Translations under genes and position numbers: made by a program
Part shown: positions 1-64,000 of the stretch, piece by piece
Layout: each line of letters starts with the position of its first letter
Position numbering within the stretch: the first letter of the stretch is position 1
Assembly (NCBI RefSeq): GCF_964355755.1
Contig: NC_092676.1
Coordinates: 29,034,871-29,098,870 of the forward strand
Source: Antedon mediterranea
Taxonomy: Eukaryota > Animalia > Echinodermata
Direction: 5' to 3'
Length of the DNA stretch: 64,000 bases
Notes under the pieces: model-generated
The model's database searches: none
Told to the model about the DNA's origin: nothing
Seen by the model: the letters and a program-made list of their open reading frames with translations, nothing else

Positions 1-86
1 GTTTCATAAGTACTAGATCTGCCACAGGCAGGCTTTATTTTATGATTAATATTCTGAATATGATACTATGTAAACAATACTCATCG

Positions 87-216
87 GGGCCGGTTGGTAA
101 GGTTTCAACCTGACCAGTATTTCACAGAGGCCTTCAACAACCCTGTTTTCTGCACAGAGGTTGTGCCCTCTTTTTGCGACTACCACACCATTTTATTTCT
201 TGTGACTACGACACTG
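87..216 (+). mobile_element. Short hAT-like non-autonomous element, 5'-truncated copy
   Basis: Similar to 29227-29372 and, inverted, to 411-556 (ggttggtaaggtttcaacctgacca...tttatttcttgtgrctac). Confidence 0.6.
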
Positions 217-410
217 CTCATTAGTAAGTAATTATGTAAACAGTATTGTATTGTTATTGAATTAACAATTTAAAAGGTCAAGTTTGTGTCGTGTAGTTGA
301 GATTACATTATTTATACAAATTATGTTAATTTGACAGATGTGCATGCAGTCATTATGCACAACAATATTCTACAGATTCAACAAAATGAAGCAGCTTTAA
401 CATTTGACAT

Positions 411-556
411 CAGTGATGTAGCAACAAGAAATAAAGTGGTCCGGTTTTCGCAAGAAAAGGGAACAATCTCTGTTCATGCCATTTGGTTGTCAAAGGCCTC
501 TGTGAAAAAGTGGTCACTTTAAAACCTTACCAACCATCATGGTGGCTACGACCCTG
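411..556 (-). mobile_element. Short hAT-like non-autonomous element, inverted copy
   Basis: Imperfect TIRs CAGTGATGTAGC / GCTACGACCCTG; same family as 87-216 and 29227-29372. Confidence 0.6.
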
Positions 557-1862
557 CCTCAGTTTATTAATTTAATTTAGTAAATAATTCAATTCAGATA
601 CAGTGAAATATAACTCTATATCTCTATGCTTTAAGCCAGTATATAATGGCATTTTTCTCTGGCTAGTTACTATCACATTTTGATAGCTTAATGGAACATT
701 TTCATTACAAAACTATGTTTCCTGCAATCTGCAAATTCAGGTCAGTAGTTATTGCTAATCAATTTTGTTTAATGAAAATATTCCATGAGTTTTCATTTAT
801 GTATTTTTCATCTGAATAGGGATCCTATTCCTGAATATAAAATAACACAAAGAAATGAAATCCAACTACTGTATTAATACTGTGACTAAAGCTACTGTAT
901 GCAAAACAATCAACCAACACATCATACATATTCATAATCAAATCATAAATAATGATGATACATCTAAAGCACTGTGGGAAAAATGAAACATGCAAGAAAA
1001 TGAAAGAAAAAGAACTGAAAAATGAAAGAATGAAGAAGAAAACGTTGTTGTATTCTGGACTCGGATGTTTCTTCTTTTACGTTTGGCTATTTTATCATGA
1101 CTGAATTGTTAATATCAATATTATCATTTATTTATTGTTCATTTCATTTATTTAGGATTTATCATTTAAATCATTTAAGAGATATTCCTATATATCTCTA
1201 TGGTAGAATCCTATAGTTTACAAGAATATGAATATCCAATATTGTTAATGGCTATGAGACTAGACTAGATTTTATCAATATTAAGAAGTGTACTTTTACC
1301 GTTTCTGAACAACATTTTTCTTTTAATTGATTGGCAATGAGTTGTTTTAAACATGAAAAGTATCGCTTTTAATCTTTAAGTAGCCACTTATTTTAATGAG
1401 AAAATGATAATATTCATCATGTGATATTTATTTTTAAGAAACAACATTAATTTATTTCAACATAATAATATTCATCAAATTAAAAAAAAATCACTTTGAA
1501 AAAATGTTCAACATTTAACACTTCAGAGTTCAAAGTTAAATTTCTTATTTATCCAACGTGGATTGAATAATATTGGTATAGAGTTTATCATATTCATATT
1601 TCTCTATTTATAAAGTATAAAATATTAAATGGATCTAGACTCTAGAAATATTATTCAATAATAAATTATTATATTAATATCTATAGGCTTAAATGTCATT
1701 GAAATATTAATTATTAATTAAATTCCTAAATATTATGGTTTTATTTATCATAATTTCCAAACAATTAAAAAATATAAACAAACCAACTGTAAAACGCATT
1801 GTTCCATCCTTCACCACCAAACCACCTGGACTATTCCATTAAACATAAAGGGGGAGACTTAC

Positions 1863-4800
1863 TCTACGACAAGGATTACTAATACTGTGACAGCATACCC
1901 GCCAATTTATCTCCTCCTCATCTTCTCCGTCCGCTTCGTCGTCAGAAGACTGAGCCAATTAGAAAGTAGGCGATAGAAAGAATGGGCAAGAGTTCAAAGG
2001 TCAGATGTAAAAAGATAGAATCACGGTGCATTATCACAAAAGCCTTGTCTACACATCAAACTTTATGATGTGCCTATATATGGACATGATGATGTCATAT
2101 CACTACCATATTTAAGCATATCACTACTATATATTTGGGAACATCGCACTTTTTTTGTCAAACTACTTTGATAGTGTAGACAGAGCTTTATATACTGACG
2201 TGGTATTAAAGTTACAGAAAATATATATAATTTATTTCATTTGAATTTATAAAGTCATCACTTGTCAACACACACCATATAGATATTATAGTAAATTATC
2301 ATTTTTCACAAACTTCATTCATTAATCTTCTGCCCTGGCTGACAATAAAAAAAAGTTATACTGTATATCAAAATATTTAATAGTGGTCTTATATCCATGT
2401 CAACATTTTATACACATTTAAATAATTGATAATAATATGCAAAAAAAACAAATAGGTTTCCACAAAGGCAATATATAGTGTGAATTGAAAAATATCAAAA
2501 TGCAAATATTTATATCAAAAGTATAAATAACAATAATGCATAATTAAACAATTTAGCATAATTCTAAAGCAATGCATAATATCTCTAAAGCTCTGTCCAC
2601 ACTTTCAAACTTGACAAAAAAAGTATGATGTGCCCAAATATGGTAGTAATATGATATCATCATGTCCATATGGACACATCACATTTGTTGTCGTATAAAG
2701 TTTTGTGTAGACAGATCTTTCGTTTAATCCAAGAGCTATATGAATAGAAAGCTGCAATTAATGGGGAATTATGTGTCTCTAGATTCAATTCCAGATTTAA
2801 AGCCATTACTTAATAACGAGTTAAGAAAAGTTAGATTTAGGATCTGTGGTGAACTTACATCATATGGTGGAACATCCTGACTGCTAGACGAGTCACTGTC
2901 TGGCACAGAGTATGCAGAGTCACTGGCCTGGCTCTCTGACGGCATTTGAAGTGTGTCTGGTGCATGGTAGATCTCTAGTTGGTTTACCTCACTGTGAAGG
3001 ATATCTTGATGCTCTAAAGGATGAAAAAAAAATTAAAATTGAATGGATTTTAGTAGATTATTGATTTATAAGAATTTTGCTTCAAACAAGAAAATCAACA
3101 GAGTTTTAATTCTGAATACTAGTACATTTTTCTTGCTGTGCCTATAACCCCAGCCACTTGGAATATTAGAAAAATAAATATGGAGATACTGTTACGATCT
3201 TCAAATCTCTTCACTAAATGGGAGAAAATCCTATTTTAGTGTTATTTTTCATTTGGTATTGTTTGTTGTATATATGGAATTTTTATTCTGAAATAAGATA
3301 TTATGTAAAAAGTGAAATCACAGCATACCGGGTGCATCTCCCCGAATGTCACTATTCTTCATATCAGTCACAAAATCATTCAACGACGAATATGACGAAC
3401 TAGTACTGCCCCCATCGCTGTCTTCTCCACTCTCATCTGTCGGGTTTGACGAATCAGAATCAGCGGACATCATGCCTTGAATCGCTGTTGCTAATGACGA
3501 GTTCTCGGAGTAAACACGAAATGTATTTGCTACTAATTGGTGACCAAACCACTTTGCTTTATCTCCGATGATAGCCGGGTCGTAAACACCGGTCTGTATT
3601 CTAAGAAAAGTGACGTTGAGTGGTTTTAAACACGACTCGCCAAAATATTCTATCGCCTGAAACAAAAGAAAATCTATTAGAAACATTTTTCTTTTCATAT
3701 AGGCCAGATTACACAAACCAATAGTGGTGTAGTATATGAGTGCTAGCTTACCTGGTAAACCAGACAATAACCCGTGCTCTCTGGAGGGAGGGCTTAGATA
3801 CAAAATTAAAATGTTCCTAGAACATCACTGTACCATTATGGACTAATTAAGTACTATGCCATATACGGCTTTACCACGTTGAAACACCGGTTCTCGTAAG
3901 ATCACCGAAGTTAAGCGACGTTGGGCCTGGTTATAACTTGGATGGGAGACCATCTGGGAATAACGGGTGCTGTATATGGAGCTGGGGTCCCGTTAGGCAT
4001 TTGAAATCAGCACTGCTGACTCTTATGACAGCCCCTGCATCTAGTATCTGCCTCAGACTTCTGGTCAAGGTGGGCACTGGACGAGAGAAGCCCTTGATCA
4101 ATGTTAGGACCAATCAAGGTGCTTTAAACAGTCCTGGCTTTGTTTGTATCAAACCTGTTAGTGGCGGTAATTATCGCTGTTGGTTTCGATTGAATAAAAT
4201 ATAAAAAAAAACAAAAATAAAAACAAAAGACAGGAAATACCTTGCTTACATGAAACTCAAAACATAAGCATTTCATTTAAATCATAGTCACTAACCTGTG
4301 TCCTTGCTAAGCTATTTATATACTCAGTTTTCTTTGGTCTAGATTCCAAAAAGTTTTTAACTTGAAAAGCAACCACAGGTCTGGGATGAAGTCGTAACGT
4401 CCGTGTATGCTCATTGTGATTGGCTATCACATTTGGCGACATGAAAAATTTGACGATTGCTACTCTTGTTGCAACATCTACCGAGGCAACGTCATTACCA
4501 AATATGAGGGCGCTACTATTGATGTTGTCGAAGAATTCTTCTGTACGTTCTTCTGTTGGAGAGGGTGACATGTTCATACTCTGTAAAGCCTGCAAGAAAT
4601 GAAAAATAAAAACATGTTATCATGGTTTTGAGACACACCTATTAGAGGTACACTTTCTTGTGACATGAACAAGGGACAATAATGTTTAATACTACAGGGA
4701 TATCTCATCAGGGACATCCCTATTACGGGAACACTTTCTTGTGAAATGAGCAAGCTTGGGCAATGTATGTTTTAACACTATAATCAATATCTACTTTAGG

Positions 4801-7800
4801 GGACACCCCATAAAATGTGAATGATGAGTAAAATCACATCACATCAATAAGATTACAATTTCTTCTGCTTAGTAATGTTCCAGAGTTGTAAAGCTTTGTT
4901 TCCACTTAGATGAAACCCACTTACAATCCCATAGTTACTTATAAGCCCAAAGGTACATCAAGTCCGAACCACGGTTCAATAACACAATGATATCAGTAAC
5001 AGCTGTTATGATGGTGAATATAAATTTGCATATAGTCTGGAAACTGACATGTTATTGTTGCTTAATAGCAATAGCAATTATTATTATGTATACAAACAAT
5101 GCTTTTAGCTCATTATGTTTTAAAGCTTTTATAAGGTAAATTAACTTTAAAAGCATTATGGTTATAAAAAAATCCTCCACCAATAATAGTAAACCATCAC
5201 CACCTATGTAGATAACAGAAACAGAAACCACATTTTACTACTTTAAATATTTTCCTAGCCCAAAACTAAAAACTCTTCTTTTTTGGGGGGTTTGGTTTAT
5301 GTAATATACTAGATACCACTTTGGATCTGTACTCATAGTTCGGGTTTGTAATGACAGATGGACTCAGTGGACCAAAAACAAAAATACTTTGGAATAAAAA
5401 CCATTGCACATTGTTTCCACTAGAGTTGTACTTCATACAAAAAAATTGTATGAAGTAGTAAGTTAGACTTTATTATAAATTTAATATTGAAAATGAAGTT
5501 GACGAAAAGGTGAAATCTTTTTGAGGTCAGTTGTTAATAAAGCTAATTATCAAGACTTGTCATCAAGAAATAAAATAAAGTCTTTATTTCTCCATGGATT
5601 ACTTATAATTATTGCAATTAGTGATTTAACTTGATTAATATTAAAGTGTGAACATTATTAGATTGATAATTAATTTATTGATTGTTATGTGAAAACAATT
5701 GTGAAAAAGAAGAAAATAAATTTGAAACCCAATAAAAATATGATAAAAAAAAATATATATATATATAGACATATACCATGCACCGTTCTAAAAAATCGTA
5801 AAATTTGAATAAAAATATTTAGAACATGCCATTCTAAGAAAACTGAAGCATGTCAAAAACTATTAATTGAGGAGAAAAAAAATGGTTATACCAAATAAAA
5901 ATGGTTAAAACCAAAGCTATGCTGCAAATTTGACAATTCTATGCATTTTTCTCAAAATGATAGGGAAAAGAAGTTGTAGCGCGAGTTCATGCTTAGTTAT
6001 TTACCCGAGTAAGTTGGTGCTCTTTTCACCAAAGTTAGCATTACTTGGTCCTGGAAGTCAACTTTAAAAGCTCTGTCTACACTATCAAACTAGTGTGATG
6101 TACCCAAATATGGTAGTGATATGCCCAAATATGGTAGTGATATGACATCATCATGTCCATATATGGGCATATCACATTTTTTTGTCACATAAAATTTGGT
6201 AGTGTAGACAGAGCCTAATACCCAAGTAAATTGAAGCCTGAATTGAGCCTAGTGTACAATGCAATATTAGTGACAATCAATCATATTAAAAGCTTTCATT
6301 TGCATTATATGTATGTCACTGGTGACAATTATGGTTGTTGTGATAGCTTTTGCAACAGTGCCAATTTCTGAATGACAACAGCAGTAGTGAGCATGCAGTA
6401 TGTTATGGGCGATTGGTTTTGTGATGCAAGTGTCCGACATATTTCAATTAAGCGTGAGGAATGTTTAAAAGCTCCTTTGTCACCTCTTTTTTAAATCTAT
6501 GTAAATTATTCTCATGCAATCTTTTTTTAGAAAACTTCCCAACAAAGAATAATAAACTGTGATGGATTATTCAAGATTGGTTTGTCAAAGATGAAAATGT
6601 TAAGTATGCAAATGCCTGATTTTACAAAGCTTACCCCATTCTCAGTCTGAACAGTAGAAACGATCTGATTGGGTGGGGCAAAAACAAAATATGAACATAA
6701 GTCAGGGAGGGAATAAAACAAACACAATACTGATTTGATATATAGGATGAAATGTAATGATGTCCTTAGAAAACTCCATAGGTCCATGGAGTAAAGAATA
6801 CTCCATGATAGGTCACAGTTCAGGTTTTTTTTTTGTATTTATTGAAGAGAAACCAAAGCATTTTGAACTGTCCTTTAACCTATAGCATTTTCTATTGATA
6901 ATGCCCATAGCCAGGATTTAACAAGTGGTTGCTTTTTTCCACTACAGGAAAAAAAAGTCATGAGGCTAGTTAGGAATATTTTAATTTTATTAAAGAGGGC
7001 CACTGAATATCAGTTAACCCATTGGGGTAAACCGGAAGGGGGACCCTCTTTAAATATGGTTGAAAAAAAAAAATGTTATTTTTACTAGTACTCTGGATTG
7101 AATAGGACAAAAAAAGAGGGGAAAGGGGGTTTGGTTCAAATCCCCCTAGCTACAGGTTTGGTGATGTACTATACACCATGCCACAACGTGGTGAGAATGT
7201 GAGAAAGACTCATGCTTGCTAATCCATGGGATTAATTAATATTAACAGCATGCAATCTTACTATTATCCAGTTTATTTGGATTAATACTTTGGACTAATC
7301 CTCTGGATTACAGTATTTTTATAACATTTTACAAAACAAAACAAAATAATTGCATGAAGCGTAATGATCTTTCCAATTTCACCAAAAAATATTCTTATCA
7401 ATTTGACGCTTTACATCAGAGAGTTAAGAATGACGTTCCATTAATCCCTTTTTAGTAATGACTTACCTGCTTCAAATGCGCCCTCAACGTCGATCCTTCT
7501 GGTTCGGGTAGCTCGGGTAAAAAATTACTATCAGTGGGTGATACAATCTATGAATTAAAAAAATGAAAAATTAGCAACATTCACAATTTTTTTGAAAAAA
7601 TATTTTAAAAACATAATGCATACATACATACACAGTACTTATATAATGTTTGATGACATTGACATGACAGAGATGATTTACAACCCCTCAATAAAAGTAA
7701 CTTGTGATCCAGTAAATGAATGTTTAGAATTTTGCTGGTTAATAAAATTTAAATGTTGAATATTCCAGAAAGAATTTGAAACAGAACTAGATTTTATTAA

Positions 7801-10800
7801 ACAAATTACAAATTCAAACCAACATTTATTTCATTAAATGTAATTAAAATATAAATAATACAGAGCATAAAGGAAGGATCAACCTAGAAGTTGGCCCTTT
7901 AACAAGACTGTTAATACAAACATCGATAGATTTCTGAATGTTATTATTTTGAGGTTTTCTTTAGTGTTTTCACCTCCATTTTGCTTTCAATACTCACACT
8001 ACTGTAAACTAGGCCTCAAATAAAGCTAAATTATTTTAAATGTCTACTGTAAATCATCGCCTTCACACACGACATGAATAATCCTAAATTCAGCTTGTGT
8101 TTCAAACGATAATATTCTACGATATCAACATCATCTTAAATTTGCTTTCTATCATTCCAATGTCTAAATCATTCAATTGATATTCAATAATGTGTATGTC
8201 ACAAACTGTAATTTCTTAAAAACCTCTAACATTTTAAATGGGGTTCAGATACTAAGGTAAATTGACATGGTTGTAATACATTAATATAGGTATTTGTATT
8301 GTGTAATCACATACAGTACACAGTATTTTGTAATGTGTAATCACATACACAATAAAAAAAAAAGTTGAAGTCCCTTTTTAACCATTGAAATACAGTAAAT
8401 TAATCTACAATTTACTTTTTAATTTACACAGACCTGTTGATTGAATTCAAATTGTAAAAGAATTTTATTTTCTAAACAAAATGTACAAAATATATAATTC
8501 TTATGAATGAATGATTTATTTTTTTAAATTCATGAGTATAAGTTATATTTATTGATATGGGTTCGTTTAATAGCCATTGGAATAGCATTGCCTATCATTT
8601 CTTACTAACTGTGATAAATCCATATTCTTGCATGGTCCATATTTATTGTATGAGTGGGCTTAATGTTTCTATAGCAATTATTGATTTTCAATGAACCACC
8701 CACAGCATGTCGGAAAGATTATGAATACAGAGCGCCACCTACAGAATGCCTGAAGATACACATGGCATAAAGAAGATTGACACTAATGTATTTCCAGAAG
8801 ATAAGAAGTTTATTTCTATTTTCTCCTTTTTTTTAATTAACAGATTTTTTAATAGTTCAGAGTTCATCCTGAGTAAAATACTTGTTTTGTGATTAAGATT
8901 ATATTCTATATTCTCTAACTTAGATATAGGCCTATACTACCACTAACATACTGTAACATTACTATTGTATAGTACAGTATCAATATATAGCCTTGTATAC
9001 CAGGGAGTTGTAAAATACAACTCCCTGGTATAACTGTAGGTTTTTAAAGAATATTCCAAATAAGTAAACTATACTCCATGTACTTTTATACAAATCCTAT
9101 GTAGTATAGCTGTAGATCAACACTTTATTCTCACAATATTTGTAATCTTGCTTTTTTAAACCCATGGCATATTAGAATGTTAGGCATTAGTACTCCATGT
9201 TCAAATTTACTAAACAACCTTTAAACGACCCTTTTGTGTACGGCACACAGATGTTTATCTAACCACCACCCACGGAATTTAAGGATGTTTACTTTTATAA
9301 TTTAACTAAAATTATATTTGCTTTTAGTTATCTCAAGTACATGTTCTATAGGCTATTATTTCAAAATATTTTGGACGTGATATAATCCTATTAGTGTTTT
9401 TTACCTCAATGCAGGGATAAATGCAGGGATAAAGACAGGCACAACACTTTGATCTAAACATAATCTATGTAATCCAATTCACCAAATTTTGTACAGTATG
9501 CAGTGGAGTTGTGTCTTGGTGGTTAAAATGCTTGGCTACCAATTCAAGTGTCCTGGGTTCAAGTCCTGTCATGTCAGGATTTTTACTAATGACAATTTGC
9601 AACTCCACTCCCAAAGACTTGTAATAAGACTTTGTTTATGTAGAGCATCTTGTGTCTTGTGAACAAGATTAGAAGGATAGTGAATGAAATTGCTTTGGTT
9701 ATCCTTGGCAATACATATTAAACAAGACTATACTTATTTCAATTACTCTGGATGCAGAGCTGAAAAAGTGTGCCAATGTTTAAAAAATGTAGCTTCTAAA
9801 TAAATTATTATTACTAAGCCTCTACATAAACCAAGTCTTATTACAAATACATTTCTCATCTTAATTACTTTTATCTGATCAATTTCCATTGACTACAGGC
9901 TTTCATCACTAAAACAATAATTATATTTTAATACAAGGTCGCTGACTGAATAATGACTTATTAGTATTTAAGAAATAGACTAAAATTATTATGCAAATTA
10001 GTCTGTTTAATCATCATAGAATAGAAGGCCGGAAAACTACAGTACATTAATATCTATGCTTAACGTACAGTAATATATTTTGTTCTTTCTAGTTTTTGTA
10101 GTTGTACCACTTTGAGTAACGTTGATGAAAGACAGAGTAGATGATGATAAATTTGTGATCAATAACGTTGCCAATTAATCTGTTGATACTTACTCTATTG
10201 GAATCCAAATCCACCAGCCAGACGTCGTCAGGTAGACCAAAGTTATTCTTGTAAAGAAGAAAACTCGCAGGAATCCCAATGACAAATGGTGTTGGCGCTA
10301 GTAACAACTGAAATCATATTATCAATTAAATCAAATTAAATATTAAAAAGACAAAATTAAAATCATTTTAATATATTCTTATTCTTAAACATATTTATTT
10401 CATACCAAATCTTATCATGTCCCCTATTATAACATTTGAAAATAAGTACTGTAATGTACAGTATATGTACTTAAAATAAACAATTTATTGTTATTGTTTA
10501 ATGTACTAAATGTATTTAAAAGACTACAATAATCTTTGCAAGTGCACTGAGATTAACTATGGAGATACAATATACTAAGTACAGACTGGAAGACGGCAAT
10601 CACTACACAACTAAGGTCTGGAGAACTGATTAATTAATCTTAAGATACATTTATTAATTAATAACAAGACCTTTGGTACTGGACTATTTCAAAAGGATGA
10701 CAGGTTATAAAGATAATATTATAACTAGTTTGTAATCAATTTTCTTACTTTTAGATTGCAGATCAAGTACCTACTATAGATACTGAAACCTACGTATGGA

Positions 10801-13800
10801 TAATTGAAATAATCCTGTTAAATTTGCATACAAATCCATTATCTTAAGGATGTCCTTAGAGATTAAAGCCAATAATGGCATAAATAATCCGTTGTTAATC
10901 CAATGAAAATAAACCAGATTGATTTACAATATAAACGCAAACTTAATAATCCTTCAATTTTTTAATAAATTTATAACAAAAACATTTATAAATTGGATTA
11001 AACAATTTAAAATTTGACACCACAATCTCTTCTATTCGGAACTAGTACTTGAGTTGAAAGCTGTTGGCACACCTAAAGGATTATTAGTGTATGGCTAACA
11101 AAGAAATCATCAGGAATACTGTATGCATGTCCAAACAAGAGGTAATTTTCAACATATAGTACAGTAGTAGTACTGTATGTCAGTTTGCAGTAATGAACAA
11201 AATCACTGTTGGCACAATTCTGATATTGTTGGGTAGTTTAGGAAGACAAACTTATTATATTTTGACAAAGTTATCTTGAATCTTCATCCCACTAGTCTAT
11301 GAGAAACTAGTAACCTTCTTGTACTGATATCATTTTTACTAGAAAATTAACTACACACAAAATCCTGTCGACACTATCAAATTAGTTTAACAAAAATATG
11401 TGATGATGTCATCATGTCCATACTGTATGGGCACATTTTTTTTATTTTGTTGCATAAAGTTTGATAGTAGACAAAGTTTAGCATGATTAAAACTCTGTCT
11501 ACACTATCAAACTTTATGTGACAAACACATGTGATGTGCCAATATATGGACATGATGACATACGACATTTAAGCATATCACTACCATATTATTAAAAAGA
11601 GTATCTCACTGTACTCAAAACCTAGAATAAATATTGTAGAATTTGAATGCTAACATACACATTGTATGCATATTTTACATAATGCAATGTAGTTTGATAC
11701 AGAGGCAATTAGTGATAATAAATAGCATATTAAACTGTAATGAAACACCTATATTACATAATTTATGTTTAAATGGATGGTAATGGCTTCTTCATTTTAT
11801 AATCGTTGTGTGGGCATCGTATCGTATATCTTTGCTCAATCTGTTCTAATTGTGTTGCGTTTACAGTTGACAAAACATTTGATATTTTATTATGTTAAAG
11901 ACACATACTTATTTTACAGTGTTATTGAATTGATTTTGTTATACCTACAGTACATCTTTTATACTATCTTTTTTATAATGGATTATACAAAATGATATCT
12001 CATTTTGAAAAACAGGTACAATTTCAATCAAATTTGTGTTAGCCTTTTGTGGATATTAAATGGGACGTAAAAAGCACAGAGTTTAGTTTGAAATTTTAAA
12101 AAATCAACAAAGTGGCAATATGTCTGACTTCAGTTACTACAGGTATGGTGTATGCTGTTTTGAAGGCGTCATCTCCACCATTCAATACCCCACCTTAAAA
12201 TCAACCGCTCCCAATTACTCCCTTAAGGGTCTTTCACACCTGTTCCGGCATGGTTCCAGTCCGGCACGGGCAAATCAAACGTCATTGTTTCGTTTCATAT
12301 TGATTGGCGCATACCCGCATGAAGCGTTGTGAAAACGAAGCATTAACATTTGATTTGAGATCGGAACCATGATTTGAAAGACCCTTCATAGACTTGATGA
12401 TACAAGATACTGTACATACCTGTTCTGCTGATCCCATACATGTTGGTAGCAAGGGTATAACTGGAAACATATACTCCATTGGGTATATCATGTTAACAAA
12501 CGCTAGTACACTCATTGATAGTGCATTGTAATCTCTTGACTGTAAAACAACCTACAAAAACAACATTTACAGTAATTATTATATCTTATCAAGCTTATTA
12601 TATTATGTTATAGTCACATATTTTGCTTTTTGTAGTAGTAGAGATATCACTGGGTGGTTTAGAATTTATTTCTAAATAAAAAAATTATATTTACACCTTT
12701 ACTAATATAGAATCTCTTTTTAAAATATTGGAAAAAACCCTGAATATCATCTGACAGTTTAACAATGAATATGGTATAATACTGTATACTATTATTCCGT
12801 AAATTAAACAAAATATATTTTCTGCCTAACAAATAACATGTTTTATTGTGTTTAATAATATTCTTTTCATTTGATTATTTGTTTCATAAATTTATTTAAG
12901 CTAATATTGTTGCCAAGGTTTATTTATTGTGTCAGGTTTTTATGCTTGATTACAATCATAAAAACAATCGTACATTCTGTGCAAATAGTTGAGTACATTA
13001 TTCTATGAATTGATAAATACAGCAATATCTAGATTGTTTGTTTCATCTTTTGACAATCATAATAATCATATTCGGAAACAGAGTAGTTTGCTGTGTCTGC
13101 GTCTAAAAATAATATAGACTGTTCAATTAAGAACTAGCACAGTGACAATATGAAGGAACTACGTATATCCATAGAAGATACAATCAACAAAGAACAGAAA
13201 GCGTAACACTAAAGTGCTATCATCATAAAATATATCCTTAGTAAAATTTACTTAAACATAATAAACTATATTTAGTACAATTTAAAATATTTGAGCCTAA
13301 TTAATGAATGTTTATGTGTTTATGTAACAAAAAAATAGATGAATAATACTTATGTTAATAAAGAAATATTATTATTTGATTAAATTCACTTTTTTATAAT
13401 TTCAAATTTACCCAACAATGACAACAACCATTTTCAAGGTAATGTAGTTTACTGTACTTCATACATTGTATAAAAGATCTATACATTTGACAAATGCTAT
13501 TTAAAGGTAAATTTCAATTGATTTGTACGCTAGATGATTAACTATTTTAAGTGTTATCACAACTAGATCGAAATAGAAGCAATGTTAAATGAATGAATGC
13601 AATATTGAACAAGAATCAGGATGCGAGAGAAAAAAATGCCAATAAGATGCTATTATGAGATCGACTTTTGACATCTGCAGCGTACGTCATCGTACAATTG
13701 CATCGGTTACATTAATGGTTTTCTTGAAGCAAAAGGTGTAGAGTGTGAATCGTAGCTTGCGTCATTGATGATTGTAAGTGTGTTCGGTGAAGCGTGACAT

Positions 13801-16800
13801 TATCATTGCATACTGCATGCTAAGTTTCAATCTATGAATGTTATCGTTCTAACACCAGATCATAATGATATATTATGAACAATTACATTAGATGCATAAA
13901 CTACCCAACCAAAACTAATTTTATTATTGTAAATTAAACAAGATCATCAAAATGTTATTTATAGCAGGCCTATTGAGCTAACACATACAGTAATGTATAA
14001 CAAACTTAAGGATATCAAAATTACTTAATATTATCGATATCCAGATTTATTGTAATAATTGTTTTTCTTTATTCCACAAAAGCCAAATTCAATTAAAAAT
14101 TTATTCATAGACGTTCATCATTAAAACTAAAATATCTACCAATAAAATTAATCAAAAAATAACAGAAATTAGCAGTTTAATACTGAGCACAGTACTGTAC
14201 TTCAATTGATGGGAAACTTCAAAACTAAATTCAATGACTTTACATGATATCATTATTACAAGAAGAAAACTGTCATTTCTCAAATTCACACTGTGAACAT
14301 TGGTTATAAATTATTAAACATGAAATATGAAATTCAAAATGCTGACAATAGATGCTGACGTCAATGCATTATATTTCAGTGGAAAAAACATGAAAATGTA
14401 TGTGAAAAGTAGAACAAAGTTTAAAAACAAAAAGATCAACATTTCAAATTTTAACAAGCACTGCTAGTGACATGAAAGCATTCTCTATCTATTCTCTAGG
14501 AAACATTGATCATTTTGTGCACAAATCTAAAGCTGTCTATACACTATCAAACTGTATGTGACAAAAGATGTGATGTGATATATGGACATGATGATGTCAT
14601 ATCACTACTGTATTTGGTCATATCACTACCATATTTGGGCTGATCACACTTTTTGGTCAAACTTGTCTGATAGTGTAGACAAAGCTTTCAGGATGAAACT
14701 AAACACAAGCTAAAATGTACATGCCTAACTTTACTGGTTAACTATAAATAAATGGAATACCAACCTTATTTTCTAAGATAATAAGCGTCAAGACTTTGAG
14801 ACAGGTCTCCACGCCAAGTAACTCCAGTGGTAGATGTAAAGGATAGTCGACCAATGAGAACCTAGTATGGTCGGGTAGTGCAAACGTCAACGGAGAATGT
14901 AAATTGTTTGGCAACACATCTAGCTCAACTCTTGTCTTCCCTGGTACGGGCACTGGCGCACTTAATAAGCGCAAAATCCACGTTTCTATTTCACGGATGT
15001 CGTGCCGAACCATCGTTGGTATCTCATTGCATATACCGGTTAAAACGCCCCAAATTGAATCCCTTAAAGAAAAAATAACATGCCAGGGTTAGTAGAATTT
15101 TGTTTTTTATTATTTTAATAAAATTTCAAAACAACAAAATATTGCATGTCATAAAGAAATAAAATGGTTAGATGGGGAAGAATTAATTAACACTTTTGTA
15201 CTATTAGCATGGCAGAGAAAATTACTGTCACGGTGAAAGTATAGTTTTGATGGCGCATCCCTTTCTGATCCACAATTTATGATTTAGGGACAAATGTTAA
15301 ACTATAAAACTATGATACTGTATGATGATCAAATAAAGATTGAAACGTTGAAGCATGGCTTGCTTCTCATTTCTTGGAGTTAGTTTTATGCTATGATACT
15401 GTATTTCATTTATATAATAGTTATTTTAGCTTTAGTATGCTAAAATAACTATTTAGAGCTAGTTAGGTAACCATATAAACCATCATATCTAGTAAATTGT
15501 CATTATTTATTGGTACAGGTACTATAGGCAGATGTTCCACTATAAAATTCTTACAGTATTTTCCTGGGAAATAGGCTTTTTTTAGTGTAGCCAGTTTTAA
15601 AAGCAATAGTCTGTAAAATTAGATGAAAATAGATTTACCATCTATTTTCGTATTTTAGTCCCATTGGTTTGATAAAAAGAATGTTATACACATAGCTACA
15701 GCTAAGTTTCTATTGACTATTAATTGCAGATAGTCAGTCAGTACTATTTACTTTAGCAATGAGTAAATGGGAGGAAAATAAAAAACGTGATGAACCTGAT
15801 GCTTCACGTGTAAATTTCATTGATTTTATTGGACAATTCAAGGAAGAGAAATCCATAGAAAGTACAAGATAATGCATTGTATTGCATTTATTCAGCTGAT
15901 GCCGCTATACAGAGTTAACAGGGCCAGTAATAGAAAAAAACTAAATAGATTATTTTTGTATTTTTGTGGTAAAAAATAACGAACAATGGTTGCCATTGTA
16001 TTAATTGTTCGTATTGTAGTCGACTTTTAAAGTGATTATTCAGTTATTTTAATGCCAAAATATTTTATATTTGAAGGTAAATTATTGTGGGGGTGTATGT
16101 ATTGTATTGTATTGAATGTGTATAACAGTTTACAGTACATTCACCCATCAAAATATAAAGGATCTTTATAAATTAATTATTTAACGAATGATCAATCATT
16201 CATTATATATTGAGTATGATGATACTGAAAATGTTTAGAAAATTAATTTGTACATTGTTTTAACCAAAAAAATATAACAGTAGGCTTACAAACATTTGCT
16301 GCTTACATATGTTAATTTGAATGCTAATAGTATATTGCTTTTATTTTTAATTAAAATTATTTAATCAAATATTGCAACCAATTAATAGTAAACAAATAAA
16401 ATTCAATAATTGAGCTGTCAAATGCATTTAGACTTTAATAATCTTATTTACCAGAAGCCTCTAGTCAAACCAATTCTAAATACTGATGACCAAACAGCAC
16501 AAAACAATTAAAAGATAACAATGACGCTGATTACGTCATACAATAATTGATTTTACTATTAGCAAAAGGCAAGCCCGAGATAATTCTTAAGAGTTATACA
16601 CGTGCATAATACCGTGTGCTTGCGTGGTAAATAGCGAAGACATCAATTATGAAAAGTAGATGTCAGAGATGAATTACGTCGTTGCTGTCGTTGTACCAAG
16701 GACTTGCTATATTTCAATAAGGTCAAAGTTTAAATATTGCTATACAGTATTATGAATCAATCATTATTAATTAAGTCTGTTTAAAGATGACAGAAATTGT

Positions 16801-18556
16801 GAAATATTTAATTTCTATCATAAATTATAATTATTAATAATAAACAAGATTCATAAGGAAATTTCATGACTTTCTTCTACTGTAATACACCATCCATATC
16901 TTCTCTAATGAAATTTAATAATCATAAAATATGAATTTTTCCAGACTTGTAAAAATGAGAATCAGCTGTTACGTGATGTTACACAACGTTCAATATTGTG
17001 TTACCGATCAATAATAAGGGTCAAAAGGTCAAACATGATGACAGAGGATCTATGTTAATGTTCAATATTAACATTTAGGCATGTACTTTACTCAATTATT
17101 ATTTAATAATAATAACCCATTAAAGATTTTTTTGTTTTGTTAATAATACTGTAATTGTAATTTCACATACTGTAGTAAAGTAATACTCAATATATTATAT
17201 TTCATCAGTGTATAGTAAAATAAAAATAATTCATAGTAATTGTCGTGCTACACAAATGTGCCTACATTGTATCAGTAAAACTGTATTTGATTTATTGTCA
17301 ATTATCTTTTGAAATTGTTAATCTATAAAGTAAATTTTTAAAACGTTATTTGGATCTGAAGAAATCTGGAGAAATAAAGTAAAGTATTATAGAATTGAGA
17401 ACAATTCTAAACTGCATAGTACTTTATGCAATGATTGTTGACTTATTACAATATGCATAAAGCTAATTAAAGTTTAGTATGCTGGGCCCCATGTGCATGA
17501 TGCTGCATACATACTCATGACAAGCTACAGTAGGCAGTGTTGTTTAGATTTAATATAATAAAGTGATAACAACGATCTCTTGGGTTCATGTAATAACACA
17601 TTGTCACATTAATGTAATTTTGAAGTTAACATAATTACAATACAGTACATTAGCTATGTATACATCCGCTTAACATTTACAGGCTTATTGTACAGTGTAA
17701 ATATGTTTTTCAGTCACATGACAGAAATGAGGGGTATTAATCTGTGCATAACACATATTTCAGAAATATTGTTTATTCTTTAATTTTTTAAGAAGAAAGC
17801 AAAATGAAAATATATTTATGTTTGAAAGAATGAAGGAAATAAATGTTGTTTGATGAATGAATACTTACTGAAACTCAAAATTAATATTTAAAAAACTCAA
17901 ATACTTTATATTTTTAAAAACACCCACCTTAAATTATTTTTTCCTGCATGTTTTCTACTGGTACTTCTGTCATGACATGCGTCAATTAACCTCTTCAAAA
18001 TAAAAAGACATTCTCTGAACGTCGACACGAATGGGTGATGACTCAAGATGCACAACGACGTTAGAGAATTATTTCGCACTTTCTTTGATTGTTTTATGCG
18101 TCGTTTAGTGCGAGGAGACCTTTTCAGTTCCTGATCGTCGGAAAGGGGTAAACTCAATGTGTCATTACTACTAGATGAATTCTGTCGGTTATTTACAAGC
18201 ATTTTCTCACGTTTCCCGCCAGCAGATTTACGATCTGATGTCCTGAACGGTCGGTAGAAATTAAGACAAATTCCATAACGCATACGACCACTATCTTTAT
18301 CAGTTAACGTGAAAACAAAGGACGTATTATCTCGCAAACTGTTTCGTTTTTGGCCAACCGTCAAGCAACCTTCGGGCTGGCAGAAGAATATAACGTCTGG
18401 TGGTAACCGGAAGTCACGATGATCTTCGGCGGGGTACCGTCGCAAAAGTTCTGGTGTTTGCGCAACTTCATTGTTCCGATTTGGATGTTTAGCGCCAACG
18501 ATTACAAGGTAATCTAAAAGTCTTGGACAAAGGTAGCTACCCTTCCAGTTAGACAT
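1863..18556 (-). CDS. MADD: MAP kinase-activating death domain protein (DENN/MADD, Rab3/Rab27 GEF), 5' part; gene continues beyond the left edge
   Basis: Phase-consistent GT-AG exons: 18556-17928 ([21 protein letters not shown]...FFCQPEGC..., uDENN), 15062-14765 ([12 protein letters not shown]...[27 protein letters not shown]), 12551-12420 ([15 protein letters not shown]...[10 protein letters not shown]), 10307-10194 ([16 protein letters not shown]...VWLVDLDSN), 7547-7467, 4589-4296 ([14 protein letters not shown]...[16 protein letters not shown]), 3656-3329 ([13 protein letters not shown]), 3013-2859, 1949-1899/1863. These motifs are characteristic of MADD. Confidence 0.95.
2041..2187. mobile_element. 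Tourist-like (PIF/Harbinger) MITE, family A
   Basis: Family TIR AGCTCTGTCTACACTATCAAAC, internal atatggacatgatgatgtcatatcactaccatattt. Confidence 0.8.
2589..2718. mobile_element. MITE family A
   Basis: Same TIR and core. Confidence 0.8.
3861..4228 (+). mobile_element. 5S rRNA-derived SINE (SINE3) in a MADD intron
   Basis: 3861-3977 is a full-length 5S rRNA-like head (tacggc..taccacgttgaaacaccggttctcgt..gatcaccgaagttaagc..ttggatgggagacc..ctgggaata.cgggtgctgta) with no oligo-T terminator, followed by a ~220-bp body, AATAAA and an A-rich tail. Confidence 0.85.
6069..6215. mobile_element. MITE family A
   Basis: Same TIR and core. Confidence 0.8.
9503..9815 (+). mobile_element. tRNA-derived SINE, family B
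   Basis: A-box-like (tggtggtt) and B-box (ggttcaagtcc) head; inverted homologue at 33980-34214. Confidence 0.65.
11363..11590. mobile_element. Two adjacent MITE family A copies, the second truncated
   Basis: ctgtcgacactatcaaa...ttgatagtagaca, then actctgtctacactatcaaac...cactaccatatt. Confidence 0.7.
12226..12386. mobile_element. Short MITE, PIF/Harbinger-like
   Basis: TIR AGGGTCTTTCA / TGAAAGACCCT around a GC-richer interior. Confidence 0.55.
14531..14686. mobile_element. MITE family A
   Basis: Same TIR and core. Confidence 0.75.
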
Positions 18557-19164
18557 AATGTTCTTATTGTCATAAACTGCTGAACAGCATCATACTTCAA
18601 ATTTTGAGTTACAAATTTGTTTATTGCTTTATAGTTATTAAGATGTCTTCAATTTACACATCCTCTCTGAGAATTTAAAAAAAAAAGTGTTATCATAAAT
18701 ACTCCTCAACAGTTTCGTTTCAGTACTTTATCCTTCTCTATAATCATATAAAAACAAGTGCTAGTTTAGTTATATATAGCCATACACAATCATCCCACAA
18801 ATAGATATTCACTCATTATTGACTACTACTACGTCTCTCTCTCTATGTTTAATACACCGACTCCGAAGGAGTTTCTCTTTAATTTTATGTCTGCTTTGTA
18901 TCAAATCACGGACACACAGTATCTAACTACCATCTGGGCTAAACTAAACAAAAGATGGTTTGGTATATTACGATAAAGACAACACTATCTATAAGCTAGC
19001 TACCAGCAATTCTTTCATTTAAAACCCATCAGTGTCAGCAGGCAGCAGACAATCTCTCCGCCCCTTTTTCTACTCGCAGGCTACCACCACCAGCAGCACG
19101 TCAAAATAAAAAGATGTTTCACTCAGCCATACTCCAGTGTTTTAACATCCTATATTTTACTTAC

Positions 19165-19290
19165 AATATAGCGCATTCGATGTAAAAATATGCAAATAAA
19201 TACTACTTGATAAATAGGTTTGATATACACTGATCTGGTGAAGTAAACAAAGCAAAATTATAGTAAATTTCTAGCTTCGTTTTGCGGTCT
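19165..19290 (-). other. MADD: Probable non-coding first exon of MADD
   Basis: Minus-strand GTAAGT donor at 19164-19159; polypyrimidine/CAG acceptor opens the ATG exon at 18666. The 5' boundary is approximate. Confidence 0.5.
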
Positions 19291-19452
19291 GACATACGAC
19301 TATTCAATGACCGACCGACCTTGAAAATGAAAATAAATGATCGATACGCGATCGATAATGAGGGCGCACTTGCAATATTGTCAGTGCTTTTTTTCGATGT
19401 TTATTTCGATCACTTTTTCAGTTGGTCGTATTGTTTTTTCATATTTTATATA
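19280..19452. promoter_or_regulatory. Probable bidirectional promoter between MADD and the plus-strand gene
   Basis: Short CpG-containing stretch (cgatacgcgatcg, gggcgcac) between divergent first exons less than 300 bp apart. Confidence 0.5.
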
Positions 19453-22400
19453 ATGGACGATTTCAAAATGAACGCTGCAAAAATGGTATTAATTAATTGT
19501 CTTATCGGTTCAAGATATTGCTTTGGTAAATTTGGTTTGTAAAGGCGCCAAACGTAGATTAGATAGGCTAGGCCTAGGCTAGCTAGCTAGAGAGTACAGG
19601 TAAAGAAGAAAGCGAGAGTACGCCTGAAAGAAGACCTCATACACACATACGTTCATCTAAATGATAGGCCTAGGTGTTGGCGTCCTTAGTAACCAACCAT
19701 ACATATTATTATTTATTGGAAATTATTGTAGGCCTCATGAGAAAAATACATTTTAATATTTATAATAAAATATTAATTATAATAAATAATAATTATTATT
19801 AATTTATTAATATTATTTATTGATAAATAATTAATAATAAGTATTTAATAATGTATTTGTTATGCGCGATTTGAACGATTTGCGCAATTTGAAATTGCGC
19901 AAAAAAATCCTTGCGCAATTTGAAATTGCGCAAATAATTCTTGCGCAATTTAAAATTGCGCAAGGATTTTTTTGCGCAATTTCAAATTGCGCAATCAACT
20001 TGCGCAATTTCAAATTGCGCAAGAAAATCTTTGCGCAATTTTAAATTGCGCTGCACAATTTGTAAATTGCGCAAGATAGTTCTTGCGCAATATGACACCT
20101 TTGCGCAATTTGAAAACGAACTGTAAATTTTCCCATACATGGCTAGGCTAGGCCTACTAGGCAGAGGAGTTTAACATTTAGTATTTTATTATATAAATAA
20201 GACCATTTCAATGAAGATAATGTTTAATACTCACTTTTTAAGTTTTTAATATGTAACCTTGTCAGTATCAGTAGTCCAGACCCTAGCTAGGCTAGAGTAG
20301 TATAGCCGGCCGCCCGCGCCGCGCCCGCCTGGTGGAACACCACCGCTTCGTTTTCCTTCGTCGGTTCTTCGACGGTATGCTAACTTATAACAATATTTGC
20401 ACTACTAAAATAAGGAAATGTGATATTTATCTTTAATTTTGAATCATTCTTAGAAATTACTATAAAAATATGGGTGTGCATGATTTCACAATCTGTCGAA
20501 AAACCTTGCGCAATTTGCAGATTACTTGCGCAATTTAATACGTTGCTTGCGCAATTTGAAACACATGTTTCAATTCAAATTGCGCAAGGATTTTTTTTGC
20601 GCAATTTCAAATTGCGCAAATCGTTCAAATCGCGCATAACATATTCACACATCTCCAGAGCTGAATCAGTTAAAGCCTAACCTTTAGAACTGAACAATTT
20701 ATAAATCATTTATAAAACTGATTTTCTTTCTAGCTGATTTACTGTATGAGGCTTTGTATCAAGAGATAATAAAAATTTCTGCAAATCAATTTTTTTTTAT
20801 TTTAACCATCAGATAGCTGCACAACAGCGCAAGAACAGAGCCCAGTCACCAGAGACGGAAAGCAACTGGGATAGCTCAGAACCTGAAGATAATGTTCCTC
20901 AGATAAGCTCAGATGACGAAGAGAGTTTTAAGTACACCCCAAAAAAACAAACACAAAGGCAAAATAATAATAAAAGTAAATCAATTTGAAATTATTTTGT
21001 TGAACTATCGATGTAAAATAATAAATCGTTGAATCATCCTCACATTAATTGCATCTTGATCCCATCATTCTTCTTATTAATAATGTTATATTTTGCCAGC
21101 ATTATCATTTACTTACTTTTATTTTCAATTTATTTATAGTCAACTGAACTCGCAGGCATGCTAATATCCAGGGGGCCTCTTTAAAATGATAAAATATACA
21201 CATCTATTATACCTACCTAAATTATGGTTATTATATCACATTCAGTAATGTCTTTGTACTTTTTATTTACATTTTTAAGGCTATAACAACAGTACAACTC
21301 AGAATTCTACCCCACCTGTTGCTGCTGCATATGTAAAGCAAGAACGACACTCAAATAGGAACTCACCTGCTCTCAGCACAAAAAGGTTGAAACACGTTTG
21401 TTTTTTTGTCATTTAAAAATAATAACCTTATTTGGAACATCTTGGCTGGAACACATTCACTAGCACTAATCATGGCCATGGTTGTTTTGCTGAAGATCAT
21501 ATTTTATTATCCATACCATAGTTGGGCACATATAACACTGTTTTTGTGTCCAAAGCTGGCCTTACCAATTAGCATTTAGTTTTATATTTTCAGTGCCAGT
21601 AAAAGAAACCAAAAAGATGTGAATGTTTTTGTTGATAATGGTTTTGATTCTGATGAGAATGAACCAGTTTCTTCAACAATTAAAAGAAAGCCAAAAGAGG
21701 AAGTACCACCATATGATTTTAAAGGTGTAATAAAAGGTAGTGTTATTTCTGCTTCAATTGTGATATTTACAAATTTAGTTTATTTAAATCTACAGTATTA
21801 TATAACACCTAAATAAATTTCTGTCATTTTATTTGACGATTGTCGTGCAATAGTACGCACTATGTAACGATTGTTAAATAGTACTTTTTTATCGTTTATG
21901 AAAAAAATCTCATTAACCTCATGGCATTATTTGTACCATTCCACTCGTAATCAATCAATACTAAATTGTTGTATTTATATTTTTATAGAAGGACGAGATC
22001 CAAGCAAACAAACAACTCAGCCAACAGGCAAGCATCGAAAAGGACAATTATATGATGTGTCTACTAAACAAGAGAGTAAGTATTCCTATCAATAATATGT
22101 GATGTGTCTACTAAACAAGGGAGTAAGTATTCCTATCAATAATATGTGATGTGTCTACTAAACAAGAGAGTAAGTATTCCTATCAATAATATGTTTGTAT
22201 TATTTAGTTTCTAAACTTAGTAATTATTCATTTTATTATAGTTTCCATTTTAACAGGTAAAAGTCAGAATGGTTCAGCTTTCGACTCTGATGAAGAAAGG
22301 GAAATGTTGGCAGAAATTCGCACAGAGATGAAGAAAGTGAATAAAAACCACCTTGATGTTCCAAAAGGTAAAACATAAATTATTGGAATTTTTTTGAATA

Positions 22401-25400
22401 CATTTTTTCTCTCCCTTCCGTTCTAACACCTTGGTACAACCTGTAAGAAAATTATTATTATTTTTTTCTTATGAAGTTAAATGTTGTCATACTTTAGGGA
22501 GAGATGTTAGACAAAGGGTTTCGGACAATCAACCAACCGTCTCAAAAAGTACACCAAAGGTATCCAAGGTCAAGGAAGACAAGAAAAGTGATCTTTTTAC
22601 TGTAGGAGTGCCTGCATCCAATAGAGGACAAGAATCGTTGGAGAATACTGGACAGCTGGAGTTGCAAAGTGTGACGATGTCAGAGAAAGGTTATCCCACT
22701 CAGCCATCAGGCAACATTGGAACCAGGTAAAGGGTACTCTTTCAATTTGTTGGGCACCGGAAAACTACTCTTCTCTAGAAATATATTCCAATCTTAATTC
22801 CCCAATGTACTAAACTTAGATTTGTTTAGAAACTCATCTTTTTGTCCAGGCTTATACATAATAATTCCCTCCATTTTAAATTTGCAATTTGATTCTGTAT
22901 TTTAATCTGAGGTGATTGCATACTATAAACATCCTAAGGCGCCTTGAGTACCTTAGGTGGCGAAGTGAACTCTAGAAATCTGTATTATTATTATTATTAC
23001 AAATTGTATTAATTCTTTTTACAGATATGTTTATCATTATGAGCATGGTAGCCTTGAGTATTATGACACAAGGAATGGAAGAGAGGAGATCTACATGGCA
23101 AATATTGCTGACAAGTAAGTATTGTGATTAAATATGTATTGTACATCAAACGATGCCACGACTAAGGCATTAACAGAGCCACATTTAGCTATCTATAAGC
23201 CATAGGTCCAGTGTACACATCTAGCTCATGCACTTTAAATAACCTAGTACATCTTTCGAGACGAGTAGGGGGTTACCCCGGTGTATTAGTACATCACAGC
23301 CACTAATTATAACTGGGTCCTCTGCACACTCACGTCATATTGCGAATTTTGGACAAAAAGTGTTTTGAGAGCGCTTTTGATTTAAACATTAGCGCGAGCC
23401 TATCTTTACCGCTGAGAATTGTATTGAGAAACCCGAAGACTTCACGCGAGCGAGACGAACTGACTAAGAACATTATTACTATAGATTTTCACTTCATACA
23501 CGCTTATTATTGAACAATAGTTAGTATAAATATCTGCTAGTTAATTAGAGACATTCGATGTTACTAAGAATACTAAAGAAATTACTTATAATACAAATTT
23601 AAAAGATTTATAACGATTCTAGTTTAGGTAACATTCGCCCATTAACAATGAAAACAAACAAATCCTGCGTAGGAAATCGCGGAACTCTAAAAACTTTGTT
23701 TTAATATCACGCTAAAATTGTTTCCGAATTTTTAAATACATATTTGTAAATATTATGTTAAATTTCAATATCTTTACTTTTAATCCTCAAAAAATCAAAA
23801 TGTTGATATTTTTTAAAAGAATTTTATGATCATTTGAAATCGGGTATATTTACTATCGATCGCGCTCCGCCGGTGCCCGAGTAGGTGTGTACGCGTCGCT
23901 TTTGCAGGCTCTATTCCCAGTAGCGAGTTTCGGTCGCGCTAACATAAGCAATGTTTTCTACATTTACATGCATTAGGGGTAAATTATGTTTAATTGTTTT
24001 TACCGCATAACAAAATTCCCAAATTTATTTCTTTTGTTGCCTAACCGTTTCTGTCACCCTAAAATCAAATGCTTTAACTGCATAATTTTAAGCGACAATA
24101 ACATACAAATAGGCCTACTATAATTTGATCACTTCTGCGCAATACTTTAAAGTTGTTGTATACAATTATTTTAAGAATATAAATAAAAACACACAGAAAC
24201 TAATAAAATGGCAACTAATTGGAAAGTCAAACTCATTTATTTCATCAATTAAATATTTGAAAAAAATCAAATCAAGTAAGATACTGCTGTGTAGGCCTTA
24301 AATATGATTACTGTATTTTTTTAGTTTTAATTTGTATAATGGCCTAGGCCTAATAATATAGTACTAACAACATGTTTATTTCTAAAGGCAAGAATAACAA
24401 ACAGCTTTATTTATTTACCTTCAATATTAAATCTATGACTGAGAAACCTCAATTATGAGAATCATTTAAATTTCTGTCACCGTACATTTCATTATAATGA
24501 AAACCTTTAATTTAAAAGACATTTAATTAATAAGAGCTGGTCAAATTTTTTTTAATGTCAACATGCTGTCCATAAATAGCCGCTTTCAAGTGATGCAAAT
24601 GTTTTCTGGAGTCAGATCCTATAAAAAATATAGAAATATAAAAAGTATGTTAATTTAAATATGTATTTGAAAGATGGGCTAGAGGTGGTATAGGCCTACT
24701 GCATGATAAATTAGGCTGAAAAACCTAGCATGTGGTCCTAGGCCTACTACAAGGCCTAGCTTGATGTTTTAAATCCCATAAAACGTTTGAATTTAATACA
24801 AGTACAAAATCTAATTTATATAGAGTTGTAAAGTGTGGTACATTCAGTACATTAATTAAAATAAATGAGAATGGGGCCTAATATTAATAAATAAACATGT
24901 AAAAAAATTGGCCTAAACGACTACGTGTGTATCTTATACGCATTGATTAACACGCAGTACGCGTTGGACCATCAAGGCTAGGCCCAGCTTCGCACAAACC
25001 ACCGTTATACATGTGATTTGTTTACCTATTTCAATCGCCATTTAAAAAATACCTGAAAATATCAACATGCCCATTTTTTGTCAAACGAATATTTACATTA
25101 CATAGTAACTTTTTATTTAGTCACTCGTTTACTCAAAAATTGAGGAATTTTTTTATGGTCTCGTAAAAATGTACAATATTATTATTGATAAAAACCGTAT
25201 AAAATCTAACAAAAAGAAGAGCAAATTCAATGATTACCTGACACGATCATAACTGCTATCCTGTTCCAAAAACCAAGTCACATGCTTCTTCAACCCTTGC
25301 TTTAATTATTCTCATGAATTATTCATAAGGAACTATAATTTAAGGCTTTCAATTGGTTAAAAGAGTTTAACCCTATTAAAATTATAAATTCACATCATTT

Positions 25401-25972
25401 CCGGGTGATGTTGTCGCGCTTCGATGAATCTCAGAAATCACAAATGACCGCTAGAGGGCTCACTACTTTTTGTCTAGTCTAAATGAATGTGTCTGGGAGA
25501 CGAGGTCACCCAGTATAAATAAAATATTTCAATTCAATATAGTCAAATTATAGCATTAATACAAGTCTATTTTCTCTCTTTTTTCAGATCAGAGAAACTA
25601 GTTAGGCGTGGCATTCAAGAGGTTTTTGCAGCTTTCAGAATTCTAGTTGATTTCATAATAATCCTTGTACTTGAAACCATTCGGTTTTTAGCTTACAATA
25701 TCCTACAAACGTTAATCGTTGGTGTCTTTACTGTATTAGGTGATTATCTATTAAAACCTATATTAACCGGTCTATTCAACAGCATTCTTCAACCTATTTC
25801 AACGTTTGTTTACAATGTTGCTGTGGCAACTCGGACAGTAATGGTACCAGTTGGGGATACTTTAAAGATCATCTTCACACCTTTGATAATGTTAGTGAAA
25901 GCTTTTAGGTTATTTGAAGTAAACTTAAGGAGTAATAAGCCGGAAAATATACACCAGATTGAAGATGTTTGA
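19453..25972 (+). CDS. Uncharacterised ~448-aa protein; acidic/disordered N-terminus, hydrophobic amphipathic caveolin-like C-terminus
   Basis: Nine exons with consistent phases and no internal stops: 19453-19485, 20813-20975, 21280-21385, 21594-21736, 21989-22075, 22257-22367, 22498-22726, 23025-23114, 25588-25972 (TGA); 1347 nt in total. Last exon encodes SEKLVRRGIQEVFAAFRILVDFIIILVLETIRFLAYNILQTLIVGVFTVLGDYLLKPILTGLFNSILQP...KAFRLFEVNLRSNKPENIHQIEDV*. Exon 1 is the least certain. Confidence 0.8.
19858..20641. mobile_element. Non-autonomous TIR element, Ginger-like (TGT...ACA ends, 4-bp TSD)
   Basis: ~67-bp near-perfect TIRs TGTTATGCGCGATTTGAACGATTTGCGCAATTTGAAATTGCGC..., TSD TATT at 19854-19857 and 20642-20645, subterminal arrays of TTGCGCAA. 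Confidence 0.8.
22052..22194 (+). repeat. 47-bp tandem triplication spanning an exon end and splice donor
   Basis: gatgtgtctactaaacaagagagtaagtattcctatcaataatatgt at 22054, 22101 and 22148. Confidence 0.95.
23190..23324 (+). mobile_element. Deu/Nin-domain SINE fragment, interrupted; tail resumes at 25496-25540
   Basis: ttcgagacgagtagggggttaccccggtgt resembles the Deu-domain core (AAGAGTAGGGG..CCCCGGTGT); related inverted copy at 53520-53690. Confidence 0.6.
23325..25491. mobile_element. 2167-bp non-autonomous DNA transposon with CAC...GTG ends, 4-bp TSD and RSS-like asymmetric TIRs (Chapaev- or Transib/RAG-related)
   Basis: TSD TCTG at 23321-23324 and 25492-25495. Left end CACACTC-21nt-ACAAAAAGT; right end (reverse complement) CACATTC-11nt-ACAAAAAGT. 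Removing the element restores the host SINE tail hairpin. No long ORF. Confidence 0.8.
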
Positions 25973-27560
25973 CTGTTTTATATGCTAGTTTATGTAAATG
26001 TGTTTATTAAGTTCATCTAATAAGACAAAGCTTAAGCCTTGTCCATAATTCCGTCCATTTCTATATAATTTTAAACGTTTTGATTTGTTATACAGCCTAA
26101 GTGTAGTGAGCTTTAGCTTGTTAAAAAATGAAAAATACTGTAATTAATTTTTTAAGAAGTTGAATGAATTTAGTACCGGTATCTGATATCCTAATGTACA
26201 ATACTAAATTATTCATATAGTACAGGTACTATTATTGTATCAAATTAATTAATCAGCCTTTGCTATATACCAAATATACAGTTGTTTTATAAAATAAATG
26301 TTACTCATATAAATATACATTTTAATGTTCCAAAAGAGTAAATGTATAAGCTTTCTTGCCAAAGTGTGATGGTATAGGCCTCTGTTTTAAAATCAGCTTA
26401 CCTCGACTATCAATCATGCCGGTGTACAAAAAGTAGTTTATAAAATAAATTGCAACATATTTTTGTAAACGGATAAATGTTTAAACAGATTACTGTAGTT
26501 TTTTTTCTCTTTTTATATATTTAATACCAAACTAGAGCTTATAAAGGAAGCACGTTTAGGAGTCACTATTATTTTGGAAAAAGGTAAATGAAATGAGAAA
26601 ATATTTATTTTTCAACATTCTCACTCCTGATAGGACGATTGAAGCATATTGATCAAGAAACTCAACAGTACATGTGATCTACCACAACATTTATATCAAC
26701 ATTTCTCCAATAAAAGTAATTAAATTACTGCAGGAGTTTGATATAATTATGTAAAATGGAGGAAAATAAATGCAATACTCAGAGAGTAATCCAAATGCAT
26801 GCAGAAATTAAAAGAAATATAAAGTACAGCACAGTACATGCAATATCATCAATTTAGACTGATTAACACAAAATGGCCGCCATCTTCACTGATTGCTGAG
26901 TTGAACAGAACAAAAGAAACTAAATGCAAATGCAAGTGGTTCTAACCACCTGCATTTACATAATATGCAAATACAGGGACATCTGAATAAATGGTTTACA
27001 AATATCCCCAAAACTGTATATAGAATAAAAACTGTAGAATGTGCATTAGTGAGAAATAAAATGGAAAACAACAAGAAATCAAAAGATTTGTAAGAAAATT
27101 GGACAAAAATAAGACACACAAGTCAAAAATTGCAAATGTTCAATTGCACATTTATGTATTGTTACTGTTAAATCTTTCATATATCAAACATTAATAAGGT
27201 TTAATGTTAGGATAAAACACAATGTCAAAGTTCAAGTTGTACCCCGACATTAAAATTTAAATTTCATACCTATTTATCAATTATTAATATTACATTTTGG
27301 TCCCTAATTAGCACTCTCACTGGTCTAGTGCAGTATATATTTGACCTATTGGACCATTTAAAAACACTACATTTTAAATTAAAAGAATATACTCTAATAG
27401 ATAATATGTTTATATATAATATGTATAAATTATTACAATGTAGTTTGTTCAATGCATAGAGGCAAAAGGTAAACTTTAATTTATTGATTTGTGATAAACT
27501 AAATCATGGTGATGAATACTGTAAACTAGAGGTTTTCTTAAGGTTTTAAGACTTTTCTTT

Positions 27561-27850
27561 CAGTAGAGCTCCTATTAAGGGGACACTTTTGGAACCCAAA
27601 CATGTCCCCTTAATAGAATATTGGTTGGTCTGTGGCGGATACAGGATTCCAGCCTGGTGACAGATTCCAGCCCTGTTGGGCTGTAGTGCTACTGAACACA
27701 TCTACTTCCCTCTAATCCATTTCACAGGTGTCCCACTAACAAGGGTTCCCTCTAATCCATTTCACAGGTATCCCACTAACAAGGGTTCCCTTAATTTATT
27801 TCACAGGTGTCCCATTAATAAAGGTGTCCCAAAGGAGCGTCATTATATTC
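27561..27850. mobile_element. Degenerate MITE-like element with ~39-bp internal repeats
   Basis: cagtagagctcctattaaggggacac... and repeated ttcacaggtgtcccactaacaagggttccc; related GGGACAC-containing relics at ~4630-4810 and ~54010-54095. Confidence 0.45.
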
Positions 27851-28195
27851 TACAACAGATAGTTGATTGTATATTAGTACATTAATTAATTCACTAAGTG
27901 TTTTGGAGTTTCTGTACGTAAAATTTATTACAATAATGTGTTCTATATTTTTATTTATACTTCTATTTATGATTTACTGTAGCTCCCTATGGGGCAGATT
28001 CAATTTCATACAAAAGGAAAGTGACATTTTGGAGTGATCACAAAAGACAAAAATTATTAATTCAACTAAAACTAAATTAATATACTTCATATCAATTTCA
28101 AATTAATGCATACTGGTTAGGCCACAAGAAATAAATGCTGAAAGTATCAACTAAAATGGTATGGCAATTAAGGTTAGATAATATACAACCTTTAG

Positions 28196-28431
28196 AGATC
28201 ATGTCTACATTATTCTACTGCAGTTACTGCAGTAACTCCATTTTTTTTATTCTTTAACCTGTACAGTATGTCAAGCCTTTGTGTAATCGTACACATTGCT
28301 TATTGTACAGTCTTATATATTCTTGAAACACAGTACAACCAGGGAAGAGTGAAATTACATGGTACAACCATACATTATTGCAGTAAAAAAATTCATTACT
28401 GCAGTAACTGCAGTATTAAATGACATGATCC
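28196..28431. mobile_element. Palindromic MITE downstream of the OSBPL8 stop codon
   Basis: Inverted ends gatcatgtc..tactgcagttactgcagtaa / ttactgcagtaactgcagta..gacatgatc. Confidence 0.6.
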
Positions 28432-28835
28432 CTTTATACAATGCTAATGGTGACTTACATTTAGTTTCTGACTGCTATAAAAAGCACACAATTCAAGAAT
28501 AAATATGTGAGAGGTCAAACAGGTCAAATTATCCTTGTGAACATACCGCAAACCAACACTTTGCTAGCTTACACCGATGCAGCACTCCATCTGTACCTGA
28601 GCTTACAAACCGCTTTAGCAGTCATAAATTTCGTCTCTATTTAGTCTTCAGCAGGCTTAGCCTTTCATCTCATTACGCCCCTGTACCCATGTTAACTAAC
28701 AACTACTACTGTAGCTGTGGTCTTTACTTTCACAGCCTTCAAATTTATACCAATTATAATTTATCTCAAACATTATCTATTTATTTTTTATACAAGGTTG
28801 GAATATTCCTAAAATTTAATAAATAAATCTATAAA

Positions 28836-31800
28836 TTATCGCAACAAATACCCAAGTATAACTTGACTAATGAGAAGCACTGCGATTATAAGTAGGTCTT
28901 TGGTTGAGATGCCGCCCTCTATATCACCTCTACGTCGCTGGTCATGCATGTGGCGTGCAATTGCCTCAAGACGACTGTTAACAAGTTCTAACTGAGCTTG
29001 TTGCCGTTTGTTTCCTTCCTGGATTGATGCTATAAGCTGATTGGATGTTGATCCTTGGATACGAGCACCAGCTTGCTTGGATTGATAAGATGGTGATTCT
29101 ATAAAAAATGTACAATTTCGCTACATTTAAATTGTTGTTTAAGCATTAAAAGTAACTTTAAAGTACATTTACACCCTTTTTGGTGACCACATATATCTAT
29201 CTGCAGTTTAAATTTGGTAAAGATCCCAGGGCCGTAGCCACCAGTACGGTTGGTAAGGTTTCAACCTGACCATTTTTTTACAGAAGCCTTTGACAACCCA
29301 GTGGCTTGAACAGAGATTTTTCCCTTTTTATGTGAAAACTGGACCACTTTATTTCTTGTGGCTACATCACTGGATCTGTAGTGTAGTTTTTACGTTATCC
29401 TGAGACAAACACAACCACATAAAAAAAGAGAAAAATCTACCAATAACTTACTTTCATTCTCTGATACCGAGTGTCTATCAGGCTCCGGTGTTGAACACTC
29501 ACTCTCACGATCTACATCATGAAGAGGTCGTAAACTCAACGACGTTCTGCCTTCGTTAACTTTATCTCGCGCCCGTAGAATTGATTCTTGTTTCTTTAAT
29601 CTCTTGTCAACGTTTCCTTGTTGTAATCCTTTCGGTAAGCTGACGATACTAGTGGCGCGGACAATTGCGGTTTTGTGTCGCGTTCTCGTTTGTATGACAC
29701 CATTGTACTCAAATTCTTCAATGTCATTCTGTGGATCCCATGGTCTGTTACTAAAAGAAATAAAGCAGTATTTGGTAGTTAATTGAATCCTATACTTATA
29801 CTGCAGCTACATTACATTGCTGCAGTCTGTCTATTGCAACACCAGATATTGATACTGTATAAAACACCTGTGCCTTTGTAGACATGTAATCTAGTATACC
29901 TACTGTATCAATAAGGGTTTGAGATTGAATATTTGAATTCTATAATTATAATGTGCTACATTACATGGCTGCAGTCAGTCTATTGAATGTACCTTTAACA
30001 ATAGATATTGATGCATTAAGCACCTGTGACTAAAATCTGACATACTGTATTAACTAGTACAAGTGTTATTTACAGCAGTAGCAATGAATGTCTTTAACTT
30101 ACTCCATATGTTTATAAACCCAATCACCAGTGATTTCATCTAATTCAAACAACTTAGGAACCCATTCTTGATTTTTAACCTTGCGTTCTTTGTGACCCTT
30201 TCTCTGCTCTTCCTCAAGAAGATACTTCTCATGCGTAGCTGCTGTCTGGTCACCTTTCTTTATAGCTTCAGCTACATGGACCCATAACCTGCAGAAAACA
30301 AAATGGAGATTAAGCCTATCGTAGCACCTGCCAAATCATCTTATGCTCTGTCTGCACTATCAAACTCAAAAAGTGTGATGTGCATATTACTACCACTTTG
30401 GGTACATCACACTTTTTTTCTCAAACTAGTTTGATAGTGTAGACAGAGCTTTAGAAAGATGGAGAACAAATCTATCTTTTAACACCAACCCTAACCTTGG
30501 AAAAAAATTGTTTGAAAAAATTATATAAATAATAAAAATCAAATATAAAACTCACTTTTCCGATTCAAAATTACCCTGTTCATCAAAAGACACTGTCGAC
30601 CTAGGTAACCTCTTAGATCTGACCTCTGGGGTCACAGCCCAAAACAGTTCTGATTCCTACAAAATTAGAAAGAAAATAAATAAAACAAAGCAGATACTGT
30701 ATAATATAACTGTTCTTATAATCCAATAAATTTATTACATTTTACTGTAGTAGTAAAAATAAAAATATTTACCCCTGTTCTCTTGTTTTTCATATAAATT
30801 TCTTCATCCTGAAAAAACACAAATGTAAGAGTTACCAATTTACTTACTTACTTACTTACCTACTTAATTAACTTGATTTATTTCATATACTGCTTGTTCA
30901 GAATGTTTGTATAATGTCGCACCAACAAATAAACCACATATAGACTTACCCATTGTCCTTCTAACGTTGCTAGGGTGTCTTTACCAAACTTGAGTTTTCC
31001 GGTGATTTGATTCCATGATCCACCAAGGAATGGCTGCAAAAAATGAACAATTGGATAGATACTAATTCTGCTGTGTTGTGTTGTTATCGAGACAATAGAT
31101 AATATAATAATAATAATAATAATAAATAACATTTATAAAGCGCAAGAGACAAAGGTTTCAAAGCGCTGTGTTTTCCAAGATCTGTGCAAGTAATAGCGTG
31201 TGATTATGCTTCTCTGAAGATGTTACTACATTGAATACACTCTTTATATTTCCTCTAAATTCTCTTACCTTAAGTTTAAAGTCAAGTTCTGCTCTATAGC
31301 CAGTTTTCTCGCATTCTATAGATACTTTCCCCCCATATTCCATCGTTAATGTACCATATAAAATGCCTGATAAAAAGGATATGTACAGTTTAACAAAAAA
31401 CAACAACAAATTTATTTACCATCTTTATTGAGGGTGGCTTATCTAGTTCCAGTGAAGAAATTGATCATTAAGGGTATAAAGTATTTACATTAAAATAATT
31501 TGAGTTAGCATCCATAGCCTAGGTGCATATCTACTAAACCATAATTGATTTTCAATGTAAAATATATGAAAGGCTTAAGTAAATACTTAACTAACCTTTA
31601 CAATTTGCATACGGCATAGTTATAAGGTAGTCTTCTCCACGGGTAAGGAATGTGAGCTTGCCAACGCCATCCATGAGAGCTGATACAGAATTACCATAGA
31701 ACTTTGACTTGGCTAGAATACCACCACTTATACAGAAACCATCCTTGCGGTTTGATATGTGAAAGACTGAGATCGGCGGGTGATGCGAAACCTAGAAAAC

Positions 31801-34800
31801 ACATTATTCATTAAAAAAGGTGTATCAATTGGTACGGCACTAAGAGTAACCTGTATTGAATTAAAACCGTTGGATAGGCTACAAATAAGTAAAAAGGCTG
31901 AGAGGATATATTTATTCTTACCTGCTCTGCAATGTAGAACGTCCTACTGTTCGTCTTAGCGTGTGTCCACAAACAACGGTACGTCTCTCCTATGATAGGG
32001 TTGTAAGGTTTCTTTAAACCCTGAAACAAATCAAGCATATCATATTAATATTTTTTTATATACGTCCAGTTTACTATTTATTGTCCTTGTAAGACTTTAA
32101 TTGTAGATCTTATTTTTGAATGTAATTCTAAATTGTTTTCAACTTACTTTTGGTTTTTTATAAAATCCAGATAGATACCACTTAACCACTGATTTCATTC
32201 TAGTGTAAGGATTCTCTTCTATAGCAGCTCTGAAAAATAAATTTTTCTTTAACTTTTTTTTTATATTTCATACTCATCCAAATTACAGGATAATTTTAAA
32301 ATAGCACCATCCTTAAAGCTCTGTCTACACTATCAAACTAAGTGCGATGTGTCCAAATATGGTAGTGATATGACATCATTGTGTCCAAATGGACATAATT
32401 TTTTGTCACATAAAGTTTGATAGCGTAGACAGAGAGCTTAAGAATAAAAAAAAACATACTCAGACAACATATCAGCATGATAGTAGAAATCCGTAAGCTT
32501 GTCTAGAAGTGACCTAGGTTCAAGTATAAAGGTCGGTAGTACGACCTTTGACAGGTCCATTCCAGGTCGTACTTGCTTTATTAATCCCCATATAAGACCT
32601 TTGTTTTCTTCACCTAGAGTTTCTGATTGTGTATTCTCCTGTGGAATTAAATAAATGAATGGAATGTTTATTTAAATATCCTTGAAATTGTAATTAAATA
32701 CTGTTGTAATATGGTTTGAATTGTGAGAATTTATTTATTTATTTCGGTATAAAAATATAATACAAAAAGGAGCAAAAGCTGAAAGCATTGTATGTACACA
32801 CTAAAAATATTATGGGCAGCACACACAAGGAAAAACAATACATTAGTAAGCAAAAACAAGAACCATATACAAATACAGACAATTGTCAGACTACACATTG
32901 CTATAGTAATCTGCACCTGCCCAGCATTTTTCATCTATATTGTATTTAAAACATAGGTCATTTATTATCATACTATCTCTTTGTAAGTCATATATTAAGT
33001 ATATTGTTTAGCATACCAAACCTTAGAAGATGGTTAAATTGGAATGAATTTCTCTTTTTGAAAAATAATATATGGCCTTACAACAAGCATTTCTTTAATT
33101 CTAAATATTTAATCATGAATCAGTTTATACTTCATAATAATAATACTAATCGTACCAAACCAAGTTCCTCTGCTTCATTCAATACATAAGTGGTTTCTCT
33201 TAGTGGGACTGGTAACGGTTCTACACTGTCTTCCTCCTCTGACATTTCCGAGTCAGACTTACTTTCTTGGTCCTTCTCCTCATCTTTCTCAATATCAGAT
33301 TCATCCAAGCCTGAGAGAAAGCGAAGGTCATAAAAGGTCCTAAATTACTATTAAAACTCATTTGTGATACCAGATTTGTTGTTTTGTAGTTGTTGTTGTA
33401 CTTGCTTGTTTTATTTGGGATCTTGCACACAACAAGAAACATTGTTTTCTTCTAATACAAGATACTTAATAATGGTCTTTAAAATGGCTTCATTATATTA
33501 TGTATTGTTTATGTTGCCATTATTGAAATAATAAAGGTTCTTCTTGAATTTCATCTTAGTTCTTGTAAAAACCAAACATTTTAGCCCAATCTTAGTACTA
33601 AATTTAACAGTGTCCGTTTTTGTTCGTTTTATTTTAAATTTTTCGAAAACTTCTACTGTACCTTGGTTGGCAAAGTGTTTCTCAATTTCCGATTCATCGA
33701 GTGAATTAGTTTCAAGCTGGAAAGACTGTGTGAGTAGATTAGTGTCGATCTGTCCGCTGTCTCTCATCGACTTCATTAAAAGACTAGAGCATCGTAACGC
33801 CAGCTCCAAGGCATCCATCCAACATTTGCCGTCAGCTTCCGATGGCGCCCGGAATATTAAGTAGTTATTAGGCAGTGGGATTGTAAGCGCTCCCATGGAT
33901 TCACCTTTAGGCCCCTAACATGAATAATAATAAAAAAGTTTTATTTTTTTATTTTTTAAAAATTTATATCATAATTTAGGCAAATTGCCAAGAATAACCA
34001 TAAGCAAAATCATTCACTATACTTCGTAAAGGTGGCAATCCTGTTCAGAAGACATACATACTTAAGATGCTCTAGGTAAACAAAGTCTTACTACAAGTCT
34101 TTTGAAGTGAAGCTGTAATTTGTCATTAGAAAAAAAATCTGACATATGACAGGACTTGGACCCAGGACCCTTGGATTGGCAGCCAAGCATCATAACCACC
34201 AAGCCACAACTCTACTAAATAAATTGATGCTATAACACTATAAACATAATGTAGACACTTTTTTGTAATGTTTTTGTTTTTGAGTTCGTATTGTGTCCGT
34301 TGGATATTGTGCTCCGCCAACAGAGCAGAGAATTTCTATGTTTTTTCTTAAAACAATTGAAAATAAATGATACTTGACTTGATTATTATTCCTTTAAAAA
34401 AACATTGGAACTTGTAAATTGCATATTTTTGTTTTATATACATTGTTTCAGAATTGTTATATTTTGCACAGTACCATGAAAAAAAGTATATTCCTGAAAA
34501 AACTATTGAACTATGATATTTACAATTAAGAATAGTAGGAAATAGCAATTACTTAAAAATCAATACTTATTATTAATTTATTGTTTCTAAATTGATATTA
34601 CAACTCAAACAATAAATAGAAATATGAATAATACAATAAGATATGAGAAGGAATCTATAAATATAGATGGCCTTAACCGTGGATCTTTAATTGCAAGGAT
34701 TTTTCTCATTCGTAATAGTGTTTGGATCAATATACTGTAGTACATCAGGCAGACATAACACATTGCTGCATTCAAATAGCTGGATCATTGCAGAGTTTTG

Positions 34801-37800
34801 AAACAGTGCTGTCTGTTAATAAGAGTATCTGTGGTCTACTTTTTTTCTTGTCTAGTTCAGTTTTTATTTATCTATTTCTTCTTTATATTGGTGATGGTGA
34901 TCTCTTTCGTGTCAAAACTGTTAACCTCCTAGAGGTCAAACTACAGGAACTTAATGCAAATGTATGTGGTAGGGTTGTCAAGAAAACTCAGATCTTAGAT
35001 ATATCTGAGTTTTCTAGACAACCATGTGGTAACTCATTTTAAACAATTTTAAGTTGGCCTATTAATCATAAAATGCATTTCAACTTACCTTAGTGGCCCA
35101 AACAGATTGGTCCAATGGATGATAAAGTTTAAAACAGAAGCCATCCTTCTTTGACGGACGCTCTATCAATTCACATGTATTTAATAATATAGTTCCAACC
35201 CACTGACCATGCTAAAAATATATATAAAAAGTTATTATTTATATAAAGGTTAATTTGACTATTTGTATGCATGTATTAAATTACAATAGTAATAGATGCA
35301 CATTAAAGCAATTAAATCTTCCCAAATACTAATTATACCATTTGCTAGTGTAAACTGAATTTTATTTTAACTAAAGTTCAATATCAGGGGCACATCCAAG
35401 GGATCCAATTTAACAAATTGTAATGCAAAAGATTGGACATCAAATTAAGTTCAGCACTTCATTGCACTACTTGTAGTAGGCCCTCCCCCCACCCACCCAC
35501 TATTTAAAAAAAAATCCTGGATTAGCCACTGAATATTATTATTTTAAGCAAATCCAGGCTATGTTCAGACTTCCTTACAGAGCCTCTCTCTATGATATGC
35601 TATTTGGGTAAAATTTACAAGTTTCAACATAGTCTCTCAAACATGCATCATGCATAGCCAGCACGTAAACTGTAGAATGATTCTAATATTATTGATCATA
35701 TTACATAAGCAGTAAGCCAAGTGCACAGCTAGAATCTAAAATATCATCATTAACGTAATTGCTATTTTGAGCCACGTTATCGTCAAAACCATAAAACCAA
35801 TCATATATTCCTGCGGACGTCATTTATGTTGATTTTATTCATAAAGCTTTAAAAAATTGTTGATGGGTCTCGTTTCAGTTGCAGTTGACATTTAGTTCAA
35901 TAAAAACAAACAGCATCATTTTATCTTTTGTCCAATGTAAACCATCACAGTTTTATTAGCAATGTAAACAGGAGTTTTATACAAAAATGTTAAAGGTTAA
36001 ATCACCATTCTAACAATAGCAATTATGACCATAGTATAAAACCATCACAGTTTAGTAAAGATCACAGAAGTTTAGTTCAATACTATAGCAAGCTTTCATT
36101 TCAGGACAGTAATTTTTACAAAAGATTAATTTTTAAAGATAGATTGTCCCCCTGAAAAAATAAATAAAAATGTTTTTGTTGAATATGCCATTTTAATGTC
36201 ACATAATAGTTATTTACTTTGACCAAAAGTTGGATTATTAATCTTAATTTTTCATGTTTTTGGGGACAATACATCTTTAATCTGTGCATTCCCAGTCCAC
36301 ACTCATTCTGTTCGGTGTCTGGACTGTATTTAGCCGATTTACCAGTCATTCTTCGTTCAATAGTCATTCTACTAAAGCTTGTCTTTTATTTTTACCTTTG
36401 GTCCTTTATATAGTATAAACAATCCTGGCTTCAACACACACCACAGCTTGGTCCAGCCTTTTAATGTACCTCGAACCTAGAAAACAAATCAAGGATTCAA
36501 AATGATAATGACTCATAAACTTGGGATGGGAGTGAGTATATATACCTCATTAACACAATGTTGCAGGTAGGCCATATATAAATATTATCATGGGTCATTC
36601 AGAAAAAAATCAAGTGGGCTTTATTCAATTTATTAAAATTGTTATTAATACACTGTATATACAATTTTGTGGGTCAAAAATAATAGGTTGGCCATCTTAT
36701 ACACTACTTTATTTATCTACGAAGGCAGGATGGTTTTTTCCTTGGGCCGTGCAATGATAATCATCCCAATAATTTTATTTATTTTATGTCTTTAGGCAAG
36801 CCAAGGATTACCAGTACTGTAGTAAATTAATCACTGTCCTAATCAGGTATGTGGTAAATCCCCCTTATAATAAGCCCAAGGTGGGCTTAATATTGTATAT
36901 TGTACCCTTGTCAACTGACTGAATCAACTGATTTATACTGGATATCCTGGATATAACTTCTACTATTAGTGAATGTGAAAATTAAATATTTCTTCAAAGT
37001 AATGATGTGGACAAACATGATTTCACTGGCAAAAAACTGATCTACAATGAATTCGTCCCAGTTTTACCAACGTTTAATATTTCATATCCTATTGTATACT
37101 CCTTGTATAAATTGTAATGATTCAAAGTCACGAAGAGTGCTCATGTGAAAGCATACATTCAATTTCAAATAATGAATTTTTTAATAACACACAAAAAAAA
37201 TCAATTTACGTATCGTGTTTCAAACAACAATTTAAAGAAAACGCTAATGAATTTCATGCAACTGGTAATAGTCTCGGAATGTTGTAAACTGGAACTGTTG
37301 TAAGTGATGTGATTCGGTGATGCTTACTCTAGTAGTAATTTAATCTGACTGATATAGTCCACAATTTAAAATCAATTTTTAATTTACTAAATATTCCACT
37401 AAGCCAAAGTAAATACAGGGTGTTCTTTTCAACCTCAAGGGATACAGAATGATGTTAATAATAACTACTCTGTACTCTCAATGAGTTACAAATAAACTTC
37501 CTATATGAAATACTCTCCTTGCAATTCAATCATTTTTATGTTCCCCAGAATCGCGAAAAGTTATGTGGTCGATCACATGTGTGTGTGTTTCTTTCTGTAT
37601 TTATTAGTTACTGTAGCAGGATTACTCAAAAAGTTATTGTCTGATTTTCATAAGATTTCAAAGGATGGTCTCATAGCTGGCAACATGCCATTACATTTTC
37701 ATATGCCTAGGCGAAGGTTTGCGCTCTCTTCTAGTTTTGAATTTCTTTTGGGACACAATTTTGAAGCCATACATTTATTTTTAAAATGAATGTATATCCT

Positions 37801-40800
37801 TTCGAAATTGCTAAGTATTTTATTTTATAGGATTTCATAGCTGAATGTGTTCTTTTTGTGTACACCGACAAGTTATTCATAATATGAGTGGCAACAAATA
37901 CTGCTAGACTGCTAATGTATCTCAGGAGAATTCAACAAAAATATCCAATTTCCAGGTTTTTTGAAAAATTATGAGGAAAGTTTGAAAATCAAGATCTGCA
38001 TATGCAAGTATTTATCAAATTCCATTATAAAATGACTGTATCCGTTTTACAAAATTGCACAGTTATCATAATATTTCATAAACTAACATATTTTTTTAAA
38101 GTGGAGATGCAAAATATATGTTATGTTTTCATTGCATATTTACATTTTCTTTCATGGAACATTAAACTCTCAGCATTTCTCAAACATTTGTACAATATAT
38201 GACACATTTTAAATGTAATATTTTTCCATTTTCCATTTAGATATTCAGTGACATTAACATTTCAAAATATGTTGATGTGTTTAATGTTAATAATGTGAAT
38301 AATTTAAATTAATGAATTTTGTGTGAATTTCTGACACAAATGTCTAAATTATTAATGTACTTTTTGTCCTTTTAATATTAATAGACCTGTCGCCAATCGC
38401 GCAAAGCGGACGTCAAGTGTACAGAGAATAAACTACATCAAATCAAATTCGAACGAAATTTACCGTCATTCTGACATTATACTTTCCACGATTTGTTTCC
38501 ATATTTGTCTGTTTTGGGTAGCGATGGTTTGCTATTATGCTAAAGTCTACATTTTTTCCTTTTAATAAATCTTTTTTTATTTGGTTTATCCAGTTCTCTT
38601 TTCAGTTTTAAAATGTTTTTTTTTATTAAATAAAATACATACCTTCAAAAAATCTGCCATGACAACTATGGCCGGATCAGACAGCGCACTCAACAACTCC
38701 TTAGTGACGCGTTTCTTTTCACGTTTATAGTTTTTCTTCTGCACCTTAAGCGACTCACGTTTTGATATTTTCGTCGACGTAGGGGTACTAGTTGACGCAT
38801 GTCCGTCAACGGCAAGCGCCAACTTTCCTTCAGACTAAAAAAAAGAATAATTGTTAAAGCAAAATAAATGCAATGAAATTAATTTCTTTTAAATTTATTT
38901 TGATACAGTATTTTTATTTGTTAAATTTTATAGGCATTTTCAATTATACTATTACTGTATGTTACAGGGACACTAATTTGACGTTCTGTTGCTGACCTAA
39001 CCTCTTGACCGCTTGTTGTCGAATTAATAAATGAAAAAAAAAGTTACAACCTATTATTAAGACAAAAACAGAACACTTTTATTCAAATATAGCATGCTTT
39101 ATTGTCGATTTGTAAGCTCATTTTTAAAAATAAAATGCAATTACAGGATTGACTACATAATTTGGGACTGCTTTAATTACGGAAGCTTTTCGCAAGTCAC
39201 ACTTTATTAATGATGAGGACGACGCAAGACGTGACAGTCTTAATGCTTAATTACAATTTACTGCAAAGACAGACAAGTCTGTGACAGTTTGAAGACATTA
39301 TTAATTAATAACGTCTATAAATTGACAAGCGAATTAAGACATACAGTACTCTAGTTGAACATGCAAAATGTCCCTCCCTGCACAACACTTTTAACATGAT
39401 ACAAGATAATCCATCGCAAAGCATCATAATCCCATCATGAAAAAAACAGTCAGAAAGAACATTAATTACATTTTTTTAAGTCAGTTTTTGTCTTAAAAAT
39501 ATTTAATGTATACCATTTAAGTTATTATAAATGTATGCTGCCTTAATTTTTTGAATAAATGTTGAATTTCCTTCCAGATATTTTTAAAACTCACATTAAT
39601 TTAATAAACATTATAATTAAAAAGCACTATCTAACTAATTTTGTTATTTCAAGAAATAATGAATGGGTAATACCAGGAGGCTTTTAATTAAATGTCTGCA
39701 TAAATAGTTGTTGAATATCATTTGTTATTTTGGTTAAATCTTGCTATTAATACAACTATCGCAGATTTCAAAGCCACTTCAATATATTCTAGGTCAAATT
39801 TCTAACTGCTTACAATTACTGAACATTTTGTTATTGAAAGAATACTGGATGGACAGAATTGTGAAAATGGATCTACTAATAATGTAAGTGCAATATGGAA
39901 TATTAGGTATCATTAACAAGAGACAGAGACAATGCATGCAAGGACAGACAGACTCTAATTGCAGCCACGTCTTAAATCTGGAAGCGGTACGGCTTATTAT
40001 TACATGAATACTGTACTTAGAACTTATTATTACATGAATACTGTACTTAGAACTTATTATTACATGAATACGGTACTTAGAACTTATTATTACATAAATA
40101 CTGTACTTAGAACTTATTATTACATGAATACTGTACTTAGAACTTATTATTACATGAATACTGTACTTAGAACTTATTATTACATGAATACTGTACTTAG
40201 AACTTATTATTACATAAATACTTAGAACTTATTTTTAAGTACTATAGTTTGTATTGTTGTATTTAACAAACAAAAGGAAGGAAGATAAATTATATCTGAA
40301 TGAATCCCTAGAATAGGAATACAATAGTTCTATTCTAGTATTCAAATTTAAAAGTGTTGTTATAATTAAAAAGTCGTAATCAAATGATCAAAGTTTTCTT
40401 CTATCCATTTTCAAATTATAAGCATTTTGGCCGCTTCTTGTGGAAACCATTGGCACATTAGATTATTTGTTGTTGTTAAGCTCTGTCTACGCTATCAAAC
40501 TTTATGTGACAAATCTAAGTATATGGACATGATGATGTCATATTACTATTATATTTGGCCAAATCACTCCTATATTTGGGCGTTTATTTTGTAAAGCTAG
40601 TTTGATAGTGTAGACAGACCTTTAGAATGTTTACTAAAATTGTAAATAAATAATTTTGTGTTCATTCGGAAAACATCACACAAAACATTTGCTTACCCTA
40701 CTTCGTTGTCCATTAAACTTGGTTGAACCACGAAGAGCTTCACGTTGAAAAAACTCATTTTGTTCTTCTGAACCAAGTACTAAAAAAAACAAAGAAAACA

Positions 40801-43800
40801 TATTAATGTATTAAGCAATTGACATTGTTGAAACAAATGATATTCTTTTGATTAAACTTAAATTATTTATATATCCCACATATGGCATTATATCCAGGAT
40901 TATAGGTAATGTGTCACATAAAGTATTTATCACATAATGTTATGTTAGTTATAGGTACCTGTACCTGTATCATAGGCAAATTCTGTGATAGGCCTACTGT
41001 ACAGTGACACATGTATTACAGTAGGTGTGACACCTGTATCATAGGCAAATTCTGTGATATAGTGTCTCATGTATTAGATGTTACACCTGTATCATTCATA
41101 AGGATGTGTCTACTAAACAAGAGAGTAAGTATTCCTATCAATAATGTTAACTTTGTATTATTTACTTTATCTAATTATGCATTTTGTTACAATTTCTTCC
41201 ATTTTAACAGGTAAAAGTCAGAATGGTTCAACTTTCGACTCTGATGAAGAAAGGGAAATGTGTCACTATATCTATCACAAAATTTTCAAATTCAAAGCAG
41301 GACACTTTAGTAGTAATTGTATACAGCTTATACAATAACATCACTAAGCATATTGTAAATCAACGGATTAACCCATTTAAACACAACATTCACACAATAC
41401 AAACACACAAATAAATCAGTATTTTGCATTTAAATTGCTTATATAAGTACACATTTAAAGTGAACTACTACCACCAGTTAAAACTACACAGAAATTGTAG
41501 TTTTAAATCTTCTATCCAAAGATTTTTGATAATTAAAGAGATTTTGGAATTTATAGTTGAGAATTACAAGTGAAACCATTCTTATTATTAATCATTGGTA
41601 CTTTACAGACAAGTGTTAAGCTCTGTCTACACTATCAAACTTTACAGTATGTGACAAAATGTGCCCATATATGGACATGATGACATCACTACCAAATTTG
41701 GGAATATCACTACCATATTTGAGAATATCAACACTACCATATTTGAGCACATCACACATTTTTGTCAAACTAGCTTGATAGTGTGAACAGAGCTTAAGTT
41801 AAGTCCTGGTTTTCTAATAACATTATAATAAAATATTAAAATCTAACACAGTCGCCTTTCACCATCAAACTAACTTGAAATGAAATACAGTACTAGCCTA
41901 TTTATTCATACTAGATAGTTTTTTATATTGACCATAAACTTCACGTCAATACGTTACCTCTTGAAACCTAGGCTGATTAAAGTAGAGCTATAAAAAATAA
42001 CGAATATAAATGATATTAAATGAAATTGAACGACGACGACAAGCAGTCATCCTTGTTTGAAATAAACCTTCTGGCTCAGAGACAAGACAGTTTTTAGCAT
42101 TTTGCTTCAACTTAAATGAACACTATCAATTTACAGTGTCAACAGAATAAAATAGTATCATTACATTAAAGCTCAGTTGCACTAAAAAAATCTGAAATCA
42201 GTTTATTATTCAACATAAAATGATAAACAAATAGAGAGTTACACCGCTAAATCTTTCAACCTTTAAAATAAAAAGCAAGAATACTCGGCTGCACCAAGCA
42301 GCATTGAGTGGCATGGTGCGCAAAACTCAGCGGGCTAAGATATAATATAAACAATATCTCCTAATTATATAATCAGTAATTTTAGTAATCCAATACAACA
42401 GCTGCATAGATATATACATTACTGTTATTGTACAAATTATATATACAAAGTTAATGAAATCAATGTGGGATCATACAATGTGGGATCATACAATGTGGGA
42501 TCATACAATGTGGGATCATACAATGTGGGATCATACAATGTGGGATCATACAATGTGGGATCGCTCATGGGGGAAAATATTATTAATTTTTACTAAATGT
42601 ATATAATAAAGTATCTCTATTGGTTTCATTCAGGACAGTGTTCCGAGATTTTACATCAAAAAACAATTTATCCCAATATCTAAAATTGTATAAGATTTTT
42701 GTATGTCAATCAGGTAAATTAGAGAGAAAAAGAAAAAATTCTGATGAGAAAAAATTGACTGAAAAATAAGATATCTTACCTGTAGAAAGAGTGGGTACCA
42801 CGCTTTTTGAGCGACCTCTAGGCCGACCTTCCAACTTCAGTTGCGTTGACTTAAACATATTTTTGAATCATACATGTGACTGTAATATCAGTGCTTACAA
42901 TAAGCAAGGAACTTAGTCTGCTACTTATAATGTTCTTTCACCGTAAATCACACAACACAGAAGATAAATTAATTGACCAAGATAAAGATGGATAAAGTCA
43001 TTTCTTAACGTTTTATGAATTCAGCAGTGATGTACACATTCTATTACAAATTACAGATTATTATTAGTAAAAATACAAAGCGTTTTTGAAAACAATTTAA
43101 AGTTTGACAGTGATTTGTTCTCTGCAAGCAAAAATATAAACAAATTTGAATCTGAAGAAAAAATGTAAAGTAAAACAAAATAAAACTAAATAATTATAAA
43201 TAATAATAATAATAATAATTTATTTGGAGATTACACTTTTACAACAGTGGCACTCGACCAAATGAAGGTGCATCCAAGAGAAATATACAAAAAAAAAAAA
43301 CATGATATAGAAAATAACAATATGTTTTCCAAATATTTACTATCAATACCAGAAAAATAGTGTTTCATCCAAAATAATTCAAAGACCAAAATGAACACAC
43401 ATCAGTCTGAAAAAAACTGCAGCAGCACTTGTCACCAACTAAGAATATTAATACAACGTCTTGGTTGAAATTAAAAGTACATATTAAAATAAAAAGAAAG
43501 TATCAGCAAAGATTGAGCCATTGAAACTGAATTAAAAACACATAGAACCTGATGATTACCACGATCGAAAAGAAAAGATGCAGACGTACGGTCTAAGTAC
43601 AACGTGTAATGATGACTAATGGGCAGCCGGCAGCATTCAACGAGATAATTTGACCAATGTATACGATAAATGTCCAAACGGTCACTAACTGTAAACAGAA
43701 GGTTTATAAAGAATGGCAAATCCTGTTTTACGATAATGAAATAAAAGCAAAGATATGTTATCTAACCAATTTATACGTCCCAGTTATTAATATGTCTGAT

Positions 43801-46800
43801 ATGATTGGACGATTTGGACCAATCAATCATGAAGATATGAAGGCCGATTCAGTTTGATTATTCTCTTCTCATTTATAAAATTCCATGTAGCGATGGCATA
43901 GTTATATCAATTACATTAATACATTGAGGCTTTCCTTAAATGAATCCTTATGGATTACACACACACAATCTGGACATATATTTGTTTTCCACGTATCTAA
44001 TGTTACATGATGTATGTATTAATTAATTCCTTATATGGCAGTTTACATTAGGCAATAATTTTCCGTGTGGAGACTCTCTCTCTCAAAATGTACAGTAGTT
44101 ATTTGAATTAGGACACATCGATTTCAATCGCAGCTCGCAAAAACTCATAAATACCACCCAAACTGTATACTAACTAATAGTAATAATAGCCCATCATTCC
44201 TTGAGAGCCTAAAATTGAGACGCCACTCACAGTACTGCACTCAACTTGAGACGCCACTCACAGTACTGCACTCAACTTGAGACGCCACTCACAGTACTGC
44301 ACTCAACTTGAGACGCCACTCACAGTACTGCACTCAACTTGAGACGCCACTCACAGTACTGCACTCAACTTGAGACGCCACTCACAGTACTGCACTCAAC
44401 TTGAGACGCCACTCACAGTACTGCACTCAACTTGAGACGCCACTCACAGTACTGCACTCAACTTGAGACGCCACTCACAGTACTGCACTCAACTTGAGAC
44501 GCCACTCACAGTACTGCACTCAACTGCACTCAACATATTCAAATATGAATTCAAGAACTTCTGAAATATAGTTTTCAGTTTCCATAATAAAAGTTGAAAG
44601 AAGCAGATCCAGTGAGGGCGTGTGGCGCAGTGTGTTGGACGTTGGACTACCGATCGTCAGACCTAGGTTCGAATCCAACTCTCGCCGCATTGCTTGTATC
44701 CGTAGGCAAGATACTTTACTTACGTTGCCTCTCTCCACCCAGGTGTATAAATGGGTACCCAGTTAGATCTAGACACAACTGCGCTGGTTACCGGCTGCAT
44801 TATGGGAGTATGTTTCCATACGTGTTTGATCCCAACAAATACTGGGGTAATAATGCTTGTAAAGCGCCTTTGAGCATGATTACTCATGAAAAGGGCGCTA
44901 TATAAATCTGGTATTATTATTATTATTATATATCCAATCTTTACTACCTGTAGCAAACAGCTAAATACACATATTCCAATATCACAAGTCACCCTTTGTA
45001 TAAAATATATTATCACATTCTTAGCAAATACAGCATATTAATAATGCATCAAAAAATATAGTGACTAGTACTGGTTTATGATGAAACCAATATACAAACA
45101 CATTTGGAAAAGTAAACACGTCTAACAAATACCAAATTCTAAAGGCTCAAAGAAGACAGGTTACTGTACAAAGATACTGAGATTCTTACACAATGTACTG
45201 TACCATGAAGAAGATATTAAATGCATTGAAACTATAAACAACATTCTATTCCGTCCAATCAAATTAAACGCATAGATTATGGTGTTTCCAATTACTAAAT
45301 GGGAAATTTTAGAGATAATTTTAAATTCTAAACATAATTGTTGGCATTATCAGATAAATATTATTTTAATATATTTTAATCAAAACAAAGTAATTTTTTT
45401 TAATTCTTTTAATTTTATCTTAACCATTGAGAATGCTGCAAACAGTACCATGAAAACGAAACCAAACAGAAAATAAAACACGTTATTTCAAAATTAAACA
45501 CAAAAAAATAAAATAACTTCAGAAGCCAGGTGGCACTACATCATATATAAAACAAAAAATAAAATGTAGAATTTAAAAATTAATTAATTAAAGGAAATCT
45601 AAGAGATAAATATGTTTTAAATGAAATGCATGACACACCCTTCAAACGATGCAGCCTGTATCGCCAATATCCTGAATCCAAGTGAGAAGGAACGTTGTTG
45701 TTTAAGCGTGCTAAATGCAAGAAAGCATCCTAAATGCAGGCTGAAATGAACCAACAATGAACAAATACAGCACTAATATTCCCTGGTACCCAGTTGATAT
45801 CCAGTTGATATCCAGGTATTATTCAAACACAATGTTTGTTATCAATAATACACCATGAAAAAAGTTGATGATGTAATAAAGCTACATTGCCTGCAATTCA
45901 ACAATTTACAGACCATAAACCATATTAAACAAGTTAAATACAGTGTTTAATTGAACTCATGACAGAATTAACGAAAAACTTGAAAAACAAAGTATACACC
46001 AAATAGATGATCATTTTCCTATCAATATTCCTATTGGTTTCAATGGTTCAATTATTAACTATTTTCACTAATATCCTGGTACAACAATCAAAGCCCTTGA
46101 TACCTAATCCTTACTTGAACGAGTAAATCACTGCACATAAGCTGATCAATACTTATAAAAATACTTGTTATAAACAAACGGATGAACTAAAGCAGATATC
46201 ACTAGAGATACTGTATCAGTTCCTCTTGCTAAAGCCACTCTCATGATACAAACCTATGCTTTTAATAGTATGATTAATACATGCTGTACAATAAACAATG
46301 TGAAGATTGAAGAGGTCATAAAACCAATCATCAAAATTGACCTCATATAACTTGATTGGTTAAAGAATATATGATTATTTTTTTATGTAAAACAGTAATA
46401 GTATACCTTTGATCTAAAGATAAAGTCTATAAAAATAAATTGGTGATATGATTAGTTTCTATCTATACAAATTACAACCATTAATGATAAATAAAACATT
46501 ATTGCAATATAGAAAAATACATCATATTAATTTACATATATTTTTTAAGATATTACATTAATAAAAAAACAATTCTGATATTATGATAATGTGGTGTTAA
46601 AAAAAGCAAATTACACATTAATGTGGTGGAGGCGGCAAGTAGGACAGATTATGAAGATAACAAGTTTTACGCTTCTTTAAATAAAACATCTAAGCATCTA
46701 ATAGAGGGCACTATAACCTTTTTTTTTTGTTCTGAATAACCATTTTCCTTTCAGATTTTCTGAGATTTTGATTACAAACTTTAAAAAATCATATAAAAAA

Positions 46801-49800
46801 GACGAAAAAAATATGTTTAAATTGCCTTGCTTAAAGTTAAACTGCATCTAGGCTAAACCTTATTAAACTTGTGCATTCCATATTGGGAAAATATGACAAA
46901 CAAACATGGATGACTAAGCATTTCGGGACAACACTTAACCCATATAAGAATGAACTATCAATGTGCTGCACATTATTACCCCAGGTCATTTTTTGGATAA
47001 AAACTTGGCAACATACTCGCATAATAATGCAGCTAACTGTAGTCATCAGCGCATAATAATGCAGCTAACTGTAGTCATCAGCGCATAATAATGCAGCTAA
47101 CTGTAGTCATCAGCGCATAATAATGCAGCTAACTGTAGTCATCAGCGCATAATAATGCAGCTAACTGTAGTAATCAGCGCATAATAATGCAGCTAACTGT
47201 AGTCATCAGCGCATAATAATGCAGCTAACTGTAGTAATCAGCGCATAATAATGCAGCTAACTGTAGTAATCAGCGCATAATAATGCAGCTAACTGTAGTC
47301 ATCAGCGCATAATAATGCAGCTAACTGTAGTCATCAGCGCATAATAATGCAGCTAACTGTAGTCATCAGCGCATAATAATGCAGCTAACTGTAGTAATCA
47401 GCGCATAATAATGCAGCTAACTGTAGTCATCAGCGCATAATAATGCAGCTAACTGTAGTCATCAGCGCATAATAATGCAGCTAACTGTAGTCATCAGCGC
47501 ATAATAATGCAGCTAACTGTAGTCATCAGCGCATAATAATGCAGCTAACTGTAGTCATCAGCGCATAATAATGCAGCTAACTGTAGTAATCAGCGCATAA
47601 TAATGCAGCTAACTGTAGTAATCAGCGCATAATAATGCAGCTAACTGTAGTAATCAGCGCATAATAATGCAGCTAACTGTAGTCATCAGCGCATAATAAT
47701 GCAGCTAACTGTAGTCATCAGCGCATAATAATGCAGCTAACTGTAGTAATCAGCGCATAATAATGCAGCTAACTGTAGTAATCAGCGCATAATAATGCAG
47801 CTAACTGTAGTCATCAGCGCATAATAATGCAGCTAACTGTAGTCATCAGCGCATAATAATGCAGCTAACTGTAGTAATCAGCGCATAATAATGCAGCTAA
47901 CTGTAGTCATCAGCGCATAATAATGCAGCTAACTGTAGTCATCAGCGCATAATAATGCAGCTAACTGTAGTAATCAGCGCATAAGAATGCAGCTAACTGT
48001 AGTAATCAGCGCATAATAATGCAGCTAACTGTAGTCATCAGCGCATAATAATGCAGCTAACTGTAGTAATCAGCGCATAATAATGCAGCTAACTGTAGTC
48101 ATCAGCGCATAATAATGCAGCTAACTGTAGTCATCAGCGCATAATAATGCAGCTAACTGTAGTAATCAGCGCATAATAATGCAGCTAACTGTAGTCATCA
48201 GCGCATAATAATGCAGCTAACTGTAGTAATCAGCGCATAATAATGCAGCTAACTGTAGTCATCAGCGCATAATAATGCAGCTAACTGTAGTCATCAGCGC
48301 ATAATAATGCAGCTAGCTGTAGTAATCAGCGCATAATAATGCAGCTAACTGTAGTAATCAGCGCATAATAATGCAGCTAACTGTAGTAATCAGCGCATAA
48401 TAATGCAGCTAACTGTAGTAATCAGCGCATAATAATGCAGCTAACTGTAGTAATCAGCGCATAATAATGCAGCTAACTGTAGTAATCAGCGCATAATAAT
48501 GCAGCTAACTGTAGTCATCAGCGCATAATAATGCAGCTAACTGTAGTCATCAGCGCATAATAATGCAGCTAACTGTAGTCATCAGCGCATAATAATGCAG
48601 CTAACTGTAGTCATCAGCGCATAATAATGCAGCTAACTGTAGTCATCAGCGCATAATAATGCAGCTAACTGTAGTCATCAGCGCATAATAATGCAGCTAA
48701 CTGTAGTCATCAGCGCATAATAATGCAGCTAACTGTAGTCATCAGCGCATAATAATGCAGCTAACTGTAGTCATCAGCGCATAATAATGCAGCTAACTGT
48801 AGTCATCAGCGCATAATAATGCAGCTAACTGTAGTCATCAGCGCATAATAATGCAGCTAACTGTAGTCATCAGCGCATAATAATGCAGCTAACTGTAGTC
48901 ATCAGCGCATAATAATGCAGCTAACTGTAGTAATCAGCGCATAATAATGCAGCTAACTGTAGTCATCAGCGCATAATAATGCAGCTAACTGTAGTCATCA
49001 GCGCATAATAATGCAGCTAACTGTAGTCATCAGCGCATAATAATGCAGCTAACTGTAGTAATCAGCGCATAATAATGCAGCTAACTGTAGTCATCAGCGC
49101 ATAATAATGCAGCTATCTGTAGTCATCAGCGCATAATAATGCAGCTAACTGTAGTCATCAGCGCATAATAATGCAGCTAACTGTAGTAATCAGCGCATAA
49201 TAATGCAGCTAACTGTAGTCATCAGCGCATAATAATGCAGCTAACTGTAGTCATCAGCGCATAATAATGCAGCTAACTGTAGTCATCAGCGCATAATAAT
49301 GCAGCTAACTGTAGTCATCAGCGCATAATAATGCAGCTAACTGTAGTCATCAGCGCATAATAATGCAGCTAACTGTAGTCATCAGCGCATAATAATGCAG
49401 CTAACTGTAGTCATCAGCGCATAATAATGCAGCTAACTGTAGTAATCAGCGCATAATAATGCAGCTAACTGTAGTCATCAGCGCATAATAATGCAGCTAA
49501 CTGTAGTCATCAGCGCATAATAATGCAGCTAACTGTAGTAATCAGCGCATAATAATGCAGCTAACTGTAGTAATCAGCGCATAATAATGCAGCTAACTGT
49601 AGTCATCAGCGCATAATAATGCAGCTAACTGTAGTCATCAGCGCATAATAATGCAGCTAACTGTAGTAATCAGCGCATAATAATGCAGCTAACTGTAGTC
49701 ATCAGCGCATAATAATGCAGCTAACTGTAGTAATCAGCGCATAATAATGCAGCTAACTGTAGTAATCAGCGCATAATAATGCAGCTAACTGTAGTAATCA

Positions 49801-52800
49801 GCGCATAATAATGCAGCTAACTGTAGTCATCAGCGCATAATAATGCAGCTAACTGTAGTCATCAGCGCATAATAATGCAGCTAACTGTAGTCATCAGCGC
49901 ATAATAATGCAGCTAACTGTAGTCATCAGCGCATAATAATGCAGCTAACTGTAGTCATCAGCGCATAATAATGCAGCTAACTGTAGTCATCAGCGCATAA
50001 TAATGCAGCTAACTGTAGTCATCAGCGCATAATAATGCAGCTAACTGTAGTCATCAGCGCATAATAATGCAGCTAACTGTAGTCATCAGCGCATAATAAT
50101 GCAGCTAACTGTAGTCATCAGCGCATAATAATGCAGCTAACTGTAGTCATCAGCGCATAATAATGCAGCTAACTGTAGTCATCAGCGCATAATAATGCAG
50201 CTAACTGTAGTCATCAGCGCATAATAATGCAGCTAACTGTAGTCATCAGCGCATAATAATGCAGCTAACTGTAGTAATCAGCGCATAATAATGCAGCTAA
50301 CTGTAGTAATCAGCGCATAATAATGCAGCTAACTGTAGTCATCAGCGCATAATAATGCAGCTAACTGTAGTCATCAGCGCATAATAATGCAGCTAACTGT
50401 AGTCATCAGCGCATAATAATGCAGCTAACTGTAGTCATCAGCGCATAATAATGCAGCTAACTGTAGTAATCAGCGCAAAGTTGTGTCTTGATTCAAGATT
50501 CAATTTTATTTGCCAATTTAAAATGGAAATAATATGAGTATATTTTCAACATTAAATTCTAAAATGTATATTTTATTAATAAAAGTATTATTATATAAAA
50601 GATCTAACCGGCACCCATTTTATACACCTGGGTGGAGAGAGGCAAATGTAAGTAAAGTGTCTTGCTTTTTTTTCTTTTTTTTTAAATATATATTTATATA
50701 TATATTTTTGCTTTGTTTGGCAATAAAAGTTGAAAGAAGTAAAGTGTCTTGCTTAAGGATACAAGCAAATTGGCGAGGGTTGGATTTGAACCATGACCTC
50801 ACAATCAGTAATCAAAAGTCCAACATACTGCAGTGCACGCCCTCACATACTATCTGAAGCCCTAGAATAAAAACATCCCCTTTAACCGTGTCCAATCATT
50901 ACTAATCTAAACATTACTTAGTTAATATTGTAAGGGTCTTGTAATTGCCGACATGCAGCAATGATTCATCATCACCATTAATCTATCACTTATTAGTTGT
51001 GTAAACTATGCATGTCATAATAATAATTTATTGTGACTCTAAAGCACTGTCTACATTATAAAACTTTATGTGACAACAAAATGTGATGTTGCCAATATAT
51101 GGAAATGATGATGTAATATCTACCGTAAACTAGTTTGATAGTGCAGATTGTAGCTTAAGATGAGAGTTGTCTGCTGCTTGTCTATTGTCCAGAAATCACT
51201 GTTGTGCCATTATTTATTTGCTTCAATTTATAGTCATATAATTCACACTCTAGGTTTTTGTTAGAGGAAAGCAGCTGTTAATAACTTTAGATACAAACTC
51301 ATAAAAGTTGCTTTTTCTCCTTTGGACATAGTCAAAGCTGTCTGAGTATACAGTATTCACTTTTTTTTTCTTTATTCAAAAGAACGTTGAAATTCTAAAC
51401 ATTATAACCAAACAGTTACAGTTCTTGGACTTTATCTTTCCTTTTTAATGTCAACAAACAGAACCATTCTTTTTTCTTTTACAATTTCATTTACAAAATG
51501 ACATTCTATTTTTAATACTATAAAGGAGGAATTATTCAACTATTATTGGAAGAATAGTTTATATTTGACTGCAAGAATAAATGTAGAATACAAAAGATAA
51601 AAAGCAACAAATGAAAATGACAATTGTACAATCTATTTAAAGATACCACTACAGTATGTGACTCACCATGTTCAAATATAGAAAAAGGGACATTCTCAAC
51701 AAAGCCAAAATCCTGAAATTGATTGGACTACGATAAAAATAAACTTGGAACGCTAAAGATGTATTATATGCTAAATTTAAATATTAAATTAGGAATATAT
51801 GCATTTTCAGTACAATCGGTTAATAAGTCTGTCTGTACAAAAGCTATGAAACATTTACATTGACATTTAGTAGTTTATACTACTACTAGGTAATTCAGTA
51901 TTTTTATGGTATTATTTTTAATCAGGGAAGGTGAAATTCTTCCCTGGTATCAATACCCATCTGTTTATTTACAATACGGCTTATTGCTCCTGTTATTGCT
52001 ATCAAAGTCAGTTGTATTCTAATACATACATACATGGGATCCTCCTCTTCTACGTCGTAGAACTGGAGTCGAAAACCTATTCAGCACCAAATAGCCTACT
52101 AAGGTGTTTGTTAAGAATTTTCTTCAATTGTGTAATGGCTTTGGCTTGCCTGACTTTTAAAACTGTCAAACAATCTTCAACAATCAAACCAACCATACAA
52201 TAATCGCGGAACACTGATCTGTTTTCCAGATAAAACTGATCATGCACGTTTATATAAATACTGTGAATGATTAACAGTTCAGAAATTTCTACATGATTCT
52301 CTGTACTCTATTATCCACATATAATAGATTACTGTATGTGCAGTATCATACTGTAGGCAAATTCTGTAATACAGTGTAACATACTGTATGTATCACATGT
52401 ACCGCCTATACAGTATCATAGGCAAATTCTGTAATACAGTGTAACATACTGTACTGTATCACATGTACCGCCTATACAGTATCATAGGCAAATTCTGTAA
52501 TACAGTGTAACATACTGCACTGTATCACATGTACCGCCTATACAGTATCATAGGCAAATTCTGTAATACAGTGTAACATACTGTACTGTATCACATGTAC
52601 CGCCTATACAGTATCATAGGCCAATTCTGTAATACAGTGTAACATACTGTATGTATCACATGTACCGCCTATACAGTATCATAGGCAAATTCTGTAATAC
52701 AGCGTCACATATTTATAACATGTAGAACATGAATGTTAGGGTTAGGTTAAACAATGGACTACTCTTCCCTGGTTAAATTTATAATATGGCCTATGATACA

Positions 52801-55800
52801 GACTTCACATGCAATACATTACAGTGTATCATAGAATGCGGCTATGATACTGTACAAATTGTGTGCCAAACATCAGCCAACAAAAATTCTAAAGAAGGGA
52901 ATCATACCAAACATAATACTGTATACTACTAATGTGTACTATACAGTATCCAGTATATTTCTTACCTATACCCATTTTTCAAAATGATGACGCCCAGATA
53001 TTCGGTCAAATAACGGTGTAATTCTTCCCAAATTCCTTGCCCTAGCTACATCTGATTTAGTCTTCTGATACTAGTCATAATCCTAATCGATCGTAACATT
53101 TTATGCTTGCTTATTGCCAGAGGTACTACTATACTACTTACATTCCTTAGGTGTCTGAGTTAAGGTAAGGTAATCAATACATACATCAATAACAGTAGCT
53201 GTATTTGAATCAACGATGCATAAAGTAATCTAAAGCTCTGTCTACACGATCAAAAACCATTTTATTTTGTCATCAACCTTTGGATTTATAGAATATAAAA
53301 ACAACCACCTTGATGATGTCAACTGTTTTTATTTACAGTCACACTTGACTGCCTCTCTTTATGAGAAGATGATCTGATTATTATGTCCTTTTACAATTTT
53401 TCAAGTGCATATAAATTAATTAAACCATACAATCACTCAGCTAAATCATAAAAATGCACAAACCTTTCTACTGTGATGACTTACCAAATTCGGTATAGAA
53501 ACAACAACTGAGCAAACATTAGGAATAGGCCCTCCATAGACCCACAGTAGCCAGCAGTGCCTACCAGATCAGCACACCGGGAGACGACCCCCTACTCTTT
53601 TCGAATAGTGTACTAAGTTTTTTAACGTATGCTAATACTATATGTACACAGGACCAACGGCGTTACATCCCATCCGAGGAAGGATGTTGTGTCCCTATCA
53701 TCCAGTATATACAGTATGCCAGCAAATGCTATAATCGCATCTGTCCATCTGGTTACACTTAAAATACAGAACACACAAAAATATAAAATATTGTAAAATG
53801 TGCTCCTTACCATTTCCTGGGCTGTGGTGGTGACTTGTCAGACTGTCGTGGTGATCTCGTCTCATGGCTGCCAGACGTGGTGATCGGCTCGGTGTTCCGC
53901 CACTATCACTTATACCTGAAAAATATAATAAGAGAACTTTTTTAGAATACAAAAAAAAAAAAATGAACTAATTATCTTGCGCTTAGTTTTGGTGTTTTAT
54001 ATGATTGTCTCAAGGGATATCTTCGGAATCCACAAAATCTTTCCCGTAATAAGAAGTGTCCCCTGAATTGCATTCCAAAGAAGGGGTTCTGCTGCAAATA
54101 AAATGAAAATAGTTTTTTAATGGTAATGCTTTATAGAATAATCTTTAAATCTATTTAATCCTAATGAACAGGATATTACTTAAATATTTTACTACCTTAA
54201 TCCTAAATCTATTTTCTCGAAATATAACAATAAGTGTACAGTACAATGCATTGGTTCAATGCTGCCCAATGGAGCACAACATTTGGTTTGATTATTAAAC
54301 CAGTCTGTATGTATGCCATCCAAGAAAGGAAAAACAAACTAAAAATGTTATTAATCTAATCATATTAATCTATCAGTTCAATTTGTTGTTTTTACTTTCA
54401 GTTCTTTTTTGTAAAAATAGCAACTATTCTCACTCTCAATAACTCAATCAATTAAACAAAAATTAAAACTGATGTCTTTCAAATATCATCACAGTTGAAT
54501 GAGTTTTTCTTGTCAGATCTCTATAACATTATCCATCAAAAAAAGATATTCTTCAATATCAACTCAATGTAAAATATCAGATGAGATCTCTTTTACAACA
54601 CAGTACCAGGATCAGCTGATTACAGGATTTCATAAGACTCTCCTTAGCCTATACAGACGGAGGCTAACTTGGTACCTGCTAAGTTTAATAGCAACTAGAG
54701 TAAAAAAGGTGCAATATCTCTTACAATTACCAGGATGAACTGACTACAGGGTTTAAGACTCCTTATAAAACAAATTCTGCTTTTATACCTTCATACGGAG
54801 GCTAACTTGGTACCTGCTAAATTAGTAGTATAGAGTATAGAGTAGTATAGTGAAGGTGATGACATAGCCTTGATGAAATAAAATTATATTGATTTTTTAG
54901 ACTGAATTGTATGCATGAATGAGCACAATACAATTCTGTTGTCAGCAATTGTGTAATCAGTTTTAGTAAGGAAGAACACAGTGCAGATGAAATCAACTTA
55001 TGCAACCATGGCAACCAAGAATACTGCACAAAACATGTACAGGAGGAGGAAATTACTGGTAGTAGGTGATTTATTGTTTTGAGGAGACAACAATGATGAA
55101 TGGTCATACATTGGTGACTGATGGCTCAGTCCATTCAACCATGGAGGTGGTGGTGACTATGATGTCATTGTCATGTTGATAAAAGTAACATAAATTGAAT
55201 CGGTAGAATCCTTTTCAAAATATTATTTCAATTATGGTTTATTCCGATTCAAACACAAAGCTCAATTATGTAACTAAATTCAATTATGCAACATATAAAT
55301 TATACAACAAAAGCACAACTGAATAAATCAGAATAATTTTCTTTTCAACAGACTCCCGAATAGACTATTATTATTTTTTAGCCACAGTACAATACTGGCT
55401 GGCTGAAAACTATCTCCTAAATCTTACATGACTCAAAAAGTAAAGCAAAATAACAGGTATATCGAGGCCCATTATTACAAATTACAACCTGCCGTACCTT
55501 AAATGAGGTAGTCCTACAATTACTAAATAAACCCCTCTGTACCTTAATTAAGTGAGGTAGGCCTACTATTACTAAATACACCCCGCCGTACCTTAAATGA
55601 GGTAGTCCTACTATTAATAAATACACCCCGCCGTACCTTAAATGAGGTAGTCCTACTATTACTAAATACACCCCGCCGTACCTTAAATGAGGTAGTCCTA
55701 CTATTACTAAATACACCCCGCCGTACCTTAAATGAGGTAGTCCTACTATTACTAAATACACCCCGCCGTACCTTAAATGAGGTAGTCCTACTATTACTGA

Positions 55801-56003
55801 ATACAACCCGTTGTACCTTAAATGATGTACAGGTAGGCCCATTATTACTAATTACACCCCGTACCTTCATAATCCGACTCGTCATCGCGGTGACCCTCCA
55901 CCTCCTCTATCATTAGTGCCAATCGCTCTTGCCATTCCTTAACGTGATTAATGGGCACACCTTTGCGCGCCTCTGACCTCCGACGTACCCTTCTTCTTAT
56001 CAT
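28836..56003 (-). CDS. OSBPL8: Oxysterol-binding protein-related protein 8 (ORP5/ORP8 subfamily: PH domain, ORD, C-terminal TM anchor)
   Basis: Exons 56003-55865, 53915-53811, 40779-40697, 38834-38643 ([18 protein letters not shown]), 36476-36396 ([18 protein letters not shown]), 35211-35089 ([13 protein letters not shown]), 33914-33662, 33310-33156, 32638-32460 ([18 protein letters not shown]), 32229-32148, 32020-31922 ([10 protein letters not shown]...AEQ), 31791-31596 (VSHHPP), 31366-31269, 31033-30950, 30808-30773, 30656-30556, 30288-30103, 29750-29452, 29098-28836 ([21 protein letters not shown]). All phases are compatible; the N-terminal exons are less certain. Confidence 0.93.
29227..29372 (+). 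mobile_element. Short hAT-like non-autonomous element
   Basis: TIRs CAGGGCCGTAGCCA / TGGCTACATCACTG. No clear TSD, so the superfamily is tentative. Confidence 0.6.
30343..30450. mobile_element. MITE family A
   Basis: TIRs with TTA target duplication. Confidence 0.8.
32317..32438. mobile_element. MITE family A
   Basis: TIRs with TAA target duplication. Confidence 0.8.
33980..34214 (-). mobile_element. tRNA-derived SINE, family B
   Basis: Reverse complement matches 9503-9712. Confidence 0.65.
39993..40231. repeat. 30-bp minisatellite, ~8 copies
   Basis: cttattattacatgaatactgtacttagaa. Confidence 0.95.
40479..40621. mobile_element. MITE family A
   Basis: TIRs with TTA target duplication. 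Confidence 0.8.
41103..41261 (+). pseudogene. Ectopic exon-intron-exon fragment of the plus-strand gene inside an OSBPL8 intron
   Basis: Matches 22148-22308: exon 5 end, GTAAGT, diverged intron, AACAG acceptor, and GTAAAAGTCAGAATGGTTCA.CTTTCGACTCTGATGAAGAAAGGGAAATGT. Confidence 0.9.
41619..41774. mobile_element. MITE family A
   Basis: TIRs; internal tandem atcactaccatattt repeats. Confidence 0.8.
42461..42562. repeat. 15-bp minisatellite, ~7 copies
   Basis: caatgtgggatcata. Confidence 0.95.
42780..42858 (-). CDS. OSBPL8: Alternative first coding exon of OSBPL8
   Basis: ATG at 42858, [29 protein letters not shown]|GTAAGA phase-1 donor compatible with exon 40779. Confidence 0.55.
44215..44524. 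repeat. 31-bp minisatellite, 10 identical copies
   Basis: ttgagacgccactcacagtactgcactcaac. Confidence 0.95.
44614..44929 (+). mobile_element. tRNA-derived CORE-like SINE with L2-type 3' tail, apparently full length
   Basis: A box tggcgcagtg, B box ggttcgaatcc, CORE-like ggcaagatacttt..tgcctctctccacccaggtgtataaatggg, tail tgtaaagcgcctttgag..ggcgctatataaat(tat)n. Confidence 0.85.
47018..50476. repeat. 32-bp minisatellite, ~108 copies (3.46 kb)
   Basis: cgcataataatgcagctaactgtagt(c/a)atcag; line pattern recurs every 480 bp (15 units). Confidence 0.98.
50600..50845 (-). mobile_element. Inverted, 3'-truncated copy of the CORE-like SINE, interrupted by a small insertion
   Basis: Reverse complement of ~44614-44769; an 18-bp duplication aagtaaagtgtcttgctt flanks 50668-50736. 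Confidence 0.8.
51043..51154. mobile_element. MITE family A, degenerate
   Basis: Degenerate TIRs, TAA flanks. Confidence 0.65.
52341..52710. repeat. ~66-bp minisatellite, ~5.5 copies
   Basis: cagtatcataggcaaattctgtaatacagtgtaacatactgtactgtatcacatgtaccgcctata; related diverged units at ~40960-41100. Confidence 0.9.
53520..53690 (-). mobile_element. Deu/Nin-domain SINE fragment
   Basis: Reverse complement reads cctcggatgggatgtaacgccgttggtcc...ttcgaaaagagtagggggtcgtctcccggtgt. Confidence 0.6.
55470..55870. repeat. 45-bp minisatellite, ~8-9 copies, abutting an OSBPL8 splice donor
   Basis: ccgccgtaccttaaatgaggtagtcctactattactaaatacacc. Confidence 0.92.
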
Positions 56004-57955
56004 CTCTTGTCAATTGCGGCATTAAGTTACGCTACAAAACCTAGGCCTATGTTAGCCTGTTTGTGCTGTTACAACTACAGGACCTTCACCCTGCTGTAAC
56101 TACCTACCAAATGATTACTACCCTGCTGCCCTGCATGAATAGCAATATTAAATCTACCACACTTGTTTTAAATACAAAAGAACTTTAACCTCTTAACTGT
56201 ATTGTAAACAACCTTTTGTGTGTTAAGGGACGCTCTCAAACTTTCTATACAAATTTCTGTTTTTAATGAACCAACATTCATCAATTTTTTTTTACTTCAC
56301 TGATTTCTATTTTTGTGAAAAAATAAATTGAGGAAAAGGGTTTACCAGTGGTCCATTAAATTATGAATGAATTTCTTGAAATTACCAACATTAATCAGAC
56401 TATTCTAATATTAATCAGTACGTTAATGTTTTTTATAGGAAAGTTTAGGATTTATTATTAATAAAAAGTAGTAACCAATGATTACAAATTTGCCTGCTGG
56501 CCATATTTTTAATATATGAAAGCATTCATTTGTATTTTTTAATCAACCTGACAATGCAAGAGTTTGGCAACAATTATTCTAAAAAAATGTGCATATTAGT
56601 ATTTTATTTGGAAACAAAATTCATCAACATTTAACATACATAACATTGAACAATATCTTTAGTGAGAATCAACAAAAACTATCAAATATGCGACAAAATA
56701 TATTAAACAGTGCAAAAAAATGATATTCAAATAGCTGGTGACAATTAAAATGCTTACATTGAACAAATTATGTGAAATATTTTCATTTTTTTTACTACCA
56801 ATACTTACCACTAGGTGCTTGGGTGACTTTATAAGTATATTGGCCACTCTATACATCAATGAACAGAGAGTAAGCAAAGTGTAAGGACCATCAGTGGAGA
56901 AGCAGGCCAGGCAGTAGATGAAATAAAAATGTTGTGAGTAGTCAGGCAGACCAGCAGAGATCCCATCAATGAAAGTAGTCAAGCAATGTATGAAAAGCAG
57001 ACAAAGTACGGAACAATACAGTACAGTGTTTGAAAATTCAAAACAAAGAAAAAAGTGTACAAAGTTAGAACAATTTTTCAATTTCAGAAAAACAGTACAG
57101 TAAACATGTCAAAACATGGAGGTAAAATAAATGTTTATTTTTTTGCCTCTATGGTCAGAAGAAGTCACTCAGAAATTAAAGATGTTGGGATTAACGATTA
57201 ATTTAAATGTCAACAATTGGTTGAATGTTAATTTCCAAGATAAACACTAATATTCACAAGAACAATTCAATTTTTTAAAGAAAAAAATTTATCAGGAATT
57301 TGAAATTTTGTTTTACTTGTGAAGATGAAAGGGTTAAGATGTCTTTAATTGGAGAGTGACCAATACAAAAAAATATTAGCTTCGAAATTTTCTAAACAGA
57401 TAATATTTTTAAAAGTGCTAATAAGCATGCTATGAATGTTTAAATAGTATTCTAATCAAACATACTTACTTCTGCTAAAAAACTGAGAACATGATTTGCT
57501 TTTTTTAAGTTTAGTCTGAGCTTTACGAAAGCGAAATGATGGCAGCTGATTCATTTTTTAAAATACCGATTATAGCCAAATAATAATGTCCTAGTTTGTA
57601 GGTCCATCTACCTTGTTATGAAAGGTATAGTCGGACTGACATGGACGGAGCCAAATTCAATCAATTTATTGAAGAGCGTGTACAATAGCATATTGTTTCT
57701 CCAACCATGAGGATGATGTTAACTAAGCATCCAGCTGTAAAACTAGTTAATATTCACAATATGTCACATGTACTGTAATCTGCCCATTTCACGCAGATCA
57801 TTAAAAGCTTATGAATGTTTTACATACCGCTACTTTAAAACAAAGCACTGTACTTAAGGATTGACTAAATTACTGTTCTACTAAATGAGCTGCTATCATG
57901 ATGTGATTATACCTATGCTTTGTATGGTAGGTATATATTAGAGATACTGTTATTA

Positions 57956-58054
57956 AGCTCTGTCTACACTATCAAACTAGTTTGACAAAAAAGTGTGATG
58001 TGAAACATAACATAACATTTATTTGTCACATAAAGTTTGATAGTATAGAGAGCT
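57956..58054. mobile_element. MITE family A
   Basis: TIRs with TTA target duplication. Confidence 0.8.
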
Positions 58055-59172
58055 TTAGTTGAACCAATTTTAAGCAAAACACACAAAAACAGGGTTCTGC
58101 ATTTAATTTCATTTTTAAATGTAAGGGAGAAAGTAGGGATATTAGGGGAAACTTAATTCAGAAAAACAGCAGGGTTGAAGATCAGTATTTAGTGTGTAAA
58201 AATATCACACATCATCCCAATTATAATGTAGTCTGTTTATTGTGAAACTCTATTGTGAATTATGGCTTGAAATTTACATATTATGCAATACTGTGCGTGT
58301 GTGGAAATGATTATTAAAGGCCAATATAGAGGGGGCTATAATGATATTTGAATTAATCAATTAATTTTATTTATTTCTGCTATTTGATATGAATTAAACT
58401 ACGTAGAATAAAATAACATTTTAACATTTAGGCCTATAATGATTTTTTTTTTGCGGTACTTAAGTAAACATTAACTTCTTAATGTAAGCAAGTAATAAAT
58501 ATTATTAATAAATAATATCCATTTTTTTAAAAGGTAAATAAAAAGGGTAATTGCAATTTTAGCATAAATATTGAGCTTTCATATATTTTTTATGACATGA
58601 ATCATGATTCAAAATAAATCGTATCTTAAAATTATAAATTAAAAGAATAAATTTCCAATCTTATATTTGGTACAAATATCGTCAATCCAAAGTTTAATGA
58701 ATATGATTGCAATTTCAAATGTAAATAGGCCAGATCTTATTCTTAGGCCCCTAGGATTATTAATATTATTATTTAGGCTATTTAATATTTAATAAATATT
58801 TAAACTTATAAAAATAGGCCTAATAAATTTGCAATCTATCATGTAATGTTATTGTTGTATAAATGTACACCACTAATCATTTTTATTTTCCAAAATTAAT
58901 TGTTTCATACACTTTTAGACTGCAAATCATTAAAAATTTGATAGGTACTACTAGGCATCATAAATCTTAACTGCATCTCCTTTATAATTAATTAGCAGCT
59001 AGGCTAGCTGCTGCGCACACATCTTGCCCTTCTGCCTGCCGCCGCCAACTTACTTTAGTTTGGCTACCTCTAGCCTATCTATAAGAGGCCTAGAATATAC
59101 CGGATATTTATAGACTTAATCATACAACATAAATTAAATATTTATTTAGATGATAAGATTGAATAAACTCAC

Positions 59173-59217
59173 AACAATATCTGATACTTCTTTATCGTGT
59201 TTATCAACTGCTTCCAT
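59173..59217 (-). other. OSBPL8: Candidate most-5' exon of OSBPL8
   Basis: ATG...MEAVDKHDKEVSDIV|GTGAGT next to a CpG-rich promoter-like region. Phase 0, so it cannot join exon 53915 in frame; may be UTR or splice to 38834. Confidence 0.35.
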
Positions 59218-59219
59218 CG

Positions 59220-59780
59220 CATTTAAACAATGTCACACGAACTCTAGGCCGACAAGATAAATAAAAAGATAATTTTCTTTTTAAGTACCGTAATAAATTA
59301 CAGTATGGAACGCCTTTGTCGCCTTTTGTGTGTCACAATAATTTGTGGCTTCAATTCTAACCTCTAATAGGCCATAAGCAGTAAATTCTAACGTTTCATC
59401 TCGTTCCGATGTCATGGATCTACAATTTCTTTACATATTTAGAATAATAATTTTATAAATAACAACATATCAAAAGTTCTCCATAATCGTGTTAGACAAT
59501 TTTGAGAAATTACTGTTTTATTTTGGTACTTTATTTTAATATACACCGCGTGAGTGATTTGGTCGGGCCGAACGTTACACGTTCAAATTATCCGCAACGT
59601 CTTAAAAACTGTACCACGTGATCGTATTTCACCAATCATGCTCTGTTTACAGATGAGGGGGGAATCCCCAAAACTCACACACGGCAACGTCACACGTGGA
59701 CAAAAATATTCAATCATGATGAATGGAGCTAGACGTGGAGGAAAATTTGTTTGATTCCCCACCGAACAAATGCTACTGTA
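59220..59780. promoter_or_regulatory. Probable OSBPL8 promoter region
   Basis: Local CpG enrichment, two CACGTG E-boxes (~59615, ~59693), CCAAT at ~59632, flanked by TAGGCCTA-type clusters. Confidence 0.4.
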
Positions 59781-61454
59781 AACGAAGAAATGATGCATCT
59801 TATGATCATCCTATTGTATTGAAATAGTCTCCTGCTCATATAAGAAATGGGATTTTTAGAATGTTACCACTTAAACCAGTGTGCTATATTAATAATATTC
59901 GTACAGAAAGGCTAGGCTAGCTAGCTACGTCTTTAGGCTCTAGCCTAAAGGCTTAAGGTAGCACACTGGCCTAGGTCTGGAGGTGTATACTAGGCTACTC
60001 TCAAGATAGCATAGGCTAGGTAGGCCCAGCAGCAGCACAGTACAGTTAGGCCTGCTACTAAACTATAACTTAATGGGCTATTATTAAGTTAAAACGGCGA
60101 CAAACGAAATACAAAGACACAGGTGAGGATAGCATAATTTTAGTACATTTTGAGCAAACATAATAAATACACATTAAAATTAATATATTATTATTTATTA
60201 TTATTAATAATTACAATTGTTTGAAATAATTAATTTGGTCTGGCCTAGAGTAAGCAGGCTTTCCCTATACTGTACCTAGGCTATCCTATTTAGTATTATG
60301 CATTCATTTTGATGGCCTGGTCCGAAGACTAGGCCTAGGCCTAGTATTCATACATCAGCCCGGTATTATTTTTATTTATAAATGCTTAATTTTAATTAAA
60401 AATAATTTATTTCATTTCAACTGTATCATTTCAATTCAATTTATATTCAATTATTTATGTCTAGGTTGTCTAGTGGAAAGGAGGCACAAAAATGCTGAAC
60501 ACGTTCACTGATTCTGGTAAGTTTTGGATCCTTTTTTAATGTAGAGATGAGAAATGCCAAATGATTTATGTTTTGTTATAATTATATACAATAGTAGTAA
60601 AATTAGTAATGAATGCAAGAAATAGCTGAAAAACATCCATTACTTTAAAAATGTTTTATATACCAGGTTGCATTGTCAATAAACACTATATAGTAATGGA
60701 AAGTGTGTGGTAGAGTAAGTAAAGTTGAAAATGTTTCAACGTTTCTGTGTATGGTTTACCACAAATCTGAACTAATTTTTAAATATAAAACCACAAAGAT
60801 TCATTGTAATTTAATAATATTCAGTTTAACTAAAATATTAAGTAATCGATATAAATTAGATAATCTATTCTTGATTATTTGTTACAGAAATGATACCAAC
60901 TTCAAAACAATTGTCATCATCTTGAATTTTTCATAAACTTCAAAACCATCAACTGGCTGAATGTAAAATACTTACTGCAAATGTTGCTGAATCTATGTTT
61001 AATTGTACCTACCTACCACGTAGTATGTACATACTGTATATGAAGGATATTCCACATAGTAATTATTAATTAGTTAAAGTATATTTGCTATTTCCATTGT
61101 ACACTGGCCATGCCGCACCTGAAATTGACAACTTTTCTACTTGACTACTAGTTATGCTGGTACAACGTATCTAGAGAAGAGTAGGATTATATACATTGTA
61201 TATTGGGCAACATGTAGGGTTGTAAAAAAACACAAATCCAAAAGAAACAAAAAAAAAATAAATGAAAATACATTACAAGGTATTTGTTGTATATTGTGTG
61301 TATGTCCATCTCGTATCATTATCAATAATAATAGTTCTCTCCACAAGACTTACATTCATGTTATCAATATAAAAACAGTAAAAATGGGCTGACAGGCCTA
61401 CTTATCTGGTGTTTCACAGAAAAAAATGGGTTGTTTTTATGGAAGCTCCTGGCC

Positions 61455-62150
61455 TAAATTGGCACTAAAAACTCATAAAAAATGCAATATTTAAGTTACA
61501 ATAAATAAGTTATTGCATAATCATTTATTGTTTGTGTTGAAAATTTACTCAGATGTCACTAACCTACTAGCATACCCATTGCATGAATATAAATATTATT
61601 ATGGCAAGTCATTTTCTAAGAAATCATGTAGGCTTACGTACTCCTCAAAAACAAATAAAACATCAAAATTATCTATAAAATTAGCAAATTCTCAGCTGGT
61701 GCAGTGCATCTTCCTATATAAAAAAAATCATCCTATATAAAAAAAATCATCAAGCTGGTTTGGTTGTTTATCAACCCTCTCGGGTAGTTGTACAGAAAAG
61801 GCATAGTATTTATTCAGGCGCCTTTTACGGTTTGAGTCGAGTTCACACAAAATTGGCACTAAAAACAAAAAAAATGCAATGTAAGTTACTATCATATTAT
61901 TGCATAATAATTTCTTTTGCGTTGAAACTTCACTTGTGTGTCACTAACTCACTAGGATACCCATTGCATGAATATAAATACATAGTGAGAGTTGATTATT
62001 AAAATATAACTGCTCAAAAAACGACTAAAATATATTAAAATTATCTATAAAATTGGCCAAATCTCAGTTTTTGCATCTTCATAAATAAAACCTCCCTGAA
62101 GCTGACAAGCTGAAACTTTGAATCTTGTTTAACAACCCTCTCAAATAGTT
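61455..62150. repeat. Diverged ~395-bp direct duplication, probably inside an old non-autonomous transposon
   Basis: aaattggcactaaaaac...gtcactaac..tacccattgcatgaatataaata...aaattatctataaa occurs at ~61455-61780 and ~61850-62150. Confidence 0.65.
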
Positions 62151-62954
62151 GGGAAAAAAATATAAATATGGTATGTCAATTAGTTACGAAGATATTGTGT
62201 CTTAAACATCTTGAAAAGTGCAATTACAACTAAATAATTGTAATTTTTCAGTTTTCCTCACATACAAAATACTTATTTTTTAAATTTTAAATTTTGGATA
62301 AGTGTTCACAATATACTGGACTACTCACAGAGAAAAGACAATTGCATTTGGACAAAGACTTTTAAAGATATTGGCCCATAAAAGTACCTCCAGACCTCAA
62401 AAAGTGCCTTTTTTGCAGTAGTGGGGTACCTTTGAGAGGCCATTGCTCAAAAGTGTACAAGTATTTCATGGAGAACTTTTGATATAGTATGTGTAACATA
62501 TTCATTTCACAATATCAACTTTCAAAATGTAGATCCAAGAGGTGGGAACGAAATCCATGTTCTAGGCATCTTTTGAGCTACTGCTTATGGCCTATAACTA
62601 AAGAATACTGTAATTACTTTATAATAAACATAAAAATAAAGAGGAACACAAAAGATAATATGTTTATCAGGAAAAGTGAGGACAGCTCTTTCCTGCATTT
62701 ATTTTAATCATGGAGGTTTCCTCCATGTTTTAACACAGTACAAAAATTAATATATGAAAATATAGGATATAGTAATACAGTACATAGCTTCTATTCTTAA
62801 CATTCAAGTTCAATTTTAATCACTTATACCTTCACTATCTACTTTATAGAAATAATTTTCACAGTTTTTATTGAATTAAAATTTGTATTAAAAAAATACA
62901 GAATTCCTCAATTAGCAAGCTGTTGTATACAATGTTGTAGACAGAGGGCAGTGT

Positions 62955-63698
62955 TCACTCAGCTGTTTGCTCATTTTCAATAAATATATCTTTAAGCGAA
63001 ATTGATTTAGCACCAATAATGTCGGTCTCCTCTCCGTCTTTCTTTAGTTTTGGTGGTTTTTTATTCCTAATTTTAGCCGGGGCTGACATGCAGAGAGAAT
63101 CTTTGTCAAAGTATAGAGGAACAACACCAAGATCTCCGTCAAATCTGTTTTTTGCAACCTAAATGAAAAAAGATTGTTAGTATATTTTGCATTTATGATT
63201 CTAATTAAAGAAACTTTCATTTTTATTTCATTTATTTATTTGACCAACAAACCATAAGATTAAATATACAGAGATGAATTAGTCAGGGACTGCTAAAGTA
63301 AATAAGATTACTGTAACTACAAGAGTCAACAGTTCCATGATCTTAACTAGAATAAATTTATAATGCAGCTGCCATTCAGGCACTGAATGTTTGTCAGTAT
63401 ACCATACGAGAGTCATGTGACACTTTCCAATTGTTTTTGTTTTTTTTATTTATCTGTTTTTGTATATCTCAGAGCAAACATAATGTCTATGTATATTTTA
63501 TATGCAAATGACAATAAATGGAAGTGATTTTTCACTGATGAATGAATGACTGAATATGCCGTGTAATACCTGAATGTACTTCTTGCCTCTCACAGACGTC
63601 AACCTTCTATCTTGAAGGATTAGAACGTTGTCTGCTTCTTGACTTGCCTTGGCACTACCAAATATGGAGGCAGTTTGCAGCTCATCCGAGTCTTTTTC
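62955..63698 (-). CDS. TWNK: Twinkle mtDNA helicase, last two exons; gene begins beyond the right edge
   Basis: Exons 63698-63570 ([33 protein letters not shown]...KYIQ) and 63158-62955 ([17 protein letters not shown]...*). These are the SF4 helicase C-terminal motifs of Twinkle. Confidence 0.95.
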
Positions 63699-64000
63699 CT
63701 GCAATTGATAAAAAATAAATTACCATGACTCCTACCAAGGTGATATTTAAGAGTCATATATAGTGTTTCAATTTAAAGTATTGCCTAACTAGAAACGGTA
63801 GGAATAGCACCATGGACGAGCGCTACTATAGAGATTACAAGGTCAGATCCCAAGGTCATTATATCATACGTTCACACTGGCACGTCAATTTCCACTTAAT
63901 CTAAATGTTCACATACTGTCGATGAGTAACAGTCGACTACGACCCATGTGTACGTGACCGTCGTGTGCACATTCACTCAATTTAAAAGTCCATGTTGAGA

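Follow-up and report, generated by a model that had tools for sequence, protein, structure and literature searches.

A multi-copy, gene-less DNA transposon with short and long RSS-like ends and a 4 bp target duplication in Antedon mediterranea

A 64,000-nucleotide stretch of Antedon mediterranea DNA (the window) contains, at positions 23325–25491, a gene-less DNA transposon copy of 2167 bp, each end of which combines a CAC heptamer with the same nonamer across a spacer of 21 nt (long end) or 11 nt (short end). The explanation held with moderate confidence is that the element is a non-autonomous deletion derivative of Chapaev type (RAG1-related), moved in trans by an enzyme predicted to contact the terminal octamer and, on the same helical face, an inner decamer. 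The first-pass annotation had proposed a non-autonomous member of a transposon family, and this is upheld by depth steps at both ends, by high-depth contigs and by the finding of no transposase.

The long end (23325–23361, plus strand) consists of CACACTC, a 21-nt spacer (23332–23352) and ACAAAAAGT (23353–23361) and is identical in the high-depth contigs. The short end (25465–25491, minus strand) reads inward as CACATTC (25491–25485), an 11-nt spacer and ACAAAAAGT (25473–25465). Both anatomies are as first annotated, and the nonamer, claimed to be identical at the two ends, proves to belong to a longer common block, with a G plus the nonamer forming an identical 10-mer. The tip octamers agree at 7 of 8 bases. 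The spacers, described earlier as dissimilar, are alike at 3–4 of 11 positions (positions 8–10 are ACG at one end and ATT at the other), and no inverted repeat beyond the octamer and the 10-mer is present at the ends of the element. Each heptamer matches the RSS consensus at 5 of 7 positions and the nonamer does so at 7 of 9, including the critical A5 and A6, in keeping with its original description as near-canonical. When 42-mers were drawn from the window at random and paired, 96 of 19,931 pairs (about 0.5%) had a word of at least ten letters in common, as did 23 of 20,000 shuffles; taken alone, this frequency leaves some room for the view that there is no transposon here and that the motifs are fortuitous. 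The probability of that view is negligible, however, and it is refuted by depth steps that coincide exactly with the two CAC ends, by different flanks in other copies and by empty sites with one TCTG.

Contigs of the family begin exactly at 23325, with a depth of 0 through 23321, and a high-depth right-end contig (run X9 record 24) terminates exactly at 25491. The target duplication, TCTG as annotated, is present on the plus strand at 23321–23324 and 25492–25495. When lengths of 2–8 bp were compared at the insertion site, 4 bp alone matched, which rejects every other length in that range here. The element splits a very high-copy host repeat (23193–25525, plus strand) into halves at 23193–23324 and 25492–25525. 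The summed depth of this repeat reaches 195,000 in run X6 compared with 13 for unique flank, and its two halves are joined in many contigs. No empty allele of the locus itself was seen, an observation without weight since contigs break within the repeat. In copies of the repeat elsewhere CCTCTG runs directly into GGAGAC with one TCTG; therefore, the insertion added exactly 4 bp. The repeat appears to be SINE-like; an Rfam search with it gave no match, and a diverged copy lies at 53574–53661 in the window. The empty site is similar to the Transib target cCASTGg, and its GC content, taken over 35 bp, is 51%. The window as a whole has a GC content of about 31% and contains MADD and oxysterol-binding-protein exons, and the element is flanked on each side by an exon-like ORF belonging to a plus-strand gene, the splice sites of which were assigned by eye. 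A MADD exon shows 98% identity to Antedon mediterranea and 94% identity to Anneissia japonica, which identifies the host as a feather star, a crinoid.

Information on other copies comes from contigs of public runs, of which X6 and X9 represent one sample, possibly the source of the window; the copies found in them are other copies in the same genome and not an independent occurrence. Contigs of the element have depths of ∼380–490 in X6 and 1550–1800 in X9, compared with 7–13 and 37–52 for single-copy contigs. These depth ratios suggest a family of about 35–50 copies, a contig depth not being a copy number. Run X1, which contains internal pieces at a depth of 2–3 and neither end, does not enter the evidence. 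The long end is reproduced with no differences in X9 record 9 (178 nt, depth 1754), which starts at 23325, and in X6 record 4 (57 nt, depth 494), and the short end with one difference in X9 record 24 (197 nt, depth 1798). Among the 16 of 55 X6 pieces listed, all five tip-reaching records traverse spacer and nonamer, four of them without a gap and one lacking alignment at a single nucleotide of the nonamer (a 1-nt gap). The 21-nt and 11-nt ends are thus the majority forms of the family. The ways in which, according to the first-pass annotation, its reading could fail include that no other copies share the ends and that the ends are a decayed symmetric repeat with a 10 bp indel private to this copy. 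High-depth contigs carry both ends, and 21/11 is the majority form at both; the decayed symmetric repeat is rejected, as the majority contigs share the 21/11 ends. Nine substitutions and four small insertions separate the present copy from the high-depth contigs listed, and from the depth ratios and an identity of 99.6% the family is inferred to be young and recently active. The cognate enzyme therefore probably survives in this Antedon genome.

Transcript evidence consists of one 460-nt contig (run X3 record 11, from organism B of another study; the run is guessed to be DNA). This contig has 15 T residues at 24219, matches 24219–24617, jumps to 25237–25262 and continues into loose letters that we take to resemble a template-switch cDNA primer. 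After the joint is shifted by one ambiguous base, this contig of a single run describes, on the minus strand, a first exon at 25238–25262 (start at about 25262, ATG at 25250), a GT..AG intron of 619 nt at 24619–25237 with a pyrimidine-rich acceptor and a second exon at 24219–24618. About 17 nt ahead of the T run there is an AATAAA (24241–24236), and the minus-strand transcript is probably polyadenylated. The contig starts 229 bp inside the short end; given a spliced minus-strand transcript, the short end is therefore taken as the 5′ end and the element is assigned to the minus strand.

The first exon contains the start of a 34-codon ORF, which ends at 24530 in the second. It starts with HLHHL, followed by IYGQ and then by KN, with an H at 24601. 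This start bears a hint of resemblance to the Chapa/NZD zinc-finger start and could be a relic of it. A relaxed Chapa/NZD motif, tuned after the peptide had been seen and requiring a two-residue gap and a C-to-Y change, has a single occurrence among 127,996 residue positions in the window, at the ORF start, compared with 0.5 occurrences in each shuffled window; the strict motif is absent from the window. By eye, the closest fit of the putative relic would be to the echinoderm RAG1L rows and not to the Chapaev rows of the alignment material in PMC4411706, and its K and N lie seven and eight residues past the glycine, as in the echinoderm RAG1L rows of file 5 of that source. The short ORF region had no matches in a set of 5.8 billion proteins, in 1.84 billion representatives, in the ESM Atlas or in the PDB. 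Pfam searches of 17 ORFs of the element, 118 further ORFs of the window and ten read-through frames detected no transposase, and nothing in the element frames rose above noise. The six frames of the element, read through stops, contained no RAG match and no RAG2-like remnant. The zinc-finger relic is weakened by the later tuning of the motif, by the RAG1L-like appearance to the eye and by the unsupportive database searches.

A Chapaev-type enzyme is preferred because of the CAC ends, the 4 bp duplication and the candidate zinc-finger relic. Chapaev elements are characterized by CAC..GTG termini and 3–4 bp duplications (as described in PMC4079192), and CMC elements are reported to duplicate 2–4 bp, compared with 5 bp for canonical Transib elements (10.64898/2026.08.26.747230). 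The initial suggestion that a 4 bp duplication favours Chapaev holds in that this group gives the best fit among the CAC-ended groups, and the reading gains from the single TCTG of the empty host-repeat copies. It gains further because the relaxed motif is unique in the window and canonical Transibs have no Chapa domain according to the parts of 10.64898/2026.01.24.700457 and PMC4411706 drawn on here. It is weakened because no transposase was found, so that the superfamily rests on DNA hallmarks, because the Transib duplication length is labile and one duplication was measured, and because the empty site is GC-rich and Transib-target-like.

These last points bear on the alternative that the element is a non-autonomous short/long Transib, the 4 bp being a lineage variant or resulting from the loss of one base from CTCTG, which is considered improbable. 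Several Transib families have an RSS12-like 5′ end and an RSS23-like 3′ end (PMC1131882), the Subgroup I Transibs are all described as asymmetric (PMC9435367), a range of 2 to 5 bp in duplication length is reported within one lineage (10.64898/2026.08.26.747230) and echinoderm Transibs with intact ends exist (10.1101/2023.08.20.553239); in addition, the target is GC-rich and resembles cCASTGg, and one other flank ends in TG. However, most other flanks seen have no G at position −1. In the flanks of other copies, five contigs in X6 and four of five in X9 diverge at 23325, and the diverging contigs have no G at −1, provided that the aligner extends through a match; in contrast, the left flanks of TransibN1_AG, counted by eye in Fig. 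S4 of PMC1131882, end in G in 46 of 46 cases, which argues for Chapaev over Transib. The Transib ends read in the same figure are also alike directly after the heptamer, unlike the present ends, the heptamer here ends in C and not G, and a Chapa-like relic, if real, would exclude a canonical Transib.

An origin from a RAG1L-type element (TransibSU/RAGL, possibly similar to family A) that is active in crinoids, with 4 bp duplications or an aberrant junction in the present copy, is given a comparably low probability. It would account for the by-eye alignment of the putative relic with echinoderm RAG1L rows and for the echinoderm host, the ends of PflRAGL-A are described as having a heptamer, a 10 bp spacer asymmetry and an AT-rich nonamer (10.1101/2023.08.20.553239), and RAG sometimes produces 4 bp duplications (PMC1131882). 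Against it, the RAGL duplications described in the relevant parts of 10.1101/2023.08.20.553239, PMC7204232 and PMC9435367 are of 5 bp, the A-rich TR2 block that follows the heptamer at both ends is absent (ACG versus ATT at positions 8–10), no RAG2-like remnant is seen in the read-through frames and a 2017 preprint reports loss of the RAG transposon in crinoids (10.1101/100735). That a recently active crinoid RAG1L-type transposase exists that combines a near-canonical nonamer, unrelated 11- and 21-nt spacers, lack of TR2 and 4 bp duplications is decidedly improbable; if this reading were true, it would represent the closest invertebrate match to the logic of the 12/23 signals. Finally, the RSS likeness might have arisen by convergence, the enzyme belonging to another superfamily with 4 bp duplications or to an undescribed one. 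No protein link emerged from the searches, which leaves room for convergence, yet it is judged very unlikely: CAC..GTG termini with 2–5 bp duplications are typical of the CMC/Transib clade (as stated in PMC12730594), and the start of the ORF carries a hint of a zinc finger.

A diverged, single-copy relative provides further information on the Chapaev-type explanation. It is 87% alike over 23356–23519 and carries CACACTT, 11 nt and the nonamer minus one A; this nonamer falls just outside the aligned part, and the loose end at 23356 is present in both X6 and X9. By eye, this is the long end of the family from which exactly 10 nt are missing, the loss leaving both the heptamer and the nonamer in place. 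The `long' end can therefore be short. A step of 10 nt that spares both motifs fits a requirement for one helical face, and the proposed explanation gains support because the difference is exactly 10 nt with the motifs retained. The one-turn/two-turn pairing rule of the first-pass annotation is not borne out, given the 11-nt spacer of this relative at the `long' end. A diverged single-copy right end (X6 record 17) aligns without gaps over 25343–25492 at a similar depth; the two may together form an 11/11 element if they belong to one element, which weakens the case for a short/long preference, although the 11-nt relative may equally be a dead copy. Strict short/long pairing is regarded as doubtful; dependence on helical phase alone, with 11 or 21 nt tolerated, is a serious possibility falling a little short of an even chance, and an unimportant decamer spacing is unlikely. 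Because an 11-nt form of the long end occurs naturally, the pairing rule can readily be tested against helical phase.

In the proposed mechanism, a transposase supplied in trans would bind both ends, a dimeric enzyme cutting beside CAC and a second domain, by analogy with the nonamer-binding domain of RAG1, holding the inner decamer at a distance of one turn inward for the 5′ end and of two turns for the 3′ end. Insertion would follow with a 4 bp stagger. The short end would act as the promoter or 5′ end, the start of the transposase would survive in decayed form as the 34-codon ORF, and a short/long pair would be preferred, by analogy with the preference of ProtoRAG for unlike ends. This explanation is favoured because its 5′-short polarity matches that of Transib and ProtoRAG (PMC1131882, PMC8289069), and is weakened because all of the data on copies come from the contigs of one sample.

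Scans for related end motifs produced 23 viral and at least 117 metagenome matches. Among the at least 117 metagenome matches listed, 37 have short flanks, and the spacer counts among the matches listed show no peak, with 12 matches for an 11-nt spacer, 14 for a 21-nt spacer and 8–14 for other lengths; the viral matches lean to short spacers. No partner end with a 4 or 5 bp duplication was found at any of the 140 loci listed, BLAST gave no match between these loci and the element, and the motif matches are read as chance. The exact end motifs are absent as ends from the supplements searched of PMC9435367, PMC4411706 and PMC1131882 and from the supplements of PMC4079192 other than file 1; none appears among the matches listed for the supplement of PMC7204232.

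The short/long RSS-like design is itself already published, a point absent from the first-pass annotation, and in Transib and RAGL-A it always comes with 5 bp duplications. It is described for five Transib families (Transib5, Transib2_AG and TransibN1-3_AG; PMC1131882), for Subgroup I Transibs and AanRAGL (PMC9435367), for PflRAGL-A (10.1101/2023.08.20.553239) and, with a preference for unlike ends, for ProtoRAG (PMC8289069). New here is its combination with a 4 bp duplication, with unrelated spacers that lack TR2 and with a nonamer matching at 7 of 9 positions. Short/long RSS-like ends are described for neither Chapaev nor crinoids in the literature searched, a scope outside which lie Repbase Reports, Repbase and Dfam, where a description may exist. 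If the Chapaev-type reading is true, the design extends to a group for which no such description was found, and it either predates the split between Chapaev and Transib/RAG or arose repeatedly. The origin of the 12/23 rule is under debate, with the ends of Transib and of RAGL-A as the candidates discussed in 10.1101/2023.08.20.553239 and PMC8355894.

In comparison with Chapaev, the element shares the CAC..GTG termini, a duplication within the 3–4 bp range (4 bp at one insertion), the existence of gene-less families and possibly a relic of the N-terminal Chapa zinc finger. It differs in the absence of a transposase and in its short/long heptamer–nonamer ends, which are undescribed for this group in the literature searched; the Chapaev3 ends listed in PMC3014272 have short inverted repeats and TWA duplications. 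With the asymmetric Transibs it has in common a heptamer and an A-rich nonamer, a difference of about one turn, gene-less families and a short end on the 5′ side, the polarity of the present element coming from one cDNA-like contig. The Transibs differ in having 5 bp C..G duplications, sequence next to the heptamer that is common to both ends and no Chapa domain. The Transib duplication length of 5 bp is not seen here, although exceptions to it are reported (10.64898/2026.08.26.747230), and the present site agrees with the GC-rich C..G preference of Transib, whereas most other flanks seen would have no G at −1 if the aligner extends through a match.

PflRAGL-A of Ptychodera flava, compared by its description, resembles the element in its 10 bp spacer asymmetry, its AT-rich nonamer and its ambulacrarian host, but has a 5 bp duplication, a conserved 9 bp TR2 block and RAG1L and RAG2L genes (10.1101/2023.08.20.553239). 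More generally, both the 5 bp duplication and the TR2 of RAGL elements (ProtoRAG/TransibSU, families A–D) are absent from the element. No echinoderm RAGL-A end sequences were found in the literature searched, and in the part of 10.1101/2023.08.20.553239 drawn on here no transposition-competent RAGL element is described from echinoderms.

The signals of V(D)J recombination obey spacer limits of 12 ± 1 and 23 ± 1 (PMC1131882). The 21-nt spacer lies outside these limits, the heptamers match at 5 of 7 positions and the sequences are ends of a mobile element and not antigen-receptor signals. The element nevertheless shares with the 12/23 RSSs the CAC, a nonamer matching at 7 of 9 positions, unrelated spacers and, at its short end, a spacer of 11 nt that lies within 12 ± 1.

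The very high-copy, SINE-like repeat that the gene-less element (23325–25491) splits into two parts (23193–23324 and 25492–25525) has another single-copy member in the same genome, recovered in contigs from two sequencing runs of one sample (X9 and X6) that join 23296 to 25510. At the same site, this member carries TCTA directly 5' of TCTG, which constitutes a 4-nt near-duplication. This arrangement could originate as an excision footprint, or the near-duplication could have arisen by chance, the host repeat having very many copies.

Two exon-like ORFs of an unnamed host gene lie on the plus strand (22398–22730 and 25589–25972), the latter resembling an uncharacterised eukaryotic cluster (∼152 amino acids) with a score of 0.93 and a low recognition value. 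On the minus strand, at 3318–18589 and 28836–33914, the window also carries genes for MADD (DENN domain) and for an oxysterol-binding protein.

Other repeats include a small element at 19858–20641, probably a MITE, with near-perfect inverted ends (TGTTATGCGC), internal palindromic TTGCGCAA repeats and TATT as a candidate target duplication. A tandem array of 108 copies of a 32-bp unit (47018–50477) lies between two diverged inverted copies of one repeat (44612–50846 overall); a search for a duplication gave none that was convincing. Members of a dispersed family with ATCACTACCA-type internal repeats (2066–2192, 6092–6214, 14578–14687, 40520–40580, 41685–41797 and 57950–58002) contain CACTATC, 11 nt and ACAAAAA, with both motifs internal to the repeat.

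Within the gene-less element, a CpG-rich patch (23825–23940; 51% GC, 10 CpG per 100 nt), over which X6 contig depth is raised, is possibly a second promoter. AATAAA occurs on the plus strand at 24202, near the minus-strand poly(A) site of the element's spliced transcript (∼24219), an arrangement similar to that of tail-to-tail two-gene elements; in AT-rich DNA this is a weak sign.
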